A stretch of 64,000 nucleotides of DNA from Thalia democratica (lineage: Eukaryota): assembly GCA_965202585.1 (NCBI GenBank), contig CBDBBG010000090.1, positions 1 to 64,000 of the forward strand. The letters are read 5' to 3'. The notes under the pieces are model-generated. The model did not search any database, was not told where the DNA came from, and saw only the letters and a list, made by a program, of their open reading frames with translations. The position numbers were made by a program, and so were the translations under genes. Positions 1-64,000 of the stretch are shown one piece after another. Within the stretch, counting starts at the first letter, position 1, and each line of letters begins with the position of its first letter.

Positions 1-10
1 ATTTTTTTAG

Positions 11-1403
11 ATGTACCAAATATGAAAAAACCTGAAATCGTGTATGCTTTTAAAATAAATAAGCTTCTCCAAAACGAACATACAGTGGTGAAGATAAGCA
101 AAATCATTTAGACAAATTAACAGTTAAAAATGTTGTCGAATTTTATAGTTTAGCTAAATGTTACAACCTAGCAACTATTTCTAAGTCATCCTTGCTTTTT
201 ATAGAACGTTGTTTTCCAATGGTTGTTGAAACTCAAAACTTTTTAAACTTAGACCTATGTCTTGTTACAAAAATTCTTGAAAGTTCTGAATTAAATAATC
301 AAACAGAAGTTGAAGTATTTAATGCAGTAATTACATGGTTGAAACACAACATTAAAGAACGTAGCAAATATGCAAAACAGTTGTTATTAAAAGTTCGTTT
401 TACATTGCTGTCAAAACCTGCATTAAAGTTTATTTAAAACTGTGATTCAATATTTAGTAAAAAAGCAGATTTTTTTTCAACTAATAAGGAAAGTTTGTTT
501 TAAAAAACTCAAGTCGCATTTATACAAATAGGTATTGTAGTCAACTTAATTTTAATATATTAGTTTGTGGTGGTTATGATGATGAGTCTAATACTAGAGT
601 TGCAAGTGCATAACAAATTTATGGAAGCAATTTAAACAAAATAAAAGCACTTTCCTTAATGAATGAAGAACGATCAAGTTTTGAAGCTGTTTGTATAAAA
701 GAAGAAGTTTACGTATTTGGTGGTCATGATAAACGTGGTACTGATATAATGTCTGTTGAAAAATATTCACCTTCTACTAATGAATGGACTGTAGTAGCTA
801 ATATGTTAGATGAACCCGAGTACTATTGTGTATGTGGATTTATTGAGAAAATTTATGTTTTTGGAGGAAGTTATCATAATGTTGATGATGATGATGACTA
901 TATAATGTTGAATTCATGTCTACAATTTCAAACAAAATACAAAAGTTAGAAAAAATCAGCTGGAATGAATGATGCTAGAGATTCAGCTGCTTGTACAATT
1001 TTTCAAGGAAAAATTTTAGTTTCAGGTGGTGAGAATAATTATGATAATATTATGAACACAGTAGATTCATATGATGTATTTTTTGATAAATGGACACCAA
1101 TGCCTCTTATGACATGTCCTCACTATTTCCACAGTTTAGTTACTATGAAAAAAAAATTATTTGTTATGGATGATGGAAAAAACAGTTGTGAAGTTTTTGA
1201 CAATGTTTGTTGCTCTCAAACTATCTTACGGTTATAGTAATTTTCACAGAGCTATTTCGATTGGAAACAAAGTCATAATTTTTTAAAATTTAATATCATC
1301 AGTAGTTTTTTATGGTGTTGATAAAGATGAATGGTCTGAAGAATCATGTGAAGTTACAAAATATCTTTATAAGTTTTCTTGTACAAAGTTACTTTGGTAT
1401 TAA
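11..1403 (+). pseudogene. BACK-Kelch protein pseudogene (3' exon; upstream exon outside window)
   Basis: Acceptor ttttttag at 1-10, then DVPNM.. collinear with the intact paralogue at 34660-36071 (NVVEFYSLAKCYNL, EVEVFNAVITWLK, VYVFGG, VEKYSP, ILVSGG). Frameshift near 109, in-frame TAA at 435-437 and TAG at 947-949, further shifts, terminal TAA 1401-1403. Confidence 0.9.
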
Positions 1404-3823
1404 TATTATAAACAAGAAGATATGCTCACTAAAAATAAAATTTAAAGATTTGATTTTAAATTTATATTTGTGCATTTTTAAAAATTAATAAATAAATCTA
1501 GCTTAAAGTTATATTTTTTGTTTTTTAACTAATAATATATTAAATATACTATTTTATCGTTGGTTTTTCTATGATTATCATTTTATCTAAAAGTTAAAAA
1601 TATAAATTTACAACATTATTAAATTTTATAAGCAGAACTTATAACTAATTAACAAAAAGATAAGTATTGTCGTTTTAAGAGTTTAAGCAGTGTAAATTAT
1701 TCCAATGTGATAGTTTAAAAAGATTTTTTGTTTTCAAACTTTACCAGCCTACTAAATGTTAGTGTGTTCATTTGCTTTAAACTTATAATATTATAAAGTA
1801 TCTTATATTTTTAACTTTTGTATGAATTCAACTATTAATTATATTTTGTTGTTAAAATAATAGCTTTTTACTATGAGTTTTATTTTGTTTGCTCCTTAAA
1901 AATAGATACCAGTTTTATTTTAAGTTTAGCCTAATGTCTTCTTGAAAGTACAATAAAAAATTACAGATTTTAACATTGAGAATAAATGAGATTTTTTTTG
2001 AATTAATCTAACTGCGTGAAACGATGTTTCGACAATAAGATTAAAAAAATTTAGTTAGTTTAATTTTATCATTTTTATTTAATACAAGTGATTTGACCTT
2101 TAAGTAAAATTTCAGCTATAATATTTATCTGAAGATTTTACTGACTAACATAGGGTTAGACGTTGACCGTTTAGCATATATTTAATCTAACTTTGATGCG
2201 GCTTATAAAGGTAAAAAAATTGACCGACGTGAAACATAATTTGTCCAACAAAAAAAAAACCTTTTAGCTTACACAAGATATTCTTGGTTTTTAAAATAGT
2301 ATTAAAGTCAAGCTCTGAAAGTCAATTAGCGGTAAACAAAATTTAGACTGGGATTATTTAGAATATATATTTCGGGATTAAAAATTTTAAAACTTCCACT
2401 AGATATTCACGCAGTCTAAATAGAGATATAAAATTGGCTACATTTTTTTTGTTACTCAAAATATACATTGGATGTCCTGCAGTTTTTAGTAAAATTATAA
2501 ACTAAAACCTCTATTGCGGTTCGCGTATATATCTTTAATGTTTTGTTGACAACTTTATGAATGCAGACCCCTTGATTAGGGCAACAAATTGTATGGTTAA
2601 TTTGTAAAACATTTAAAACTCTTTTGGTAACATTTTTTCTGTAAATTTGTTTATCAAACAAAAGTTACATTTTTTATAACTTTGAAAAAAAAGTAGACTT
2701 ACAAATTTATATATGTATATTGCATAGATAAAACTCCTTTTTAAGATTAACAATCAAAATCTCTAATAGAACACCTGCTTTTGAGATGAAGATAAATATA
2801 AAATAAAGTAAGTAAAATATGCAAAAGGCATTCTTTAGACACAAAAACCCTTGTAAAATTTGCATATTTTGAAAATATTGTAGTCACGTATGTTGCTATA
2901 TGATAAAAGTTAGATATAGTAATGACTTTTTACTTTGAAATCCTACAAAGAAACGTTCAAAATATTTTAAACTAAACGATTTAGTAAATTGTATACTATG
3001 AACAATAAACGAAAGAAAAATAAAACTTTTAGGGTGAGAAAAGGTTAAATAGGTTTAGATATGATCGGCTCCCATATTAATGACGTCTCATATCGTAAAC
3101 CTAACATAAATAATAAAAGTAAGCTCTTTTCTCTAATTACTTACCAAAGCCTTTAAGAAATCCTGATTTATATGGATATAAGACCTTTTTAATTAAACTA
3201 TTGAAAGTAACTATCGTTAATACCTAGAATTTAAATTTGTATAGAAAACAAAAAAAAAATGTTGTTAGTTAGTAGTTAAAATTTCCTTATTAACTGACTA
3301 AAAATAAGCTTAAAATAGGTTTGAAAACAGTTCTAATAACTACTTTTTGAATTATCTTTATAATTCAAACAATTGATCATCTAGGTAAAATTTCTAGAGT
3401 ATGAAATCAAAGAAAATTATCAATATTAAAATTCAATACTTTTGAGCATAAAAATAGTCATATATTTTCTTATTAACAACATTTTTACAAAATTATTTAA
3501 CTAAACCAATCCAATGAGTGACAACTTTGGTACACGTTATCAAATTGTTATTATACACATTTCTTAATTAGATTTAATTGAGAGATACGGTTACATGACA
3601 ATTTAAGTACTTAAAATGTTAAAGGATATAAGCAAATAAACACATAGTGTATGTTATTAAAAGTATGTCAGTGAAAAATCTTACAAATAGTTTTTAAAAA
3701 CGAAAATTACTGTTCAAAACATGGTTTAGCAACATTTCAAAAAAATTAGCTTAAATAAAAACAATTTGTAAGTTGTGGTCCTTAAAATTGTTTTAATTTG
3801 ATTAGTTGTGCATTTACTTATAA

Positions 3824-4210
3824 CAGGGTTGACACATGTTTTTTCCAGGTTTTCCAACTTTTTTCCAATTTTAAAAGTGCATATTTTTGGGTCTTTTTTT
3901 ACTTTGAAGTCAGAAACTGTTTTAAACAGTATAAAAACATTGAAAGATACTGTAAAACTACTTTAAATGTGTTTTTCAACAAAAAAAATTTTAATGATGC
4001 AAAAAAAAAACTATCTATATGGCAGAAATTTTTGTGTCAAATCAACATTTTACTACTTAACATGTAAATTTTTTTTCAATTCCTGACTTTTTAGTGATTT
4101 TCGTTCAAAATTCCAGGTTTTTTTCAAGATTTCTCAAATTCCAGGTTTTTCCAGATTCATATTTGCCTAAATTGTCATATTCAAGGTTTCAAGATAAATT
4201 GGCAACCCTG
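3824..4210. mobile_element. MITE with CAGGGTTG(A/C)CA TIRs, 6-bp TSD family
   Basis: Starts CAGGGTTGACA, ends TGGCAACCCTG; flanks ttataa/ttatag (5/6); TTCCAGG subterminal repeats; homologous to 6008-6421 and 63696-64000. Confidence 0.85.
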
Positions 4211-6007
4211 TTATAGAAAATTAAGTTTATTTAACCACTAGTTTTGTTTGTCGAAAAATACTTAAATCAAGACATTTTTGCATAGATTTTTAATTCTAGA
4301 TTATTCCAAGATAAAGTACCTCCTTAAAATCTACTTAATTTAAGCTATTAGGTACTTATAAATAATAATAAACAAGACTCAGGCGGGTAAACTGCACAAA
4401 AAAAAACATAAAAGTAAAGATAAATAAGTACGCATAAAGGCATAGAAATACAATAAAATTTTTTCAAACAACACATGAAAAGACACATATAAATATGACA
4501 AAAATGAAGAGAAAAAATTAAAAAAAAATCACTTTAAGGTATAAAACAACATTTGAACAAAAGAAAAAATATTATCATTAACTTTTTAAAGAGTATTAGG
4601 AAAAGGTAATATTAATGCATTAAATAAAAAACAGTTAAAGAGTAATTCAAATCTGCAATATTCTCAACCTTAGACAAAAACAAAAATAGCACTTACAATT
4701 AATAAAAATATGTAAAAATCAAGTTAAATTGCATAGTAACAATAAATAATGTCTGCTCAAACAAAATTTACATATTTAAAAATTGTAATTGTTATCTATT
4801 GAAAATGATACAGTTTGAAAACTATGTTGAATAATTTTTGGTAATTTTTTATTAACATTACAAAAAAAATATTATAACTCGACTACTTTATTTTAAGTAT
4901 TTAATTAAAATAGCTTCAGTTACCAAAGGTTGAAACAAGTATATTATTTTTTAAAATTAAGGTAATATCTAAATTATATATAAAATGTTTAATTTAAGCC
5001 GAAAAAATTTAAAATAATAAAGTTTATAAAATTGTACTAAATTTTATTATATTGTAGCATTATTACATTTATTCAAAAACTTCAGACATAAAATTTTATA
5101 AATTATTTGTTAATACTTTAATTAAGTTTTAATGATTTAATTATTAATTAAATTTATGTTTGATATACTATGCCTTTAAAATTTTTGTAATACATAGTGA
5201 TATTAAAATCTCAAAATTTTTGAAATATTTGTCTCAAAAAGAAATATTCAAGGAACAAATAAAATAAAAAATAGCGCAAAATCTTGTCTTTAAATTTTAA
5301 GCAAAATTTTAAATAGAAAAGTATTTACATTAGTTTTTAGTTTAACTTATAATAAAGAAAGCAAATAATTTACAACTTAACTTATTTATTTAAATAAGTA
5401 TTTATTTACGGCTATTTGTTATAAATAATTAACAAATTTATTGGGAAAAACTTTTGACTCATATTAGGTTAAAAAGATGTTTTTAAAAAATTTAAATATT
5501 TATCTTAAATAATAAAATATAAAAGTTTGTAAATATAAGAAACCATTTGTTTGCTACAAAACATGCATTTTCATCAACATGAATATATATGTCGTAAAAA
5601 GTTTTCATTTCAATAGATTTATAATCGTAGTCATATTACATACTTATACAAACAAAGTTTTAAAGCTATTTATTAGTATGACTAAATACAACTTTTGTTT
5701 GCATTTTATAAATGATTATAAATATTATCAACTCAGCTATTGGGCATTTAGAAAAAAAAAAGTTTAACGTTCATAGCAAGATCAAAAATTCAATAATTTC
5801 AAAAAATATTCAGCCATTTGTAATATACTTGTAAACCGAATCTTTTAGTAATTTTTCTAAACCTAATATAAAGTGATTTATTTGGTATTGTTTATACTCA
5901 TTTATAAAATGTAAATAAAAGTTATAATTTATCAAAGCATTAAAACAGTATATTACTGAACTTGGTTAAATCTTAGTGGTTTAACTAAATGTAAAAACCT
6001 ATGAATG

Positions 6008-6421
6008 CAGGGTTGTCACTTGTTATTTCAAAAATGTTTCTAGGTTTTTCAAAACAAGCATTTCTGGGTTTTATTTTAGTTTAAAAGTTAAATTAAAAGT
6101 ATGAAACTGTGTTAAATAGTATAAAAATATTGGAAATATACTGTAAAGTTACTTTAAATGTGTTTTTAATAAAAAATTTTTTGATGATGACAAAAAAAAA
6201 ATTATCTAGAGAATAGATTTTTTGTGTCAAATCAAAATTTTACTAACTAGCATGTAAAAATTATTGAAAATTCCAGATTTTTCCAGGTTTTATAGTGATT
6301 TTCGTTCAAAATTCCAGGTTTTTCCAGGTATTTTTCAAAATTTCTCAAATTTCAGGTTTTTTTTTGCCTAAATTGTCAAATTCCAGGTTTTTCCATGTTT
6401 CTAGGTAAAGTGGCAACCCTG
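6008..6421. mobile_element. MITE with CAGGGTTG TIRs, 6-bp TSD family
   Basis: CAGGGTTGTCAC...GTGGCAACCCTG; flanks tgaatg/ttaatg (5/6); internal sequence aligns by eye to 3824-4210. Confidence 0.85.
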
Positions 6422-8668
6422 TTAATGACTTAATTTAGTTAGTTAAAAATTAGTAGACACCTTGAATCAAGTAAATAGTTACTTATAGACACAAAACTTA
6501 AGTTTTTTATTTTATTAAATTAAATAATATAGATTTTTACTAAACTAAAAAAAATAAACTATAAAAAACAAATTTACTGGTAAGCATATACCTAAAGAAG
6601 TTACATAAAAATTTCTGTAGCACTTTTGGTTTAAATAAATTTAAATTTTAACTGGAAGAAAAAAAGTTCTATTTTATAAAGTCTCATAGTAAAATATTTA
6701 TTTGTTTATCGTGCAAATAGCAGTTTAATATTAAAATAATTTATTTAAACAAACATTCAAAACTTAGTTTTTTATTAGCTTGCAAAATTTAAATTATAAA
6801 CACCTTAACTTAAAGCTGAATCTGAGAATATCAAATAATATATATTTATAATTCAAAATGTACCAGCTAATAGAAACTAAGTTTAAGTCTCAATTATAAC
6901 CTCATATTAAATTATTTAAAAAAATAAAGAATAATATATATTTATTGACATATGATATTTAAAACTATTAACTTAAGTTGATTTTTATTTAAACAATAAT
7001 ATCAGAAACAACATTTTGTTCTAAACCAGTAAGTATATTACAAAATATTAGTACCTTGATAATTATATAACACAATATTGGATAATAAAATACTTTATAA
7101 ATGATAATAAAATGAATAATAAAGTAGTGATATAGTACATGACTAACAATTATACATATAACAAAATGCTTATACAGATTATGACTGATAATTAGATATA
7201 ATTTTTGCTCTGTTATTGAAAAACATCATAGCTTATAATTATACTTAAAGATTTTATATGATTATTTTACAATAAAAAAAAGAAAATTTTAAGACTGATC
7301 GTTATATAAATATATAGCATAATGTATAAAAAAAGTTTATTATTTATAGATAAAAGTATAATATTGAAATACTTTATTACTGGTACAATACATATAAAAA
7401 TGTTATAAATTTAAAGTTATTTCTGATAAAATATAGTGAACAAAAACTATTCCAAGTAAATTTTAAAACAAATAAATCTAATTTCTTAAATTAAACCAAC
7501 TTCATTGAGTTTAATATTGGCTTACATGAACAATTTTGCTACCAATTGTAAACATTTTATTTAATTGTAATTAAGAAAGTAATTTATACACAACTTATTT
7601 AAATTTTATACATACTTGAAGTTATTAACCTTTAACCAAAGAATAAGAAGCTAAAACTTTTCTAAAAAATAAATAAAATATACTTTTCAAACAAAGTTAC
7701 TATTATTGACGTAAAAAAAAGATATTAAAGTTACATTTAATAGTTATAAATATATTTATACGTTGTAAACTTTAACTTAAAAATCGAACACAAACTGATT
7801 GTAGAATTAAAACTTTTACACATTGTATTAGATAAAATAAATTAAAACAAATAGAAGTTTTCGTTTTTTTGTTTGAGCAGTCTATAGAATTAAAACTATA
7901 AATTTTATAAAATTTTATTATGCATAGCTTTTTGGTGTAAAAACTTAGCATTGTTTCAAATTTCTTACAATTCCACTCTCAAATGTACCTCCATCCATTG
8001 TTGATATGACCAATTATCTTAATTTTGCTCAATTGCTTTGGAGTATAGATTAGACAACGATGAGTTTCTGTTGCAGTATAAAAAATTATTATAATTTTTT
8101 TTTTCAACTATAAAAAAAATTTGTGGTTAAAATAAAACACCTTAAGCTATTAGGAAATAATTAAATCTTTCTCTTAAATTACTTATGTTTTGCATTAATA
8201 ACAAAGCTAACAGTTGATTTGGAATTATGCAGGAAAGTCACTTTTTAAATTTTATCTTACTTTTTTTTATTAAAGCCATAAGAGGAGTCTAATATTGACT
8301 TTTAATAAATGTTGCTTTTAAATAAAATCTACAACTATATACTTTAAGATACTTTTTAAAGAATTAAAACAAAAAAAAATTATCATTTTATTAATTTTGT
8401 AAAAAGTTTTTGATATAAACGTATAAAGAAAAGTTTTTCATTGCCCATTTTCTTAGAACTTGATTAATTTACATATAATCTATCTTCTCTTTCATTTTTA
8501 ATCAATAAATCTCAAACTTTTAGGAAATATACCTTGCAATAATCAGGGTTGCGACCTTTTTATGAGCAATTTCTTCTAGGTTTCTGAATATCTTTGTGGT
8601 TTTGAATGTACAAGTTTTTAGGTCTAGATATATTTTAATACTAAGCTTGAGGTAGAAAACTTTGTTAA

Positions 8669-8760
8669 GGGCATAGGGATGAGAGGGGGGTAAATCAAGT
8701 TTTCACATTTTAGTATTATTTAATTAAGTTTTTACTATGCTTCAAGTTGCTTTTTATAGA
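8669..8760. mobile_element. Left-end remnant of TTAA-flanked GGGCATAGGG palindromic MITE
   Basis: ttaa|GGGCATAGGG..GGGGTAAA followed by cttcaagttgcttttta, matching the left arm of the 13902-14468 family. Confidence 0.55.
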
Positions 8761-10911
8761 TGTAACAAAACAAAAATAATTTTTGGGTTATAAATATATC
8801 CAAACATTAAATAAATTTATTTAAATATTTACATTGTTTCAAATATCATAGGGTGTCTACCTCCGAATGTTTAAATGTTCAGACAGAGTAACATCTATGG
8901 CTTGATATTATATCTCACAAATATAATTTCTTAGATTGTTCCGCAGCCAAGATTCCCAATACAATGATGAGTTTTCTATTATAATATAATGAATATTTAT
9001 ATTCTATTTTCAACAGAACCTTAGCAAAAACCAAAACTTGTTTGTAAAACAAAATTTTGAAGGCTACAGGATTGATTAAATTGCTTTTTTTAAACTTAGT
9101 TTTACATTAATCACTAAGCTGTAAGTTGCTTCCAATGTTATTTTAATTTTAAAACAACTTTAATAAAAAAAGATCAAACTTTGATAATTTTGGAACAAAT
9201 AAATGAAGTTTTTCATTAAGAGCATAGCATTAAGAGCACTTTTTAAAATGTCATATCTTCACATTTATGTATTAGCTACTAGTCATTTTTATAACTTAAA
9301 GTAACTATTAAAATTTGAAGAGTTTAATAAGTTTTTTTTATGAAAAGGGGCATATTAAAATTGCAAAATAAAACTAACAAACTAAAATCTACTTTCTCAT
9401 ACAGTAGTTGAACAACATTTTTAAATTTAACTAGTTTTATTACTCATTAAATTGGGGCGGGTCAAATATTTATAAGACACTTTTAAACAAAGAGTCAAAT
9501 GAGCACAAAAGGTTACTTTTGGAGAAGAGTTGAAAAAAAAAACAAATAAAAATTTACAAAAAATTATAGACTAAGGGTAAAAGTGATTATGAAAAAAAAA
9601 ATCAATAACATGAAAAAAAATTGACCAATTGTACGGGTTAGGAGTAACAGTGACAGTTAAATGAGGAAAAAGAAAGTTTCTTACTAATGGTAATAGTGTT
9701 AATAAAAAAATAAAGAAAATAAATTTTAAACTTGAACAAAAGTGTCTTTGCACAAGAATTTCCCTTTGTGCATATTTGATACCTGCCCAAAAAAAGTACA
9801 AAAAACTTGAAGAAACCAAGTTTTAAATACAAGCTAAAAAAATTTTGGTCACTAATTTCTAAAGCTTAAAAAATTCATATCTTATCAAATATTCATAGTT
9901 TTAACAAAAAACTTTTTTTTCAAGTAGCTAAATTTATAGTAACTTTTGAAACATAAGCAATAAAGTTTCTAAAAATGTTTTTAAGAAGTCTTAAAACAAA
10001 ATAATTGTGACAAACAAAATTTAGTAACAAACTTTAAGTGTAATTTTAGACTTAAAAATGTTATTAAAATTTTATTTTTGATATAGAATTATAAAGATAT
10101 TGATAAACAAAAATTAGAGAAGTTTAAAAAAATAGGTTGTAACAATATTTATATGAAGTTATCATCACAGATTATGCTAACTTTAGCTTATATAATACTT
10201 GTATAATTTTTTTTTAAATATTGGTTTTTTAGTTGCTGATTAGTAAAATAAAATTATTTAAAATTTAGTTTACCAAATCTTACCAGCCGGCCATATGTTG
10301 TTCACAGCCTTATTCGATGAATACTTGATAGAATTTAAAATTACAAACGAGCTATTGTTTACCTATTTTAAGTAAGTTATTAGATAAATTATAATCAATC
10401 GTTTTACAGCTACCAGGTTGTAAATAAGTTGTCAAACAGAAACCTCTTGTGCCAAGTATTTTAAAATATGCTAGTTGTTATATTAAGAGTAAACTCTAGT
10501 AATTAATTATTATCCGGCCTGAGTTTACTTTTAAATAAATGAAAAATTTCGGAGTAACTTAAACAAACCTGCAAGGCTTGTAAATATTTATCTATTTATT
10601 GCTATGTTTTTAGAAGATGTTCTTGTAAACCTAAAGTTTTACATCTTTCTTATAGGTTTTAAAGTAACACAAAAGTATATTGGAAAAGTAGTTTAGCATT
10701 AATATTTTTGAACATTTCGAACTATTTAAACCAAGTTTGGTGACCAGAATATAAACATTTAAAAAAAAAACATTTTTTAGTTTTTTGGTCATATTAGTCA
10801 TACAAAAACAAAAAGTTCTTGTAAATTTTTTAAAGTTTAGCATTGAATAAATTCAAAAAAAAAAATAGACAAAATGATTTTAAACAGATTTTTATATTAT
10901 ATACCAATTAA

Positions 10912-11572
10912 GGCCAAAGGGGGTAAACCATGGTTTTTATAAGTTGATCTAATTCTATAGAGTTTTTACTAGGTTTCAAGTTGCTTTTTACCATTTTAAA
11001 AAGTTTAAATTATTTTTTGAGATATGACTGGTCAAAGTCGGGCCACATAACAGGTTCCTTATAAGATGGGAAAACAAAAACAACAAAAAAAAGTCTACTT
11101 CATTAAAATATATTTTGTTCTTTATTTTTAAGCAATTTTGCTCAAATTTTTAGGAAATGCTCCTTACATTACAAGAAAAAAAAAACGTTATGTAGGAATT
11201 TTTTTAGTTTTAAAAGATATAAAATTTATTAAAAAAATATTTTTTTAATTTTTGTCACAAAACTTTTATTTCTTAAAATTATTAAAATTCGCAAGTAACA
11301 TTTTTTCTTATAATGTAAGGAACATTTCCTAAAAATTTGAGCAAAATTGTTTAAAAATAAAGGAGAAGATACATTTTAAATGAAATAGATTTTTTTTGCC
11401 ATTTTTGTTTTTCCTTCCTATAAGGTACCTGTTATGCGGCCCGACTTTGACCTGTCATATTTTAAAAAAATGATTTGAATTTTTCAAAATGGTAAAAAGC
11501 AACTTGAAGCTTAGTAGAAACTCCTTAAAATAAGATCAAATTGTAAAAAACATGGTTTACCCCCCTATAGCC
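10912..11572. mobile_element. Palindromic (foldback) MITE with TTAA target duplication, Kolobok-like termini
   Basis: TTAA 10908-10911 and 11573-11576; about 290-bp arms are reverse complements (e.g. ggggtaaaccatg / catggtttacccc). TTAA plus GG termini fits Kolobok better than piggyBac (CCC termini); superfamily is inference. Confidence 0.8.
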
Positions 11573-12849
11573 TTAACTTACAGTGGATTTTATTTTTACT
11601 TTCACTATTACCCCTTTGGTCAGTAGTTTTTTAAACTTATTTTAAATAGTATTTTAATATTAACTCATTTTTATTCTTTTATCATATATTTGCTTATGGA
11701 CCTTTTGAGCAAAAATTACCCATTACGAATCTGATTTTTTGTGCAAAAGTGTCTTAGTAAATATTTGGTTGTCTTGCTTACAAAAAATTAAACTTTTAAA
11801 ATCTCTATGTAAGAACAAACAGTTTTTAAGAATACCCATTTCATTCCCTTAACTTGATCAACTTAATTTAGTGCTGAAATGAAAAACATCAAAAAAACTA
11901 ACCATTTGAAATGCTGATACAACAGGACTTTCAGGATTTGATGATATCTGTATGTGGTAATTGACATCTTTGTAAAGTGAGACTACAAAAGCTGCTACTT
12001 TTCAAGTTTCAAATAATATGCTGATTTGTGAGATCTGTAAAAATAATGTGTTTCTGTTAAGCAGTTTTTATTATAAAATTTGTTTTATTCAGCGATTATT
12101 GCTCAAACTTACGCCGTTTCCCCTATAAAGGTTCTTCAAAGTTTTTCAAGCAACAATAAAATAACACGAAGCACACAGATATATGTAGTAAAATAAGGTA
12201 GGCAGTTTTTATTATAAACTTAGTATAATTTCTTAAATTAAGAAAATTTCAAAATATTAGGTGAATTATTCTTTTGCATAAAAGTGTTATTTGAAAAAAA
12301 CAGTTATCTCAATATTTTGTAAAAAAATGCATAAAACGTTGAAAATAAAGCAAAAGTATTTTTAATTAAATATAGTGTTATTAATAGAGAACACAAACTG
12401 ATTAAAATTATTGGTTAACATATATATAAACTTTATAAACCATACTAATGCATAGTATTTTTTTATTCACTAAAGTAGTATGGCTCAATAATTTATTTAT
12501 TACTAAAAAAAAAAGGTTTTTCATTTACTGTTTTAGATGATTAAATTACATATCTATTTTCTATATTCAACAATTTTGCAAGTGAAACTTGATTTTATGA
12601 ACTCAAATTAAACTTGACCATAAGGTTATGTGGGGATTTTTTTACTTTAATGACTATATCTTTAACTTCAAAAGTTTTCAGAATTAATAAACTTGGTTAC
12701 CACTTATACTTTCATCTTAAATAAAAGCATTTGTTAACATTTGTAAAAAGTATTCTTATTCCCTCTATTCCCCTAACTTTTAAAAAGCAGTGGCCATTAT
12801 TGCAAAAACTCTTGAACTTTTGATTACATCACATTTTTTTCTACAATAG

Positions 12850-13464
12850 TAAAATGACTGCAATTATTTGGAAAACATCAAAAATGACCAAAAGCATACT
12901 AACATAAAATTTTAAAACAAGTGAATTATTTTTTAAGAAATTAATTGCATAGGTGGGGTAAATCACAGTTTTTTCCCTTGCAGACTTGCAATTTGGAAAA
13001 AATAGAAATAGCACTTGCTAATAAGAAACGAATTTTAAACAAAAGACAAGAGCTCTTCTACACCTGCCCGCACTTTAGGAAATTTTATTTTAAAACTTAG
13101 CGTATTAATTCTTTTATCACTTAATTCTATTTTTGTTATTACTTGTACCCTCATTTGTTAAGCGCCATTTTGTTTTGTGTTGTTATAAGCTAAATCCAAA
13201 TCTATATAGAACAAATCATCTATTGTAAGTATAAATCATATTCAAAATTTAAAAAGTCTTTTTCATTATTATAAAATTTTTAATTTTGTTAACTAATTAT
13301 CTAGTAATAGCACTATACATTTTTAATTTTTAACTTTAATTTGAATTCAATTATAATTTTTTGCATTATTGTATTTTCTTAAGTTGTCCATCGTCTTATG
13401 TTTATTTTATTTTACAGGCCTGAAGATCCCTTAGGGGAGAAACATTGTTGCCTTTGTAAATAAA
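12850..13464 (+). mobile_element. Degenerate 3' remnant of a Penelope-like retroelement (GIY-YIG C-terminus plus pLTR)
   Basis: Frameshifted translation C-R-L-C-NLEKIEIALANKKRILNKRQELFYTCPHFRKF (stop near 13099) matches the CxxC..EK..I..LNKRxEL..CxH tail of PLE GIY-YIG ORFs; followed by a hammerhead motif and AATAAA (13459-13464). Confidence 0.75.
13411..13460 (+). ncRNA. Minimal type-I hammerhead ribozyme (PLE-type)
   Basis: Stem I 5' UUUACAGGC (13411-19), core CUGAAGA (13420-26), stem II UCCC-UUAG-GGGA (13427-38), GAAA (13439-42), short stem III, triplet GUU (13447-49), stem I 3' GCC-UU-UGUAAA (13450-60). Confidence 0.8.
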
Positions 13465-13469
13465 TAAAT

Positions 13470-13794
13470 TTAAAAATTTATTTTTTTATAAATTTTTTTT
13501 TTGTTAATTTTTTCAAAATCCATTCCCACTGAATTTTTTAAATATATCAGAAACATTTCCTGAAAGTTTGAGGTCTATAGCTCAAAAAATGAAGAAGAAG
13601 ATAGATTTTAAGATATTTGCAGTTTTAGTTTGAGCCTCCCATAAGGTACCTGTTGCGGTCACCAACTTTGATCGCCTAAAACTCAAAATTTACTTTAAAA
13701 TTTAGAAATCTGTAAAAAGCAACTTGTAGCTTACATAAAACTCTTTAAAATAAAATCAAGTTGTGAAAAAGGTGTTTTACCCCCCCCTATGCCC
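13470..13794. mobile_element. Right half of TTAA-family palindromic MITE
   Basis: Ends ttttacccccccctatgccc; reverse-complement match to the left arm of 13902-14468. Confidence 0.75.
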
Positions 13795-13901
13795 TTAGAT
13801 TAAATGAAGATGATTAAGAGCTAATAAATATATGCTATTAGTTAACTTTTCAAGATTTAAGATCTACTTTGACAAGTTTCATGGAGTATTATATTTATTA
13901 A

Positions 13902-14468
13902 GGGCATAGGGGGGGGGGGGGTTTAACACTTTTTTCACAACTTGATTCAATTTTAAAGAGTTTTATACAAGCTACAAGATGCTTTTTACAGATTTCTAAA
14001 TTTCAAAGTAATTTTTGAGTTTTAGGCGATCAAAGTTGGTGACCGCAACAGGTACCTTAGGGGGGGCGCAAACTAAAATAACAAAAAAAAAATTTTAACA
14101 AAAAAACCAAAAAAAAAATGTTTTTTTGTTTATTTTTTTTTATAAATTTTTTTTTTTGTTTATTGTTTCAAAATCCCTTCTGACAGAATTTTTAAAATAT
14201 GTCAAGGAACATTTCCTGAAAGTTTGAGGTATTTATCTTAAAAAACCTATAAGGAGATAGAATTTTAGTGAAATAGTCTTTTTTCGCAGTTTTAGTTTGT
14301 GCCTCCCAAAAGGAACCTGTTGTAGCCTCCGACTTTGACCGGTCATATATCAAAAGTTATTTTGAATTTCTAAAATCTGTAAAAATTATCTTGTAGCTTA
14401 GTTAAAATAAAGTAAAATAAGATAGAAGAATAAAAAAGGCCTTTTACCCTCCCTCCCCCCCTATGCCC
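13902..14468. mobile_element. Complete palindromic MITE, TTAA TSD, GGGCATAGGGGG TIR
   Basis: TTAA 13898-13901 and 14469-14472; GGGCATAGGGGG...CCCCCCTATGCCC; long inverted arms. Confidence 0.85.
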
Positions 14469-14884
14469 TTAAAATTCAAGGTAAACTGCTAGAGAAAGTT
14501 AGAGAAAACAAAACTGTATTTTCTTTGATGTGAAAAAATTGAGCAAAATAATGTTTTTTACAAACTTATGGGAATCTTTTTTATAAAAGTGGCTATATTG
14601 TAAAAACTAATTGAGTTAAGTCAAATAAAAAAATAAATTTATAATACTTTATTAATGATTATGTTGTTATTTTGTAAATTATTGGATCATCTTTTATGGC
14701 CTTAGTAACTTTCAATACCATTGCTATTATCATTATTGGTTCTACGTAAGAGCCATAAGAAACCAAAAAAATATCACAAAAATTAACAGAGATTCTCAAA
14801 CAAAAAGAAAGTATAAACTACTACCCAATTTTTAAGAATATAAAAAAGTTTATTCAACCATTGAGATAAACTAATTTATTTTAA

Positions 14885-15490
14885 GGCCATATGAGGAGGT
14901 ATGCCATTTTTTTACAAGTTGATTTTATTTTATAAAGTTTTTAATAAGTTTCAAATTGCTTTTTACGATTTTGAAAATTTCAAAAATTTTTGAGATATGA
15001 CCAGTTAAATTTTCAAATTTGGGGCTGTATAACAGGTTCATCATGGTTAGGGAAAACTAAAATAGCAAAATCAGATTATTTTATTCAAAATCTATCTGCT
15101 TAATTTTTCAAGTAATCTTCTTCAAACTTTAACAGTATAATCTTTATACAATAACAAAATGAGTTATGAAGGGTTTTGAAAAATTTTGAGTTAAAGTACT
15201 TTGTTATTAAAAATAAAAAGATTTTTTATTTATTTTCTTTTTTTAATTTTATTTTTCAAAATTATAAAAATTCCTTAATTACAATTTTTTTTATACAAGG
15301 AACATTTCCTGAAAATTTGAAGAAATGGCTTGAAAAATAAAGGAGATAGATTTGTAGTGACTTTTCAAAGTTCTGAGAAAATTGGCCAACAAAATTTGGG
15401 TCCATACACATTTGTATCAAATACTTTTTACAAAAATAACAATATATCTTAAGTTGAACTAGATTTTTCAATTCTGTAAAAACTGGATTG
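14885..15490. mobile_element. Diverged partial copy of TTAA-family palindromic MITE
   Basis: ttaa|GGCCATATGAGGAGG start; shared aagttgattt, aaattgctttttac and aaggaacatttcctgaaa motifs; right terminus decayed. Confidence 0.6.
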
Positions 15491-15755
15491 TAGTTTGTAC
15501 TTATAGCTTAAATATAAAAGCCAAAGTTATTTTTTGTACAAAAAAAAAAAATTAAATAGTAAAAAAATATTTTTTTTGAATGATAGATATTCTTTATCTA
15601 ATAAATATATAAATTTTACATAATCTTTTTTTATCAAAGGTTTTGATTAAATTTTTTCAATTTCAATTTTAAGGTATTTTTAAGTATGAGAAGTGTAAAC
15701 AATCCAAACTATGATCATTGTATTGTTTTTAAAAAAGCCCTGTTAATAAAGTTAT

Positions 15756-15851
15756 GTGGCCTGATGGCATGCCGGTCCAAATGACCACATTAAAAACTCT
15801 CTGAGTTGACGTTGCAGGTTTGAAACCCATGGCCAACACATACAAAAAAAA
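15756..15851 (+). other. Possible tRNA-derived SINE head (degenerate pol III A and B boxes)
   Basis: GTGGCCTGATGG (A-box-like) at 15756, GGTTTGAAACCC (B-box-like) at 15817-15828, short A-run near 15844-15851. No cloverleaf recovered; single copy in window. Confidence 0.3.
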
Positions 15852-15975
15852 GAAACACACCATTAACTAGTAAACACTACTTGAGCAACATTTTAAGTTT
15901 TTAATTAATGTTACTAGGAAAAAAGTGAGATAAGTACCCCCAGAAAACGTTTATCGTTGCAAGGGGTAGAGTTTG

Positions 15976-18133
15976 ATGGATGTCTTTTTTGACCAACTTT
16001 TTGACCAACTTTTGCTAATTTGTTGAATATCAAAGCGAAATTCTGACCAACTTTTAAAATATTCAACTTCATAAGGAACGACTAAAATTTTTAAACAAAC
16101 TTAGTAAAAGGGTTGGTATTTGAAAATAACCTGTAATTGCGCCTACTAGCGGTTATTTTGTTACAACTTAAAATAAAAAAATATAACAAAAATAAAGAAA
16201 AATATAATAATACTAATAATAATAATAAACTTAAAACAAGGGTATAAAAATTATTATTATGCTTTAAAATTTCATACAAAGCTTTGGATCGTACTCAAAA
16301 GTTGCACATTGAAAAAATAATTTGAAAATTTAAGGGTCGGTCGGACCCCATGAAATTTGTAACATAAAATAAAGGTACTAAACGTTATTGTTTTGCTTTG
16401 AAATTTTAAACACAGCTTTAGATCGTACTCAAAAATTGTACGTTGGAAAAATAATTGGAAAATTTGGGGTCAACCGGACCCCGTGAAATTTTGAAAATTG
16501 AATTAAGGTACAAGACATTAGTTTTTTAGTTTGAAATTTTGTACACAGTTTTGGATGGTACTTAACAATAGTACGTCGAAAAAAAATTTAAAAAATTTGG
16601 GGTCAACCGGACCCCGTGAAATTTTGAAAGCTTAATTAAGGTACAGGACGTTAGTTTTTTACTTTGTAATTTTGTACACAGTTTTGGATGGTACTCAACA
16701 ATAATACGTCGAAAAAAAATTCAAAAAATTTGGGGTCAACCGGACCCCGTAAAATTTCGAATGTTAAATTAAGGTACAAGACGTTAGTCTTTAGCTTTAA
16801 TATTTTGTACACAGTTTTGGATCGTAATCAACGATAGTACGTCGAAAATATATTCAAAAAATTTGGGGTCAAACGGACCCCGTGAAATTTTGAATGTTAA
16901 GTTAATGTACAAGACGTTAGTCTTTAGCTTTAATATTTTGTACACAGTTTTGGATGGTAATCAACGATAGTACGTCGAAAATATACTCAAAAAATTTGGG
17001 GTCAACCGGACCCCAAGAAATTTTGAATGTTAAGTTAAGGTACAAGACGTTAGTCTTTAGCTTTAATATTTTGTACACAGTTTTGGATCGTAATCAACGA
17101 TAGTACGTCGAAAATATATTCAAAAAATTTGGGGTCAACCGGACCTCGTGAAATTTTGAATGTTAAGTTAAGGTACAAGACGTTAGTTTTTCGCTTTGTT
17201 ACTTTATACACAGATTCGGATCGTACTCAACGATAGTACGTCGAGATAAAAAACTCAAAAAATTTGGGTTCAAGCCGATCCCGTGAAATTTTGAAAGCTT
17301 AATTAAGGTACAGGACGTTAGTTTTTTGCATTGTAAATTTATACACAGATTTAGATCGTACTCAACAATAGTACGTCGAAAAAAATTTTAATAAATTTGG
17401 GGTCAACCGGACCCCGTGAAATTTTGAATGTTAAATTAAGATACAAGATGTTAGTCTTTAGCTTTGATATTTTGTACACAGTTTTGGATGGTACTTAACA
17501 ATAGTACGTCGAAAAAAAATTTTTTTAATTTGGGGTCAATCGGACCCCGTAAAATTTCGAATGTTAAATTAAGGTAAAAGACGTTAGTCTTTAGCTTTGA
17601 TATTTTGTACACAGTTTTGGATCGTAATCAACGATAGTACGTCGAAAATATATTCAAAAAATTTGGGGTCAACCGGACCCCGTGAAATTTTGAATGTTAA
17701 GTTAAGGTACAAGACGTTAGTCTTTAGCTTTTATATTTTGTACACAGTTTTGGATCGTAATCAACGATAGTTCGTCGAAAAAAAATTTAATAAATTTGGG
17801 GTCAACCGGACCCCGTGAAATTTTGAATGTTAAATTAAGGTACAATATGTTAGTCTTTAGCTTTGTAATTTTATACACAGTTTTGGATCGTAATCAACGA
17901 TAGTACGTTGAAAAAAAAATCAAAAAATTTGGGGTCAACCGGACCCCGTGAAATTACGAATGTTAAGTTAAGGTACAAGACGTTAGTCTTTAGCTTTGAT
18001 ATTTTGTACTGAGTTTTGGATGGTACTTAACAATAGTACGTCGAAAAAAAATTTAATAAATTTGGGGTCAATCGGACCCCGTAAAGTTTCGAATGTTAAA
18101 TTAAGGTACAAGACGTTAGTCTTTAGCTTTGAT
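15976..18133 (+). repeat. Left foldback arm: about 300-bp unique terminus plus 14 x 133-bp tandem units
   Basis: Core GGGGTC-N5-GACCCC recurs at 16334, 16466, 16599, 16732, 16865, 16998, 17131, 17266, 17399, 17532, 17665, 17798, 17931 and 18064. Confidence 0.95.
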
Positions 18134-18869
18134 AGCTTTGAAGTACAAAATTTTTAGTCCTACTTAAATAACTTAAAAAAGCTCCAGCTTTAAACTCTAA
18201 AAACTAAATATATCATTAATTTAGTTCAAAATATACATTAGTTACGTCACAATGTTAGAAACAATGTTACTCAAAAATTTTCTATGCAAGTTTAAAGTAG
18301 TTAAATTAATTCCAGCTAAATAGCAATTTATCAAGTTATAAATTTAATTCAAATACCTTTGTTCATGGTAGTATGTAAGACATTTATTTATTTTTTATTT
18401 ATTACTTAAGCTGATTGTATTTTAAAATCTAGTAGTTTTAACTTTAATACCTAAGTTAAAGTTTTTAATTTATTTAGTAGTTCTAGTACATACAATTTTC
18501 ATGTTTAAGACTCTAAACTTTCTGAATATCATAAGTTACAATTTCTAATTTACCTATGTTTTTTTTTAAATTGTTTTTAACTTAAAGAAGCAGGATTTGA
18601 TTAATTTAATTATAATTAATTGAATAATATTATTGAATATATTTATGATATAATTTTTGATTGTTCATTTTTTTTTTTGCTAATTTTTCAAATTAGGCAG
18701 ATTCTTGTTGTGAGAGACAATTAGCTACATTTTATTAATAATATGATACTATGTTCTGCTTTTAGATAAAATCTATGAGAGATACTTGTTGCAAAAGTAT
18801 ATCTAATAAACAAGATTTATTTTCAGCATAGTAAATTAATAAAACTTATTATGAATATTGTTTTTCAAA

Positions 18870-19060
18870 GTAACAAAAACTTTGTTAGTGCTGCCACAGA
18901 AAGTGGTTTTTTTAAAGAAGTGGATAACAATTTACACAGAGCTTGTATGTTAATATCAAAAAAAGCAGCTCCCCGAGCAAATAAGGACAGACATAAAAGA
19001 AACTGTTTAAGACTAAAGAGGTATTGGAACACGTATAAAAACGAGATACAACAAAAATAT
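18870..19060 (+). CDS. Candidate exon of the element's loop gene (basic, helical; unknown function)
   Basis: Open frame NKNFVSAATESGFFKEVDNNLHRACMLISKKAAPRANKDRHKRNCLRLKRYWNTYKNEIQQKY ending at donor gtaagt (19061). Linkage to neighbouring short exons not resolved. Confidence 0.5.
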
Positions 19061-19820
19061 GTAAGTACAATTACTTAGTATAGTTTTATAAGTTTTGTAG
19101 TAGTTTAATTTAAAGTAATGAGTTTTTGTTTATTCTTTAAACTTTCAATGTTTTAGAGTTTAAGTAATAGTTATTGTTTCAATGTTGTAAATGAGAAAAT
19201 AGACAATAATAGCTAACATTTAAAGTTAAATAACATAACACAGCTTAATTTTTGCAGAGAAGTAGCAGTATTAATAAAAGTGATTCTAGTAAGGTTAGTG
19301 TGATAAAACAGTTATTTTTTACTTAGAGCTAAATTTTATGAGACTTTCCTTACATATAAAACCATGATAAAACAAAGCTTTCTAAACGTGGTGTTATAAC
19401 AATTTCTTAGTAAAGGAAACTATTATTTGTTTATCTACTTTTACAACCTCTAGTATAAGTTAACTTCATTTTTCAGAAAAAAAGCCCTTGTAGTTCTACA
19501 TTTTTTACAGACCAAAGAGACAATTTATATGATATTACTTTTCTATATAATAGTGATATTCGTAAAATTTTGTTAACATAGTCAGCCAGTTTTTAGAAAT
19601 GACTTATTATAACCAGGTAGGTACAGTTTGCAGAGAGAAAGAAATTACAGAACTGAGATCAGGGCAAGGTACTGGTAAGAAATGATTTATTGTGTTTATT
19701 GTTAGAAGTGTTTTTTTAAAAGTTTAATAGATTGGAAAATATAAAATAACATTTGTTTTTAATTAGAAAAATGAAAACTTGAACTTATGCCTTTGATTTT
19801 AAAGTCATGTTTAACATAGT

Positions 19821-20553
19821 ACAATCAGCAGTGGAAAAAGAAGTACAACCAGCTATCAATGGTTGCTTAGTTCATGGAGAAACATCACCATCAGTTCATG
19901 AAGAAATACGACTATCAGTTCATGAAGAAATACCACTATCAGTTCATGAAGAAGTATCACCACCAGTTCATGAAGAAGTATCAACCTCAGTTCATGAAAA
20001 AACATCACCACCACTTCATGAAAGAGTATCACCATCAGTTCATGAAAGAGTATCACCATCAGTTCATGAAGAAGTACCACTATCAGTTCATGAAGAAGTA
20101 TCACTGTCAGTTCACGAAGAAGTATCACCCTCAGTTCATGAAGAAGTATCACCCTCAGTTCATGAAGAAGTATCACTGTCAGTTCATGAAGAAGTATCAC
20201 TGTCAGTTCATGAAGAAGTATCACCACCAGTTCATGAAGAAGTAACACTGTCAGTTCATGAAGAAGTATCACCACCAGTTCATGAAGAAGTATCACTATC
20301 AGTTCATGAAGAAGTGTCACCATCGGTTCATGAAGAAGTATCACCATCGGTTCATGAAGAAGTATCACCATCGGTTCATGAAGAAGTATCACCATCAGTT
20401 CATGAAGAAGTATCACCATCAGTTCATGAAGAAGTATCACCCTCAGTTCATGAAGAAGTATCACCACCACTTCATGAAAGAGTATCACCATCAGTTCATG
20501 AAGAAGTATCACCCTCAGTTCATAATAACAACACAGTAGCTTCATATTTAAAA
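19821..20553 (+). CDS. Exon encoding about 26 tandem SVHEEVS(P/L) octapeptides (loop gene of the foldback element)
   Basis: Acceptor ttaacatag (19820), frame VQSAVEKEVQP..(SVHEEVSP)n..NNNTVASYLK, donor gttagt at 20554 (phase 0); preceded by a 41-nt phase-compatible exon ending at a gtaaga donor near 19673. Confidence 0.7.
19891..20523 (+). repeat. 24-bp minisatellite TCAGTTCATGAAGAAGTATCACCA (about 26 copies)
   Basis: Direct reading of the 24-bp period; variants at the last two codons. Confidence 0.97.
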
Positions 20554-20727
20554 GTTAGTGAGTCGTTGAATAAAATGAATAGTTGCTAATATTGATTAAA
20601 ATTATTAAAGTACTACAACAAATAAGGTTTTTTTTTACTGTACTGTCTTACTGATAGTGACTTATTTTTTTATAGATTATTGCAAATAAAGATAAAGAAG
20701 TTGAAAACTAAAAAATAAGTTGAAACA

Positions 20728-22227
20728 ATCAAATCTAAAGACTAACATATTGTACCTTAATTTAACATTCAAAATTTCACGGGGTCCGGTTGACCCCAAA
20801 CTTATTGAATTTTTTTTCGACGTACTATTGTTGAGTACGATCTAAATCTGTGTATAAATTTACAATGCAAAAAACTAACGTCCTGTACCTTAATTAAGCT
20901 TTCAAAATTTCACGGGGTCGGCTTAAACCCAAATTTTTTGAATTTTTTTTCGACGTACTATCGTTGAGTACGATCCGAATCTGAGTATAAAATATAAAAG
21001 CTAAAGACTAACGATTTGTACCTTAACTTAACATTCAAAATTTCTTGGGGTCCGGTTGACCCCAAATTTTTCGAGTATATTTTCGACGTACTATCGTTGA
21101 TTACGATCCAAAACTGTGTACAAAATATAAAAGCTAAAGACTAACGTCTTGTACCTTAACTTAACATTCAAAATTTCACGGGTACCGGTTGACCCCAAAT
21201 TTTTTGAATATATTTTCGACGTACTATCGTTTGATTACGATCCAAAACTGTGTACAAAATATAAAAGCTAAAGACTAACGTCTTGTACCTTAACTTAACA
21301 TTCAAAATTTCACGGGTACCGGTTGACCCCAATTTTTTTGAATATATTTTCGACGTACTATCATTGATTACGATCCAAAACTGTGTACAAAATATAAAAG
21401 CTAAAGAATAACGTCTTGTACCTTAACTTAACATTCAAAATTTCACGGGTACCGGTTGACCCCAAATTTTTTGAATATATTTTCGACGTACTATCGTTGA
21501 TTACGATCCAAAACTGTGTACAAAATATCAAAGCTTTAGACTAACGTCTTGTACCTTAATTTAACATTCGAAATTTTACGGGGTCCGGTTGACCCCAAAT
21601 TTTTTGAATTTTTTTTGACGTACTATTGTTGAGTACCATCCAAAACTGTGTACAAAATTACAAAGTAAAAAACTAACGTCCTGTACCTTAATTAAGCTTT
21701 CAAAATTTCACGGGGTCCGGTTGACCCCAAATTTTTTGAATTTTTTTTTCGACGTACTATCGTTGAGTATGATCCGAATCTGAGTATAAAATATAAAAGC
21801 TAAAGACTAACGTCTTGTACCTTAACTTAACATTCAAAATTTCACGGGGTCCGGTTGACCCCAAATTTTTTGAATATTTTTTCGACGTACTATCGTTGAG
21901 TACGATCCGAATCTGAGTATAAAATATAAAAGCTAAAGACTAACGTCTTGTACCTTAACTTAACATTCAAAATTTCTTGGGGTCCGGTTGACCCCAAATT
22001 TTTCGAGTATATTTTCGACGTACTATCGTTGATTACGATCCAAAACTGTGTACAAAATATTAAAGCTAAAGACTAACGTCTTGTACCTTAACTTAATATT
22101 CAAAATTTCACGGGGTCCGGTTGACCCCAAATTTTTTGAATATATTTTCGACGTACTATCGTTGATTACGATCCAAAACTGTGTACAAAATATCAAAGCT
22201 AAAGACTAACGTCTTGTACCTTAATTT
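20728..22227 (-). repeat. Internal inverted array of 11 x 133-bp units (inner part of the right foldback arm)
   Basis: Core GGGG(T/A)CCGGTTGACCCC at 20781, 20914, 21047, 21180, 21314, 21447, 21580, 21712, 21846, 21979 and 22112; reverse complement of the left-arm units. Confidence 0.95.
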
Positions 22228-22416
22228 ATATCCAAAATTTAATATCCAAAATCACCAGTCAATACATCAGCTTCTTATTTAAAAGTTATTAAGACATTGA
22301 TTTCTTGTTAATTGCACCAAAAATTAGTTGCTAAAATTAATTTAAGTTTATAAGGTAGTTTAACAAATGTCATTTTTAATTTTTTGTTTCAATGATAATG
22401 ACTTATTTTTTCATAG

Positions 22417-25400
22417 ATCATTGAGAACAAAGATAAAGAAATTGAAAAACTTGAAAAATTGGGTGAACATTTAAAAAGTATTAACCGCAGTTTAGTCAAA
22501 ACGGTTTGTTAATTAAACATAAAACTGTTACAAAAGTTTCTATATCAAATATAATTTAGTTACAGTTTATAAAAAACAAAATAAAACTTTATATACGTTA
22601 AAATGTAGTCAAATAAACTTAATTTCAGGATGAAAAAAAAAACCAACGTAATGTAGAGCTTAGCAAAAAAAATTCTATATTAGAGATAAAGTTGGCAGAG
22701 CTGAAAAAAAAATTTTACAAAGTTGCAAATGAACGGTGTAGTTGTCAGTGTCTTTGTAAATTATAACTAAAGAAAAACATTTTACTTAAGAAAAATTAGT
22801 TTGACTAAAACTATTAAGAAAAATATAATATCTTTAGGAATTTAGTGGACATTTATAACATATACAGATAAACAGTCAAAAACTAGAACATTTAATGTTA
22901 TTTATTGTATTAAATAAACTTAATTTCAGTCTAAAAAACAAAGTGAGTTGAAAACAAAGCGCAACGAAGAACTTACTAGGAAAAATTTATCTTTAAAGAA
23001 AAAGTTTGCAGAGCTGGAAAATAGATGTTTTACTTTGAAAAAGAAGGGTGTCCATGTTAGTTAAACTTCGCCTTTATACCTAAAAAGTAGTATACAAAAT
23101 CAAGAACTTACACAAAAACAAATCTGTTTTACAGTTCAGCGAATCAAACTTACATGAAAGCGAAGAAGAGTTTACAACAACAATTGTTTGTAACGCCAAT
23201 GTTGAGCCAAAAAAAGTTAGTTTTAATTAAAAATGTTATGTTATCTCATATTAGTTTTGTAAAATTACTGAAATTGATTGATTATTTACAAATTTTATAA
23301 ATAAACTTTATCAAATACAAACTTATAGTGCTACAAAGAAAAAGTTAAAATCACGGAGAAAGAATGGTTAAGTATTTTCAATAATAATAAGTTGGTTGTA
23401 GACAAAAAAAAAGATAAATACAAAATGATAAAAACTGATGGAGTAGAGGTTTGTTTTTGTAAAAGATGATGGTAACTGTATAAATTATAACTACTTAAAG
23501 TAAAGTTCTTTTTACGAAGCAGTAGCAGCTTGCTTTTACAAACTTGTAGCAGTAACGTCTAAGTTACTTTTAAAAATAAAAAACTTAAAATAGTAGATTT
23601 AAATAGTAGAAGATTGAAATAGTAGAACAAAACATTTGGTTGTTAGTTTGAACTTTTTCACATGAGTTAAACGTGTTTTTCAAAAATAAATGCTTAAAAT
23701 TCTACTTGCTATGAATTTCAAACCCTAAAATTATAAAGATTGTTAGAAGAAAAATTGCTGAAATTATAAAGCCATGCGTAAAAAACCGTCTAAGACACTG
23801 TTATTTCGTATTCAATGGAAATTATTTCCGCATGATATTCCATTGCACAACTACAAAAGAATGTAAAGTTGTATGGACAGTTTGTGTTTATAAGACGGAA
23901 ATAGTCGTTGAAAGGTCGAAAACTCCTTATCACGATGAAGATCTAGGTGCTTCAATACCAAGATTAACAAAAAAAGTTAAAGGTAAATAGTTCTTAAATT
24001 CTTACAATTTTTTTTTAAATCTTTATATTTTAAACAACCTAACATACAGAAAAAATAGCTGAGTTACTAGATGAAAACGACAGCATAGATTATGTTACAA
24101 GGACAATATCAAACAGATGTAATATTGAAAAGTATTCTGAAGGTTTGTAAAATATAAGCAACTTTTTTTAAAACTAATGCTTGTACCCATAATGTTTAAA
24201 ACATAGTTTTTGTAAATTAATAATGACAAACATATTAAGTTGTTTAGATTTAAATTGTTAACAAAATATTTTTATAGGAAATTGTTCTGGTATGTACACA
24301 AATAAACAAGTAAGAAACGCTAAATACTGCATAAAACAAAAAAGGAAAGAAAATGAGCTGAATTACATAGAAAAAATTGCAGAAGTTAAAAAGAACTTTC
24401 ATTAAAATACAACAAAAACAAAGTAAGTTTAGTTAAAAATATAGAACAAACTGTACATTTATAACAAAACTATATTTAGATTGTAAAAGGAGTAATCCAA
24501 GAGTTTGCTATTTTTCCGTTTCGAATCATATTTCATGAAGAAAATGATTTAAGAATTTTAAAACAAAAACTACGGAAAAAGCCAGAGTCGGTACTGTGCA
24601 TCGACTCAACTTATGGCTTTTTCGATCAAATAGAAAGTCAAAATGTCTACTATACAGTAGCATTAATTCGAGGTTACTTTATTGTTTTTTTAAACTGTAA
24701 TATCAATTAAGAAAAAATCTGAACAATCTGTTTTTATAAAGGAAACGACGGTGAAATATTAAAAAAGTTTAAAACACACAACCACCCACCTTTAACAGTG
24801 TCGAGCATGATCTCAACCAACCTCGACAGAACATCATACAAGCAGTGGCTGGCTGTATTAAAAAGAGATATGGAAAGACTAAAAAGTGAGAGTAAAAAAA
24901 TAGTTGATAATACTGTTAACAGTTAAAATTCATTAAACAACTTTTAGGTAAGGAAGTGAAAAGGGTAGAATGCGATTGTAGCTACCCTATACTTCACGCA
25001 GTGTGTGAGCAATTCAATGGCACCACGCTAGACCTATACCTGAAACTATGCTACATGATTTTGCATAGTGATGGTAAGTCTTTAGGGTTAATTTGTGTGA
25101 CTATTTTGTTAAGTAACAAATTTTATTTTTTAGAAAAACAACTTCTGTTTGATTCGTATATGAAATGTGCTGTTCATGTTTGCGGTGCGCACAACATGAA
25201 CAGCATGAAACGGTTCTTTACAAGACATGAGGTTGAAGATAGCGAAGTGAAAACCTTCCTTATGACCATATTTTGTCGTATTCTAACATGTAAAGAGTAT
25301 GACACAATAAAATATATATTCGAAAAAGTTTGTATATTGACTACTAGTGAAAGTGAGTTTTTTTTTTTTTACAATTTATATTTGATAAGGAAATATTCAC

Positions 25401-28177
25401 TCAAAGTTTTTGAACTTTATTTAAAATAATTTATTTTAGGATGGACAAAGGAAGCTAAAAATAGTTTTTTTATTTTAAACGGATTTTGCGAAAAAAGGTG
25501 AGACTTTGTAAACTTTAACATATAATTGTGACTTAAGTTGTAAAAATTTTCTTTATTGAATTCTAATGTTTAAAATACAATTTAGCTCAACAGAAGAAGA
25601 TGTTGATGAGATCGTCAACAACTTTCTTAAAAAAAAGGACAGAAATACAGACACTGATAGCAGGGATAACAACGTTTACAAAGGATCTCCGTTTACCACA
25701 GATTTTAAAGTTTGTAAGATTTTTTTGTTTTTGTTACGTACGTTTTGTATAACATTGTAATAATGTTTATTTATTTTTTATAGGACACACTTGAGAAGGC
25801 TCAACAAAAAAATAAAGCTGAAACAGCACAACAAAATTTAAAAAAAAATAAGTATCATTTATCTGCTTTTCCTGACTACATTATCACACAGTGGGCACCA
25901 ATTATCCCGTTTGTAACAGCAACAATTACAAGATTTATCCCGAATCAAAGTCTTTTTCAAAATAACCAAGCGGCCGAGTCTCATTTCGCCAATATGAAGA
26001 ACCACACCATGAATAGGCCTCAACTAGAGAAAGACAGTATAAAAGATTTCTCTAAAAGACGTGAGGTCTGGGAATTTGATAATTTTATTCGTTGTCTACG
26101 TGATAGAATTGAGTGAGTACTTTTAACTTTTGTAAAGCATTTATACATAACACTTATGATTAATAATACAAACTACTAACAGCTACTATCGATTGCTATA
26201 TTGTAAAAATTACAATATTGTACTGCCGAAAAATGAAAACCAAATACTAAATACAAGTGATTGTGAAGATGGAATTACGCGTTGTAAGTCTAAGCAGCAC
26301 AAGAAAGCAAAAAAAAAATCTTCTTGGTTCAACATGTCCAGAAAAGTACGTTTGTTTTCTTTAAACTTTCAGTTTAACATGCAACTTGTTAAAACAGTTT
26401 TATAGAGAAACTTATTACTTTATTATTTATTTAAAGACAAAATAAAAAGCTTAAATATTTTATCCTACGACCTGGTGCACCTAAAATCCTTTCGGTTAAT
26501 TAGTTGCAAACTATTTGGATACCTTTTGACATCTTGTCCAAGGACATTAAATGTTATTTTATTTTATCTTAGATATCTAAAAATTTTAATTATTCTTAGA
26601 TTGAGAACAAAAGTATTAACTCTAAATTTGATCTAAATGAGGAGTCAATCAGAATGATGAATATCCGACGTGTTAGTTTAGAGTAATTAAAAATATATAT
26701 ACAATAAGTTATTAAACATTTTTATTTTTAGCGGAACTACCTTTGGGATAAAAAGCCAAACGAAAATTTCCAAGCTTGCATCTTATCTGAAAAAGATGTT
26801 TTAAAATTAAGCCACAAAGACTTTTGCACACTAATACCAGGAAAGCGCTTTGATGAAAAAGCTTTGAATTTTTACGGAAATGTTATTAAGCCAACAAGTA
26901 AACTTGCACTGTTTTTTTTTCTGTAATGAAGAAAAATTTTCGTTATCTATAAAACAGTTACTTTCTAACAGAAGAAGTGTGTATGCTTGTAGAAAAAAAT
27001 TCCCCATTAAAATTTTGGACAGAAGAGGAATGGACAAAACTTCTGAAAGCTAAAAAAGTTTCATTCGTTTTAAAAGGACTAACTACACAACTTCTTGTAA
27101 TTAAGTTTTACTTCTCACTTATTTAATCTTAGTTTCAGTATCTTTTAGAAAAATCTTTAAAATTTATATAAGATTACAATTTTGAAACAGTTAATAGACA
27201 AAATAGAAAAAAAATGGGTTTGTATCGACGCATTCAAAAAACGAATAAAACTTGAGAAATGTGCTTATCAAATTTTACTCCATTTATCAGCAGATGCATA
27301 TAGGGAAATCAAAACTAATTTTTAATTTATAACAGAAAAAGATAAAAATGAACAAAACATACTGTTTGCTATGGTTAGACCTATTTTGCATATTGTAAAG
27401 TTATCTCTGTTTTGAAGTAGTAAATTAAGTAAAGCAAGAAAAGCTAAAAAAAAAAGATAAAGTTTCAGCAAGCTTTTGTTTCAGTTACTCGAATGCTTTT
27501 TTGACGGTAAAATAGAAGATCATTTAAGTCTTCCTGATTTTGATAACATTCGAAACAATGCTGCAATACAACTTTTGCACCTAGCTGGTTAATAACTTAT
27601 TATTTAACTTTTATCTTTTATTATTAATCAAGTTATTTATATTTATTTTTGTAGCTTAACCTATATATTAGAAATAAGTTAAGATCAATTAAAAATTAAA
27701 CTAACACAAAATGCTTAGGTCCAAACGAAGACCCTTACTGCTGGAAATGCGGATTGAAAACGGATGAAAGAGAGGACCCGAAAATAAAATGGGTAAGCAA
27801 GATACACAAACTTGTTAATTCAATAGAACTTTTATTAAACAATGATATACTCTTCGATTTTGTATTTAACAAATTGTATCTAATACAACTGAAGTTGTTA
27901 CTTTTAAAGTAAGGCAAAAAACAAATAAACTTAAAAATAGTTTAGTCATGTTATCTATTATTTGAAAATTCTTTATAACATTTATTTTAATTTTTTAGCA
28001 AATAGTAAAATAAACAAATTTTAAGCTTTAAAACTTATTTAAACATAAATTATGTCAAAATAGGTTGAATGCAGCGCTGAACTATGCAAAAGGTGGTATC
28101 ATATATCATGCCTAAATTTAAATGTACCTCCGAATGAGGACGAAGCTTTTTATTGCCCCTTGTGCTCAACAGACTAA
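22417..28177 (+). CDS. Multi-exon MULE transposase: coiled coil, WRKY/GCM-like finger, DDE core, degenerate Ulp1/C48-like domain, C-terminal PHD finger
   Basis: About 25 short exons read by eye: FHCTTTKEC-x22-H; VLCIDSTYG (D, 24603); RVECDCSYPILHAVCEQFN (D, 24974); HVCGAH (CxxH, 25181-25192); NKYHLSAFPDYIITQWAPIIPF..NNQAAESHFANMKNH (E, 25976); KDFCTLIPGKRFDEKALNFY (Ulp1-like); CWKC..W|VECSAELCKRWYHISC..FYCPLC stop 28175-28177. One apparent 1-nt shift in an A-run near 24390. Confidence 0.88.
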
Positions 28178-28400
28178 AAAAACTTCAGCTTTCGAAAAAC
28201 TATTGAAAAATTGATTAAATTCGTTTTAAATTCATTTAATTCGTTTTTGAATAAAAAAATATATAAAATGTGCGTTTATTAATAACTAAGTGAATAAATA
28301 AAATACACTGTATTTAACTACCATTGTTTTAACCAGTCAACTAATTTTAAAAACTAGTTTTTAGTAACTAATTTTCAAAAATTTTACTCTACAATTCTAA

Positions 28401-29119
28401 ACTACGATCCGAAGCTGTGTTTAAAATTTCAAAGCAAAACAATAACGTTTATTACCTTTATTTTATGTTACAAATTTCATGGGGTCCGACCGACCCCAAA
28501 TATTCAAATTATTTTTCCAACGTACAACTTTTGAGTACGATACGAAGCTGTGTTTAAAATTTCAAAGCAAAACAATAACGTTTAATACCTTTATTTTATG
28601 TTAAAAATTTCATGGGGTCCGACCGACCCCAAATTTTCAAATTATTTTTTCAACGTACAATTTTTGAGTACGATCTTAAGCTGTGTTTAAAATTTCAAAG
28701 CAAAACAATAACGTTTAATACCTTTATTTTATGTTACAAATTTCATGGGGTCCGACCGACCCCAAATTTTCCAAATATTTTTCCAACGTACAATATTTGA
28801 GTACGATCTAAAGCTTTGTATGAAATTTTAAAGCATAATAATAATTTTTATACCCTTGTTTTAAGTTTATTATTATTATTAGTATTATTATATTTTTCTT
28901 TATTTTTGTTAATTTTTTTTATTTTAAGTTGTAACAAAATAACCGCTAGTAGGCGCAATTACAGGTTATTATCAAATACCAACCCTTTTACTAAGTTTGT
29001 TTAAAAATTTTAGTCGTTCCTTATGAAGTTGAATATTTTAAAAGTTGGTCAGAATTTCGCTTTGATATTCAACAAATTAGCAAAAGTTGGTCAAAAAGTT
29101 GGTCAAAAAAGACATCCAT
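28401..29119 (-). repeat. Outer right arm: 3 x 133-bp variant units plus about 300-bp unique terminus
   Basis: GGGGTCCGACCGACCCC at 28481, 28614 and 28747; 28815-29119 is the near-exact reverse complement of 15976-16280. Confidence 0.95.
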
Positions 29120-30224
29120 GTAGAGTTTGAGACTGATGTTTTTTTACCATGAAAAAAAAAAAAAAATATTTTTTAGTCAAACATGATAAAAACATGTTTG
29201 CTTTTTTATCATCACAATTCAAAAACTTGTAGCCTGGTGGATTGGGATATTAATGAAAGATTTAAAAACTTGCAAGGTGTAAACTAAGTTATTAGAAATA
29301 ACTTGAACTGTTGTTATGACCAAAATTCAAAAAAGTGACTAAGTGACCAAACTAAAATATAAATGCAAAACGAAATTAAAGTAGCAGGTCCGAAAAGATG
29401 TATTTTGACTAATACTTCGTATAATAACTGTAATTATTAAAAAAATTGAAACGAAATTATTTTGTTTTTAATCTTAAAAAGTTTTAAATGTGCTTTAACT
29501 AAAAATTAAATAATCCATTATTGGGATAAAAAAGTTTTTGTACAGTAAATGCTTAAATTTTGTTCAAAATCTAGGGAAGTGTTATAATTTTCAATCAGAA
29601 AGAATATTTCTGTACTTCTTTAATAATTTGTTCTTAGTAAATTAAAAAACAAGGTTGCTATTGTATTGTTTCTTATAGTTATTTTTTATTTAAACAACAT
29701 TAGATAAAAGTTTTTTTTGTGAAAGCAATCTTAAACAAGTGTTTTTTTAATGTATATACTTAAAGACTTTTTAAAGATGTTAAAACTAACTAAAGAAGCT
29801 TACGATGTTATTTTGTATGATAGCGGTTACACAAACTTTAAATAAAAAAACTAAAAGGTTTTAATTAATTTAAAACAATGGTTCATAGCAACTAAAATTC
29901 TTAGTTTCAAAATTTATGTAAAAAATAATTAAAAATATAACTTTATTAGCAAATATGTTTAAAATTGATTTATTTATTCAATGCATACATTAAAAAAATC
30001 ACAATAAATCTCAAAAATTTTTTTTTACGAAAAGCAATAAAAATAACACAAAAATTTGCGACTAAAAAAGTTTAATATGCCCGTAATGTACTATTTGTAA
30101 AATTATTTTCTCGTTAAACAATAAAAGCTAAAAACTAAAAGTTTAGAATATTTTCATCGTTTTATAAAACTAAATAAATTAAAAAATTATAATTTTTTAT
30201 ATTTCTAGCTATTTATACTGTTAA

Positions 30225-30237
30225 CTATTTGAATAAG
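30225..30237 (+). other. Spliced-leader-like sequence CTATTTGAATAAG at the LINE 5' end
   Basis: Identical to the 3' 13 nt of the Ciona SL exon ATTCTATTTGAATAAG, 22 nt upstream of the ORF1 ATG. Confidence 0.6.
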
Positions 30238-30259
30238 GTTTTGTAATTTAAAAAAGTAA

Positions 30260-31153
30260 ATGTCTATTGAAGCTGAAATTAAAGCATTGGTTGAGTCCTC
30301 CAAAATTGGGAAACAGCTGAAAGAAAAACTGATTGCTATTGGAAGTAAGAAGGACAATGAATTTAGTTGTTTTCAAGCTGAGATGCTTAAATTGAAGGAA
30401 GATTATAATGAAAAAAGTAGAATTATTGAAAATAACATTGATCAGATTCAAAAAGATGAATTCAGCAGTAAGAGAATAGACAATATAGAAAATAGAATTA
30501 CAGAATTACAAAAAAGTTTCTCAGAATTTAAGTCTGATTTTACTTCTAAATTTAACAAGTTTGAAGCTAAATTCTCCAAATATGCTGATGCTATGCAGAA
30601 AAGTGAACCAACAGAAATTATCACAAACATTAGTACCAAATTAAATTTAGTAGCAGAAAAAATAGATGCTGAAAATGAACAAAAACTGAAAGAAAAAAAA
30701 GCTTTAAATGTAATAATATTTAACATTCCAGAAAGTAAAAATCCAACTCATAATGCACTAGAAAGTTGCAAAAATGATCTAAAAATTATTCAACAAGTAT
30801 TAGGAGAAAATAAAATGAAAAAAGAAGAGTTTAAGTCACTTTATCGAGTTGGTAAAATTGCAGCTAACAAAATCAGACCAATTATAGTCAAATTAAATAA
30901 TTTAGCATCCAAACACAGACTGTTAAGACTGAGAGATTTGAAAATGTTTAATGGTGAAATTGAATCAAAAATCTACATCAATCCTGACAGAACTCTCTTG
31001 GAAATTGAAGCTTTCAGAACATTGAGAAAAGAAGTTAAAATAAAGCAAGCCATCGCTGATGAGAATAAATTGGACATAAAATATGTTATAAGGAACAACA
31101 AAATAGTTGAACTGACAAAACAGCCCTTTCGTTACCGCTCCCAGGACATCTGA
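30260..31153 (+). CDS. LINE ORF1p (coiled coil plus RRM/CTD-like)
   Basis: 297 aa; N-terminal heptad-rich region; LNVIIFNIPES, YRVGK..RPIIVKL and IYINPDRT motifs typical of CR1/L2/Jockey-group ORF1. Confidence 0.9.
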   Translation: MSIEAEIKALVESSKIGKQLKEKLIAIGSKKDNEFSCFQAEMLKLKEDYNEKSRIIENNIDQIQKDEFSSKRIDNIENRITELQKSFSEFKSDFTSKFNKFEAKFSKYADAMQKSEPTEIITNISTKLNLVAEKIDAENEQKLKEKKALNVIIFNIPESKNPTHNALESCKNDLKIIQQVLGENKMKKEEFKSLYRVGKIAANKIRPIIVKLNNLASKHRLLRLRDLKMFNGEIESKIYINPDRTLLEIEAFRTLRKEVKIKQAIADENKLDIKYVIRNNKIVELTKQPFRYRSQDI

Positions 31154-34064
31154 GATTAGTGGAGGAAATCGTGAGTCAACGGGTATAAACTTATTAAGTG
31201 ATAGGATTAATTTTAACACTAACAAGTTTTCCTATATAAATTGTAACAAGAACTATTTAAAAGTTTGTTACACTAATATAAGATCTGTTATAAATAAATT
31301 TTATATTTTAGAGAACTATATAAATTTGAATAACATTGATTTATTTTTTCTTACTGAAACATGGTTGACTAATAATGTCAACGATGCCACAGTGTGTCTT
31401 TTTAACTATAACATTTACCGAAGTGATAGGTCTAGTAGGGGTGGAGGTGTTGCTATCCTTTTCAAAAATTCGCTTAAAGTTATTAAAGTTAAAAACGATT
31501 TTATCTCTACTAGCAACATCAATTTTGAATACCTATGTGTAGATGTAATTTTAAAAAAGATGAAGTTAAGATTTTGTTGTGTCTACCTTCCTCCACTGTC
31601 TGCTAGATGCGCACTGACTGTTCAAAATGTAATCAAAATGATTAAAATAGTTTTTCCAAAAGAGTGTTCTTTTTATGTTCTTGGTGATTTTAATATGCCA
31701 AATATAGATTGGAGGATTCCTAGCACAGATTTCAATAAACCCCATGAGTGTTTTCTTAATTTTTGTACAGACAATTTTTTAACCCACGTAATTGAAAATC
31801 CAACCCATAAGAATGGTAACATTCTCGATCTCATAATTTGCAATCATTTTGGTCTAGATAGAATCATATCACACTCAACTAATTTTCCATTAACAAACAC
31901 TTGTGATCATAACTTGCTTTCACTAACAATTAAAATTGAAAACAAAATAACACCTATTGCTAAAGACGTCTCATATGACTATAAAAAAGCAGATTTTGAA
32001 AACATCAATGATTTCCTTTCAAAAATTAATTGGACCTCTTTATTTAAAAATTCAAAAAATCTCCAGCATTTCTACGATCAATTCATTAGCTCAATCCAAA
32101 TCTCAATCAAACGTTTTGTTCCAATTTTTTCTAAAAATAACAAAAGTAAAAAATATCCATCTCATATTAAAAAGTTATTGAAAGAAAAAGTGAATCTATA
32201 CAAAAAAAGTAAGACAAATAAATCACTTTTGATAAAATACAAAAACAAGTCTAAAGAATATCAATTAGCTGTTAAAAAATACAACTTTGAATATGAAAAC
32301 AAATTCTGCAATAACACAAATTTTAAAAAGTTTTGTAGCTACGTGAAATCTAAACTTAAGTTAAATAATTCCATACATCTCTTATATGATAATGATAAAA
32401 ACAAAACAGTAACCTCAGATTTTGAAATAGCAACACTTTTTAACATAAATTTTCAAAAAGTTTTTAAAAAAGACGAGAGTTACCAGTCTTTTAAGCTACC
32501 CCAAAAGAATTGTAGTAAGATGCAAAATTTTTTCATAACCTATGAAGACATTATAAGTTCAATTAACCACTTAAAAGATAAAATCATAAGAACGCCAGAA
32601 AACATTCCACCCTATTATATCAAGCATGTTATCCAATCAATAATTTTTCCACTTTCATTAATATTTAATTGCTCTCTAGAACTATCTGATGTTCCTAAAC
32701 AATGGAAAACATCTTTTATTATTCCTGTGCACAAGAAAGGTAACATACACGATGCATTAAATTACAGACCAATATCTCTAACAAGTGGCTTTTCAAGAAT
32801 TTATGAACATATTGTATCTGTAAAAATTCTCAATCACCTCTTTGATAACAAATTATTAACTAACAAACAGTTTGGTTTTGTCCCAAACCGCTCATCAACC
32901 ATTCAACTGTTAACATGCTTACATTCTTGGTTAGTTCCTTATCTCAAAAATGAATTTACTAAAGTAGTTTATACGGATATTCAAAAAGCCTTTGATTCAG
33001 TATCACACAAAAGATTGTTAAAAATTTTAAATCAGTATGGGCTACATGAAAGCTTAATTGATTGGTTTGATAACTTTTTAAATAATAGATCACAAAGAGT
33101 ACTCATCAATAATACGCTTTCTGACTCTTTAACAATCTACAGTGGAGTACCACAAGGTGGTGTAGTTGGTCCCCTTCTCTTTTTAATTTATATTAATGAT
33201 ATTTGTTCAAACATTGATATTAAAAGTGAGTTAAGCTTATTTGCAGATGATGCCAAAATCTTTAGTCAATCAAATACTTCATTACAACTATCTTTAGATA
33301 ATATTTACATATGGTTAAAAACAAGAAAACTAAACTTAAATCCTAGCAAATGTAAAATTCTAACCATTAACAAAAAAGAATCTTCTCCAACTGACCTATT
33401 AATCAATAACATCAAGTTACCAGAAATTAAAGTTTTTAAAGATTTAGGAATTTATATTTCCAAAGATTTGAAATGCAATAAACATATCAACTATTTATAT
33501 AAGATTGCAAAAATTACATGTTATCAAATATTGAAAAGTTTTAAAACTAATTCTGCTTCAATTCTAACAAAACTATTTAAAACATACGTTCGCCCTAAAC
33601 TTGAGTTTAGTACCCAAATTTGGTCACCCCATTTAAAAAAGGATATTAACAAAATTGAATCTGTGCAAAGGAGTTTTACCCGTCATATTTGTAGTCGTTG
33701 CAACATATCTTACACGTCATATAATGGTAGAATGATTAAATTTGGCTTGAAATCACTAGAATATAGAAGATGGGAATTTGATTTATTAATTCTTTACAAA
33801 ATTATCAATGGCAAATATAAAAGTTTTTTTAACCAGTTTTTTAATTTTTCCCAAAATAATTATCAACTAAGAGGAAATAATTTGAAAATAAAATGTAAAC
33901 ATGATTTTCAAAACAGTCAGTGGCAAGGCGCATTTTTTCACAGAGCAAAAGCTATGTGGAACAGACTACCTCAGGATATAGTATCTTGTGAGAGGGTAGA
34001 ACAATTTCGTTTAAAGCTAAAAAGATTTGATTTAAATACGATAAATACCAGTAAAATTAACTAA
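31116..34064 (+). CDS. LINE ORF2p (APE endonuclease plus reverse transcriptase); no AUG before the endonuclease
   Basis: Frame open from 31116, overlapping ORF1; YTNIRS, LTETWL, GGGVAI, GDFN, CDH; QFGF, DIQKAFDSVSH, GVPQG, FADD; stop 34062-34064. The ORF-track start at 31326 is a TTG inside the endonuclease. Confidence 0.92.
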   Translation, partial: QNSPFVTAPRTSEISGGNRESTGINLLSDRINFNTNKFSYINCNKNYLKVCYTNIRSVINKFYILENYINLNNIDLFFLTETWLTNNVNDATVCLFNYNIYRSDRSSRGGGVAILFKNSLKVIKVKNDFISTSNINFEYLCVDVILKKMKLRFCCVYLPPLSARCALTVQNVIKMIKIVFPKECSFYVLGDFNMPNIDWRIPSTDFNKPHECFLNFCTDNFLTHVIENPTHKNGNILDLIICNHFGLDRIISHSTNFPLTNTCDHNLLSLTIKIENKITPIAKDVSYDYKKADFENINDFLSKINWTSLFKNSKNLQHFYDQFISSIQISIKRFVPIFSKNNKSKKYPSHIKKLLKEKVNLYKKSKTNKSLLIKYKNKSKEYQLAVKKYNFEYENKFCNNTNFKKFCSYVKSKLKLNNSIHLLYDNDKNKTVTSDFEIATLFNINFQKVFKKDESYQSFKLPQKNCSKMQNFFITYEDIISSINHLKDKIIRTPENIPPYYIKHVIQSIIFPLSLIFNCSLELSDVPKQWKTSFIIPVHKKGNIHDALNYRPISLTSGFSRIYEHIVSVKILNHLFDNKLLTNKQFGFVPNRSSTIQLLTCLHSWLVPYLKNEFTKVVYTDIQKAFDSVSHKRLLKILNQYGLHESLIDWFDNFLNNRSQRVLINNTLSDSLTIYSGVPQGGVVGPLLFLIYINDICSNIDIKSELSLFADDAKIFSQSNTSLQLSLDNIYIWLKTRKLNLNPSKCKILTINKKESSPTDLLINNIKLPEIKVFKDLGIYISKDLKCNKHINYLYKIAKITCYQILKSFKTNSASILTKLFKTYVRPKLEFSTQIWSPHLKKDINKIESVQRSFTRHICSRCNISYTSYNGRMIKFGLKSLEYRRWEFDLLILYKIINGKYKSFFNQFFNFSQNNYQLRGNNLKIKCKHDFQNSQWQGAFFHRAKAMWNRLPQDIVSCERVEQFRLKLKRFDLNTINTSKIN

Positions 34065-34384
34065 TTTTCCACTGTAACAAAAGGAAAAATATTCGTTTCC
34101 CTACGCCTCCCCCCTACAAACTATTAGTTTACTTAGATATTTTGTAGTTATGAATTTTGTTTTATAAGCCATGATTTTAGACAAACTTCTTTACTGTGTG
34201 TACTAAGTAATATATAAATTTGAATTTTTTGAACTGAATTTTCAATTTAGTTCATTTGTTTATGATATTGTGTTTAACTTTGTGTTTTCATTTAAATTAT
34301 GTTTGTATATATAAATATAATTTATCTTAAAGTTTTGAATATAAGTTTATTATCTTTTTCTCTTTTTGTGTGTCCTGTTTAAGT

Positions 34385-34408
34385 GGCTCAGGTTTTGATG
34401 CCTGAGTC
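34385..34408 (+). other. 3'-UTR stem-loop of the LINE (candidate RT recognition element)
   Basis: GGCTCAGG-TTTTGATG-CCTGAGTC: 8-bp stem with one G-U, just before AATAAA and the TAA tail, as known for CR1/L2 3' ends. Confidence 0.65.
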
Positions 34409-34659
34409 CAACATTGCACAATAAACAATATAATAATAATAATAACTTTAAATCTTAACTACTAGAATTATGCAGAAAACTATTAAACTCTTATAATAAA
34501 AAAAAATTTAATTGTGTTTAATGGACATACCTTTTTTTAATTTATAACTAAAAAAAAACTTAAACTTGTTCGTTAATAATTTTTTATACCTATATAAACG
34601 TTTAGGTCGCTATATATTTTGAGTTTAAATCAATATATTCATTGTACTTTACGAAAGTT

Positions 34660-36071
34660 TTAATACTGAGGCATTTTAGCACATGAGAAACAAAAAAGAG
34701 TATTAGTAGCATCACATGATTCTTCAGACCATTCATCTTTATCAACATCATAACAAACAACTGATGAACGTAATTCTTGAAATATCTTAATTTTATTTCC
34801 GATTGACATAGCTCTACTTAAATGTAAATTGTAAGATGGCTTAAGAGCAACAAATTCCTTACAAACTTTGTCAAATACTTCACAATTGTTATTACGATAA
34901 CCAATAACAAACAATTTATCTTTTATAACAACTAAACTGTGATTAATTTGATTATTTATCATACTGGGCATTCTAGACCATTTATCACCGAATACATCAT
35001 AAGATTCTACTGTGTTTAAATAATTATTATCATTATCCATTCCACCTGAAACAACAATATTTCCTTGAAAAACTACGGAAGCTGGTAAATCTCTTGATTC
35101 ATTCATTCTAGAAACTTGTTTCAGGCTTTTGTCTTTTGTATTAAATCGCAAACAAGAATTCGTTACTATCACTTCATAATCATCATCATACCAGTGTCCA
35201 CCAACGATAAATATTTCATTCATAAATGCACAAGTACAAAAATGTTCACGTTCATCAACCATATTAGTTACTACAGTCCATTCATTAGTAGCAGGTGAAT
35301 ATTTTTCGACTAATTTTATTAATTTATCAGAATTATCATAACCACCAAACATATAAAGTTCTCTTTTGAAACAAACAGCTTCAAAGTATGCTCTACATTC
35401 ATTCATTGAAACAAGGTCCTTCGCATTATTCATGTTACTTCCATCAATTTGTTCTATTTTACTTAATGTTTTATTTGATCTATTGACATAATTTCCACAA
35501 ATTAACAAGTCAAAATTACTTTGGTTACAATACCTCTTTGTGTAAAAAATGTTTGACTTGTTTTTAAAGCAGTTCTTGGCTGCCAAATCTTCTTTTAAAA
35601 TGATGACACTTTTACAGTTATCAGTAATTGATGAAATTTTATCTATAATATATTTCAATGCATGCTCTGACAGCAAAGGAAGTCTGACTTTTAGTAACAA
35701 TTGTTTTGCATATTTGCTACGTTCTTCAAAGTTAAATTTCAACCAAGTAATTGATGCATTGAAGATTTCAACTTCTGAGTGAATATTCAACTCAGAACTT
35801 GCAAGTATTTTTTCAACAAGACTAAAGTCTAATTGTAAAAAGTTTTGAGTTTCAATTACCATTGAAAAACAACGTTGAATATAAAGCAAGGATGACTCAG
35901 AAATAGTTGCTAGGTTGTAACATTTAGCTAAACTATAAAATGCAACAACATTTTTAACTCTTAATTTGTCTTGAATGACTTTGCTTATCTTAATAATTGT
36001 ATCCTCTTTTTGTAGAATCTTATTCAATTCTAAAGCTAAAACTATGTTATTTTCTTCCATACTTGGTACAT
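34660..36071 (-). CDS. Kelch-like protein exon 2 (end of degenerate BTB, BACK, Kelch repeats)
   Basis: Intact frame; acceptor ttgttttag at 36073-36072, phase 1 (G|AT); BACK motifs (NVVAFY, SEVEIFNASITWL, VRLPLL) and GG-type Kelch repeats (LYMFGG, IFIVGG, IVVSGG). Confidence 0.92.
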
Positions 36072-36836
36072 CTAAAACAAAATTAATAGGTATAAATATT
36101 ATCTTTGTAAAATTGCTTAGAATTATTGATACATTTTAAGACCTAGAAACATGGTTGCCACTCAAAAAGCTGAGAAGAATTTCCTGACTTTTCCTGACTT
36201 TTTCCTGACTTTTTACAAAAGTTTTCCTGACTTTTCTAAATCAAACTCTTTAATTAGACTTATTCTAAAATACATAATCTAACACTTAAAACTATATAAA
36301 ACTTCCAATCTAACTTTAATACAGGTTAAAAACAACAGTTTTTCGCTGAATTCTATAATCAAACTTCCAGTACATCACTTAAACCATCTGTGTATGATTG
36401 ATGTTTGTAATAAACAGCTCTATCAGCAAAATTCTTGTATTTTTACCTTATAAACACAGCTTGTTTGAAAAACGAAACAATTTTTTAGCAAATCCTAGCA
36501 TAAATGTATCTAGATAAACAAACTACATATAAGGAACTTTTACAATTAAAACTTTGAATTAATAACGAACTTTCACAACTAAAATCTTAAAACAATAACA
36601 AATTTTTACAGTTGAAACCTTAAAACAATAAAGAACACAATTTTTTAGAATTTTGTAGTATAAATGTATCTAAATGAACGAAACGACATATAAGGAACTT
36701 TTACAATTAAAACCTTAAATTAATAAGGAACTATCACAACTCAAACCTTAAAACAATAACGAACTTTTACAGTTAAAACAAAAAAACAATAAAGAAATTA
36801 ATCAAATACTGTTTTTTTAAATTTATGTACTAAAAT

Positions 36837-39800
36837 TTATTTTCTCCGTTTTTTTATTAGCACTTCAACCTCTTCATCTAATGAAGTCATGGTTTTCTTC
36901 ATCTGGTCTGCATTCCGCTTCATTTTCTTGGCAGTTAAAATCATTTCCCCCATTTTATTTAAATCACTCTAATCTGCTGCCGCTACACTTGTTAAAGAAA
37001 ATCTTTTCTCTAAATCAAGCCACAACTTGTGGGCTTCATTTCTTTTTTTTTTTGGCACTCATTTATTTTTACCTCCAATTTTGCTGCCTCTGATTCCTCC
37101 TCATCTTCCATTTCTTGCCTTTGTTCTTTTAAAATGCTTGATATCTGATAAAAAAAATCTATATTAAAAGTATACTTAAACGAATTTTAATTATAAAATA
37201 TTACTCTAACACCAAAACACAACACTCAAAAATATACAACATACCTTGATCTTGCGGTGGCTACCGACATCTGCATATCTTTTGAGACGTTTACTTGATA
37301 TGGTTTTAGTTTGTAAGCATACATGTAGTCTTTAATTCATCTTCTTGATATAATACTTTCTTCTTTCATCTTATCTTCAAACAGAGCTTTATTAATGCTA
37401 AATCCTCGTTCCACCTCCGCCTGTCCATTGTGCAAAACAAACAATGATTGCAGTAGTTTTCCGAGAGAAGATTTGGTACAAACTCCCAATGTTTCAAAGT
37501 AAAACTGATCCAAACGATCTTGACTTCGCTTGAAACTTTTAAACTTTAATACATTAATTGGGCAATTTATCAAAGTTCTAAAATGATCGATGCTTTCATC
37601 TCCTTCAGTGTTGGAGCACATTTTTTGTTTCGTTAAGGTGTGGACAATACTGACAAAACGCTTAACCAGAACTGTGACTCCTAATTTGTCTAGGTTATGA
37701 GGATTTAGGCATGACATATCTTTAATAAATGTAGTTCCAATAGCCATTCTGCTTCGGAGACTTTCAACGGCTTTTATAATAAATACTCTACATTCTTATT
37801 AAAATTTAAGATCTTTTGTTCCTCAACTAGGTCTTTTTTTCTTAAATTTGAAAGCAAATTGGTTGCTGCACAACCAAGATCATAGGCAGGTTTCAGGAAA
37901 GCTTGATCATTTAATTCAATCTTGAATAACTTGGGAAGGCTGAGGTTCGAAACTACCCCGTCTTTCATAAAGATACATAGCAGTTTAATTACCAAGCACG
38001 AAATGTCCTCATCCATAAAAGCAACAACAGGCTGGGTACTCTAGTATAGAGTTAAAAAAGGTAGCATGAGAGATGCTAAATAACTAAAGAAATGTATCTT
38101 TACTAAGACAAGATAATCAGCCACTGCATCCCTTACGACTCGGTAACATCTGCTGTCAGGACATTTACTCTTTGGACCTAACTGCCAAACTTGACAAAAA
38201 ATTTTAATGTTTGGCCAAATTTCGATTGCACGATCAGCCACTATCTTATCGTCAAGCCAACGAGTTTTACAAAACGAAAACGGAAAAATTTTGCTACCGG
38301 TTATTGACTTGTAGTCCGTTCTCCATCCTCCAGCTTTTTAAAAAGTTTTAAAAGACTTTTAAAAACGTCATCCAGCTTCCAGTTGGTAGCGTCAGCTCCA
38401 AGCTCAAAAGCTCTATGAGCAATGTGGAGACTGTGGCTACCAATGTTTATAAGCTCACTCAGGTCCTTTTCTTTCCTATAGTCCCTTATTTTTCTATACA
38501 TGGACCAATTTGAATTTGGTCCGTCCATACTTATCTGGGCCAGTTTTGATTCATCTTAAGGCTGTAAAGCTGAAAGAAGGCTTTTTTTTGAGGTCCTCAG
38601 CGGTGGTATGACCCAAAAACTTTGTAGTTAAGTATTGTGAAACCACTCTGTTGTTAAACATGTATCGAACTACAATATCCATTTGGGTCTTATTGATAAT
38701 GTCATTGTAGCTTTCATCAAAAGATACACTGTACCACCTGGATTTTTTAATTGCTTCCAGCAAGATGTTTTCAAAATATGGTCCGAGGCCAAAATTTATC
38801 GTGTATGACTGTGCTATTGCACTGTCAGGAAACATCTTTTTGTTCAGCTCCGCCAGTTTGTTACACGAACTGCCTGAGTAATTGTGCTTGACAGTGTGTA
38901 ATAATAATAATAATAAGGCCCGCTATCAGCCGAGATCGGCTTTGCGTGTTGTGCACAGAGAAGAAAAAAAATATAAAAATAAAATAATTACATGTTTAAA
39001 AACAAAAAACAATTAAATTCATTCTGCTTCTTATTTCTTCATCTTCTTCTTCGTTTTTCTAAAATATTCCTTTTCTCTTTCTTGCAGTCTTTTGTGTATA
39101 GTTGATCTCCATTTGGCACGGTCATTTGCAAGCAACTCCCAATCATCAGTTCCAATGTTCAAGCTTTTTAGGTCGCGCTTGCATACATCCTTAAAACGTA
39201 ATTTTGGATGTTCTCGGTTTCGTTTGCCAACGACCAACTCGCCATACAATAGAAACTTTGGGATCCGCTCAGTATTCATTCTCAGGATATGACCGAGCCA
39301 GCGAAGCCTGCGCTGACTGAGGGTAAAGTACATAGTGGTAAGACCAGTACGTCTCAATACTTCCTCATTGGTGATCTTTTGCTGCCATGTAATTCCAAGG
39401 ATGCGACGAAGGCATCGTAGGTGGAAGGTATTGATTTTCTTCTCCTGTATGCTAGGTAACGTCCATGTCTCGCTACCGTAAAGCAGAGTACTGCAGACAC
39501 AGGAACGGTAAACGTTAGCCTTTGTTCGAATACTTAGCTTTTGGTTATCCCAAACTCTTGCAGTTAAGCGAGCGAAAGTGCCTGATGCTTTGCCAATGCG
39601 ACTATTTATTTCTTTGTCAAATGATGCGTTTGACGCGACATTTGAGCCAAGGTATACAAAGTTATATCCTTACAGTTGATCTTGATTGATGGTAAAATAT
39701 TTGTTCCTTGACTTAGAATTTTAGTCTTCTTAAGGCTTATAGTAAGGCCGAAATCCGAGCATGCCGAAGAAAACTGATTTAGCAGTGTCTGCAGGTCTTG

Positions 39801-40273
39801 GGCAGAGTGAGCCACGAGCGCAGCATCGTCAGCAAATAAAAGATCACGTATGGTTACTTTCTTCAGATTTCGCTTAGCTCTTAGATTTGAAGGGTTGAAA
39901 AGGTGACAGTGTGTAATACCCATAAAATTTCAGCGGTTGTGGTTTGTGACTTACTTACCGAACCTATTGATGGGCTTACACCACTGCTCTCACAACTTGT
40001 TACTCTGCCGCTGCTCTCATCACTTACCCCACTGGAGCTTGATCCAGCATTATAGAAAAATTATTGGATTTGGTGAGCTCCTGGTCTTTTATTTCTATGT
40101 CCAGCTCCATTCATATGTACAGTGAGTGCTTTTCTTCCCATATTTGACAGTGACAGAGTACATGAACACCACTTGCATTTAAAATTCTTTTTATCATCAT
40201 CATCTTTAATGAGCCATTCAGAAAAATCTTTTTCAGAAAGCCAAGAATTCTTGAAATATGTAAACTTTGGCAT
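36837..40273 (-). pseudogene. Decayed hAT-like transposase
   Basis: BED-like finger (WL..FKCKWC..LSNMG..ALTVHM..GH), AEILWVL..MFPDSAIA, SVSFDESYN (D), MDGPN (D), HNGQAEVERGFS (E); multiple stops and frameshifts; interrupted by an RTE fragment. Confidence 0.85.
38904..39903 (-). mobile_element. 5'-truncated RTE-clade LINE fragment
   Basis: LLFADDAALVAHS..FGLTISLKKTK and RRLRWLGHILRM..IPK.LLYGEL..GKR..KLRFKDVCKRDLK; (ATT)n tail; 15-bp TSD TGACAGTGTGTAATA (38889-38903, 39904-39918). Confidence 0.92.
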
Positions 40274-42504
40274 AATAAAAATATAAAAAAACAATTAAAT
40301 ACTGATCTGAAAAAAATAACAATGGTTAGTCTGAGTTAAAAAACCCAATAAATAAAGTATCAGTTTTCTGTACAAATAATTCTAATCTAACATCTTAATA
40401 CAAAAAATAAATTTCCTTTCTATCAGTAATAAGCTATTTATTTAACTTAAAAAGTAAACTTTAGTCAGATTTAGCATATAAGTTGTAAAATAAATCTAGT
40501 AATAAAAATTTAGCGCATAAGTTAAAAATATCTAGTAATAAAAAGTATTTACTTAAAACATGTTTTACTTATATAAATTGTTAACTTAGTTTAATAAAAT
40601 ACTACCTAAACTATTTAATATAAAATCCTTAAATAAAAAATAAAAAAGAATATACTTAAGTGACTGTAAAAAAAGACATAAAAAAGTAAACTATATATCT
40701 GTTGTATAAAATATTTCCTCTTATCATTTAGTATAAAATTTGTAAGAAATAAATATACTCTTATTTACTTTAAAAACTTGTGTTACTCTACAAAAAATAC
40801 AAATAATAAGTAAATTTAATCTTGGCATATTATACCTCTCTTATAACTTATTTAAAAAATTTAAACGAATTTGAAAAAATTATAAAGAGGTAAAGTATAC
40901 ACATTAACTTGTTACATCAAATACTAAACTAACTGCTTAGTTATAAAGAACTCAATTGTTTACTTGAACAAAAAACTCTTTGATTCTAAAATTATGCTAG
41001 ATAAACTTTTGTGTATATATCACAGTTTCACTATGGAAGTGTCCTTGCTACAGATCATAAATACTAAAAAGCTTACAAAATCTGCTTGTTCAAGTAGGGT
41101 ACTTGTTCAATATGTTAATAGAAAATTTTTTGCAGTTTTATAAATGATATTTTACTAATTTATACCAGCTGAAGGCATTGGAAATAAAACTAAATATTTT
41201 TGTAAATTTTTAGGAAAATTTTGTGAATTTTTTTCTGACTTTAAGGGACTTTTAATTAACTTTTACCACTTAAAGGCTTTGGAAAACAAGGAATTTCGTA
41301 AATTTAAACTGACAAAATCTGACTTTTTTTTTTATTTTATCAAATTTCCTGACTTTTCCTGACTTTTTTCAAAACTCCCCATTTTTTCCTGACTTTTCCT
41401 GACTTTTGTAATTTTTTCAAATTTTTCCTGACTTTTCCTGACCGAGTGGCATCACTGTAGAAAACTGCATTTTTAACAAAAATATTAACGAATTATTATA
41501 TCATGCAGTTATTTATTGAAATGCAAATATTTTTAATTGTTGTTAATAGTTTTAAAAATTATAAAATTCCTTTTTTAAACTGATTATTGTAAGACAGATG
41601 TTTTTAATTGTTGTTAATTAATAATATACAAATTATACTGTTCCTTTTTTAATTAAACATTTTAAGATAGAGTTAGTTTTCTAATTAATTACTGATAGAA
41701 AGTATGGTTAGGCAATGTTCATAAAAATTTAATTGAAATTACGAACCTTAAAAGGAAATAAAAATGTACACCTGTTTCTCTACAAAAAAATTTTAATCTC
41801 AAATTTGATATCTTTAGGTTTAAAATCAAACTAAGAAAAAAATTCCTTATTTTATAATAAATATAAATCATCAAATTTTTAAAATTTGATTAAAAAATAT
41901 TTATTTTTGTTTTTGAAAGAAAGTTTTTTATTATACTTAGTTTTTATAACTATATACAATTTTCGTGAAATTAGTTAATTGCAAAATAAAACATAACTTT
42001 CTTTTAATCGTTTTAAATACTGCATTTAATTAAAGAATTTTTTTACTAGGCTGTGTTAAACTTTATTTTTTATTAACTTTCTAGGTCATTTTTACACATA
42101 TGTAATCTTTAATTGAATGTATAAAGAGGCAGAATCTTTTTATTTATTTATTTTATTTGTATAACTTTTGCTTTGTACTATTTATTTAATTTACTCATCT
42201 TTTTAAATATGAAAAGAAAAAGTTTTTTTAAATCCTAAGATAAAGCAAAGTTAAAAAAAAACAGAAAAAAAAACTATTTGGTTAAAAATTAATCATCCTA
42301 AATTTTAACAGTTATTTTTATATTATTTTTGTGTATTTTGTTCGGCCCAAGGGCCTGTTGCTCAAAGAACCTTTCGGTTATCGAGTCGCACACCAGGATA
42401 CAGTTTAGAGTCATGTCAATTACCAAAGATAATTACTTCAAACTATAATTCTACAAAAAATAAAATATTATTTTTTTTATATGAAATTCTAAAAATTTTA
42501 TTTA

Positions 42505-42915
42505 CTTTTCTGTCATAATTTTTTTTTGTCTTTACAGCAGGGTTTTATAAATTAATAGATATCTCCTAAAAACTTAAATTCAATAATTAAAAATAATGTA
42601 AATAAACTGTTTTTTAAAAAGTCTTTTTAAGTATATAAATAGTTTTACAGTAAAAGTATTTAAGTTCAGATGAATATATTAAGTTTAAATTATTATATAA
42701 TTTTTGTTAAAAATTTTTTTTTCAAAGATCTTATTAATTTTTGTCATATTTTTTTTTATCTTTTAAAGCAGGGTTTTATAAAATAAAAAATGTTTGGTAT
42801 AAATTTGAATTCAAATCTTTAAAAATAAATGAAATAAACATTTTTTTAAAGACATTTTTAAATTTTATGAACAGTTTGACAGTAAAAGTATTGAAGTTAA
42901 GATTGGTATGTTAAA
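42505..42915 (+). repeat. Diverged tandem duplication (about 235-bp period) in the Kelch intron
   Basis: Shared gcagggttttataaa ... acagtaaaagtatt(t/g)aagtt at about 42537-42666 and 42768-42898. Confidence 0.6.
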
Positions 42916-43286
42916 TACGTTTAAAGAAAAAAAACTATTTATAACGAATTTAATTAATAGTTATAAATATTTAAAATTACTTATTATTTTACTTTAAACC
43001 TTTTATAAAAGAGTCAATGCTAATATTAAAAATTAACATTCAGCCCCCATATGCTTTTAACACCTTAAGTTTAACTTATAATTGTATAAGTTCAAATTTT
43101 TATTTAGTTTACAGTTATAAAATTTTATTAAAAAATTTTTACACGTCTAACAAATAAAACTAAGTCTTTTTTTTTTGTTATTTATAAACTAATATAAGCA
43201 TTTAATTGTTATGTTAATTTAAATATGAATCTACAAAAAACTAAAATTAAAGTAATCGACAACAAAAAAATTGTTTAACCCTTTAC

Positions 43287-43482
43287 CTGTATTGATAAAT
43301 GTATTGTAAGCTCGCATACTTTTATCATCTAATTGTTTTGTATAAAATTCCTTGCATTTGTTTTTAAGACAATCAACTACTGAATTTCTACAAGTTAGAC
43401 CAAAACTTGTTGGTTTTTCAGGGGTATCCTCAAGTTTTATTCTGTTACCATCAATGAGCTCCAACTTACTTTCATCTGACAT
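43287..43482 (-). CDS. Kelch-like protein exon 1 (N-terminal degenerate BTB)
   Basis: ATG 43482; MSDESKLELIDGNRIKLE..TKQLDDKSMRAYNTFINT; donor G|gtaaag at 43286, phase 1, matching the 36072 acceptor. The join gives 535 aa and reads like BTB helices (..AYNTFINTDVPSMEENNIVLALELNKILQ..). Linkage is inference. Confidence 0.7.
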
Positions 43483-44877
43483 GTTTGATTATATTTTGGT
43501 TAACTTGTTATATATAAATCTAAAATAAGTACATATATTTTGGCTAACATTAATAGTTAGTTTGTTTTTATTGGAATTCGAAGCAACAAATGCTTTTAAC
43601 TGTATAGATTAGCTTAAAGAATACTTTAGTTGTGTATCAAAAGTATTTATTAAAAAGAATATTTAATTATTTTTGTAGAACAGTCAATTTTTACTTTCAC
43701 TATATTTAAAAATATTACAAACATAACTTGTTGTGTTTTTTATTTTTTCTAGAAATACTAAACTTGAGTTAAGTTTTTTTAAAGCTTTCAAAGTTAAGTT
43801 TTTTACTTTAATATTAAACTTTAGGTTAAAACAACTTTTTTAAACTAAGTTTTCAGTTTTTATAGCAATTTAAAATATTTAAGCAAAATACTATGGCTAA
43901 ATTATTGCTTAGCATTTTTCACCATTATATTTTTTTCTTTCATATAAAAAATAATATTGTATGCCTGATAAAATCATTGTTATAATAATTAACTCAAAAG
44001 TTTAGTAGTTAAGTTTAAAATAGTAAAAAAAAATTAAAAATATACAACTTTTAATTTTTTTTTTAAATTTAAATATACAGTAAACTTAAATACTAATAAT
44101 ATTTATACATTTTATAACAAAAATAAATCTTTTAAAATATCTTTTTAATAAAATTTTAGTATAAAACTAATGATAGGTTTTAAAAGATAACCCTTCAGTA
44201 TATACTTCTGCTTTAGAGGCTTAATTTATTTGTAATAATACTGATTAAAAACATTGCTGAAATTGTAAATCGGTTGAGATTAAAAAGAAAAAGTTTTAGA
44301 TACATTATATAACCATGTTATCTATTTATATATTAAAAAGATATATTTAACCTTTTCAGTTCTTTTAATTGACTACTTTAATCTTGTAACAAAAACTTTT
44401 TACTAGAATGCCTTTTTGTTTTGTTCAAGCTAATCTTTAGTTTTAGTTAAACAGCTTAGTATAAACTTAGTTCATTGTACTTTTTTTATTTAAGTAAAAC
44501 ATACAAAAGTATTTTCAAGAATTTTGAAGAACTTACCACAGATTTAAAAAAAAAATTGCCATTTAAAAATAAATGAAAATACTGTTCTTTAAAAATATGT
44601 ATTTAAAACTTACAGCATTTTGAAACTAGATCAACTAAATCTCATTCTAAATCCAAAAAAAAACTTTCTTGAGTATTAAAAAAAACTTAAATCTGAAAAA
44701 GTATTAAAAAAAAAAAAAACTTACCTAGGTCATTCTGAGTTTATAAAAACTAAAGTCATAATTTAATTTGGAAATTTTTTAGCATTTCAAAATATAATTA
44801 GTTACCCTGAGTACCCAATTTGTGTGGCACTCGTTTTTTAAAACAGAAAACTAGCCTGGAATTTAGGATAATACAAA

Positions 44878-46540
44878 TAGTGATGTACCGGACCCACTAT
44901 TTCAGGTCCAGCCGGACTCAGATCCGGATTTTTTTACAAATTAGGATCCGGCCGGAACCGTACCCTGATTTTTTTTTTAAATTAAGATCCGGCCGGATCC
45001 GGATATCAGACAAAAATGGCAATATCTGACCGGAACCGGATTTTTAATACTCTAAGTTGTTTGTAATGTATATAGTATAAAAAACTTCTATTTATGATAA
45101 TGCAATTTTATATAACTCACTATTAACTAAGTACAATTGTGTGAAGTTTATCTTTTATGCGTTATATCTAACTATGTTCTTTTGAATTTTGAAATATTAT
45201 AGTTAAAAAAAATTTAGACTAATAAATATTAATGTGCTGCTAAAATAAACAATAAGAAAGTTTATTATATGTTATTAAGGTCTAGTTAAGATTAACAGTT
45301 GTTAACAATTGTACGTTATATGTGGCCATACATAACCTGTCATTACAGACGGATCTTTGAAAAGGAGGCGGTAGTAAGTCAGAACTATACAGTTGATCTA
45401 AACAAATGTTTATTACTTCATTAAGTGGAACGTTCAAAAACAAACTTTTTATGTCAAACGAGACCATAAAATTGTTTGGTTGGAAAATATTAAAGCTTTT
45501 AAGGTTTTCTAAAAAACTGAAAGAATCAGGTACTGTGTGATTTGAGAATTTATTTAAAACTGGTTCTAATAGGGAAATTAAAAAGGTTAATAATTTTGAC
45601 TATGGTGATTTAGCCATAGAAAAAATGGGTCTAAGTGGAATTTTTTTTTGTGTGTTTTTGGGAGTCCATACAACTTAGGGCGCTGTGAGCCAATAGGCCT
45701 GGTCAATACCATGAATAGCATGAAATTACAAAAACCATTGTATATAACCTACTGTACATTATAATATTATTAATTTTTAGCATTATAATTCTGAGGAGAG
45801 CTAAACGATGTATCAATAAACTTTTATAAATAGAGTGATTTACTTTTGAAACAACAAAGAAAAACACTAAAATATCAACAGTGAATAGACTAAATTCTTT
45901 AAGGCTTTATGAATTTTATGAATGAAGCCTGAGTTAGAATGAGGTTTTTAAAAACTGAAAAAAATTACTTTAATCTAATAATTAGTAGAACAGCTAGTCA
46001 TAAGGTTGACAATTTGGTAGTAAAGTTTTTAATTTTACAACATAGTTAAAGAGTTGCATTTCTGAAATGTTTATTTCATGGTTTAAATGTAAACAAATGT
46101 AAATTAGTCACGTGTACAAAATGAGCCAATCACGGTAGGTGTTTAATTTTAACTGACAAAATGCAAATAGGCTCGATCACTGATTCGTGTAATAAACTGA
46201 TGTAGTTCAATCACCTGTACAAAATGACTCTTTTTAATTTACACAAGGTTTGTTTTTAAAAAAATACTTTTCTGTATATTTTCTGTATTTTCTTTTTTAC
46301 TAACTATTTTCCGAATCGGCAAGATCTCTATTTTAGGATCCGGCCGAAACCGGACCCGAATTTTTTTTTAAATCAAGATCCGGCCGGAACTTGATCCGGA
46401 TTTTTTTTTCAAATTAGGATCCGGCCAGAACCGGACCCAGATCTTTTTTTCAAATTAAGATCCGGCCGGATCCGGATATCAGACAAAAGGGCATTATCCG
46501 GCCGGATCCAGACCCGGATAGTGAGTCCAGTACATCACTA
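44878..46540. mobile_element. Non-autonomous hAT element with GATCCGG-rich subtermini
   Basis: About 23-bp TIR TAGTGATGTAC(C/T)GGAC(C/T)CACTAT; 8-bp TSD aatacaaa/tatacaaa (7/8). Confidence 0.85.
45300..45480 (-). pseudogene. Penelope-like reverse transcriptase fragment inside the hAT element
   Basis: VSFDIKSLFLNVPLNEVINICLDQLY..P..MAT matches the PLE RT motif SFDVxSLFTNVPxxExIxIC. Confidence 0.75.
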
Positions 46541-49500
46541 TATACAAACAAACTAGCTTAAGTTTTCAACAGACCCTAATTATTTAGTTATCCTGAGACC
46601 CAGAAAGTATAGCATTCCTGAACCTATGAAGCTATCAAAACTTCAATGCACATCTTTGAAACATATTGATCTTATATAGAAGTTATTTTTGAGTCTTTTT
46701 TGCATTTAAAACTTTAACAATACAAAAAATTTGTTTGAATAGTAGATCTAAATTTAAAAGATGATGTAAAGCTACTTCACATGTGTTTTTTATCACAAAC
46801 AAATTTGATGATAACACAAAAATTTTGACTATACAGTAATTTTTTAAAGTCAAAGTTTAGTTACTTAATTTTTGAAACTAATTTTATAATTTTAATATAT
46901 ATTAAATTTAAACTCTATATACCAAGGTTTTTTTGATATTTTCAGTAATTTTCAAATTTTAGGTTTTTCATACTGAAAAAAATAACATTATCAATTTTGA
47001 ATCAGTTCAAAGTAAGCCTAAATTTTTCAAAATTTTTTAATAGAATGTATTTTTTATTCAAAACCTTTACTTTAGTTGGAAAAGTTGTAATTTATTTAAT
47101 TTAATAAAAACTATATTTAACCATTTCAACTGAAAGAATCAATAAGTTAAACTAACAATTATTATGATTTTTTTTGTCTAAACCTATGACAAATTACTTT
47201 ATTTTGAAAATAGGAAAACTTTAAAAGTTTATTTACTAGTATATAAATGAAATATAGTCTTATTAAAGATCCTAATTTAAAAAAAAAATATTTTACTTAT
47301 TGAATAAAATAGTAAAAATTTCTAATACTACTTTATAACAAACTCCTCAATAAAAACAAGCTTCGCTAATATAAAATTATATTGAAACCTATTTATTATT
47401 ATTGTTTATCTTTTAGTAATACATTTAAGTTATATTTTAGTTGAAAAAAAAAACAACTAAGCACTTACTTTATTAAACTCCAAATTAGAAATTAATCTGC
47501 TTTGTTACAAGAGTTTCTATACTATAATTAAATATGTTAAAAAAACTAGTTTTTAAAATAATTAATTTGAAGGCAATCATTTTATCAGAAACTACAAAAT
47601 TATTAAAGACATTTATAAAATACAATTTTTAACTTAACTAGTGAAATCTAAAATATACATTAAGTAGGATTAAAATAAAAATTCCAAAAGTACATAGAAT
47701 CAAACATTATTAAATCATATATTTAGATTAAAGCAAGTTTTTATTTGAACAAAACAAACTCATAAGTTTGTTTTATAAAGCAATAAACTTCATGATATTT
47801 TTGTTCTTATTTAAATGCTAGTACAAGAATTTAAACATACAGAGCTTGCAACAAATTATATTTTCTACTAATTGAAAAAATTTATACATACAAACATATT
47901 CAATACAGCTATATTCTCTTACTTTAATTAAATTTTTTTTTAATATCTAGTAATAGACAACTACTACATATGAGTATACATGCTGAGAAAAAAGACCGAA
48001 ATGTTTAAAGTCATTAGACAAGGTATGGATGCTATTCAATTTTAATTCGGAAAGTAAACTTTTTACATTCTAAACTAGGATTAATTTTATTTGAAAGTTG
48101 TAAAAAAAGTAATACTAAAAACAGTATTATTTATATTTTTGTACAATACTAGATAATAGCTAAATATAATTTTCCATTTACACTGTTTCAGTTAATGTCA
48201 GAACTAAGAAGTGATGTAAAATCTTATCAAACTTAAATTAATTTAAATCAAAAAAATCATGCTCCAATGAATTAAACAATGAACTTTAGTTCTTTTAATG
48301 TTCTTATTAAAACTTTCTTTGTTACAAAACTCTTAAAAAGTTATCAAATATTATATTCCCTTAATTTTTCGCGCAAAATACAAATCATATAAACATAGCA
48401 ATTATTTAGTTTAGTTTAAAACTAATAAATTTACTAAAATCTTTAAAAACTTAAATTATTTCAAATTAAAAATGTCATGCTCGAAAGATTTTAACTATGA
48501 AATCTTAATATTAAATTTTATTCTATTATTACCACGGGTCGGCATTAGCATTTTGTTACAAATAATTTTTATTATTAAATTTTTTCGACGTCTTAAGCTA
48601 TTAAAATAGAAGAAGTTTTTGAAAAAAAAAAGTTATTAAGTAAGCCTTGTGTGAGTACTAGTAAAGAATTACCACTAAATATGAAAAATATTTTAAATTT
48701 GTTCAGTTTTCCAGTTTGCCCTCAAGTACAATCGAAAACTTGAAATTAAGCTTAAATTATTTAAACAAACAGCAAAAAAAAATATTTTTATTATCCGCAT
48801 TAAAATTTTAAATAATTGATTGTTTTAACTTTTTTCTTCTTAGTTTATTTTTGATATTAAACTTTATTTATATCTTAAATGGCATCAGGTACTAAAAAGA
48901 TAGCGTAATTCCACTTCAAGTGTATGTTATAGTAAAAAAAAATATGAATATAAACAGTTCATTGATCTAGTCTAATTTATGACTTTTTACATGTAGAATT
49001 ACTTTGAATTACAATTTTAATAGTATATTTTGTAAAAAAATCCATGTTTTTGCCTAAACTGTAAACTTCTAAGTATTCTAAGATTTTTGGAATTTCGAGT
49101 TAAATAAATAAACAATTTCGAGTTAAAAAAATGTAAATATTTTTTTTTTGTTTTCAGCTTTGATATAAGAGATTATGCTATTATTATTATTTATACTTTA
49201 CCTTCTACTTTCTCAACAATTTTTAGCTACATCGACTTATGTTTAGAGTTTGCACAAGGCTTATTAAAAGCAATTTTATAAAGTCTCTAAATTTCTAACT
49301 TTTAATTTTAGCATAGACTAATTTTTGGATGTGAATAAACATCATTCTGAGTTTTAATATATCTACTTTTGTTTTCTTTCTAGGTAAACTAGTTATACTT
49401 CATAGTCTTTTTTTTTCTTCCATTTTAAAAGAAAAGTTATATCTTTTTTGATTTTCATTAAATATCAAACTAAGTGTGATAAATTCTAATTTGGAATATT

Positions 49501-51476
49501 TAGCATTAAAATGTGTAATTCTAGTGAGATTAAAGAATAAAAGTTGTAGATTATTATATGTATTTATGTGAATTAACTTTAAAAAAAAGGGTTAGTTTAA
49601 ACTTTTATTTAAATTTTATTTAACTAACTTCATTCTTACCACAAAAACTTTAAATTGGAATTCCTATGTTAATAAATTACAAAATTGACTTAAGTTTTAA
49701 CTAATGAGTTTAAGATAAACTTTAATTTTAAGATTTATAAATAAAAGATTAAAAACATATTCTAAAATTTTAATTCTAAGTTAAGTAAAATATTGCCATA
49801 AGTTTTAAATTTTTAAAACAATCATCCAAAATCAAAAACAAAGTTCTAAAATAAAATAGGTTGTAACAGATTAACAACATTTTCAAACTTAATCAAACTA
49901 ATTCTAGATTATAAGTTCTGAGATTTTTGAAATCTTAATTCTTTCCAGAGATGTTATAAAAGAAATAACCCAAGATTTTTAAACAGTTAAAAGTATTCAG
50001 AGTTTTAGCAAGTACTAAAAATTTGTGGTAACTCTGTTTGAAGGTATAAAAACTAGCCTTGAATTGTTTTAAAAATTATTTGATCAGTTTTACAACAAAA
50101 TCTATTATCCAGAGATATTCTGAGAATCTAGAGGTGTAGCAACCTTTGAAATATAAAACTCTCAGATTTTATGCACATATTCTATAAGCTGCTTTAAAAC
50201 AAAGGTAAAAAATTAACTGGTACTAAATAAAAATATTAATAAAAAGCAATCATTTACCCTCCTTTATACGTTTACTTTTGTACTTATAGTAGCTAAATAT
50301 GTATAAGAAGTTTCTTCCAGGTTATCTTAAAGTATTCTATATTTACAAATTATAAATTTTTTGATTAAAATCTTAGTTTAAAAAAATTAAATATAAGATA
50401 AAGATCTCCGTTTAAAATGTACAAAAAAAAATAGAGAATATGGTAGATTTTTTATATTAAAAATATTTTTGCTACATATAATGTAAAAATGATTCAAAAT
50501 TCCAGGTTTTATAGTTATTTTTATTCCATTTACTATACCTTTTGCTAAGCAACTGTTTTGTTTTATTTAAAATTTTCCTACTTCAATCAAACTAAGCTAA
50601 TTAGCTCAAGTTTTTAATAACAAACTGATTGTAAGAAAATTTCTTTAAAAAACAGTTTTTTCTTTTAAGTAGTATTTGTAATTTAATTACTAGATTAAGA
50701 CTTTTACCAATCATTATCAAACAAAAAAGTAATAATACATGTTTATAAAACTTACGTAAAGCCTAATCAATAAGTTATCTTAATTAATGCAATTTAAATA
50801 AAATATTCCTTTTGATAGTTAAAAATTCGTTTTTAAAATCAATTGGTATATGATTATTAATCAAACTTATATTCTTAAATAAAATAAATTAAATAGTCAC
50901 CTTTAGTTTTTATAGCAACAATTTTCAAAGTCGATACTGGTCGTAAATATTTTTTCAATCAGTTAAATTTACAAACTTAACTTTTGTTTTGTATTTGAGT
51001 TTTTACTGTTTTTTCCTTAATTAGATTAAAACATAACTATATTAGCTTTATTGACGTTTCGTCAATAAAATAAGAATTTATAAATATAGATTTTTGTGTT
51101 TTTTCAATAGACTTAATTTTGCAAGTTTCATCTCTGGTTGAGCTTAATTTAAGGTAATTTTTATTTAACCAGGGATGAAGCTTGCAATATTCAATATTTT
51201 TCAGCAAACACAAAAATTTGTATTAATAAAATTCTTATTTTTTTTGATAAAACGTTATTGAAGCTTATATAATTTTGTTTTACTCAAACTATGAAAAAAA
51301 AAAATAAAAACGTAAAAACTAAAAGTAAATGTGTAAGTTTAACTGATTAAAAATACATTTAAGATCTTAATTGACTTTAAAAAATGGTTGCTATAAAAGC
51401 TAAAATTGACTATTTGACTATTTTTTATTCAAGAATACAAGTTTACAATCAATTAATTGTTTGTTTCATTCATTGT

Positions 51477-52167
51477 AACATTAGTTTCAACTAAGAAAAA
51501 AAGGGTTAGGATACAACACTGACTAATGATAAAACATCAAACATCTGTGATTCTCTTGAATTTTTAGTGAATATATTTAGTTTTACGGAATTGGCTGCTG
51601 GTTAAATAGTTCTTATATCTTTTTATTATTTATACAAATTTTGATTAAAAGAATCATTTTAAGAGTACTAACTTTTGCATTATTAGTTATGGTATTGTTT
51701 TTATTTAAGGAGTTTACAAACTTTTTAAACTCTAATATAACTAAGAAGTTTAAACTATTTATCAGGGGAAATAACCTTTTATTTTGTAATGAATGTAACA
51801 GTTACAAAATCTACATTTGACAATTTGGTTTTTAATAATATAAATTAAATTTACAGGTTGTATATTTTCAATTTTTGCCCCTGATAAATAGTTTAAACTT
51901 ATTTGTTATATTAGAGTTTAAAAAGTTTGTGAACTCCTTAAATAAAACCAATACCATTACTAATTATGCAAAAGTAAGTACTCTTAAAATGGTTCTTTTA
52001 TTCAAAACTTGTATAAATAATAAAAAGATATAAGAACTATTGAACCAGCAGCATTCCGTAATACTAAATATATTCACTAAAAATTCAAGAGAATCACAGA
52101 TGTTTGATGTTTTATCATTAGTCAGTGTTGTATCCTAACCCTTTTTTTATTAGTTGAAACTAATGTT
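51477..52167. repeat. Long inverted repeat (about 290-bp arms, 109-bp spacer)
   Basis: 51477-51768 is the reverse complement of 51878-52167 with few mismatches. Confidence 0.9.
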
Positions 52168-54080
52168 GTCGGATGCCTTTTGTTAAAAAAAACTGTTTTA
52201 TTCTTAAATATAGTTTTCCTACTTCAATGACCTAATTAGGTCAAATATTTACAATTAATTGATTGCAAGCAAATTTCTTTCGAAAACATCTTGTTTCTTT
52301 TAAGTAGTAATTATTGTACTTAAATTTTATATTGTTTATACAATATAACTAAATTTTTTATAAAAATCCTCTTAAAAACAATTAAAAGATTTAACCTAGC
52401 TAAAAAGGTTAGGAATAATATTTTAACTGTGTAAAAACCTAACGTAAATTTTGTTGAAGGAACAAATATAAACGAAAGTTACAAAACTGTAACTAATCTT
52501 TACCAGGGTTTTTTAAAGTGGTTCATAAAAAGAAGTTTAGGGGACCATAAGCAGCAAAGGGGACAAAGAGGGATCATAAGAAGTAAAGGGGCTTAGAAGA
52601 GGGAGATCAAACTATGTATGATATTAAGGCGTAGTTTAAAACTTTAACTAGATATTCTTGAGTTATTGGTAGATAGCAAAAATGTTTTGATTTTATTTAA
52701 GGGTATTTTTTGATTAGTGTTGTCGGAGGGGGCCAAAGAGTTTTTTTTTAAGGAGGCCTTATAATAAAAAAATTAGGAAAGATTGCGATCTATACTGAAT
52801 CCCGCATCAATTTAAATAAAAGTTTTGTTTTCAGTAAACTGCGACACAATATCATCTAGATATTTAATTTAATAAAAAATAACAACGATAGCTGAGAATT
52901 AATAAAAAACTAATATCAGAATATATGTTCTTCTTAAAAACAAATTCAACATACTAGTAGCTTACACCTATTTTTTATATAAATTTTAATAAAAAAGTTA
53001 TTGATTTTTTATATTTGTATAAATAAAGTCTGTCTGTGTTGCCGCTAAAAATAACCTAGAGCTGCCTTTGATATAATTAAATTAGGTTAAAAAGAAAATT
53101 TTTCAATTTACTTGGTTTGCAAAATTTTTAGAATATATTTCAATATCTTTTTTACATAAACTGAATGTAAATGTGTGTTAAATGACGAACTGTATTTAAA
53201 ATAAAAAACATCGGACTGAAACATTACACTATAAAGTTTTGATAAATTTTTCTTATTGACTTTTAGTTAGTAAAACAAAAAAAAAAACACCAGTTGGTCT
53301 AAAACAAAAATTCATTTGATTATTTTCTATTTTGAACATAAACAGTATAGTTTAACTAAATTTAGAACTAATACAGTTTCTTTGAAATTCCAAATATTTA
53401 ATAACTATAAACACTAGTAAAAATATTTCAGTTTAGTAATATTGAACTAAGATAAGTATCGACTACGTAAACAACATCTAGATGTATTTGTTAGACCTGC
53501 AGTTAATCTGAAATTTACATACAATATCGTTTTAGGTATGTTATAAAAATGGAAGAAATTTACTGAGGTTTATGTCTTGAAAAGTCTTCATTACGCTTAA
53601 TCTATGAAAACAAAATAATAAAAAAATTATGTAATTTAGTGGAAAAGTGTTGACAAGCTTATTTATACCCGAAAAAAAGTGCTAACTATACAAAATAGTT
53701 TAAACTTAATAAACAATAAAAATAAAAAACCATTGTTGTCACTTGTTGACTAATTTGTTTATTGAACAAAAAAAAGCGCTCAAAACTTTTGGTTTTACGA
53801 CTTTTAAAGACTTAATCTAAAAATTTATTACTACTTTTAAAAATTTAGTCGTACTAAACAGAAAAAAAATAGCCTCAAAATTTTTAAATTCAATAAGAGA
53901 ACCATGAGTTTTTATATTTAGCATTAGACTAAAACCGTTATGAATGAAAAAACAAACAAGTTTTTGTGTACAATTGAACTTAGAAGTAAAAATAACTTCA
54001 AAAGATATGTTATTCTCTAGTATAACTTTACTTATTTAAGTCTCATTTAGGAAAGATGATCTATATATACTCTTCTTTTC

Positions 54081-54361
54081 TTATATATTTTCAAGTACAG
54101 TCATAGTTTTTCTAAGTGCTGGGAATAGTTGATCGGAAAGAACCAGCTTTCTAGCTTCAGTTACCCATTTGTGCCCCATTTCAGCACTTCTACGGTTGAT
54201 AGCTTCCAATAAAATACTAACTATGGAGCTTATATCTGCCTGTTGATAAGCTTTGACAAGGTCTTCATTTCCTTCAATGTTGAAGACCTGAACTATTTGA
54301 CTGATTAGTTTTGTAGATGGGGTCCACTGTGGTTCAAAGTACGACGTATCCCATTGTTGAT
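54081..54361 (-). CDS. Candidate terminal exon of the multi-homeodomain gene (about 93 aa, unknown helical domain)
   Basis: Acceptor ttttctag at 54363-54362, phase 1; open frame DQQWDTSYFEPQWTPSTKLISQIVQVFNIEGNEDLVKAYQQADISSIVSILLEAINRRSAEMGHKWVTEARKLVLSDQLFPALRKTMTVLENI*; missed by the ORF track. Confidence 0.65.
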
Positions 54362-55259
54362 CTAGAAAAACTGTATTTATGAGTCTACTTTCAAATTAAA
54401 GAAATACTTAATTATATTTTGTTAACATATTTTCATAAAAAAATTTGATACTGTAGAAGTTTTGTATAAATAAAGCTCTTTATTTAAGTTGGAATAAAAA
54501 AAGTTAAAAATAAAACTTTTTAAAACAAAACATTCTTCTATTTTTCTTTTAAACATATGTTTTAAAAATTTAAAAATTACGCTAATAATTTTAAAATGTA
54601 CGCTTACTTTATAGATTAAAGTAAGCGTACTTCACGGGACGCAATTTTTTATCCCCGGTTCTAACTTACTTGATAAAAACAAGAAACTATCATTAGTTTA
54701 AGTTTTCTTATTACACATATAGTCTTGTTTTTGACAAAAAAGACTTAAATAAATTAAAAAGTTTAGAATAACTGGTTTCTAAGATTAGTGTCTCAGTCTT
54801 TTCGGTTAAGTTTTAGTTGAAAGTATCGGGTATAGATCAGGGATCCCTAAAGTGAAATATATGACCTCTCTAAATGCTTCTGTATCTTACGTGGACCTTT
54901 AATTGTGAAGATGCCATAAGGAGCGAAAATCTCCAAAGGGGTTGAGATGCACTAACATACTTAATTATAAGTTTTACACTAGATACTTTAGAGGTGATGA
55001 TGTAAAGCAAAAAAAAAAGTTCTTATGTGTTTTTAAAGTAAATGTTTCGAAAAACCTTTATGAAGTCGTAAAAGCTGTTTTTAATTTTCTATAAAAGGGG
55101 TCTTATTTTAAAACCTTTTGCTAAACTACGGTACAGATAGTGCTTTATTTGATTCATTATCGAAAGTTAAAAGTGTACTATCTTTATTTATTCTGTGTTT
55201 TACATATTTCTCTAAACTAAACGTTGCTATGATTAATTTATTCTAATGACTGAACAAAC

Positions 55260-55343
55260 CTTTAGCTTGATGATTTACACTGTTGCTCCTGCAAGAGTGT
55301 GGTCTTGATTGCAAAAATGTATCATCAAGTTCCTTTTCTTCAG
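55260..55343 (-). CDS. 84-nt phase 1-1 exon, duplicate copy B
   Basis: cattgacag|..EEKELDDTFLQSRPHSCRSNSVNHQAK|gtttgt; paralogous to 57647-57730. Confidence 0.55.
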
Positions 55344-55586
55344 CTGTCAATGATTAGAAGTAAAACCATTATTAGTTGAGTGTCAATTGTAAATATAGAC
55401 GTTTTTAATTTTTTTTTACTTTATACAAGCTTTATGCATAATCAAAACGAAAACGATGAGCAAAATAAAAACAATAGTGAAATTATTTTAGAGAACTTGA
55501 AACAGCTTGACATAAAAAAAATCTTTATATTTCTAAGCTGTAATTAAAAATATAGCTTATGTATAACTTGATTGTAAAACACTTAC

Positions 55587-55694
55587 AATGTATTACATCC
55601 ATAAGATCATCCAAAAGTGAATTTCCATCATCGTCATCATTTTTATGATTGCTTTGTGAAATTAGTGGTGCCGATACTGTTTATTTAAATGGAT
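55587..55694 (-). pseudogene. 108-nt duplicate of the homeodomain exon's 3' end with an in-frame stop
   Basis: DPFK*TVSAPLISQSNHKNDDDDGNSLLDDLMDVIH|gtaagt versus NPSKETAFTSVNTQSNYINNEINDEDSLLDDLMDIID|gtgagt; TAA at 55683-55681 aligns to GAA. Confidence 0.65.
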
Positions 55695-57646
55695 CTTTAA
55701 AAACAGAATCAGTATTTGGTTTTATTTAAAAAAAAAATAATTGACTTAATAAATAAAAAATCTTTAATGAATCGTAATTAATGAAGTTACAAACAGTCAA
55801 TCTACTAGAAGAATAAACACAACAAATAACACAAACATTCTACAAGTTATTACATTCCTAATGTTCTAATAACTATTGAATTTAAAAATCTTAAATGTTG
55901 AAATATATCACACTAATAATAATTTTTTTTTTTAATTTGATTTGCTTATTGGTAACTGGTGGCTGAACTAAAAACACAAACATACGTTATTTTGATTTTT
56001 ATGAGGTTATTTGATAATGTTATAACGCTCCCTGGCGGTCATTTAAATACAAAAAATAAATATTTTGTACAGTCTTGCTATTTAAAAAATGTTCATTTTT
56101 ATAGGTACAGTTTTTAAAAAAATATGTAGCGATCAATATAAATTTAAACTGTTTTTTTTTTTTGTTTATTGAAGTAAATAATTAGAAATATGTACTTTTA
56201 AAAGGGAAAATATGTGTTCTTTTTTTCTAATGTTCTTCAAAAACCAAAAGTTTACTGAGCTTATCAATGCATATAAAACAAAAACTTTTAATAAATATAT
56301 ATATTTAAAAGTCTTAGGGAAATGGTTTTACTTAAGCGATTTATCAATTATTGAGATGAAAAAAAACTTTAAAATTATAAAACAGAAACAAAAACAAAAC
56401 TATACAGTGCAAAACTACTTACTATTTTAAGGTTTAACTTAAGTGAAGAATTTAGTAATTAGTTTTGAACTGGTAATTACATTTAGTAACAACAAGGGAT
56501 ACAAGAATGTTTAATTACTAATGATAAATATGTATATCTGAGTTTTAAAAATTTTGATTTAAAATTTTCATTTTAAGTTAATTAACTTTGCAAAAAAAAT
56601 TAGTAAAAACAGTATTGATCAAACTCACGCCTGTTTAAAATTTTGATAGCTACAACAGAATTCAAAAAAAATATTACAAGAATATATAGTTTTACACACC
56701 TTAGCAGTTGATTATTATTAGTTGATTTTTTTTTTACTTGTAAAACTTTCAAAAATCTGCAGATAAAAGGAAAGCGTCAATAAGGTTTTTATTCTGTGAA
56801 AATTTTATATTTTTAGATATTAGTTAATAAACTAATAATCTAGTAAAGTATTGTTATAAAGTTTTAGATTTTAGCTCACTTTTAATTTCACATATCCTAA
56901 ATTAAAAAATAAAATAGAAATGTTTAAACCTAAGATATGAAAGCTTATCAATAAAACTAAATAATCTTGCATCCAACGTTTTTATAAAATAAATAATTCA
57001 TCTACATTTACAAAGTTAACTACTTAACTTCAACCGTAAGATTATAGTTTGAGTTTTTTTTGGGGTTTAATTTTGTTTACATACTAAGACTTCAAACAAT
57101 CTCCTAAGTGTACATAATTTTTGTTGGCTTTTAAATATACTTTTTTGTGGTAACACAAAAATTTTATTAAGACAACACTCTATGAAGGTAGTATTTAACC
57201 CAGAAATATAATTATATGTGCTTTAATATAGCACTGGATAGTTTGAAAATTTAGAGCTTAATTGTAGTTTTTCACTAAAACATTTGTTACTACAGTATGC
57301 TTTTAACTAAAAAGTACATCGCAAACTGCAATTTGCTGAACTAGATTAAAACGTTATTTACAGAAACCAGATGTTAAAAAAGGTAAAGCTTAAAATTTTT
57401 ATATATTCATGCTCTTAAAAAAAAAACTTAAACTTGTAAAAATCTTAGGAGTAATTATATCTCAGATTAGATGAATCTTCTTTGTAAAGTTCGAATTATG
57501 AAACTTTAGTTTTTTGCTATATCTAGTTGCATCTTCAGATAGTATATCAACAAAAATATCAAGTATATTTTCAAAATTTAAAATAAATAGTTTTATTTTT
57601 AAACTAAAATCTGGTAATACTAATTAAATTTAGTAATTAAACAAAC

Positions 57647-57730
57647 CTCTAGTTGGATGATTTTCACTGTTGTTTAAACTATTGTGTTTTCTTGGTAGCA
57701 AAACTTTATCACCTAACTCCATCTCTTCTG
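57647..57730 (-). CDS. 84-nt phase 1-1 exon, copy A, following the homeodomain exon
   Basis: cattaacag|..EEMELGDKVLLPRKHNSLNNSENHPTR|gtttgt; phase compatible with donor at 58009. Confidence 0.65.
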
Positions 57731-58009
57731 CTGTTAATGAGTGAAAATAAGGTTATTACTTGAATACAAATAATCTTTTACATATTCATAATTTGTATTT
57801 ATTTATTTATATCGTCATTTTAATCTTAAGAAATTTAATTTATATTTATGCTTGATCATAACGATACGGATAAGATAAACACGATTGAAATAATAAGTTA
57901 TTAAACATGTTTCAAAAAACTTAAAACACACTAACATAAGAAAAAATCTTCATATGTTTAAGTTATTATTAACAATAAAGTAGATGAGCATTAAAAAAAA
58001 ATCACTCAC

Positions 58010-59455
58010 TATCAATAATATCCATCAGATCATCTAAAAGTGAATCTTCATCATTAATTTCGTTGTTTATATAATTACTTTGGGTATTTACTGATGTAAA
58101 TGCAGTTTCTTTACTTGGATTATTGAAAACAGGATCATTATTTGTCTCCATGTAATTGTGATGACCCTCATGGTCAATCTGTGGTAAACTTAAATTATTT
58201 TTATTACTAAACAATACCCCACTTCTATGACTTCCATTGTTGTTTTTAATAGTGAGTTCTCGTAGTTCTTTGCTATTGTCTGATTCTAGCTGATTTCTTG
58301 GTTTCTTAAAGCTTGTGCTTTGATCATCAACTAAGTTATTTTTACTCTTTTTATATCTTTGATGTTTAAACCAATTATTAATTTTTACTATATCCACCCC
58401 AAGATCTATGCTAATTCTTTTCCTATCATCTAAACTTGGGTTTTTGCATTTTTCATACTCCATTTTCAAAATGGCTGTATCATCACAAGAAAACTTTTTA
58501 TACTTTTTTTGTTTAGAATAGTTTCTTCCTCCTGCTCTTTTAGACATGAACCAAAAATGTACTCTGAGCGCATAAACGCCAAGCTCTTTGCTAATTCTTA
58601 ACTTCTCTTCAGTACTTGGATACTTACATTTTTCATACTCCCTCTCCAAAAATTTTATCTCTTCAGAAGAAAAAGGTATATGCTTTTGTTTTCCATCGTT
58701 CTTCTTTTCTTTACAACTAGTATCTAGTTCTTTATTCGCATTGTAACGTCTATTGTAAAACCACTTGTATATTGTTATAACATCTATACCTAAATCACTG
58801 CTCAGTTTTTCTATTTCTTCTCTGTTAAGTTTCTTGTTAACTTTTAAAACCATATCAAGGGCTTCTTGCTGATATTGGTTAAAATATTTTTTTGAAGCGG
58901 ACTGAGCACGTCTACTTTTGAAGTATTTGTTTGTGTCATTTACGTCTAATTCTAAATCATTGCTAAGTTTTTCTATTTCTTCTCTGTTTGGCCTATGGTT
59001 TGTATTGAAAAACATATCAAGCTTTTCTCGCTTGTTTTGGTTAATTATTTTATTAGAAGTGTTACTTTTTCTCTTAAGGCTCTGTCTTTTGTTATTAAAC
59101 CATGTTTTTAAAGATTTTTCCGTTCGTTTTGTCTTAAGACTCAAACTTTTGATGTCTATTTTGCTAGGTTTGGATTTTTGTTTGAAAAAATCTTTCAAAA
59201 TTTTTTCTTGCCATGGTTTCAATGTTATATGTTCGTTGTGTTTTACTGTTTCTTCTTGCACTAGAGGTTGGTATTCAGTTTCTGTTCCTTTGTTTGAAGT
59301 ACTTGACAATGCTTGACTTACTTGAACACCTGGAAAATTATGAAGTTTGTTAGAAGTTGTCTGATCTACACATATCAAGGAAGAAGGCAAATAACTTATT
59401 TCTGGTATTAATTTGTCATCCGCTTTAGACTGACTGCTATCTGTGCTGCATGATC
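58010..59455 (-). CDS. Internal exon encoding five tandem divergent homeodomains
   Basis: Helix-3 motifs WFNNKR, YFKSRR, WFYNRR, WFMSKR and WFKHQR, each preceded by F..-L..-P/L-..-LS..LG spacing; acceptor tatatag 59457-59456 (phase 1); donor A|GTGAGT at 58009. No in-frame ATG before HD2, so an upstream exon is required. Confidence 0.88.
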
Positions 59456-59530
59456 CTATATATTAAATAAATAATCAGTTGATTGCCATACAGTGAAGTA
59501 TTTAAAATTTTAAAAAATATTGATTTAAAC

Positions 59531-59630
59531 NNNNNNNNNNNNNNNNNNNNNNNNNNNNNNNNNNNNNNNNNNNNNNNNNNNNNNNNNNNNNNNNNNNNNN
59601 NNNNNNNNNNNNNNNNNNNNNNNNNNNNNN
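59531..59630. other. Assembly gap (100 N)
   Basis: Run of N. Confidence 1.
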
Positions 59631-59687
59631 ACTGATTCAAAAACATCAAAATTCTCATTTGAAAACATTTAATCAAGAGCATTCAGT

Positions 59688-61187
59688 TCATGACTTTTGG
59701 TCTTCCTTCATAAGTGGCTTGTAAAGCACGTCCCTAATACTATTGGAACCAGTCAGCAGCATCAGCAACCTGTCAACTCCCAACCCCCATCCAGCGCAAG
59801 GAGGCAGTCCGTACTCAAGAGCAACACAGAAATCCTCATCATGCTTCACTGCTTCCTCATCCCCCAACTCCTTCATTTCCACCTGTCTCATGAACATATC
59901 CCTCTGAACAACAGGATCGTTCTGCTCAGTGTAGCAGTTCACCATTTCCATACCCTCTATATACAATTCAAATCTCTCAGAGACCCCTGGCCTGTCCTTG
60001 CATTCTTTTGCCAGTGGGCTCATCACATGGGGGTGGTTTGTGATGAAAGTGGGTTTTGTTAAGTTTTTGACAATAAAGTGGTCACAGAGTTTGTCTAGCA
60101 TCCTTGATGTGGTCTGAGGTTCAGGGCAGCTCACGGAATGGATCTGGCAGATTTCTAAAAGTCTTGTTCTGGATTCTTCTGTATGAAGTTCTTTTGGATC
60201 TGGTAGTTTGACGCCCATTTGTTTCTCCAGTTCAGGCATCATGTCAACTCTTTCAAAAGGAGTTTCAAGGTTATACTCTGGGCGGATTTCTTTGAAAATT
60301 CTAGCAAAGAGTTCTTCTGTCATGTGCATCAAATCATGGTAATCAGAATAAGCTTTGTAAGCCTCGCAAATTGTGAACTCTGGATTGTGTGATTTGTCCG
60401 CGCTCTCATTCCTGAAAACCTTGCCAATCTCAAAAACCCTATCAAATCCACCTACTAACATTTCTTTCAACCTCAGTTCAGGTGAGACTCTGTTGTACAG
60501 GTTCATCTTGAGGTCGTTGTGGAAAGTTTGGAAAGGTTTTGCTGCTGCTCCGCTTGCCACAGTTGACAGAATAGGAGTGGAGACTTCACTGAAGTTTTCC
60601 TTGTTGAAAAAATCACGGATTATTGAATTGAGTTTGGTTGGCACCAGCATTTTCTCATAAGAGGACTTGTTGACAATGGTGTCCAAGTACCTCTGCCTGT
60701 CTCTCAGTTCCTTGTTCTCCAGCTGTTCAGGTATGACCCTGGTGCAAGGAGCCAGCAGTTCAAGTTGATGGGGTATTATGCTCAACTCACCCATTTTTGA
60801 CTTTGCAGCAAAACCGCTGACTCCAATGTGATCACCACGCTTTATTTTGTCAACATCTGTGTGGAAGTCGTCTTCAGATTTGTACCAACTGCAGTTTGCC
60901 ATCACCTGCAACTTGTGATTGTTTGACTTGATGGTGTAAAAAATTAGCTTCTTGCCAGCCTTTCTCACCGACATGACTCTGCCTGCCAACTTGCACTTTT
61001 CTTCAAAAAGTTTGTCCCCGCTTTTTGTCATGTTATCATATTTGCAAATGTAGTCTTGTATTGAGTGTGAGCATGAGAATTTGTTGGAGTAGGGATTCAC
61101 ACCTTGCTGCTTCATTTGTGATATTTGCTTGCTTCTTTCAATGTGGTAAACTTTTGCTTTGTCAAGGATGTCATCTTTGGTGGTTAC
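59688..61187 (-). CDS. KARS1: Class II lysyl-tRNA synthetase, eukaryotic cytosolic type, divergent, single 1.5-kb exon
   Basis: OB-fold (AGRVMSVRKAGKKLIFY, LQVMAN, GELSIIP), GAAAKPF.T.HNDL, motif 2 FEIGKVFRNE..HNPEFT.CE.Y, MSPLAK, ERFEL, motif 3 LEYGLPP.AGWGLGVDRL. Frame extends 24 codons above the ATG to acceptor ttttatttaag (61189-61188). Symbol denotes family, not proven orthology. Confidence 0.93.
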   Translation of the reverse strand, partial: VTTKDDILDKAKVYHIERSKQISQMKQQGVNPYSNKFSCSHSIQDYICKYDNMTKSGDKLFEEKCKLAGRVMSVRKAGKKLIFYTIKSNNHKLQVMANCSWYKSEDDFHTDVDKIKRGDHIGVSGFAAKSKMGELSIIPHQLELLAPCTRVIPEQLENKELRDRQRYLDTIVNKSSYEKMLVPTKLNSIIRDFFNKENFSEVSTPILSTVASGAAAKPFQTFHNDLKMNLYNRVSPELRLKEMLVGGFDRVFEIGKVFRNESADKSHNPEFTICEAYKAYSDYHDLMHMTEELFARIFKEIRPEYNLETPFERVDMMPELEKQMGVKLPDPKELHTEESRTRLLEICQIHSVSCPEPQTTSRMLDKLCDHFIVKNLTKPTFITNHPHVMSPLAKECKDRPGVSERFELYIEGMEMVNCYTEQNDPVVQRDMFMRQVEMKELGDEEAVKHDEDFCVALEYGLPPCAGWGLGVDRLLMLLTGSNSIRDVLYKPLMKEDQKS

Positions 61188-61360
61188 CTTAAATAAAATA
61201 AAACCACTTTGTATTTGTTAGAGTTAATTAACTTGTACTAATTAACAAGCTCATACTTGAAACATCTTTTTAAGCTAAACTGGTATTTTTTGGCTTTGAG
61301 GAAATTCATTACAAAAAAAGAAGTTAGCTTATTTTCAGAATTTAAATTTGCAAACATAGT

Positions 61361-61552
61361 CAAGGTTGCAACACACTCAGAATAGTTTTCAGATATCTGA
61401 AAATCTCTGGCCAGTTTTTAGTGAATTTTGAATGAGATATAGTTGATTTAGATTCAATACTTTAAAATTTTATAATCAATTTAATTAAACAACTTATCAT
61501 TAATGTTAAACAACTTATTTTAAGATTTTTGACTCAAAGAGTGGCAACCTTG
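61361..61552. mobile_element. Short MITE with CAAGGTTGC TIRs, 6-bp TSD
   Basis: CAAGGTTGCAAC...GTGGCAACCTTG; flanks catagt/cattgt (5/6). Confidence 0.75.
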
Positions 61553-62759
61553 CATTGTACTTGAAGAAATAATACTTTTTTATCAATCTCAATAAAGTCA
61601 TAGAAGCTTCTTTAATTAGAAGTTTAACTAAATTCATCAAAATAATTTAAACAAATAAAAAGTTGGAAACTATTTAATAAAAATCTCAAAACGTAACGTG
61701 TAATGTTGTAGCCAACTAGGTTGAAGATTTTCAAAATAATTATACTTTGCATTAAATGTAGCTTAAAACCTTTTTTGTTTTTTCTTTAATATGATTTAAA
61801 TACTTTTAGAGAAACTATAATAAATATACCTTATTAGTAGTTGAAATGGCACGCAAAGTAGATTTTGTGTCAAATACTTTCCATAATGATTTTTGAACCG
61901 ATTTTAACATAACCAATTTATTAATTTCTGAAAAAAATATATCTTACAGTTTTATTAAAACAAACAAGTAATTAGGAAAGATACACTATTTCAATTGTCT
62001 TTTAATATTTAAAAGAATGTACACCACAAGTTTTTACCTTAGTGTTAAAAATAACACATTAGATTTTTTTTTCATGTACTATTTTAGCGAGCATTAGTTA
62101 TTATAACTATTAATTCCAGATAATATATTTTCCAGTAGCCTTTAAAATGCTTCTTTTTTTAGTTTAACAACTGACTGTGTATACAACAAACAAAAATCAT
62201 ATTTTTATATTACATTTACTAGACATCATTGAATTGGCTTTTGTATTATTGATAACTTATACACAAAACTAAATAGTAAAAAATGTAATTGCTTTGATCA
62301 AAAAAAATATTTTAGTTAAGTTTTTGAACATATGTTAAAAGTGATAACTTTACTTTAGTCATTAATTTGAAAAAAAACAGTTTTGCTTTACATCTGGAAC
62401 TATTTTTGTTTTTATTTTGTCAACCATTTTTTAATTTGTGTTATAATACTCATCATAACAAAATAATGTATTTTAATTTTAATAATAAGATTGATAGTAA
62501 ACTGTATCTTAAATACATATATTTTTAACTCGAATTTTAAAATTTTTTGATGATTAAAAAAATTTAGAGCTCTTAATAAGAACGGTGAAATGCAAAGTAA
62601 AAACTTCTATCTGAAAATAAAATCTGTAAATTGTAATAAAAGAGGGCTGAAAAAATATATACTTTTAGTCAGTTTTAAAATATTTAAGATATCTAACAAT
62701 GAAAAAACTAAGGTCCATATTTTTGTTTTGTAAAATTCAGTTTTTTTTTTTGTGTTTTT

Positions 62760-63660
62760 TTAATAAAATTTTTATTTTTTTTAATTTTTTCAAACTTTGT
62801 TTCTACATAATTTTCTAAATATTGCAAGGAACATTTCTTGAAAATTTCAAGTAGTTATCGTTAAAAACGTAGGAGAAGATAGATTTTTAGTTATTTGCCG
62901 TTTTAGTTTGTGCCTCCCATAAGGAACTTATTGTTGCCTTTGATTGGCTATATTTCAAAAACTATTTTGGGTAATTTCCTAGGATGATTTCGCACTAATA
63001 TCAAAGTGAAAATATTTTACACTTTCAATTTTATACTTTGATACGATAATTATAGAGTTGAAATATAAGGTACACAATTACTCAAATTTGAACAGAAAAC
63101 TTTTATAAATAATTTATAACATAGTTATTTTTTTTTCTATCATCATGGTTAACCCTAACCCTTACACTTGATTGGTAGCTTTTTTTTGTGTTTTTATTTT
63201 AATTTTTTTAGTATTCTTTTTAATAATAATCTATATTATTATTTTTTTCATTATCACTGCTACCTCTAACTCTTATTCTTGATCTGTAGCTTTTTTTTTT
63301 GTTTATAAGTCTATCATTTAGTTTTAATTTTTAAATAATTTTTATTAGTTTTAATTTTACTATCACTCATACCCCTAACCCTTACCCTCGAATCTCGATC
63401 AGTAGCTTTGTTTTTATCAATCAAAAATTTTGTTAAGATTTAGAGCTTTTCATTTCTATACTCGTCTTATCATAGTGTAAAATTAAAAGTGTAAAATGTT
63501 TTCACTTTACCCTATTTTGATATCCTAGGAAATTACCCAATTTTGATTTTTAAATCTGTAAAAAGCATCTTGTAGCTTAGTAAAAACTTTTTAAAATAAG
63601 ATCAAATTGTAAAATCAAATTGTGAAAAAAAGTGTTTCACACCCCACCCACCTAATGCCC
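62760..63660. mobile_element. Right half of TTAA-family palindromic MITE, interrupted by a second element
   Basis: aaggaacatttcttgaaa, ttttagtttgtgcctcccataagg and terminal cctaatgccc match the 13902-14468 right arm on both sides of 62969-63538. Confidence 0.75.
62969..63538. mobile_element. MITE with GGGTAATTTCCTAGGAT TIRs (about 90 bp imperfect) and probable 6-bp TSD
   Basis: GGGTAATTTCCTAGGAT...ATCCTAGGAAATTACCC; flanks tatttt/aatttt; three diverged ~115-bp internal units with CCCTAA-like motifs. Confidence 0.8.
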
Positions 63661-63695
63661 TTGACAGACTTATAAAAGTAGCAATAAGATGTATT

Positions 63696-64000
63696 CAGGT
63701 TTGCCAAATGTTTTTGGCAAATTTATTTTAAAGTTTAAAATTTTCCTCCAGGCTTTTAAAAGTACACATTTGTTGTTCTATTTTTAGTTAAAAGTTTAGT
63801 TTAAGGTAAAAATATGTGTTAAATAGCATAAAAATATTGAAAAGAAACTGTAAAGCTACTTTAAATTTATTTTTCATAAAAAAAAATTATCTATTTGGTA
63901 AATTTTTGTGTCAAATCAAAATTTTTCTACTAAACATCTTAAGATTGTTTAAAATTCCAGGTTTTTCCAGTTTATTTTTTCACAAATTCTAGGTTTTTCC
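63696..64000. mobile_element. MITE of the 3824/6008 family, runs off the window end
   Basis: CAGGTTTGCCA start; gtgttaaatag, actgtaaagctactttaaat, tttttgtgtcaaatcaaaattt and aaattccaggtttttccag shared with 6008-6421. Confidence 0.8.

Follow-up and report, generated by a model that had tools for sequence, protein, structure and literature searches.

A mobile Rehavkus-like MULE that probably carries the core of a sister foldback family in place of its left inner half

Results

Architecture of the element

The window analysed here, a stretch of 64,000 nucleotides, contains one element of about 13 kb (15976-29119) with a perfect 10-bp TSD and 285-bp TIRs, the two ends (15976-16260 versus 28835-29119, on opposite strands) matching at 99% identity (Table 1). 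The end motif ATGGATGTC... occurs twice in the window, at 15976 and 29119, against no occurrence expected by chance, and the sole run of Ns (59531-59630) falls outside the element. The copies of GTAGAGTTTG at both flanks, together with the TIRs, confirm the claim of an earlier note on this DNA that the locus is a single element. Paralogous segments at C7:51.45-51.76 Mb and on C452 are devoid of the element; since a further 36 bp on its left side and 46 bp on its right side are missing from them as well, the insertion site is nested in another small repeat, and comparison of these segments yielded no clean empty site.

Tandem Repeats Finder recovered three arrays of a 133-bp unit within the element: a left array (16261-18134, 14.1 copies), an inverted internal array (20731-22240, 11.4 copies), and an inverted right array (28403-28867, 3.5 copies). 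Comparison of each unit with two reference units, A and B, typed the left array as one partial and one full A unit followed by 13 B units, the internal array as B throughout (12 matches), and the right array as A throughout (four matches, one of them partial). The overall layout thus runs from one or two A and 13 B units through 11 inverted B units to three or four inverted A units, as the earlier note had described it. About a quarter of positions distinguish the A consensus from the B consensus, and the two unit types have in common a conserved palindromic core, GGGGTC-N4-GGACCCC. The left and internal arrays form inverted-repeat arms of about 500 nt that are 82-94% complementary, and the A units of the opposite ends likewise match each other as inverted repeats; the element hence has the long inverted arms, built of tandem repeats and capable of folding back, that define the foldback structural class. 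The 133-bp arrays adjoin both termini, related families having arrays of 190- or 218-bp units.

Table 1. Features of the element and its flanks, with origins as assigned in the favoured reading (F1, the element's own family; F2, the sister family)
Feature	Position	Strand	Basis or remark
Left TSD copy, GTAGAGTTTG	15966..15975		
Left TIR of F1	15976..16260	+	Starts ATGGATGTC; contains TTGACCAAC repeats
Remnant of F1's own left array	16228..16447	+	One partial and one full A 133-bp unit; unit typing
Left capture junction	16448..16470	+	In-register A-to-B crossover in the unit's conserved AAATTTGGGGTC core
B(+) array	16448..18134	+	13 units of the F2 type
'Loop'	18135..20733	+	From the F2 transposase gene region (5' part)
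F2-derived first coding exon	19807..20553	+	ATG start; 249 aa; phase 0 end before donor GTTAGT
24-bp coding minisatellite, SVHEEVSP	19869-20523		Within the F2-derived first exon
Truncated F2 exon 2	20676..20733	+	Interrupted by internal array at ATCAAA microhomology; aligned with F2 copy, exon 2'
Internal inverted B(-) array	20728..22240	-	About 11.4 units; predicted intronic
F1 transposase module	22253..28402	+	Multi-exon; 17 homology-supported exon segments, all open in this copy
Remnant of F1's own exon 1	22253..22284	+	Lacks ATG; followed by donor GTTATT
F1 exon 2'	22417..22503	+	Acceptor ...CATAG; 29 codons; phase 0
DDE-core exons	24480..26113	+	tblastn with 1314-aa intronless homolog
C-terminal Cys/His-rich, PHD-like exons	27700-27909 and 28070-28168	+	Align to C-terminus of 1314-aa homolog
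Right A(-) array	28403..28834	-	About 3.5 units; F1's own arm
Right TIR of F1	28835..29119	-	
Right TSD copy, GTAGAGTTTG	29120..29129		

The transposase gene and its domains

Alignment of the DDE-core exons displays the motifs in the order D, D, C-x2-H, and E, with the first D near CIDSTYG, the second at VECDCS, followed by HVCGAHNMNS, and the E at NQAAESHF. Neither the exon pieces nor three homologs, including the intronless one of 1314 aa, matched the Pfam MULE model (PF10551), and ten exon-sized pieces gave nothing sensible in Pfam at E-values up to 1. An Atlas feature search returned MULE-named clusters (best score 0.94), which we take as a lead only, and AlphaFold modelling of the 1314-aa homolog's DDE region gave a structure too poor for use (pLDDT 52.8). 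A HMMER search with the 169-aa DDE exon against 1.8 billion representatives retrieved nothing but short fragments, which seem to come from the same genome or from related ones, and the 1314-aa homolog found a single protein in a word-indexed search. At the C-terminus, Pfam models of the PHD finger, a domain of Rehavkus transposases, reached below-threshold E-values of 0.004-0.03 in two homologs, and a Cys/His pattern is visible at that end of the homolog P0018. A Ulp1 (C48 protease) domain, which the earlier note gives as a trait of Rehavkus/FB-NOF-type transposases, was detected neither by Pfam at E-values up to 1 in the exons at 26732-27322 nor by a PDB search at E-values up to 10, for which the exon at 26732-26923 and its relatives were represented by a four-homolog profile. 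The window copy, whose predicted transposase may be intact, differs from the copy on C6 by 1-bp indels at three putative exon segments.

Copies of the element in the genome

The 801-Mb genome contains four copies of this family, hereinafter F1: the window copy (contig C99), C6:58020888-58035302, C7:23293146-23307771, and one from C2:16985568 onwards; the comparison covers these four, apart from two F1-like fragments (C8:56371997, C71:79561). All four have the three-array layout, which is thus not a one-off rearrangement, and the three complete copies are flanked by distinct 10-bp TSDs (GTAGAGTTTG, CGATTCGTAA, and CCTGGTTGGT). These four copies and three TSDs bear out the view of the locus as a mobile MULE-like element of the foldback type. 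A units of at least 90% identity are confined to the same four copies. The internal B(-) array varies between copies from 3-5 to 17-18 units, and the copies on C6 and C7 repeat the pattern of the window copy at the left A remnant. All four copies go back to a single founder with the chimeric structure described below, followed by at least three independent insertions.

The copies on C7 and C2 are non-autonomous, having suffered independent deletions, each with one end in the transposase gene and the other in an A unit, that leave the internal array in place; both keep a longer remnant of F1 exon 1 than the window copy. The full exon with its ATG is found in an older relative of about 90% identity, F1b, in which the upstream region, the ATG, a single-unit exon 1 homologous to the minisatellite-bearing exon, the intron, and exon 2 follow one another contiguously, free of any internal array. 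The 5' region of F1b is just 67% similar to the loop. Other related families in the genome have the canonical two arrays.

A sister family matching the loop and the B arrays

The loop segment at 18171-20727 is collinear with copies of a second family, F2, at 95-99% identity. In F2 this segment comprises the upstream region, first coding exon, first intron, and exon 2 start of the F2 transposase gene, and F2 copies continue past the junction into transposase exons whose protein is 38-69% identical to that of the window copy. F2 elements have termini different from those of F1 (ATGGTTAAC...), 10-bp TSDs (three F2 copies), and, among the copies compared, B units on both arms. Some are symmetric foldbacks with the loop alone between B arrays (e.g., C5:44784066-44793789), and each of the five F2 copies examined lacks a complete transposase gene.

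At the left junction, A-type diagnostic positions give way to B-type ones between positions 12 and 24 of the unit, identically in the window copy, C6, and C7. For the junction of exon 2 with the B(-) array, a genome-wide search with a spanning 30-mer recovered exactly the four F1 copies, and no free F2 donor with this junction is left in the assembly. The internal array had previously been taken for a true arm, given that it and the left array end in the same register. The shared register stands, both B arrays in this copy finishing ...TTTGAT towards the loop; its reading as an arm does not, the inner boundary of the internal array being an intra-exon deletion junction at the ATCAAA microhomology and not the native boundary of an F2 arm. 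In the favoured reading the true arms of the element are the termini with their A units, while the paired B(+) and B(-) arrays form a passenger foldback in its interior.

Proposed origin of the chimera

Taken together, the element is probably a recently mobile Rehavkus-like MULE whose left inner half has been replaced by a cassette from F2. F1 proper would consist of the 285-bp TIRs, A-type 133-bp subterminal units, and the multi-exon DDE transposase gene. The cassette would comprise, in order, the F2 B(+) array, the upstream region, exon 1, intron 1, a 58-nt piece of exon 2, and finally the B(-) array; it would correspond to the core of a foldback-type F2 element that had undergone internal deletion, minus the F2 termini, and would have taken the place of the left array and first exon of an A-type element. 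The left-arm A remnant and F1b point to an A/A ancestor of F1, a pure form of which was not found in this genome. On this account, three junctions would have been formed: an in-register A-to-B crossover within the conserved unit core; the join of exon 2 to the B(-) array at the 6-nt microhomology, made before or during capture; and the join of the B(-) array to the remnant of F1's own exon 1. We infer that template switching within the repeat arrays, guided by homology and microhomology, produced the chimera; the switching could have occurred during gap repair or at a stalled replication fork, as proposed for Pack-TIR elements. A precedent is the Ssk-FB4/FoSTeST case, in which template switching in repetitive foldback arms gave rise to multicopy chimeras with distinct TSDs (PMC8277862).

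An unlikely alternative route to the same layout is nesting in two steps, in which a complete non-autonomous F2 foldback inserted into the left arm of F1 and later deletions or recombination stripped both F2 termini along with the F1 5' region. Symmetric loop-only F2 foldbacks of the kind needed do exist (see above), and nested insertions are common in this genome, the C7 copy itself containing one of 5 kb. However, the window copy retains no F2 terminus, F2 spacer, or internal TSD, its left junction is an in-register homologous A/B crossover, and nesting calls for three or more events, as against a single process in the case of template switching.

We give considerably less credence to the earlier note's own interpretation, a foldback MULE of one family whose transposase module splits the right arm, with recombination between the internal and terminal arrays acting as a built-in switch between autonomous and non-autonomous forms. 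The two arrays are indeed co-oriented in a common 133-bp register, and the left and internal arrays of this copy do finish at the same unit position, but the internal array is built of B units and the terminal one of A units, the B arrays and loop derive from F2, and F1b is without the internal array. Neither were the derivatives of about 7 kb that such recombination would leave found with F1 ends: high-identity F1 ends belong to the four copies alone (40 of 114 candidates scored), and both deletion derivatives have other breakpoints and retain the internal array. The split-arm reading is largely refuted.

An assembly artefact, in which two repeat-rich elements were collapsed or wrongly joined on a small unplaced contig, might be suspected of a window on contig C99 in an assembly of 1833 contigs with arrays that are hard to assemble, but it can be set aside as extremely improbable, given that three chromosome-scale contigs share the identical layout and junctions, independent metagenome contigs bridge both inner junctions (20614-20764 and 22203-22512; bridging contigs alone were used, and read-contig joints with 20-33 matching letters on the shorter side were disregarded), and the element interior has no run of Ns.

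A predicted hybrid gene

The replacement would have left F1 with a composite gene. Judging from splice sites and phases read from the sequence, the phase-0 donor at 20553/20554 can splice in frame to the F1 exon 2' acceptor at 22416/22417. As the F1 exon 1 remnant lacks a start codon, expression of the transposase probably relies on the promoter and exon 1 that derive from F2. The splice from 20553 to 22417 would place the whole inverted B array inside an intron of 1,863 nt, making it a predicted intronic component of the hybrid gene. The native F2 acceptor at 20675/20676 lies nearer to the donor and could trap splicing into the truncated exon, with a stop inside the array.

We regard as possible, though doubtful, the stronger reading in which promoter and first exon were functionally swapped between the families, the mRNA is spliced across a foldback-arm intron of 1.5-2.3 kb, and the product serves as a driver of both F1 and F2. 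With the palindromic unit core common to A and B units, the window copy could be an autonomous driver of F1 and F2 foldbacks.

Discussion

The 10-bp TSDs of three F1 and three F2 copies lie within the 9-11 bp of MULE/MuDR elements, and the 285-bp TIRs at 99% identity agree with the long TIRs of that superfamily. Internally deleted non-autonomous derivatives arising by abortive gap repair are familiar from Ac/Ds, P, and Mu elements. The copies on C7 and C2 and several F2 copies are likewise internally deleted, and the join of exon 2 to the B(-) array has the same kind of short microhomology; unlike in those systems, deletion end points in the F1/F2 group fall repeatedly inside the arrays.

The nearest described relatives appear to be those of the Repbase group Rehavkus, for which we relied on Dupeyron et al., 2019 (PMC6446971) and a Tribolium satellite study (bioRxiv 10.1101/2024.12.02.626372). 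The 133-bp arrays beside both termini agree with this group. Rehavkus elements have a TSD of 9 bp (Table 1 of PMC6446971), as opposed to 10 bp in every copy checked here; their hosts are arthropods or annelids, whereas the present host appears to be a marine animal; and the transposase gene here, in contrast to theirs, has many introns. The layouts described in the two accounts have two arrays, or one array before the 3' repeat (PMC6446971; bioRxiv 10.1101/2024.12.02.626372), against the three arrays and two unit types of F1, a comparison drawn with these published descriptions. As in Drosophila FB/FB-NOF, Galileo, and Tetris, the inverted arms of F1 are built of tandem repeats in variable number and are hot spots of rearrangement; unlike those elements with their two symmetric arms (PMC4079207), F1 has a second pair of arms, from another family, inside the true ones.

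The F1 chimera is Pack-TIR-like. As in Pack-TIR and Pack-MULE elements, exemplified by Ssk-FB4 of Drosophila melanogaster (PMC8277862), foreign DNA has been captured between repetitive-armed foldback ends and multiplied with them, the F2 cassette being present in all four copies, three of them with distinct TSDs. Ssk-FB4 likewise combines one chimeric structure in all copies with distinct 9-10-bp TSDs and microhomology at the breakpoints (PMC8277862). Unlike the host genes carried by Pack-TIR elements (PMC8277862), the cargo here is a sister transposon's core, made up of two arrays, a promoter, and a first exon, and it displaced the first exon of the capturing element itself while leaving the rest of its transposase gene in place.

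The locus thus offers a clean natural case of repeat-rich foldback arms promoting template switching between related transposon families, with a chimeric product that is still mobile despite the swap of its 5' gene region. A layout that looks designed is explained as a historical accident, and the idea of a built-in switch is corrected. A simple two-arm model would be inappropriate when annotating the F1 family. Should the hybrid transcript prove real, a transposase gene would be shown to withstand losing its first exon by borrowing that of a sister family, and to tolerate a long inverted repeat within an intron.

A three-array element and its place in the genome

In this AT-rich window (G+C ~25%; sole N run at 59531-59630, outside the element), the end motif ATGGATGTCTTTTTTGACCAAC occurs exactly twice (0 expected), at the two ends of one element (W) that is flanked by a target duplication and whose terminal 285 bp are 99% identical to each other. 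Tandem Repeats Finder delineated three arrays of 133-bp units, and comparison of each unit with A and B reference units gave the order 1 partial and 1 full A, 13 B(+), ~11-12 B(-), and 3-4 A(-); together with the end motifs, these bear out the earlier note's description of one element with three arrays and a target duplication. A palindromic core, GGGGTC-N4-GGACCCC, is kept in every unit, A or B (16448-18134, 20728-22240, 28403-28834); common to both families described below, it is a candidate transposase-binding site. The flanks of W (15400-15975, 29120-29700) are part of a segment that recurs elsewhere in the genome; its paralogs (C7:51.45-51.76 Mb, in four copies, and C452) lack the element as well as 36 bp on its left and 46 bp on its right; therefore, W is nested in another small repeat, whose 47-nt end is found at many loci. 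Searching the 801 Mb assembly (1833 contigs, the window being C99), we recovered high-identity ends of the element's family, F1, at only three other places (among the 40/114 candidates scored).

Features of element W (window coordinates) and locations of the other F1 copies
Feature	Coordinates	Details
Whole element	15976-29119	both ends read ATGGATGTCTTTTTTGACCAAC
Target duplication GTAGAGTTTG	15966-15975, 29120-29129	adjoins both ends
Left 133-bp array	16261-18134	14.1 copies (Tandem Repeats Finder)
Internal 133-bp array	20731-22240	11.4 copies (Tandem Repeats Finder)
Right 133-bp array	28403-28867	3.5 copies (Tandem Repeats Finder)
Coding minisatellite, 24 bp	19869-20523	Tandem Repeats Finder
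F2-derived first coding exon	19807 (ATG)-20553	bears SVHEEVSP minisatellite
F2 intron 1	20554-20675	
F2 exon 2 start	20676	
F1 copy C6	C6:58020888-58035302	high-identity ends
F1 copy C7	C7:23293146-23307771	high-identity ends
F1 copy C2	C2:16985568	one end only

The B arrays and loop derive from a sister family

Within the loop between the left and internal arrays, 18661-19800 is 98-99% identical to the interior of elements of a sister family, F2, whose ends read ATGGTTAACTTTTTTGACAAAC (in their first 85 bp ~82% identical to those of F1) and whose target duplications are also 10 bp. F2 copies carry B-type units in both arms and zero A units; A units, searched for at a minimum identity of 90%, are confined to the four F1 copies, with one 83% unit in an older relative. 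The F2 copy at C1:47885212-47895626 is collinear with W18171-20727 (95-99% identity) and runs on past the start of W's internal array into exons homologous to those of the W transposase (38-59% protein identity), and F2 copies on C5 have a longer stretch of such exons (38-69% identity) with the DDE core absent. The loop is thus the 5′ part of the F2 transposase gene and holds its first coding exon and intron 1, together with the region upstream of them and the start of exon 2. The C5 copies (C5:18597339-18606991, C5:18895993-18905912, C5:19200931-19226829; loci L041-L045) appear to have exchanged flanking DNA, in that sequence left of one copy matches sequence right of another, and are spaced roughly 300 kb apart, which suggests that they lie in a segmental duplication that includes F2 elements; the end pairing used for them may therefore be wrong.

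At the left junction of this F2-derived cassette, the unit from 16448 follows type A up to position 12 and type B from position 24 onward, with the crossover in a 12-nt block common to A and B, AAATTTGGGGTC; the C6 and C7 copies share this hybrid unit. In the middle, F2 exon 2 stops after 58 nt and joins a B(-) unit at an ATCAAA microhomology, in another register than the native inner boundary of the F2 right arm; a 30-mer over this junction occurs genome-wide in exactly the four F1 copies. On the right, the B(-) array directly meets what is left of the first exon of F1 itself, which lacks an ATG; C7 and C2 retain more of this exon, whereas in W and C6 it shows a small secondary change including a 14-bp duplication. 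The earlier note had read this layout as a right arm split by the transposase module; with the B arrays and loop coming from F2, and the internal units being B(-) and the terminal ones A(-), an inter-family chimera is the better explanation. Simple nested insertion of an F2 element is contradicted by W, in which neither F2 termini nor F2 spacers were found.

An older F1 relative, F1b (C4:35262000-35282000), is ~90% identical to W over the transposase module and has the ATG, single-unit exon 1, intron, and exon 2 contiguous, with no array in between; the similarity of the F1b 5′ region to the loop is just 67%. Further related families have the canonical two arrays; the third array is thus a derived trait of the F1 lineage. 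One related family, with 190-bp units (L048/L049, C6:17965641-17985640), has ~68 units (12.9 kb) in its right-arm array versus ~9 in the left, an extreme asymmetry that looks like satellite-like expansion within a transposon. The SVHEEVSP minisatellite varies strongly in copy number between W and the same exon elsewhere (motif counts 5 to 26); as F1b has a single unit, this N-terminal repeat grew within the first exon of the transposase.

The chimera is mobile, and two of its copies carry deletions

The order of parts is identical in all F1 copies, with varying unit numbers, so that the three-array layout that the earlier note had proposed seeking elsewhere is found in C6, C7, and C2. C6 has 1 A and 11 B units, the loop, 17-18 B(-), a complete transposase module, and 12-13 A(-); C7 lacks W24745-28402 and has a 5-kb insertion; C2 lacks W24384-28402 and its left arm is cut back. 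The insertion in C7 (~5.07 kb; L033/L034, C7:23292146-23308771) is nested in transposase intron 1′, equivalent to window 22291, with a possible AAGAC duplication on either side. F1 copies diverge by 0.2-2.8% across segments. The 10-bp target duplications differ among the three complete copies (GTAGAGTTTG, CGATTCGTAA, CCTGGTTGGT); therefore, at least three transpositions have moved the composite as a whole. The earlier note had named misassembly or a one-off rearrangement as outcomes that would refute its reading; both are excluded by the shared layout, the distinct target duplications, and contigs from a marine metagenome run that bridge both inner junctions of the internal array (20614-20764, 0 differences; 22203-22512, 2 differences).

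The two non-autonomous copies arose by independent deletions: one begins after W24744 and the other after W24383, each inside the transposase gene, and they end at separate points within an A(-) unit. The loop and internal array are kept in both. The proposed ~7-kb F1-ended derivative of array recombination was not found among the 40/114 candidates scored. The suggested autonomous to non-autonomous switch is thus without its predicted recombinant in that set, but deletions do end in arrays time and again, F2 copies included, and this is its kernel of truth. Overall, the earlier interpretation is partly supported: a real, mobile element with a family-wide layout is upheld.

Transposase and classification

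The length of the target duplications (10 bp), together with long inverted ends and subterminal arrays, agrees with foldback elements of the MULE/Rehavkus type (PMC6446971; bioRxiv 10.1101/2024.12.02.626372), although Rehavkus is characterized by a 9-bp duplication. More than 100 related transposase exons are present in the genome, and an alignment shows the motif order D, D, C-x2-H, E. An Atlas feature search indicated MULE clusters, as a lead only; a Pfam search gave no MULE match and only sub-threshold PHD matches, and a Ulp1 domain, which the earlier note gave as typical of Rehavkus/FB-NOF-type transposases, was not detected by Pfam on exon pieces or with a PDB profile of exon homologs. 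The structure model of a homolog was too poor in quality for use. We therefore term the element Rehavkus-like, with membership in Rehavkus itself unproven. An intronless 1314-aa homolog (C8:20943467-20947411; L054 2468-6412, minus strand) aligns to W exons 23760-26101 and 28070-28168; about 30-34% identical to the DDE exons and with a PHD-like finger at its C-terminus, it may represent either a relative without introns or a transposase that has been domesticated. A public ENA assembly contains a protein (P0018) that shares 87% identity with this homolog.

Origin and predicted expression of the chimera

In a single founder, then, F1 ends enclosed the core of an F2 foldback, and this composite subsequently transposed. 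The loop diverges from F2 copies by 1.4-3.3%, against 0.2-2.8% among F1 copies; capture of the cassette therefore only slightly predates the F1 burst. The chimera probably arose by template switching inside the arrays, guided by homology and microhomology. Such switching has been proposed for multicopy Pack-TIR chimeras, e.g., Ssk-FB4, whose copies, like those of F1, have a common structure but differ in their target duplications (PMC8277862). Exon 1, which comes from F2, finishes in phase 0 at 20553 (donor GTTAGT), and F1 exon 2′ starts in the same phase at 22417, preceded by ...CATAG. Splicing 20553 to 22417 would yield an in-frame hybrid transposase and leave the entire B(-) array within an intron of 1,863 nt; the F2 acceptor at 20675/20676, which is closer to the donor, could be used in competition and give a truncated product.

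Follow-up and report, generated by a model that had tools for sequence, protein, structure and literature searches.

After each jump, a LINE needs a full 5′ end and a transcription route, which LINEs are known to secure by an internal promoter or by inserting at specific sites. Among the elements described next to spliced leader (SL) sequences, NeSL-1, CRE1/2, SLACS and CZAR are site-specific non-LTR elements that encode a REL-type endonuclease and occupy a fixed site in the tandem SL RNA genes, with SL-gene sequence on both sides. Chimeric retrocopies such as U6-L1, and other snRNA-LINE chimeras, arise by template switching, through which the whole small RNA is copied. Partial and full SL exons fused to LTR and LINE elements have been described in parasitic flatworm genomes (PMC12582326), among them that of Schistosoma mansoni (PMC5832876), and the authors suggested that these originated from the integration of elements with trans-spliced transcripts (PMC12582326, PMC5832876). 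The flatworm loci were by-products of SL-gene searches, were presented with no junction analysis, and might include assembly artefacts (PMC12582326, PMC5832876). Dinoflagellate retrogenes carry relicts of the DinoSL, which entered the genome when trans-spliced mRNA was reverse transcribed, with the SL marking the 5′ end of the retrocopy (PMC6050394, PMC5585692, PMC12014239); these relicts are located on host genes that were copied in trans, and repeated cycles can stack them. No report of an SL-tagged LINE in tunicates, or in any chordate, was found in our literature searches.

The whole stretch of Thalia democratica DNA that was analysed (64 kb, referred to as the window) harbors an intact, full-length LINE of 4.2 kb with APE and RT domains, located at about 30225–34445 on the + strand (Table 1). 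At its 5′ border lies CTATTTGAATAAG, which is followed by GTTTTG and corresponds to the 3′ 13 nt of the 16-nt SL of Ciona, ATTCTATTTGAATAAG (PMC7986045, PMC1488885). Like the flatworm loci, the window LINE presents a genomic SL exon sequence on a retrotransposon, but it differs from them in the chordate host, in the four LINE lineages involved, in the base-exact junction and in the position of the SL at the border of the repeat. With NeSL-1, CRE, SLACS and CZAR it has in common that a non-LTR retrotransposon stands next to an SL; however, the APE of the window LINE is N-terminal, the flanks are unrelated and the SL, truncated to a variable extent, directly adjoins the UTR, and the element falls outside that group. 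The contrast with NeSL/CRE elements drawn in the original prediction was therefore correct, as the endonuclease is APE instead of REL, the copies are dispersed and SL-gene flanks are lacking. The U6-L1 chimeras resemble it in having small nuclear RNA sequence at the 5′ end of a LINE-derived retrocopy, whereas here the SL exon is found alone, cut exactly at the splice site. In contrast to the dinoflagellate relicts on host genes, it is the autonomous retrotransposon itself that is tagged, and the extra AATAAG units of one relative (L020) are reminiscent of the stacking seen there.

The position of the 13-mer, the trailing GTTTTG and the distance of 22 nt to the ATG of ORF1 were all found again as predicted, and the proposed identity to the Ciona leader agrees with the published 16-mer. 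The exact 13-mer is single copy in the 64 kb and was present in none of 100 dinucleotide-preserving shuffles. From the base composition, its expectation is 1.0e-7 per position, in line with the earlier rough estimate of about 1e-7, and 0.013 per window. The three bases upstream of the 13-mer are TAA, in place of the ATT of the 16-mer, and the first 1–2 bases of the leader (from 30225) could equally be flank. The junction reads AAG/GTTTTGT; as in an SL relict, the SL exon sits directly on the transcript body, ends at its 3′ AG and is followed by neither an SL-RNA intron nor an Sm site. No Sm-like motif was detected within 30238–30259 and no Rfam family matched the region around the LINE 5′ end, which upholds the earlier statement that the leader is not followed by an SL-RNA intron with an Sm site. 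An SL RNA gene at this locus was ruled out, since the Sm-like motif is missing, the ORF begins 22 nt after the leader and the first 3 nt of the SL are absent.

The anatomy of the element is that of an APE-type LINE, with ORF1 upstream, APE and RT in ORF2, a (TAA)n tail and the presence of 5′-truncated copies. The 297 aa product of ORF1 had no Pfam match, and the domains of ORF2 were identified by Pfam as Exo_endo_phos_2 (the N-terminal APE) and RVT_1. The 5′ UTR of the window copy starts as GTTTTGTAAT, and the 3′ UTR is 99% conserved among the other copies of the window's subfamily. Other copies end in tails of (TAA)4–8, followed by unrelated flanks. The tail and the 3′ hairpin appear to be CR1/L2-like, and the LINE is assigned to no clade. 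The last 38 nt of ORF1 are also part of the ORF2 frame, which is without an ATG near its start in the window subfamily (31116–31330); L008, a member of the subfamily with 79% ORF1 identity, has an ATG where the window copy has ATT. Frameshift, reinitiation or a non-AUG start may serve for the translation of ORF2. At the other end of the element (34366–34445), 30–40 contigs per run start fitting the window at 34366 and are unlike the sequence before it, with a depth peak in that bin. These final 80 nt, which comprise the hairpin and the tail, may be common to a short non-autonomous element, or 34366 may be a favoured truncation point.

Table 1. Features of the window LINE (window coordinates) and 5′ ends of related copies (contig coordinates).
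Feature or copy	Position	Strand	Description	Basis
Probable SL-derived leader	30225..30237	+	13 nt from the 3′ end of the ascidian SL (16 nt), with terminal AG	sequence, shuffles, L004 junction, depth border
LINE 5′ UTR	30238..30259	+	22 nt, start GTTTTGT common to related families	sequence and relatives
ORF1	30260..31153	+	297 aa, intact; ATG at 30260	relatives with 49–94% identity in marine metagenomes
ORF2 frame	31116..34064	+	open from 31116; APE ~31260–31860, RT ~32730–33380	Pfam
3′ UTR	34065..34428	+	hairpin, stem 34385–34392 pairing 34401–34408; AATAAA 34420–34425	
Tail	34429..34445	+	TA(TAA)5 microsatellite, 3′ end of the element	
L004 (window subfamily)			full 16-mer, junction identical to the window's, unrelated flank; body 98.6% identical	
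L005, L013 (window subfamily)	L005:83–100, L013:168–185		18-nt variant leader ATTCAAATATTGAATAAG, start ATTC, end TTGAATAAG	
L001 (window subfamily)			variant leader in decayed form	
L006 (window subfamily)			truncated within the UTR	
L008 (79% ORF1 identity subfamily)			15 SL letters, or 17-nt extra-T variant	
L019 (49% ORF1 identity family)			15/17-letter form, as L008	
L020 (49% family)	L020:183–206		12 letters plus two extra AATAAG units	
L018 (49% family)	L018:120–140		decayed 14/16 form, TTAG variant, partial duplicate upstream	
L032 (54% ORF1 identity family)			full 16-mer after unrelated flank	
L031 (54% family)			contig start exactly at SL base 1	
L033 (54% family)			contig start 3 bases before the SL	

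Contigs of two organism runs were aligned to 29500–34900 and their depth was summed. The summed depth rose from 492/726 (bin 30043–30223) to 47,643/87,141 (bin 30224–30404), a step of ~100-fold at ~30224, which places the start of the family at the 13-mer to within a few bases. Towards the 3′ end the depth climbs further to ~400,000, ~8-fold from 5′ to 3′, which is the usual gradient of LINE 5′ truncation, and the depth suggests a copy number of hundreds to thousands. One contig from the flank, obtained from the second organism (record 19), agrees with the window over 29753–30226 and continues with 33 letters unlike the LINE; the 13-mer is thus not plainly part of the pre-insertion site. There was no clean empty-site joint among the joints listed for the two organism runs, and joints such as 30118 to 34302 were dismissed as an empty site because their sides span only 21 letters of low-complexity sequence. 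Around six copies with both flanks no convincing target-site duplication was detected, and none brackets the window element. The sequence ACTGTTAA was considered as an upstream sequence common to the window and L001 and was discarded, being unsupported by the other copies and by the depth border. The window sequence was recovered in the two organism runs and in many marine metagenomes and metatranscriptomes. Among the latter, contigs (X19) that fit the element body at 95–99% begin at 30388, and the SL/UTR junction is covered by no RNA read or contig.

The window copy is not visibly within a sense-strand host transcription unit. Downstream of it, a single-exon ORF of 466 aa with BACK and Kelch domains (KLHL-like) is located on the − strand (34660–36060), convergent with the LINE and with its stop 215 nt from the LINE tail. 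Loose contig ends are numerous on both sides at 34712–34757, which suggests another short repeat in this flank.

A word search with ORF1 retrieved 21 relatives, nearly all of them from ENA marine metagenome assemblies, and their sequence upstream of ORF1 was read. A total of 20 informative 5′ junctions were obtained, namely the window's own and 19 from related copies on contigs of marine metagenomes. An exact look-up of the window ORF1 returned no match, and a search of viral contigs with ORF1 returned no relative. L012, the single match of a metagenome DNA-pattern scan with the ORF1 start, was unrelated and due to chance; the viral-contig matches to the SL followed by GT, inside phage coding sequence, were also due to chance.

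At least 12 exact SL letters were observed at the border in 8 of the 20 informative junctions, and variant or decayed leaders in four more. The SL sequence borders many independent copies in four LINE lineages, where it stands behind unrelated flanks and before family-specific sequence, and its 5′ end is shortened variably, with 16, 15, 13 or 12 letters being present. The upstream flanks are unrelated in the window, L004, L005, L008, L013, L019 and L032, and a non-SL 5′ UTR shared further upstream by the other full-length copies was looked for and not found. The 12-mer TATTTGAATAAG occurs seven times in 63.5 kb of LINE loci (expected 0.09), always on the + (coding) strand and always at the junction. 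Within the window subfamily the bodies are 98.5–99.9% identical, a figure that is softer than the evidence from junctions and flanks because assembly may have collapsed the metagenome contigs of such an abundant repeat into a consensus. The leaders of this subfamily are of more than one kind (Table 1), and L013 has four extra bases between the variant leader and GTTTTG. The 18-nt leader of L005 and L013 may be a second host SL variant, or a master copy may have passed it on. The SL of L008 attaches at a point 17 nt further upstream, where it meets CACATAATTG, with a junction of AAG/CACATAA and no GT behind it, which indicates that the SL exon behaves as a separable unit. Of the seven copies in the 79% subfamily that are independent, six have no fresh SL and open with a decayed motif resembling the leader (ATTGATTAAAG type).

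Full-length ESTs of Ciona contain SL microvariants that include the 13-mer, a 15-mer, an extra-T 17-mer and a TTAG form (PMC1488885, Table 1), and these four forms are also found among the leaders of the present LINEs. It is only a suggestion that a leader variant with an internal AG (L020 and L018) might allow the stacking of relicts as in dinoflagellates. One contig further revealed the surroundings of a copy with the full 16-mer (L004:3–1290), namely, ~110 nt upstream of this copy and on the same strand, a coding exon for carbamoyl-phosphate synthase (CAD-like) that terminates with a GTGAGT donor. At least one copy carrying the SL is therefore located in sense orientation inside a host gene, provided that the contig is no chimera.

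The 13-mer is most probably a reverse-transcribed piece of the host spliced leader. The original prediction had proposed that the LINE RNA is SL trans-spliced and that the SL is reverse transcribed into the new copy, and this account is well supported, with the common sequence of the copies starting inside or at the SL. From its identity to the leader of Ciona, we infer that the 16-mer is the SL of Thalia democratica, and the joining of SL to LINE would have taken place at the RNA level. The spliceosome would trans-splice the SL exon onto the RNA of a LINE lineage, using a 3′ splice site located exactly where the short 5′ UTR begins (AG/GTTTTGT). The SL-capped RNA, with the ATG of ORF1 22 nt behind the SL, would be translated, and target-primed reverse transcription, starting at the (TAA)n tail, would copy it into DNA. 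A reverse transcriptase that reaches the 5′ end of the RNA would leave the whole 16-nt SL in the new copy, and one that halts a few bases early would leave 15, 13 (as in the window copy) or 12 nt. The variable 5′ shortening of the leader is indeed what is expected if reverse transcription halts near the RNA cap. The terminal AG of the retro-copied SL, which lies behind a pyrimidine-rich stretch, might then act again as an acceptor, and each cycle would in that case restore the leader. L004 and L032 both have the SL at 16/16, although the UTRs that adjoin it agree, judged by eye, to only about two-thirds, and a perfect SL beside UTRs that differ between families fits trans-splicing followed by full-length reverse transcription. 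Several features nevertheless speak against an origin by trans-splicing. The element is without a bracketing target-site duplication, and the ancestral form of the junction is AG/GT, as an unspliced SL RNA would show. Furthermore, most copies of the 79% subfamily carry the decayed motif in place of a fresh SL and L005 and L013 have one variant leader in common, suggesting that leaders can also be inherited instead of being renewed.

Inheritance alone is the basis of the rival explanation that survives best. According to it, the SL was captured once in a common ancestor, through trans-splicing or in some other way, was selected as part of the 5′ UTR (for example within an internal promoter or as a translation element) and is transcribed from base 1, with no ongoing trans-splicing. 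We consider this unlikely as an account of the leader, while it is a serious rival for how most copies propagate. Homology between families extends over the SL/GTTT junction and the UTR that follows, as a single capture implies; however, the SL is perfect where the neighbouring UTRs have diverged to ~65% identity. The decayed motif in six of the seven independent copies of the 79% subfamily also fits an inherited leader, but the fresh SL of L008 sits upstream of that motif. The ATTC-starting 18-nt variant common to L005 and L013 is a further point in its favor, against which the bodies of L004 and L005 are 99.88% identical over 3.4 kb, a comparison subject to the same softness of contig consensus, yet have different leaders. 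Moreover, the extra-T/15-nt form occurs in two different families (L008 and L019), contrary to simple inheritance.

A derivation from the whole, unspliced SL RNA, either as a chimera formed by template switching or recombination or through residence of the element inside an SL RNA gene as in NeSL/CRE/SLACS, is much less probable still. The GT behind the leader in the ancestral junction agrees with such a chimera, but in L008 and L013 the SL stands on non-GT sequence. The UTR of one family includes AAATTTGG, a motif similar to the Sm-like AGCUUUGG of Ciona, and in this family leader and UTR together measure 45 nt, where the SL RNA of Ciona has 46 nt; the 22-nt UTR of the window, on the other hand, is without an Sm-like motif, and the fresh perfect SLs of L004, L019 and L032 precede differing family-specific sequence. 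The AG/GT junction and the AAATTTGG motif leave open a remote origin from a whole SL RNA. Insertion of the NeSL type into an SL gene was ruled out by the unrelated flanks upstream of the leader, by the APE, not REL, endonuclease and by the dispersal of the copies, which by depth may number hundreds to thousands. Finally, a coincidental match between an AT-rich 13-mer and a genome itself rich in AT (~25% GC), for which 0.41 matches per window are expected with one mismatch allowed, is effectively refuted by the low expectation for the exact match and, above all, by the recurrence of the leader at one and the same junction in seven further contigs, where the 12-mer would be expected 0.09 times at any place.

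The original prediction had added, as a hedged corollary, that the element may rely on host transcription of the outron type and not on an internal promoter. Beyond the origin of the leader by trans-splicing and reverse transcription, a more far-reaching reading may be proposed tentatively, and we regard it as possible but somewhat doubtful. The LINE lineages might be promoterless and transcribed within longer host or read-through RNAs, with their 5′ end being set by trans-splicing at an AG acceptor that the elements themselves recreate.

Full-length LINE copies that start with the host SL would mean that, in a chordate, the RNA of a transposon is a substrate of host trans-splicing. The leader at the 5′ end is a built-in marker of complete reverse transcription, and if trans-splicing is obligatory, the element would have a different way to set its 5′ end and to acquire a cap. 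In practice, the leader flags 5′-complete copies and reveals SL variants, and the use of trans-splice acceptors becomes readable from DNA alone in a species with few molecular tools. If the lineages are in fact promoterless, the host leader would be a heritable and self-renewing part of the life cycle of the element, which would constitute a new solution to the 5′-end problem of LINEs, and variant leaders such as those of the ATTCAAATATTGAATAAG type would report further SL RNA species of the host.

Follow-up and report, generated by a model that had tools for sequence, protein, structure and literature searches.

The element and its surroundings

The window, that is the whole stretch of 64,000 nucleotides analysed here, contains between positions 30225 and 34445 an intact, high-copy and young APE-type LINE (non-LTR retrotransposon), the features of which are listed in Table 1. 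Its ORF2 comprises an APE endonuclease and a reverse transcriptase (RT), with PF03372, PF14529 and PF00078 all scoring above cut-off, and the other features of a LINE were present as well: an ORF1 RNA-binding protein, dispersed near-identical copies and a simple-repeat 3' end. We take this Thalia democratica LINE to be probably of the CR1 type, going by its RT motifs and by the ORF1 type in PMC4120745. The family of the element, hereafter family A, numbers 541 candidate copies in the 802-Mb genome; all 40 scored matches were copies of it, and the 39 others were 98% identical over the ORF1/ORF2 junction. In an AlphaFold model the ORF1 protein (ORF1p) consists of a coiled coil, an RRM and a CTD, with human L1 ORF1p as the best Foldseek matches (E 6e-6). 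No PHD finger was matched in ORF1 of this genome's family; one is present in 21 of 58 distant ORF1 relatives, which have the order PHD, coiled coil and RRM-CTD.

In families A, B and D, full-length copies (L003, L005, L011, L024, L027, L063-L081, and window positions 30225-30259) begin with a few common leader variants ending in AAG. These are sometimes stacked with short relics and are joined at one point to family-specific sequence, only ~20-30 nt ahead of the ORF1 AUG. Such 5' ends resemble spliced leaders that returned to the genome with the element in successive rounds of copying, in which case the elements would need no internal promoter. Spliced leaders have been reported on Hydra CR1 transcripts (10.1101/2024.03.13.584568).

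Three other open frames of the window, all on the minus strand, were noted. A single 491-aa frame (34660-36135), in which BACK and Kelch domains were matched, ends ~200 nt from the 3' end of the LINE. Further along, a 509-aa class II (D/K/N) tRNA synthetase frame (59688-61217) is followed 225 nt downstream by a 486-aa frame with five homeodomain matches (58002-59462), and because of this tight spacing the pair, at 58002-61217, could be an operon.

Table 1. Features of the LINE and of its ORF1/ORF2 junction, in window coordinates
Feature	Positions	Strand	Remarks
Leader-like 5' end, candidate trans-spliced leader	30225..30237	+	Common to full-length copies of families A, B and D
ORF1, 297 aa (299 aa in the family)	30260..31153	+	Coiled coil, RRM and CTD; L1 ORF1p fold
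Last ORF2-frame stop upstream (TGA)	31113..31115	+	4-7 open codons before UUC in 7/7 families
ORF2 open frame, 982 codons	31116..34064	+	Variable linker; APE endonuclease from ~31269; RT ~32730-33380; first AUG 31560
Candidate +1 shift site CCC-UUU-CGU	31124..31132	+	P-site UUU 31127-31129, which would re-pair to UUC 31128-31130
Spacer of 6 nt, CGN codon to stem	31133..31138	+	Six residues from R to W in 47/54 PF[RQ] proteins
Predicted GC-rich hairpin, 6 bp with 5-nt loop	31139..31155	+	G>A at 31153 in this copy breaks one pair
ORF1 stop	31151..31159	+	TGA 31151-31153 here; TAG 31157-31159 in 28/29 other copies
3' UTR	34065..34445	+	Short (AAT)n run at the end, 34431-34445; read directly in this copy

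Layout of the ORF1/ORF2 junction

The original prediction had placed ORF2 in the +1 frame relative to ORF1, with CCC-UUU-CGU read in the ORF1 frame within the overlap and no ORF2 AUG before the endonuclease, and all three points held on re-analysis (Table 1). The first AUG is residue 149 of the open frame, 97 codons past the first motif of the endonuclease. The overlap of 38 nt given at the time is correct for this copy and peculiar to it. A G occupies position 31153 in 28 of the 29 other aligned copies, where the downstream TAG ends ORF1 after 299 aa and the overlap measures 44 nt; the family ORF1 is therefore two residues longer than that of the copy in the window. All 29 keep CCCTTTCGT. The G>A change at 31153, common to this copy and L015, ends ORF1 two residues early and alters one codon of the ORF2 frame.

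Because of the TGA that closes the ORF2 frame upstream (Table 1), ORF2 can be entered only within the overlap or downstream of it. An assembly error at the junction was ruled out, since the junction is the same in 29/29 other copies except at position 31153. A -1 shift was likewise ruled out: in the -1 frame, stops follow the site closely, and in intact copies this frame does not lead into the endonuclease. Overlap indels place ORF1 and ORF2 in one frame in four copies (L202, L208, L223 and L225), two of which had been picked for their long open frames; none of the four represents an amplified subfamily among the loci fetched, and they were left out of the evidence.

The UUU-CGN site in seven families

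Diverged ORF1 proteins used as queries retrieved six further families (B-G) from the same genome. The query proteins for B-E are 47-58% identical to family A in ORF1, and the representatives of C, F and G are degraded copies. Conservation of UUU-CG in relatives, proposed from the outset as a check, was found at the same place in 7/7 families of this genome, with TTT followed by CGT, CGA or CGG, that is by three different CGN codons. When alignments were anchored upstream of the motif, TTTCGN stood at the anchor in 106/116 distinct contexts; among the other 10, three were anchor offsets with the motif present and seven had one change in CG, five of them of the CpG type. UUU_CGN lies in the zero frame, with the +1 frame open from UUC onward, as at the PA-X and amalgavirus sites. 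The codon that would occupy the E site is CCC in A, D, E and G, CCA in F and CTT in B and C, and never UCC; with CTT and CCA in these families, CCC before UUU is not required.

From the codon counts of ORF2 (59 TTT and 7 CGN in 935 codons), an in-frame TTT-CGN is expected ~0.006 times per 12 codons, a low estimate because the overlap is GC-richer than ORF2. In the C-terminal halves of ORF1, CGN accounts for 12/65 Arg codons, against 7/7 families at the site. Two controls bear on how these figures are to be read: TTT makes up 59/66 Phe codons in ORF2 and is the background codon, and another invariant Arg upstream is CGN in 4/5 families, so that the codon class has some inertia.

In every family a stop shuts the +1 frame 4-7 codons ahead of the site, and the ORF1 stop follows 10 codons downstream. 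The ORF2 frame is +1 to ORF1 wherever the endonuclease can be traced, and no AUG precedes it in families A, B, D and E. No near-cognate start codon is common to all seven families. Relatives lacking the motif, or having an ORF2 AUG, had been named in advance as counter-evidence; the first kind did not turn up among the seven families, whereas AUGs were found in C and in some B copies, which speaks in part against the prediction. In family C (L154/L061, L194) the overlap contains ATG ATG in the +1 frame, 8 codons before the ORF1 stop, and the B-subfamily copies L064/L201 have one +1-frame ATG in the overlap. The B/C clade (L061/L154, L194, L064) combines CTT before TTT with a mismatched closing pair in the stem described below and with +1 AUGs that come and go, and it may be relaxing or switching its route of entry into ORF2.

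A predicted hairpin downstream of the site

The candidate frameshift signal as first described was incomplete, in that it missed a conserved hairpin predicted 6 nt downstream of the site (Table 1) and did not show how widely the signal occurs. Over the 12 junction codons GC3 is 0.42-0.75, up from 0.22-0.26 in the body of ORF1. When all windows across 540 nt on the upstream side and 560 nt on the downstream side are compared with it, the 20-nt stem window is the most stable in 5/7 families. Depending on the family, the closing pair is U-A, G-C or A-U; it is mismatched in B and C, and in D the pairing is displaced by one base. Against dinucleotide shuffles the folding z-scores were weak, from -0.17 to -2.36, with +1.16 for the 60-mer of the copy in the window, and covariation of the stem over eight DNA rows was not significant (64/500 shuffles as high).

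Distant ORF1 proteins

More distant relatives were represented by 150 cluster representatives, many of them fragments, from which 70 with an F-x7-W end were selected by requiring the F and the W. These families were tested as proteins only, their RNA-level features being inferred from residues. The typical end of the 70 proteins is PFRxxPQxxWG. The residue after F is R in 64, Q in 4, L in 1 and K in 1, and Pro precedes F in 63/70. The spacing from F to the putative stem is fixed (Table 1), and ORF1 stops 0-42 residues past W, at least 10 residues past it in 7/70; a fixed spacing combined with a variable stop distance fits a signal that is independent of the stop.

Pairing between the two stem arms would require base 1 of the codon at P to be complementary to base 2 of the codon that follows W. 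The residues combine as P-G, A-A, S-D/E or T-V in 52/63 testable rows, against 35.1 in shuffled rows (p 2e-5), and complementarity ranks first of the 24 possible mappings. By our own count on a 72-row tree (two too-short rows omitted), the pairing switches at ~11 separate places, to A-A at 4, to S-D/E at 5 and to T-V at 2. The exceptions among the distant rows are P-D, P-A, P-N, T-D, A-D and T-G. A tree-aware covariation test, with only four well-supported pairs, was not significant (median p 0.25). One distant clade of ORF1 proteins (P0123, P0131, P0156) ends in FRxxAxKxWA; A-A pairing is kept there and the stem interior has diverged.

The residues also bear on the +1 frame. Per codon, the expected rate of +1 stops in the 70 proteins drops from 0.092 in the body to 0.008 in the motif, with a value of 0.026 for the tails after W, and the -1 stop rate in the tails is unchanged (0.122 vs 0.114). 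Stops forced in the +1 frame number 54 in 6898 body residues versus 0 in 978. The tails past W are clear of +1 stops in comparison with body windows (p 0.0005), an effect mostly of composition (shuffle p ~0.1). A +1 stop is possible at F-6 in 52/70 proteins; residue pairs that allow one are common up to F-5 and almost absent from F-4 onward. From F-5 to the end of ORF1, no +1 AUG is possible in 55/70.

Pattern scans added no further junctions. A degenerate pattern matched 24 loci in metagenome contigs, none of them a LINE junction; viral and prokaryote contigs gave 0 matches; the NGKI pattern gave one match in the genome of T. democratica itself, which was not junction-like; and a search for homologues of the ORF2 N-terminus returned seven proteins, none informative on the overlap.

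Proposed route to ORF2

The DNA itself displays the layout of the junction, the absent AUG, the +1 frame closed upstream, the conserved site and a complementary stem. We propose, with a probability of about two in three, that the ORF2 protein is made as a rare ORF1-ORF2 fusion through a programmed +1 frameshift at UUU-CGN, likely aided by the predicted hairpin. A fusion by +1 frameshift had been put forward in the original prediction, and it gains comparative support from a site in 7/7 families and a +1 frame in each traceable case. With CGN awaiting decoding in the A site, the P-site tRNA-Phe would slip from UUU onto UUC. A hairpin 6 nt downstream would be placed close to the mRNA entry channel, and its spacing suggests that it may pause the ribosome there. 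If a few percent of ribosomes or less were to shift, much ORF1p and little fusion would result, the latter consisting of ~290 residues from ORF1, a linker that varies between 47 and 74 codons, and the endonuclease and RT (EN-RT). The PFRxxPQxxWG end of the wide clade with PHD/L1-type ORF1 would then be, as we infer from its residues, largely a read-out of the RNA signal.

Alternative routes

The alternative that best withstands the data, and which we nevertheless consider unlikely, is termination-reinitiation, or internal initiation, at a non-AUG codon or an occasional AUG near the ORF1 stop, with the hairpin and UGGG(A) acting as a TURBS-like or positioning element and UUU-CGN as a passenger. 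Reinitiation independent of AUG is known for L1 (PMC1965478, PMC5009743), and human L1 ORF2 accepts any sense codon in place of AUG (PMC1965478, citing the primary paper). The stop-restart coupling of SART1 involves RNA structure, and the calicivirus TURBS has a UGGGA core and tolerates non-AUG starts (both PMC5972666). In our families UGGGA stands immediately before the stop in A, B and C, an ATT overlapping the stop occurs in these three and in F, and family C has its AUGs 8 codons ahead of the stop. However, an AUG at or overlapping the ORF1 stop, as in stop-restart, was seen in none of the seven families, those of C lying 8 codons upstream, and ATT is missing in D, E and G. UGGG(A) is one arm of the stem and becomes UGGGC, UGGGG or GGGU along with its partner; UGGGA was neither invariant nor at a constant distance from the stop, since it occurs in A, B and C only and the distance varies from 0 to 42 residues. 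The F-to-stem spacing does not change, even though the stop position differs by up to 42 residues. In the distant proteins the +1 frame opens at F-4 and is open through the overlap, which a restart at the stop would not need, and the conservation of Phe-Arg would be left unexplained.

It is improbable that PFRxxPQxxWG is simply a protein motif of ORF1p, its codons and stem being by-products and ORF2 being reached by another route. In favour of a protein role of the ORF1 tail, the AlphaFold model gives it a pLDDT of 77-81, with a short helix at 294-298; other ORF1 arginines are equally invariant (41/41 in the RP motif), and the codon class persists at control Arg sites. The jump in GC3, the covariation following a base-pair code at two positions five residues apart, and the one-sided loss of +1 stop potential are not explained by such a role.

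A third explanation, by which the pyrimidine-rich stretch ending in CAG at 31142-31144 is a splice acceptor and ORF2 mRNA arises by cis-splicing or by trans-splicing of a spliced leader, is very improbable and was rejected: the stretch does resemble a 3' splice site and the 5' ends of the elements look trans-spliced, as reported for Hydra CR1 transcripts (10.1101/2024.03.13.584568), but family D has CTG in place of CAG, one genomic match with altered bases just upstream of the AG is an unspliced copy (vs 158 intact contexts), no leader junction lies in the 30 nt upstream of 31162, four RNA runs showed no joints and one of their contigs spans the junction gap-free (weak evidence, drawn from contigs with patchy cover), and a leader-joined RNA would still be without an AUG.

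Relation to known systems

Sites of the UUU-CGN class are already known, and UUU_C slippage has been shown by mass spectrometry, at ~1%, for influenza PA-X (PMC3498833) and for PLEKHM2 (10.1101/2024.08.30.610563). In PA-X, UCC_UUU_CGU likewise has a zero-frame UUU-CGN core, a second ORF in +1 and a possible P-site slip from UUU to UUC, and replacement of UCC by CCC lowered shifting without abolishing it (PMC3498833). The LINE site differs in that it belongs to a non-LTR retrotransposon and precedes the ORF1 stop by 10 codons, and its product would be the essential EN-RT; it also has a conserved predicted hairpin, whereas no stimulators are evident in PA-X in the account given by PMC5009743. 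Amalgaviruses share a coiled-coil-rich ORF1 fused to a +1 polymerase and several CGN codons at UUU_CGN, with a tRNA-Phe slip from UUU to UUC proposed (PMC5052127); they are dsRNA viruses with overlaps of 287-968 nt (PMC5052127), against 44-53 nt in the LINE families, which are retroelements. Human PLEKHM2 has a site of the same class, UCC_UUU_CGG, with ~1% shifting and a 3' stem-loop, but it is a cellular gene and the effect of its stem-loop was weak and not restored by compensatory changes (10.1101/2024.08.30.610563).

Among retrotransposons, the Gag-Pol +1 shift of Ty1/Ty3 likewise fuses the enzyme to ORF1/Gag (PMC5911963), although these are LTR elements and the Ty1 site is CUU_AGG_C (PMC5052127). 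The nearest non-LTR precedent is found in Dictyostelium TRE5-A/TRE3-A, APE-type elements that are said to need a frameshift, but of the -1 kind (PMC5911963). L1 and SART1 also have a bicistronic LINE RNA, an L1-type ORF1p fold and an ORF2 that is not translated by ordinary scanning (PMC5972666, PMC5009743); there the AUG lies at or after the ORF1 stop, whereas no AUG precedes the endonuclease in the four families with a traceable ORF2 start. ORF1 of CR1 subgroup 5 and L2 subgroup 6 consists of a PHD and a transposase 22 domain (PMC4120745), and the distant relatives, with PHD, coiled coil and RRM-CTD, resemble it in this respect, unlike the family of this genome with its lack of a PHD match. 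In the main text of PMC4120745 the words "overlap" and "frameshift" each occur 0 times. Our literature search, in the sections available and with subscription papers and Repbase notes outside its scope, found no UUU-CGN site or programmed +1 shift at a LINE ORF1/ORF2 junction, and the use of such a site there with a conserved stem is new as far as we found.

Significance

How LINE ORF2 is translated is a long-open question, for which the reviews consulted name reinitiation in L1 and SART1 and, as a claim, a -1 shift in TRE5-A, and not a UUU-CGN +1 shift. By a narrow balance of probability, a wide CR1-type clade may make its RT as a Gag-Pol-like fusion, by a PA-X-type +1 shift dependent on a conserved 3' hairpin, with PFRxxPQxxWG as an RNA signal read as protein. 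The candidate signal is ~35 nt long, which makes the claim directly testable, and many natural variants would be available on whether UUU-CGN shifting has a 3' stimulator. If the proposal is true, the PFRxxPQxxWG signal would be the first case of a UUU-CGN site whose stimulator has been conserved over deep divergence, and ORF2 annotations that start inside the endonuclease (e.g. P0194, P0195) would need correction. One LINE lineage would then set its ratio of ORF1p to ORF2p as Ty elements do, and the fusion would tie the enzyme to the ORF1p trimer.

Follow-up and report, generated by a model that had tools for sequence, protein, structure and literature searches.

The exon at positions 58002-59455 of the window, the whole 64,000-nucleotide stretch of Thalia democratica DNA analysed here, is probably the 3' coding exon of a gene whose protein belongs to an undescribed family of multi-homeodomain transcription factors restricted to tunicates. 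The initial annotation had placed five homeodomains within a single exon, and this was borne out by one uninterrupted frame and five Pfam Homeodomain stretches lying within 58002-59455.

The terminal exon and its five homeodomains

A minus-strand frame of 462 codons runs from 59390 to the TGA stop and is open upstream as far as 59465. Its first in-frame ATG does not occur before codon ~125, so the exon is not the first of its gene. The upper limit of 59455 given in the initial annotation is the first base directly after a conserved AG acceptor (59457-59456). This AG is constant in 12/12 copies and the adjoining bases differ (TATAG, CTAGAG, TTCAG, CTCAG); its phase, 1, is that of the donor of the 66-nt upstream exon found in paralogs. 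The features of the region are as follows.

58002-59455, minus strand: last coding exon of the gene for the multi-homeodomain protein; TGA stop at 58002-58004, homologous in the paralog alignment, conserved acceptor
58005-58052, minus strand: acidic amphipathic C-terminal helix DEDSLLDDLMDIIDSE (predicted helix 447-461, low confidence)
58053-58337, minus strand: disordered C-terminal tail (pLDDT 27-39; no Pfam match)
58338-58508, minus strand: HD5, type C copy 2 by the domain tree, helix 3 WFKHQR (Pfam 37.5 bits)
58521-58694, minus strand: HD4, type C copy 1, in the type C clade, helix 3 WFMSKR (Pfam 47.3 bits)
58725-58889, minus strand: HD3, type B copy 2 by the domain tree, helix 3 WFYNRR, Asn51 (Pfam 34.8 bits)
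58890-59054, minus strand: HD2, type B copy 1, with type B in the domain tree, helix 3 YFKSRR, Ser51 (Pfam 32.1 bits)
59067-59237, minus strand: HD1, type A, helix 3 WFNNKR, Asn51 (Pfam 37.7 bits)
59238-59455, minus strand: low-complexity N-terminal region of the exon (pLDDT about 30, predicted disorder; no Pfam match)
59456-59457, minus strand: AG of the 3' splice acceptor, tatatAG|GATCATGC, kept in 12/12 copies
59530-59629, no strand: scaffold join of 100 N, where the contig of the gene stops, 73 nt upstream of the acceptor

Searched as a whole, the protein matched the Pfam Homeodomain model in five stretches (E 4.4e-44). When the domains were cut out and scored singly, as the initial annotation had proposed with HMMER, each exceeded the PF00046 gathering score of 22.9 bits (32.1-47.3 bits). 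Profiles support five domains rather than fewer than three, and no known multi-homeodomain family with an upstream zinc finger was matched with confidence. The five helix-3 motifs are identical to those first read; the residues at position 50 are, in order, N, K, Y, M and K, and Asn51 occurs only in HD1 and HD3 (S in HD2 and HD4, H in HD5). The missing Asn51 in three domains is a departure that does not exclude membership of the homeodomain superfamily. Canonical DNA binding by all five domains is nonetheless doubtful, since three of the five lack this residue.

The homeodomain core (L16, F/Y20, W48, F49, R53) is present, with Y48 in HD2. AlphaFold2 predicted five three-helix bundles, their helices at the expected positions, with disordered tails (block pLDDT mostly 75-91; HD1 helices at 59-71, 77-87 and 91-112). 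Linkers between domains measure 0-12 residues, and HD2 and HD3 are contiguous with zero linker. Assignment to the TALE class was rejected: all five domains fit the 57-position model without the three-residue insertion that TALE domains have between helices 1 and 2, the L16-W48 spacing is standard, HD4 shows the standard 60-residue spacing, and Homeobox_KN scored below its 24-bit cut-off on single domains.

Outside the homeodomains, the 59238-59455 region carries the conserved motifs DDKxIP and NFPGVQ, and both the frame and a DDKF(I/V)P motif are also kept in two metagenome relatives (P0007, P0037). The C-terminal helix DEDSLLDDLMDIIDSE is nearly invariant across 9/9 five-domain paralogs and resembles a truncated version of the family motif DLDDLIGDTSLFPEIFND, the C-terminal motif being conserved throughout the family and its metagenome relatives.

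In the window copy neither a start codon nor upstream exons can be seen, since the contig that carries it stops at the gap. The sequence on the right-hand side of the gap has its match (94%) at C7:50.906 Mb, a locus where the left-hand side has no counterpart. Gap letters were left unfilled, and the upstream sequence of paralogs was treated solely as their own. Proximity to a lysyl-tRNA synthetase ORF was rejected as a meaningful neighbourhood: the 100-N run between them joins non-syntenic sequence, and such an ORF was found upstream of none of the family paralogs. The genome's canonical lysyl-tRNA synthetase is nearest those of Ciona, Phallusia, Clavelina and Styela (68-71%). An alternative genetic code or very short introns, considered for the missing ATG, were dropped once the paralogs' upstream exons were found.

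The gene family and the origin of five domains

The genome holds at least 20 family frames, of which 16 lie on C7 at 50.92-51.81 Mb in a 0.9-Mb segmental array, and the 8-kb flank downstream of the window gene matches several of the repeat units at 92-96%. The whole gene was multiplied along with segmental units of 60-90 kb, giving the C7 array of at least 16 and the copies on unplaced scaffolds, including the window's. Paralogs indicate that the gene itself is not single-exon, as they have two conserved upstream coding exons: exon 1, with an ATG and a heptad pattern, and the 66-nt exon 2, in matching phases. This three-exon model gave intact ORFs of 570 aa and 568 aa in two paralogs (L003 and L004, respectively). 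Almost every member, the distant three-domain genes (44-62% identity) among them, has exon 1 at 1-5 kb upstream; the predicted self-pairing of its peptide (score 0.16, mark 0.32) speaks neither for nor against pairing. An extra intron of 65-73 nt in the 5' end of the terminal exon is required for the frame in six-domain genes and is possible, though not needed, in the window's gene type. Damage was seen in three copies, as an in-frame TAG (L009), an exon-1 frameshift (L002) and a 1-nt deletion in exon 2 (L007). A single run search returned no RNA run for the sequence: the runs that contain it are DNA-type contig sets, and four of contig type show genomic presence only, including pieces in a marine metagenome. 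For salps, transcriptomes and in situ protocols have been published (PMC12994792).

Relatives of the protein are scarce, in agreement with the earlier suggestion of a lineage-specific and possibly unnamed factor. An exhaustive phmmer search of 1.84 billion representatives returned only four matches at E<=1e-30, none above 61% identity, and the relatives are unnamed marine-metagenome proteins. The few named phmmer matches are unrelated multi-homeodomain proteins of stick insects, a nematode, a wasp and sheep. Word-based protein searches returned only unnamed metagenome relatives, and an ESM Atlas feature search (best score 0.81) gave nothing but generic homeobox clusters. By alignment or family profile, metagenome ORFs P0001, P0005-P0007, P0012, P0037, P0284 and P0285 are family members. 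These searches point to an undescribed family, so far in the Thalia democratica genome and ocean metagenomes only.

The domain tree places HD2 with HD3 in one clade and HD4 with HD5 in another, which corroborates the internal duplicate pairs recognised in the initial annotation. Support is 95/97 for the type A clade and 100/93 for type C, with B between them. The tree indicates that a three-domain A-B-C ancestor became A-B-B'-C-C' by recent tandem internal duplication of B and C. Relatives with the A-B-C arrangement occur in Tara Oceans (P0001) and in the same genome at C7:44.58 Mb and C6:73.43-73.45 Mb. Sister genes have six homeodomains, and in that subfamily A was duplicated as well; single metagenome ORFs carry 12 and 16 domains. 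The ancestral protein would have comprised the heptad N-terminal exon, almost linkerless and unlike A, B and C domains, and a disordered tail, with an acidic-hydrophobic motif close to the C-terminus.

Selection and the DNA-contact positions

Divergence at synonymous sites between copies is low (dS 0.07-0.19), and the exon is free of stop codons in 8/9 copies. If the observed substitutions fell at random, each pair would be expected to show 6-7 stops, and the probability of no stop is <=0.001 in 5/6 pairs; length differences among copies are all multiples of three. Because random substitutions seldom leave the frame stop-free and the indels are in frame, we conclude that the reading frames are kept by selection.

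The description of the gene as fast-evolving held up. Paralog dN/dS is 0.48-0.69 overall and exceeds 1 at DNA-contact positions (2, 3, 5, 6, 7, 47, 50, 51, 54 and 55, a set fixed from textbook knowledge, only after the variability table had been seen). Contact-position dN amounts to 1.15-2.4x the gene-wide dS, and that of the rest of the domains to 0.33-0.62x. Tree-based counts gave 56.5 nonsynonymous to 7.5 synonymous changes at contact codons versus 87 to 39 elsewhere in the domains (Fisher P = 0.007). These selection tests draw on few codons, and mosaic, gene-conversion-like paralog patterns can inflate the counts of change. The synonymous rate per codon is equal between contact codons and the remaining domain codons. 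W48, F49 and R53 show no variation across eight paralogs, and position 50 is the most variable; at positions 30-43, 10/14 are invariant and the remaining four show one or two extra states. Taken together, the domain scaffold is constrained, with amino-acid change in excess at canonical DNA-contact positions. The positions that vary most are the ones by which canonical homeodomains determine DNA specificity.

Proposed function and its rivals

We propose that the family encodes nuclear DNA-binding regulators in which several domains would read adjacent short sites, HD1 and HD3, with their Asn51, being the most canonical. Diversifying selection may have driven the target specificities of paralogs apart, the transcription machinery could be recruited by the acidic helix or motif at the C-terminus, and the N-terminal heptad exon could mediate pairing.

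It is very unlikely that the array, or at least the window copy, consists of decaying, functionless duplicates whose frames are open from youth and not from selection. The low dS, the high overall dN/dS (0.5-0.7), one copy with a stop and two with upstream-exon frameshifts, and the 5' exons not visible in the window copy would all suit such decay, but the 6-7 stops expected by chance per pair are absent from 8/9 copies and every indel is in frame. Neutral loss would not spare scaffold positions while contact positions vary, and distant paralogs as well as other marine populations still show the same architecture, with the N-terminal exon and the C-terminal motif. If the genes are functional, the fast-changing "contact" residues might instead serve protein-protein or RNA recognition, for example in choosing partners among paralogs or recognising a protein that evolves fast, and this we regard as improbable. 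Such a role would be consistent with the three domains without Asn51, with the zero-linker HD2/HD3 pair, which would presumably be hard to dock side by side on B-DNA, and with ZHX homeodomains, for which dimerisation is described (PMC7144352, PMC2893186). Against it, W48, F49, R53 and the basic N-terminal arms of HD3-HD5 are retained, Asn51 of HD1 and HD3 is kept in most paralogs, and the hypervariable positions coincide with those of DNA specificity in canonical homeodomains.

A further rival makes the family a derived, zinc-finger-less tunicate offshoot of ZHX/HOMEZ, mainly a dimerising co-repressor using its homeodomains for protein contacts; we hold this to be unlikely. The host genome is that of a tunicate, and ZHX is described as chordate-specific and as reduced in Ciona to one finger and two homeodomains (PMC7144352). 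ZHX1-3 resemble the family as chordate-restricted chains of divergent homeodomains, four or five in number and several of them lacking Asn51, and vertebrate HOMEZ, with three atypical homeodomains and an acidic C-terminal region, resembles the ancestral A-B-C form. The best 14 Foldseek matches in Swiss-Prot were all ZHX1-3 (E 2e-8 to 1.5e-6), yet such a ranking is to be expected whenever five homeodomains stand in a string, and the identities are just 11-14%. In the solved-structure and Pfam rankings, from which alone homeodomain class was assigned, ZHX2 and ZHX3 are among the top solved-structure matches for types A and B, the ZHX2 homeodomain being second best for HD1 (E 1.2e-3), and type B of a three-domain member scored 27.9 and 27.3 bits against ZHX3 domains, level with the best single-domain matches. 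However, Lhx9, HESX1 and Pax3 stand level with ZHX in the structure matches, these three together with engrailed and DUX4 score equal to or above it, and the top 60 matches for the whole-protein profile include no ZHX domain. Pfam Homez (PF11569) reached 25.4 bits (cut-off 21) on one type B domain (L037), a stretch on which the general Homeodomain model outscores it, and stayed below the cut-off in six other members (13-17 bits); the window protein has no Homez match at E<=1.

As the initial annotation had noted, no zinc finger is visible: the C2H2 pattern is absent in all frames from 15 kb upstream of six paralogs and from 40-64 kb of the window, and no finger lies in the exon or the upstream exons. 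Genome-wide, the best match to the ZHX-type finger (zf_C2H2_ZHX, PF18387) scored 20.7 bits, below the 27-bit cut-off, with no homeodomain nearby, so that a separate ZHX-type finger is not detectable in this genome, as the offshoot reading would have it. Since five domains derive recently from three, the likeness to the five of ZHX is convergent. The ZHX coding sequence lies within one exon, and the family has three coding exons. ZHX1-3 are also single conserved genes with two N-terminal C2H2 fingers, in contrast to an array of about 20 fast-evolving copies, and HOMEZ carries leucine zippers between its homeodomains, for which linkers of 0-12 residues are too short; the family's sole heptad pattern is in the N-terminal exon.

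With the family read as DNA-binding regulators, other known systems offer partial parallels. The mammalian DUX4/DUXC arrays likewise combine closely spaced homeodomains, a C-terminal activation region, large tandem units and fast evolution, and DUX4 ranks with the top matches of types B and C to solved structures, at a generic homeodomain level of 14-20% identity. However, DUX proteins of placental mammals have exactly two PRD-class domains with Asn51, whereas here there are five of three types with no class signature, and DUX4 is an intronless ORF in 3.3-kb repeats, unlike this spliced gene of an unrelated lineage in 60-90-kb units. Nematode HOCHOB proteins share the many homeodomains per protein and the lineage-specific expansion, and Pfam HOCHOB is marginal in some family members; on the window protein, PF17943 reached E 0.12 and 13.5 bits, below its 26.3-bit cut-off, and the cysteine loop between HOCHOB homeodomains is not seen in the family. 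Rhox, Obox and KRAB zinc-finger genes form tandem birth-and-death arrays whose DNA-recognition residues change at an accelerated pace, as do the contact residues of this array, but Rhox and Obox have one homeodomain per gene rather than a chain, and KRAB zinc fingers use another DNA-binding fold where the modular reader here is a homeodomain chain. By analogy, though this is rather unlikely, the array could be a homeodomain counterpart of the KRAB zinc-finger system: poly-homeodomain readers with positively selected contact residues, chasing quickly evolving DNA (transposons or satellites, for instance) or wiring a thaliacean-specific programme of development. Domain number (3, 5 and 6, with 12 and 16 in metagenomes) would then be tuned by internal duplication.

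Multi-homeodomain proteins are a rare kind; those known so far (ZHX, ZFHX, HOMEZ, DUX) are few in number, old in origin and little understood. In the present case, a young family displays domain number rising from three to five to six via internal duplication and gene number rising to about 20 via segmental duplication, with amino-acid change focused on the DNA-reading residues. Were the weak ZHX/HOMEZ hints true, the family would also be informative on how those chordate genes originated. It may represent a natural experiment in which homeodomain chains gain new specificities in the vertebrates' sister group, and its members are candidate regulators, specific to this lineage, of the unusual way in which pelagic tunicates develop.

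The homeobox exon and the gene around it

Features of the window
58002-59455, minus strand: exon encoding five homeodomains (HD1-HD5)
58918-59316, plus strand: 132-codon antisense frame over HD1-HD2, leucine- and phenylalanine-rich, most simply explained by the A/G-rich coding strand
59530-59629: run of 100 N, 73 bases upstream of the splice acceptor
59688-61115, minus strand: intronless lysyl-tRNA synthetase ORF of 475 codons
34663-36060, minus strand: intact 466-codon BACK plus Kelch-repeat ORF, without a BTB domain

The homeodomains are encoded in a 462-codon minus-strand frame that extends from 59390 down to the TGA stop at 58002-58004, is open upstream as far as 59465 and has no ATG for about 125 codons. 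Pfam Homeodomain gave five matches in this frame (whole-protein E 4.4e-44), and HD1-HD5 scanned singly scored 37.7, 32.1, 34.8, 47.3 and 37.5 bits, all five above the curated 22.9-bit gathering cut-off. A Pfam scan of the protein's 75-residue head and 112-residue tail returned zero matches. The AlphaFold2 model, for which a 15-sequence family alignment was the input, contains five three-helix bundles (pLDDT mostly 75-91) between disordered termini, with a short, low-confidence C-terminal helix over DEDSLLDDLMDIIDSE. The scores and the bundles bear out the five homeodomains of the initial annotation, and its helix-3 motifs, its residue-50 series (N, K, Y, M, K for HD1 to HD5) and its restriction of Asn51 to HD1 and HD3 also agree with the sequence.

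The upstream end of the frame is a splice acceptor (tatatAG/GATC, AG at 59457-59456), whose AG is retained in 12 of the 12 copies compared while the flanking bases differ. We read the upstream exons from the paralogs, as the paralogs' own sequence rather than from the window copy. A block of 66 nt with AG...GTAAA flanks, about 95% conserved, lies some 320-340 nt upstream of the acceptor in 11 of 11 paralogs (65 nt in L007), and its sole open frame ends in phase 1, matching the phase-1 acceptor of the homeodomain exon. Another 1.5-3 kb upstream lies a 190-nt exon 1 (189 nt in L002, 178 nt in L010) that starts with ATG (MHCNSKLL...) and ends AAAG/GTAA in phase 1. Joined, the three exons yield uninterrupted ORFs of 570 residues in L003 and 568 in L004. 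A search of sequencing runs yielded no RNA run. Because the paralogs carry both the 66-nt exon and the ATG exon, the homeobox gene has more than one exon, with the five domains together in one of them; the reported single exon thus holds for the domains but not for the gene, as judged from the paralogs. Damage was seen in L009 (a TAG), L002 (an exon-1 frameshift) and L007 (a 1-nt deletion in exon 2). For the six-domain genes to keep frame, an extra GT-AG intron of 65-73 nt is required at the beginning of the large exon, and in window-type genes that stretch is in frame with or without splicing.

In nearly all members of the family, among them distant three-domain genes (C6, C7:44.58 Mb; 44-62% identity), the exon-1 peptide lies 1-5 kb upstream. 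Between L7 and L38 its hydrophobic residues follow a 3-4-3-4 spacing, and a Pfam scan of it gave zero matches. The absence of a zinc finger, also noted initially, was upheld: across the 15 kb preceding six paralogs, and in the window at 40-64 kb, no frame contains a C2H2 pattern.

Sequence beyond the N run matches C7:50.906 Mb at 94%, a locus at which the homeobox side has no counterpart. Since the two sides thus have different homologies (C7:50.906 Mb versus an array unit), the N run is a scaffold join and the lysyl-tRNA synthetase not a true neighbour of the homeobox gene, the 5' part of which is absent from the assembly; the scaffold may be mis-joined or a haplotype mosaic at this point. 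The window synthetase is N-terminally shorter than the canonical form, is only 48% identical to two copies of 576-585 codons on C10, and is matched at 96% by a copy at C7:50.906 Mb; C2 carries another, split copy. The window synthetase resembles a diverged duplicate or retro-copy whose frame has been kept open. Among named proteins, the genome's canonical lysyl-tRNA synthetase is nearest to those of ascidians (Ciona 71%, Phallusia 70%, Clavelina 69%, Styela 68%), with vertebrates behind at about 65%, which makes the organism a tunicate.

Domain history and the tandem array

A six-frame search of the 802-Mb genome recovered nine near-full-length copies, 80-92% identical at the protein level, together with another set of relatives that are longer. 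C7 holds 16 family frames at 50.92-51.81 Mb, with others on the unplaced C99 (three genes), the window's scaffold, and on C604. The 8-kb flank downstream of the window copy is 92-96% identical to several of the C7 repeat units, and successive genes are spaced 59-90 kb apart within C7 51.43-51.81 Mb. Tandem repeats of about 2.2-2.7 kb (75-85% identity) lie upstream of array genes (e.g., C7:51715000-51725000; L018, L024).

Homeodomains per gene, counted with a family-trained profile
Window's type: five
L010-L012, L032: six
L030, L031, L033: five, in other combinations
C7:44.58 Mb, C6:73.43 Mb, C6:73.45 Mb: three
C99:71552-77275 (L035), just beyond the window: five, in a 696-codon frame with its own exon-1 copy upstream
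C7:50917970-50923055 (L034): three, in a 713-codon frame with its own exon-1 copy upstream

Three types emerged from a maximum-likelihood tree of 57 domains: A, comprising all first domains (support 95/97); B, comprising HD2, HD3 and the middle domains; and C, comprising HD4, HD5 and, from three-domain genes, the third domain (support 100/93). Distant three-domain genes on C9 attach to clades A and C by long branches, and the genome's related triple-homeodomain genes are linked only partly to a single A-B-C superfamily. The pairs HD2/HD3 and HD4/HD5, initially described as internal duplicates, are confirmed, and because the tree groups them as B and C, respectively, the window protein is A-B-B'-C-C', derived from an A-B-C ancestor through internal tandem duplication. 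The domain number of five is accordingly recent. A motif resembling DLDDLIGDTSLFPEIFND, close to the C-terminus, is common to three- and six-domain members and to metagenome relatives, and the five-domain type retains only its terminal SLLDDLMDIIDSE.

A genome-wide homeodomain scan yielded 870 first-look candidates. Several arrays of 11-14 copies with identical homeodomain scores (60.3 bits) were noticed, for example at C6:69.83-70.22 Mb (11 copies) and C4:36.18-36.71 Mb (13 copies plus one weaker), with copies 20-120 kb apart; on account of these, homeobox genes are widely involved in segmental amplification in this genome.

Selection on frame and contact residues

Between paralog pairs, dN/dS was 0.48-0.69 at dS 0.07-0.19. 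Random placement of the observed substitutions would produce 6-7 stops per pair, and the probability of no stop was <=0.001 in five of the six pairs (0.04 in the closest). Length differences among paralogs are all multiples of three. With frames stop-free beyond chance and indels in frame, the reading frames are maintained by selection. Among eight paralogs, W48, F49 and R53 are invariant, as are 10 of the 14 positions from 30 to 43, of which the remaining four show one or two additional states. Variability peaks at position 50, with 5 second and 13, 17 and 51 next.

Substitutions at DNA-contact positions and in the rest of the domains (textbook contact set 2, 3, 5, 6, 7, 47, 50, 51, 54, 55, chosen after the variability table had been seen)
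dN relative to gene-wide dS: contact 1.15-2.4; rest 0.33-0.62
Parsimony counts, nonsynonymous : synonymous: contact 56.5 : 7.5; rest 87 : 39
Synonymous changes per codon: contact 0.15; rest 0.16

The parsimony counts differ between contact and rest (Fisher test, P = 0.007), although codons are few. Such an excess is the opposite of neutral decay and is consistent with diversifying selection acting on how DNA is read. A further caution is that the paralogs show mosaic patterns suggestive of gene conversion, which can inflate change counts.

Relatives and proposed function

A word-based search of 5.8 billion proteins retrieved one relative, P0001, an ORF with three domains from a Tara Oceans contig (40% identity). 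An exhaustive scan of 1.84 billion representatives gave 286 matches at E<=1e-3 and four at E<=1e-30; the nearest relatives are unnamed metagenome ORFs, including P0007 (61% identity, from two Tara samples), which supports the proposal of a lineage-specific multi-homeodomain factor. The few named matches examined were unrelated proteins with several homeodomains, from stick insects, a cyst nematode, a wasp and a sheep. A profile of three-domain members brought up nine proteins, each of them an unnamed metagenome ORF from ENA, and our literature search met no account of a tunicate family of this kind. Single metagenome ORFs also carried 16 (P0002, 1666 residues), 12 (P0003, 1300 residues) and 6 (P0011, 456 residues) Pfam homeodomain stretches, the last lying between RED/IK and phosphoglucomutase genes in a compact genome, next to a second multi-homeodomain gene. 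To our knowledge, no named protein has as many homeodomains as these three.

Pfam scans place the family in neither TALE nor HOCHOB, and solved-structure searches returned generic homeodomain matches (engrailed, DUX4, Pax6, PBX/Exd, Hox-A13). Membership in ZHX/HOMEZ is unproven and, in our estimate, unlikely. The second-best solved-structure match of HD1 is a ZHX2 domain (E 1.2e-3), behind Lhx9, and a type B domain of a three-domain member matches two ZHX3 domains with 27-28 bits, the same level as HESX1 and Pax3; Pfam Homez exceeds its cut-off on this single domain, with lower-scoring matches in six other members. When Swiss-Prot models were searched with Foldseek, ZHX1-3 came out on top and DUX next, but this order is expected for any ordered five-homeodomain chain, and identity is only 11-14%. 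Moreover, the ZHX fingers are absent, the five domains derive from three, and the linkers are too short for HOMEZ zippers. The family may nevertheless be a distant relative of ZHX, given that ZHX is chordate-specific with a reduced form in Ciona, according to PMC7144352.

The window gene belongs to a multi-homeodomain family that is lineage-specific and organised as a tandem array. Beyond the folds, the domain history, the array, the frame and scaffold constraint, the contact-residue excess and the conserved N- and C-terminal elements established here, we infer that the family encodes nuclear regulators that bind DNA, with several domains of one protein reading adjacent short sites, HD1 and HD3 being probably the most canonical DNA readers. 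Targets would differ between paralogs. The acidic amphipathic C-terminal helix or motif would act as an activation element, and the heptad-pattern exon 1 may pair proteins. By analogy, DUX, Rhox and Obox, which are likewise fast-evolving tandem homeobox arrays, would be the closest functional counterparts, with KRAB zinc-finger arrays a possible parallel for the arms-race aspect.

Follow-up and report, generated by a model that had tools for sequence, protein, structure and literature searches.

A long-resident, divergent lysyl-tRNA synthetase gene with a presequence-like first exon in an AT-rich genome

The locus and its gene model

The 64,000-nucleotide stretch of DNA analysed here, referred to below as the window, carries near one end a gene for lysyl-tRNA synthetase (LysRS), which is read from the minus strand and is predicted to possess two coding exons, the first of which would encode a short basic amphipathic leader and the second a complete anticodon-binding and catalytic body. 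The features on which this gene model is built, together with those that surround it, are as follows.

59531..59630, no strand: assembly gap of 100 N that divides the LysRS contig from the remaining window, 57 nt past the stop codon
59631..59687, minus strand: AT-rich 3' untranslated stub ahead of the gap (GC 0.263), with an ATTAAA hexamer at 59673..59668
59688..61187, minus strand: LysRS body, exon 2; 499 codons and then a TGA stop (59690..59688), frame uninterrupted
59715..60713, minus strand: class II catalytic core with motifs 1-3, exon-2 residues 159-491 (PF00152, E 3.1e-79)
60753..60992, minus strand: anticodon-binding OB fold, exon-2 residues 66-145 (PF01336, E 3.2e-11)
61113..61115, minus strand: earliest in-frame ATG within exon 2, codon 25, also present in L001 (see below)
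61188..61829, minus strand: predicted intron of 642 nt, GTATAT...TTTAAG (GT..AG, GC 0.237), joining both coding exons
61830..61910, minus strand: coding part of exon 1, ATG plus 26 codons, ending AAG/GT in phase 0; presequence-like peptide
61928..61940, minus strand: pyrimidine run plus CAG, acceptor-like as read from the sequence, 18 nt 5' of the start codon
62739..62978, no strand: dispersed repeat in the upstream flank, with further copies at 8.5-15.4 kb (69-87% identity by blastn, best E 6e-40)
63540..63662, no strand: dispersed repeat shared with 8.7-14.4 kb (blastn 78-86% identity)
63737..64000, no strand: dispersed repeat with further copies at 3.9-6.3 kb and 46.7 kb (71-74% identity by blastn, best E 3e-38)

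The first-pass annotation of this DNA had described the gene as intronless, a description that had to be abandoned, because a coding exon at 61910..61830 is connected to the body by a GT..AG intron and this structure is common to a relative. In that distant relative, L002, which lies on a Tara Oceans contig, exon 1 and the intron structure are conserved: the exon-1 homologue (L002:1878-1961) is located upstream on the same strand and in the same phase, and both the phase-0 donor of exon 1 and the position of the acceptor are retained. The acceptor is also kept in L001, the same gene in a related species (91% amino-acid identity), where its AG falls inside an in-frame TAG. In the window, the stop-to-stop frame of exon 2 extends only 10 codons past the acceptor and contains no ATG 5' of the one at 61113..61115, which could act as an alternative start. 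The acceptor-like site ahead of the exon-1 ATG, a comparable version of which precedes the ATG of L002, could belong to a 5'UTR intron or represent a trans-splice site. Transcript-derived Tara proteins in the databases gave no match to the LysRS gene, and its splicing and expression are predicted. An uninterrupted frame of 1.5 kb had likewise been regarded as unusual, an argument that loses its force because the Kelch (1.4 kb) and homeobox (1.39 kb) ORFs of the window contain no interruption either. At 62708-62827, a lysine-rich ORF was considered as a possible cytosolic N-terminal exon and was rejected, as it sits within a dispersed repeat.

The upstream flank (61188-64000) is contiguous with the gene and, in agreement with the first-pass annotation, carries dispersed repeats of the window's own, common to 3.9-15 kb and 46.7 kb (15 HSPs). 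Furthermore, the same exon-intron junction with AT-rich flanks is present in three independent assemblies, the more distant relative represented by L002 and L003 again holds the gene in AT-rich DNA, and Tara Oceans data include the window species itself (98% nucleotide identity). A minimum of two or three related genomes (window, L001 and L002/L003) have the gene, each in AT-rich DNA, and its distribution is not patchy. On the basis of the window repeats in the contiguous flank and of the same gene in AT-rich DNA of independent relative assemblies, the LysRS gene is a long-standing resident of an AT-rich genome. The one point in favour of a contaminant or a chimeric scaffold join is the 100-N gap 57 nt past the stop codon, owing to which linkage to everything left of the gap depends on scaffolding; such an artefact is considered extremely improbable in view of the 2.8 kb of contiguous AT-rich flank bearing window repeats and of the junction that recurs, with its AT-rich flanks, in the three assemblies. 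As regards the host, the window exhibits animal-like features, namely typical 60-residue homeodomains, BACK-Kelch genes and an APE-type LINE, the ORF2 of which has named matches only to nematode proteins, at approximately 30-33% identity. Near-identical matches to this LINE ORF2 and to the Kelch ORF came exclusively from ENA/Tara Oceans contigs. Scanning the window with Rfam models and for tRNAs gave no hits.

Enzyme identity, constraint and relatives

The gene is a eukaryotic class IIb LysRS that is old, lineage-restricted and fast-evolving. Pfam places the N-terminal OB anticodon-binding domain ahead of the class II core in exon 2, the TIGR00499 equivalog model gives the window protein 502.4 bits (cutoff 427.6), human LysRS structure 6chd is matched over residues 7-498 (E 1.4e-147), and the best named matches are all cellular eukaryotes. 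The first-pass view of a divergent enzyme that nevertheless keeps its functional residues has been confirmed: the stretches FRNESADKSH, PELRLK and VLYKP are all found and, relative to human LysRS, an insertion-domain segment has lost about 15-17 residues, while no motif 2 or motif 3 residue is missing from either the window protein or L001 and 97 of 109 near-invariant LysRS columns are kept. The 12 changed columns exceed the number in every one of the 112 canonical sequences compared; Cavenderia LysRS keeps 99/109, and some probably primary protist enzymes span a range that includes 97/109. The lysine-rich N-terminal tRNA-binding extension, a trait of cytosolic LysRS comprising about 40-70 residues, is missing, the start of exon 2 being aligned with residues 39-73 of canonical proteins and preceded by a leader of only 27 residues.

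Comparison of the window gene with L001 yielded a dN/dS of 0.082 at a dS of 0.645, and the gene is under strong purifying selection. That it is functional, as had been proposed at first pass, is supported by this ratio together with the intact core catalytic residues and the TIGR00499 score above the cutoff (502 versus 428), and aminoacylation activity is a reasonable expectation from the same low ratio (0.08) and from the intact residues. On the other hand, L002 has lost catalytic residues, keeps 60/109 near-invariant columns and reaches 248 bits with TIGR00499, below the cutoff, and is still open over 487+28 codons; none of the 12 columns changed in the window protein is among the motif 2/3 residues missing from L002. 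This loss of catalytic residues implies that a different LysRS must exist in the L002 lineage. The relationship of L002 to the window gene may be one of paralogy and not of orthology.

In neighbour-joining trees with bootstrap (53 and 158 sequences), the window protein, L001 and L002 form a clade with 100% bootstrap, for which no stable sister group or donor clade emerged, the best candidate appearing in 35% of replicates and being itself a long branch. The long branches that attract this clade are those of Tritrichomonas, Trimastix, a second spider copy and copies from Silene. The window protein is roughly equidistant from animal, fungal, plant and protist enzymes (44-49% identity), and it matches 1/8 columns of a bilaterian-specific signature, which are too few columns to decide. 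Protein searches revealed no close cellular relative of the clade, and a scan of 1.84 billion representative proteins recovered only L001 above 50% identity as a related sequence; two matches at 51-52% identity were rejected as relatives, being canonical, fish-like LysRS. JGI metagenomes contained nothing related, just matches at 24-26%, and no related sequence was found among the 2.9 million viral contigs of IMG/VR.

Composition and codon usage

The contrast in base composition that the first-pass annotation had recorded is real: the LysRS ORF has a GC content of 0.38-0.48 (0.434 overall) versus 0.18-0.32 in the flanks on both sides, with an abrupt fall at the acceptor-like TTTAAG/G (61188/61187), and the GC3 comparison that it had proposed points the same way, with 0.505 in exon 2 versus 0.20-0.26 in the Kelch, five-homeodomain and LINE ORFs of the window. 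The foreign origin that it had read into this composition is not upheld, as GC3 is maintained across a dS of 0.65 and the excess is limited to particular codon classes. In L001, GC3 is 0.523, which indicates that the composition is maintained and is no fading signature of import. Among two-fold pyrimidine-ending codons, 65% end in C in LysRS versus 22-31% in the other ORFs; at four-fold sites the figure is only 34%, the CpG observed/expected ratio of the gene is 0.26, and its AGA/AGG arginine usage matches that of the host. The GC-richness would therefore be explained by maintained codon usage, in the form of C-ending two-fold codons, and not by a recent foreign origin, the ORFs compared being those for Kelch, homeodomain and LINE proteins. 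No housekeeping gene for a GC3 comparison was found in the window or the Tara loci. Other GC-richer islands of the window are transposable-element remnants (37.3-40.2 kb, GC 0.36-0.47).

Origin and destination of the gene

The exon-1 peptide has a net charge of +5 and is basic, acid-poor, rich in Ser/Thr and amphipathic. When the exon-1 peptides of the window and L002 are pooled, 1/55 residues is acidic (P = 0.003) and 19/55 are Ser/Thr, and their helical hydrophobic moments of 0.62 and 0.72 are reached by 2.9% and 0.05% of shuffles, values that were obtained with simple heuristics and that have to be read against the lysine-rich peptides which AT-rich DNA yields by chance. Exon 1 accordingly looks like a mitochondrial presequence, and the gene is probably a second LysRS copy sent to mitochondria. 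Its status as a second copy is supported indirectly, by a presequence-like exon in place of the lysine-rich extension, by the changes in 12/109 columns and by the catalytic loss in L002. According to this reading, which is regarded as having about an even chance of being correct, the gene is resident in the nuclear genome of a marine planktonic eukaryote with AT-rich DNA, probably an animal, in which it represents a second, mitochondrial LysRS that arose as a lineage-internal duplicate. The 526-residue product would be imported into mitochondria and charge tRNA-Lys there, while the cytosol would be served by a separate canonical KARS.

The copy would have arisen through duplication within the lineage, and the most economical route would be retrocopying with truncation at the 5' end, followed by capture of a new first exon. 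The first-pass annotation had offered retroposition or horizontal or viral transfer as sources; retroposition stands as plausible, with an exon-2 body that covers every mapped intron position of a wasp gene and, as far as it was mapped, of a rotifer gene, whereas transfer has found neither a donor nor a relative in IMG/VR. No poly(A) remnant or target-site duplication is visible at the locus, where only 57 nt separate the stop from the N gap that cuts off the 3' end, no conserved A-run was seen in L001, and the window holds no second LysRS piece. The window intron lies about 12-14 codons upstream of the nearest wasp or rotifer intron and does not coincide with it; the idea that it is ancestral was discarded because of this difference in position, which, with two comparators, is weak evidence.

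Three other explanations for the gene deserve consideration. It may be the sole LysRS of a fast-evolving lineage, with two starts, of which the exon-1 ATG would direct the product to mitochondria and the internal ATG (61115) to the cytosol. The strong constraint and housekeeping-like CpG depletion would suit such a gene, as would the retention of the internal ATG in L001, the fact that one LysRS lineage is normal in animals (PMC4558845) and the lack of a second LysRS piece in the window. However, L002 is catalytically degenerate yet open, and at least that lineage must possess another LysRS; its sequence does not conserve the internal Met, and the window protein lacks the N-terminal extension and has more near-invariant changes (12) than any of 112 canonical sequences, for which reasons a sole gene appears rather unlikely. 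It has also been reported that an opisthokont mitochondrial LysRS paralogue lineage exists in choanoflagellates and has been lost in animals, and that mitochondrial synthetases typically show elevated substitution rates (PMC4558845). The window gene could be a retained member of this old lineage and not a new duplicate, in keeping with its presequence-like exon, its similar identity of 44-49% to animal, fungal, plant and protist enzymes alike and its match to only 1/8 bilaterian-specific residues. Nevertheless, no comparator from that lineage appeared among the search matches and nothing links the two; moreover, apart from L001 none of the 1.84 billion representative proteins is a relative above 50% identity, and the homeodomains, BACK-Kelch genes and APE-type LINE of the window speak for an animal-like host, which renders this explanation improbable.

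Horizontal transfer from another eukaryote or a giant virus, followed by fusion to a host-derived first exon, would account for the high GC3 of the body (0.505 versus 0.20-0.26 in the host's other ORFs), for the host-like GC3 of exon 1, which at 0.26 differs from that of exon 2 (P = 0.008), for the absence of introns from the body and for a clade that lacks a close cellular relative. This scenario is nonetheless judged very doubtful, given that no donor is apparent, the sister group being unstable and made up of other long branches, and that IMG/VR and the JGI metagenomes are devoid of related sequence. In addition, the gene is older than the split from L001 (dS 0.65), and probably than that from L002, with GC3 undecayed, while the extra GC falls in particular codon classes instead of being uniform, the gene is poor in CpG and its AGA/AGG usage is that of the host. 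Just as remote is an elaboration in which the gene is a chimera, a foreign LysRS body from an unsampled eukaryote or virus having been anciently captured by an animal lineage and equipped with a host presequence exon to become a mitochondrial LysRS, with a non-catalytic pseudo-synthetase in the sister lineage. With giant-virus LysRS the window protein has only its enzyme class in common.

Animals are thought to run both cytosol and mitochondria on one KARS gene, their older mitochondrial paralogue having been lost (PMC4558845). The window protein resembles animal KARS1 (human LysRS; PDB 6chd, 3bju) in its class IIb OB fold and core, in which the motif 2/3 residues are all kept, and a single KARS1 gene product can likewise reach mitochondria by means of a distinct N-terminus. 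In contrast, it shows only about 46-47% identity to KARS1, whereas canonical enzymes share 55-67% mutually, and it departs further from it in the missing lysine-rich extension, the leader on an exon of its own, the single-exon body, the 12/109 near-invariant changes and the shorter insertion segment. Should the host be an animal that also has a canonical KARS, a dedicated mitochondrial LysRS would have been independently re-created, and in the sister lineage the same gene would then be seen to drift towards a non-catalytic form, which would provide a useful but modest case for the rewiring of synthetase localisation. The locus also illustrates that a GC-rich, intron-poor gene inside an AT-rich genome is not necessarily foreign.

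Comparable events have been described, for example in vertebrates, whose mitochondrial ThrRS was restored when the cytosolic enzyme was duplicated (Pett and Lavrov 2015, PMC4558845). In this case, as in the opisthokont mitochondrial LysRS lineage, a eukaryotic-type synthetase is duplicated and the mitochondrial copy evolves faster (PMC4558845), a description that the window gene would share. The extra LysRS copies of the spider Larinioides sclopetarius and of Silene latifolia are also lineage-specific additions, although nothing ties them specifically to the window clade, which they join only unstably in the trees, as long branches. One of the spider copies, P0002, has no introns and, unlike the window gene, retains the N-terminal extension. 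Near-invariant residues have been lost as well from the second spider copy and from those of Silene, with 78/109 and 91/109 kept, respectively.

Exons and leader of the lysyl-tRNA synthetase gene

The lysyl-tRNA synthetase (LysRS) gene lies on contiguous sequence from 59631 to 64000, and its parts, together with those of a distant relative, are as follows:

61910..61830, minus strand: exon 1, ATG-initiated, 27 codons, ending AAG/GTATAT in phase 0
61187 to the TGA at 59690..59688, minus strand: exon 2, the LysRS body, 499 open codons
59531-59630: assembly gap of 100 N, 57 nt past the LysRS stop codon
L002:1878-3812 and L003:391-1854, two Tara Oceans contigs: LysRS-like gene of the distant relative, with presequence-like exon and intron position kept

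Pfam places an anticodon-binding OB fold (PF01336) at residues 66-145 of the product and a class II catalytic core (PF00152) at residues 159-491, the score against the lysine-tRNA ligase equivalog TIGR00499 is 502 bits versus a cutoff of 428, and human LysRS structures align to the protein from end to end (E 1.4e-147). The gene had been described in the first-pass annotation as intronless, a view that does not survive the recognition of exon 1, a coding exon separated from the body by a 642-nt intron and joined to it in frame. The stop-to-stop frame of exon 2 runs just 10 codons past the acceptor and holds no ATG before codon 25, and codons 1-24 align to the first helix of the human anticodon-binding domain and are conserved at the protein level in relatives. 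The same structure is seen on L002, where a homologous exon of 28 codons shares the strand of the body, precedes an acceptor at the corresponding site by 388 nt and likewise ends AAG/GT in phase 0; 12 of the first 18 residues of the two exon-1 peptides are identical (tblastn E 3e-4 within the L002 contig). On L001, a metagenome contig carrying a related species' copy, the acceptor AG falls within an in-frame TAG, so that the frame cannot extend further upstream there either. Together, these features argue for a gene of at least two coding exons with a predicted product of 526 residues. The 1.5 kb uninterrupted exon, also thought unusual, is not so, because the Kelch (1.4 kb) and homeobox (1.39 kb) ORFs of the window are single open frames as well. 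Shortly upstream of the start codon, a strong acceptor-like site consisting of a pyrimidine run and CAG is present at 61928-61940 and at L002:1822-1833, and could belong to an intron of the 5'UTR or to spliced-leader trans-splicing.

The exon-1 peptides of the window and L002 each carry a net charge of +5 and, when pooled, contain one acidic residue in 55 positions versus an acidic share of 13.5% for ORFs of the host (P = 0.003), with Ser or Thr at 19 of the 55. Their helical hydrophobic moments are 0.62 and 0.72, values matched by 2.9% and 0.05% of shuffles, respectively. By its sequence, the leader resembles a presequence for the mitochondrial matrix, from which we infer a mitochondrial localization of the product. 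Canonical eukaryotic LysRS, in contrast, bears a lysine-rich N-terminal extension, which the presequence-like leader replaces, given that the start of exon 2 aligns, in the spider, wasp and rotifer proteins, with residues 39-73.

Constraint, relatives and copy number

In searches of 5.8 billion proteins and of 1.84 billion representatives, the only close relative was P0001 (91% identity), encoded by the 1678-bp ENA metagenome contig L001 with the same acceptor, a 3' flank of GC 0.21 and a GC3 of 0.52. The next, P0061, has about 50-52% amino-acid identity and is encoded on L002 and L003 between AT-rich flanks, and every further match is at most 49% identical. Comparison of the window with L001 gives dN 0.053, dS 0.645 and dN/dS 0.082. 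Among 109 near-invariant columns, defined as at least 97% conserved in 112 canonical eukaryotic-type LysRS, the window protein keeps 97 and that of L001 96, while each canonical LysRS keeps at least 101, although these same sequences defined the columns. The motif 2 and motif 3 residues reported as retained are indeed kept, and the 12 changes in the window protein include none of the motif 2 or motif 3 residues lost in L002.

The L002 protein keeps 60 of the 109 columns, and its score of 248 bits falls short of the TIGR00499 cutoff. Among the residues it lacks are two catalytic glutamates, the glutamate of motif 2 and the His-Asn-Pro-Glu-Phe stretch. Despite this catalytic loss, an open frame of 487+28 codons persists in DNA with a GC content of 35%, and the gene may encode a non-catalytic pseudo-synthetase. 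Since residues required for catalysis are missing, the L002 lineage must have another LysRS. The shared exon structure suggests that L002 is orthologous to the window gene and, if so, this LysRS family represents an extra copy rather than the primary enzyme. Known extra copies keep 78 (P0510, a second and divergent spider LysRS-like protein) and 91 (Silene) of the 109 columns, and independent, probably primary protist LysRS keep 89-99; the window's 97 as a sign of an extra copy is thus suggestive, not decisive.

Overall, the gene is real, resident, old and constrained, and encodes a divergent LysRS with a presequence-like first exon. The reading we consider most likely, held with about as much doubt as confidence, is that of a lineage-specific second copy serving mitochondria. 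That it is instead the sole, dual-targeted KARS we regard as unlikely. Mitochondrial synthetases generally evolve faster, and animals have one LysRS lineage, the older mitochondrial paralogue having been lost before animals diverged (Pett and Lavrov, PMC4558845). Retention of that ancient paralogue, which would also account for a presequence-like leader, seems to us improbable.

Composition and origin

The compositional contrast on which a foreign origin had been argued is real. GC is 0.38-0.48 in the ORF, about 0.25 past the acceptor-like TTTAAG/G at 61188/61187 and 0.26 after the stop (26% over the whole window), and GC3 is 0.505 in exon 2 versus 0.20 in the Kelch, 0.26 in the five-homeodomain and 0.25 in the LINE ORFs. 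However, the window gene and L001 have a similar GC3 of about 0.5 across a dS of 0.65, and the gene structure is also common to the far more diverged L002. Neutral decay to the local GC of 0.23 would have faded the signal, and back-extrapolation over the L001 split alone requires an ancestral GC3 near 0.77 (our own two-state estimate). The excess is also uneven among codon classes: 65% of two-fold pyrimidine-ending codons end in C versus 22-31% in other ORFs and 44% of Lys/Glu/Gln codons end in G, but just 34% of four-fold codons are GC-ending, with GCC and CCG absent. Like the host, the gene uses AGA or AGG for arginine; its CpG observed/expected ratio of 0.26 does not exceed host values, and GC3 in the degenerate L002 copy is 0.31. 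This unevenness, the persistent GC3 and the low CpG would be better explained by an expressed gene of housekeeping type that maintains a codon preference than by a uniformly GC-richer donor; no other housekeeping gene that could serve as GC3 comparator was found in the window or the Tara loci. GC3 in exon 1 is 0.26 (7 of 27 codons; P = 0.008 versus exon 2), which is compatible with a chimeric origin. Alternatively, this low value could stem from codon bias being commonly weak where genes begin, at their 5' ends.

The window protein is nearly equidistant (44-49% identity) from animal, plant, fungal and protist LysRS, which share 55-67% among themselves, and has only one of eight bilaterian-specific residues. 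In neighbour-joining trees, window, L001 and L002 group together at 100% support, and the sister of this clade shifts between bootstrap replicates and is each time another long branch. Nothing related was found in IMG/VR and JGI metagenomes. With no donor emerging from trees or searches, the proposed horizontal or viral transfer gains no support, and we consider a foreign origin slightly less probable than retention of the ancient paralogue.

A retrocopy origin of the LysRS body is plausible. Wherever introns were mapped, in the wasp gene and in parts of the rotifer gene, the body spans their positions, and a nearby intron common to both genes is located about 12-14 codons downstream of the window intron. 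Furthermore, the top named match, a 570-residue LysRS of the spider Larinioides sclopetarius (L014, CAXIEN010000262.1), is a single uninterrupted exon, and the same spider has the much more divergent second gene P0510; extra, intronless LysRS copies thus do occur in animals.

Surroundings of the gene

Repeats in the upstream flank (62739-62978, 63540-63662 and 63737-64000) match 3.9-15 kb and 46.7 kb of the window. The earlier argument that a contiguous flank carrying the window's repeats speaks against contamination therefore holds, and an assembly artefact is very improbable. Because of the N gap, linkage of the gene to the homeobox gene and everything to its left rests on scaffolding. Just across this gap, a single-exon 462-residue ORF (58002-59390, minus strand) contains five Pfam homeodomains, each of the typical 60 residues.

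LysRS is not the sole compositional island of the window, as a GC-richer block at 37300-40200 (GC 0.36-0.47) holds fragmentary transposable-element remnants interrupted by several stops or frameshifts, with pieces resembling hAT-type transposases, on our reading of the ORFs, and a C-terminal piece of a LINE reverse transcriptase. An APE-type non-LTR retrotransposon at 30260-34064 (plus strand), with an ORF1-like frame and an uninterrupted 912-residue endonuclease/reverse-transcriptase ORF2, has a 98% identical copy in the ENA contig L004 and was probably active recently in this lineage.

Single-exon BACK+Kelch ORFs that lack a BTB domain within the frame are located at 34660-36060 (minus strand) and about 2-1405 (plus strand) and belong to a family of more than 100 paralogue clusters (40-65% identity), all on ENA/Tara marine metagenome contigs. 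With such genes, an APE-type LINE and homeodomains of typical 60-residue length, the host, a marine planktonic eukaryote, looks like an animal. A tandem array of 24-nt units at 19807-20589, open on both strands (GC1 0.69, GC3 0.10) and with no Pfam match, encodes repeats of about eight residues rich in Ser-Pro-Ser-Val-His-Glu-Glu-Val. Finally, the marine contig L005 is 98% identical to 34522-37182, a stretch that takes in non-coding DNA, indicating that the window species occurs in Tara Oceans data.
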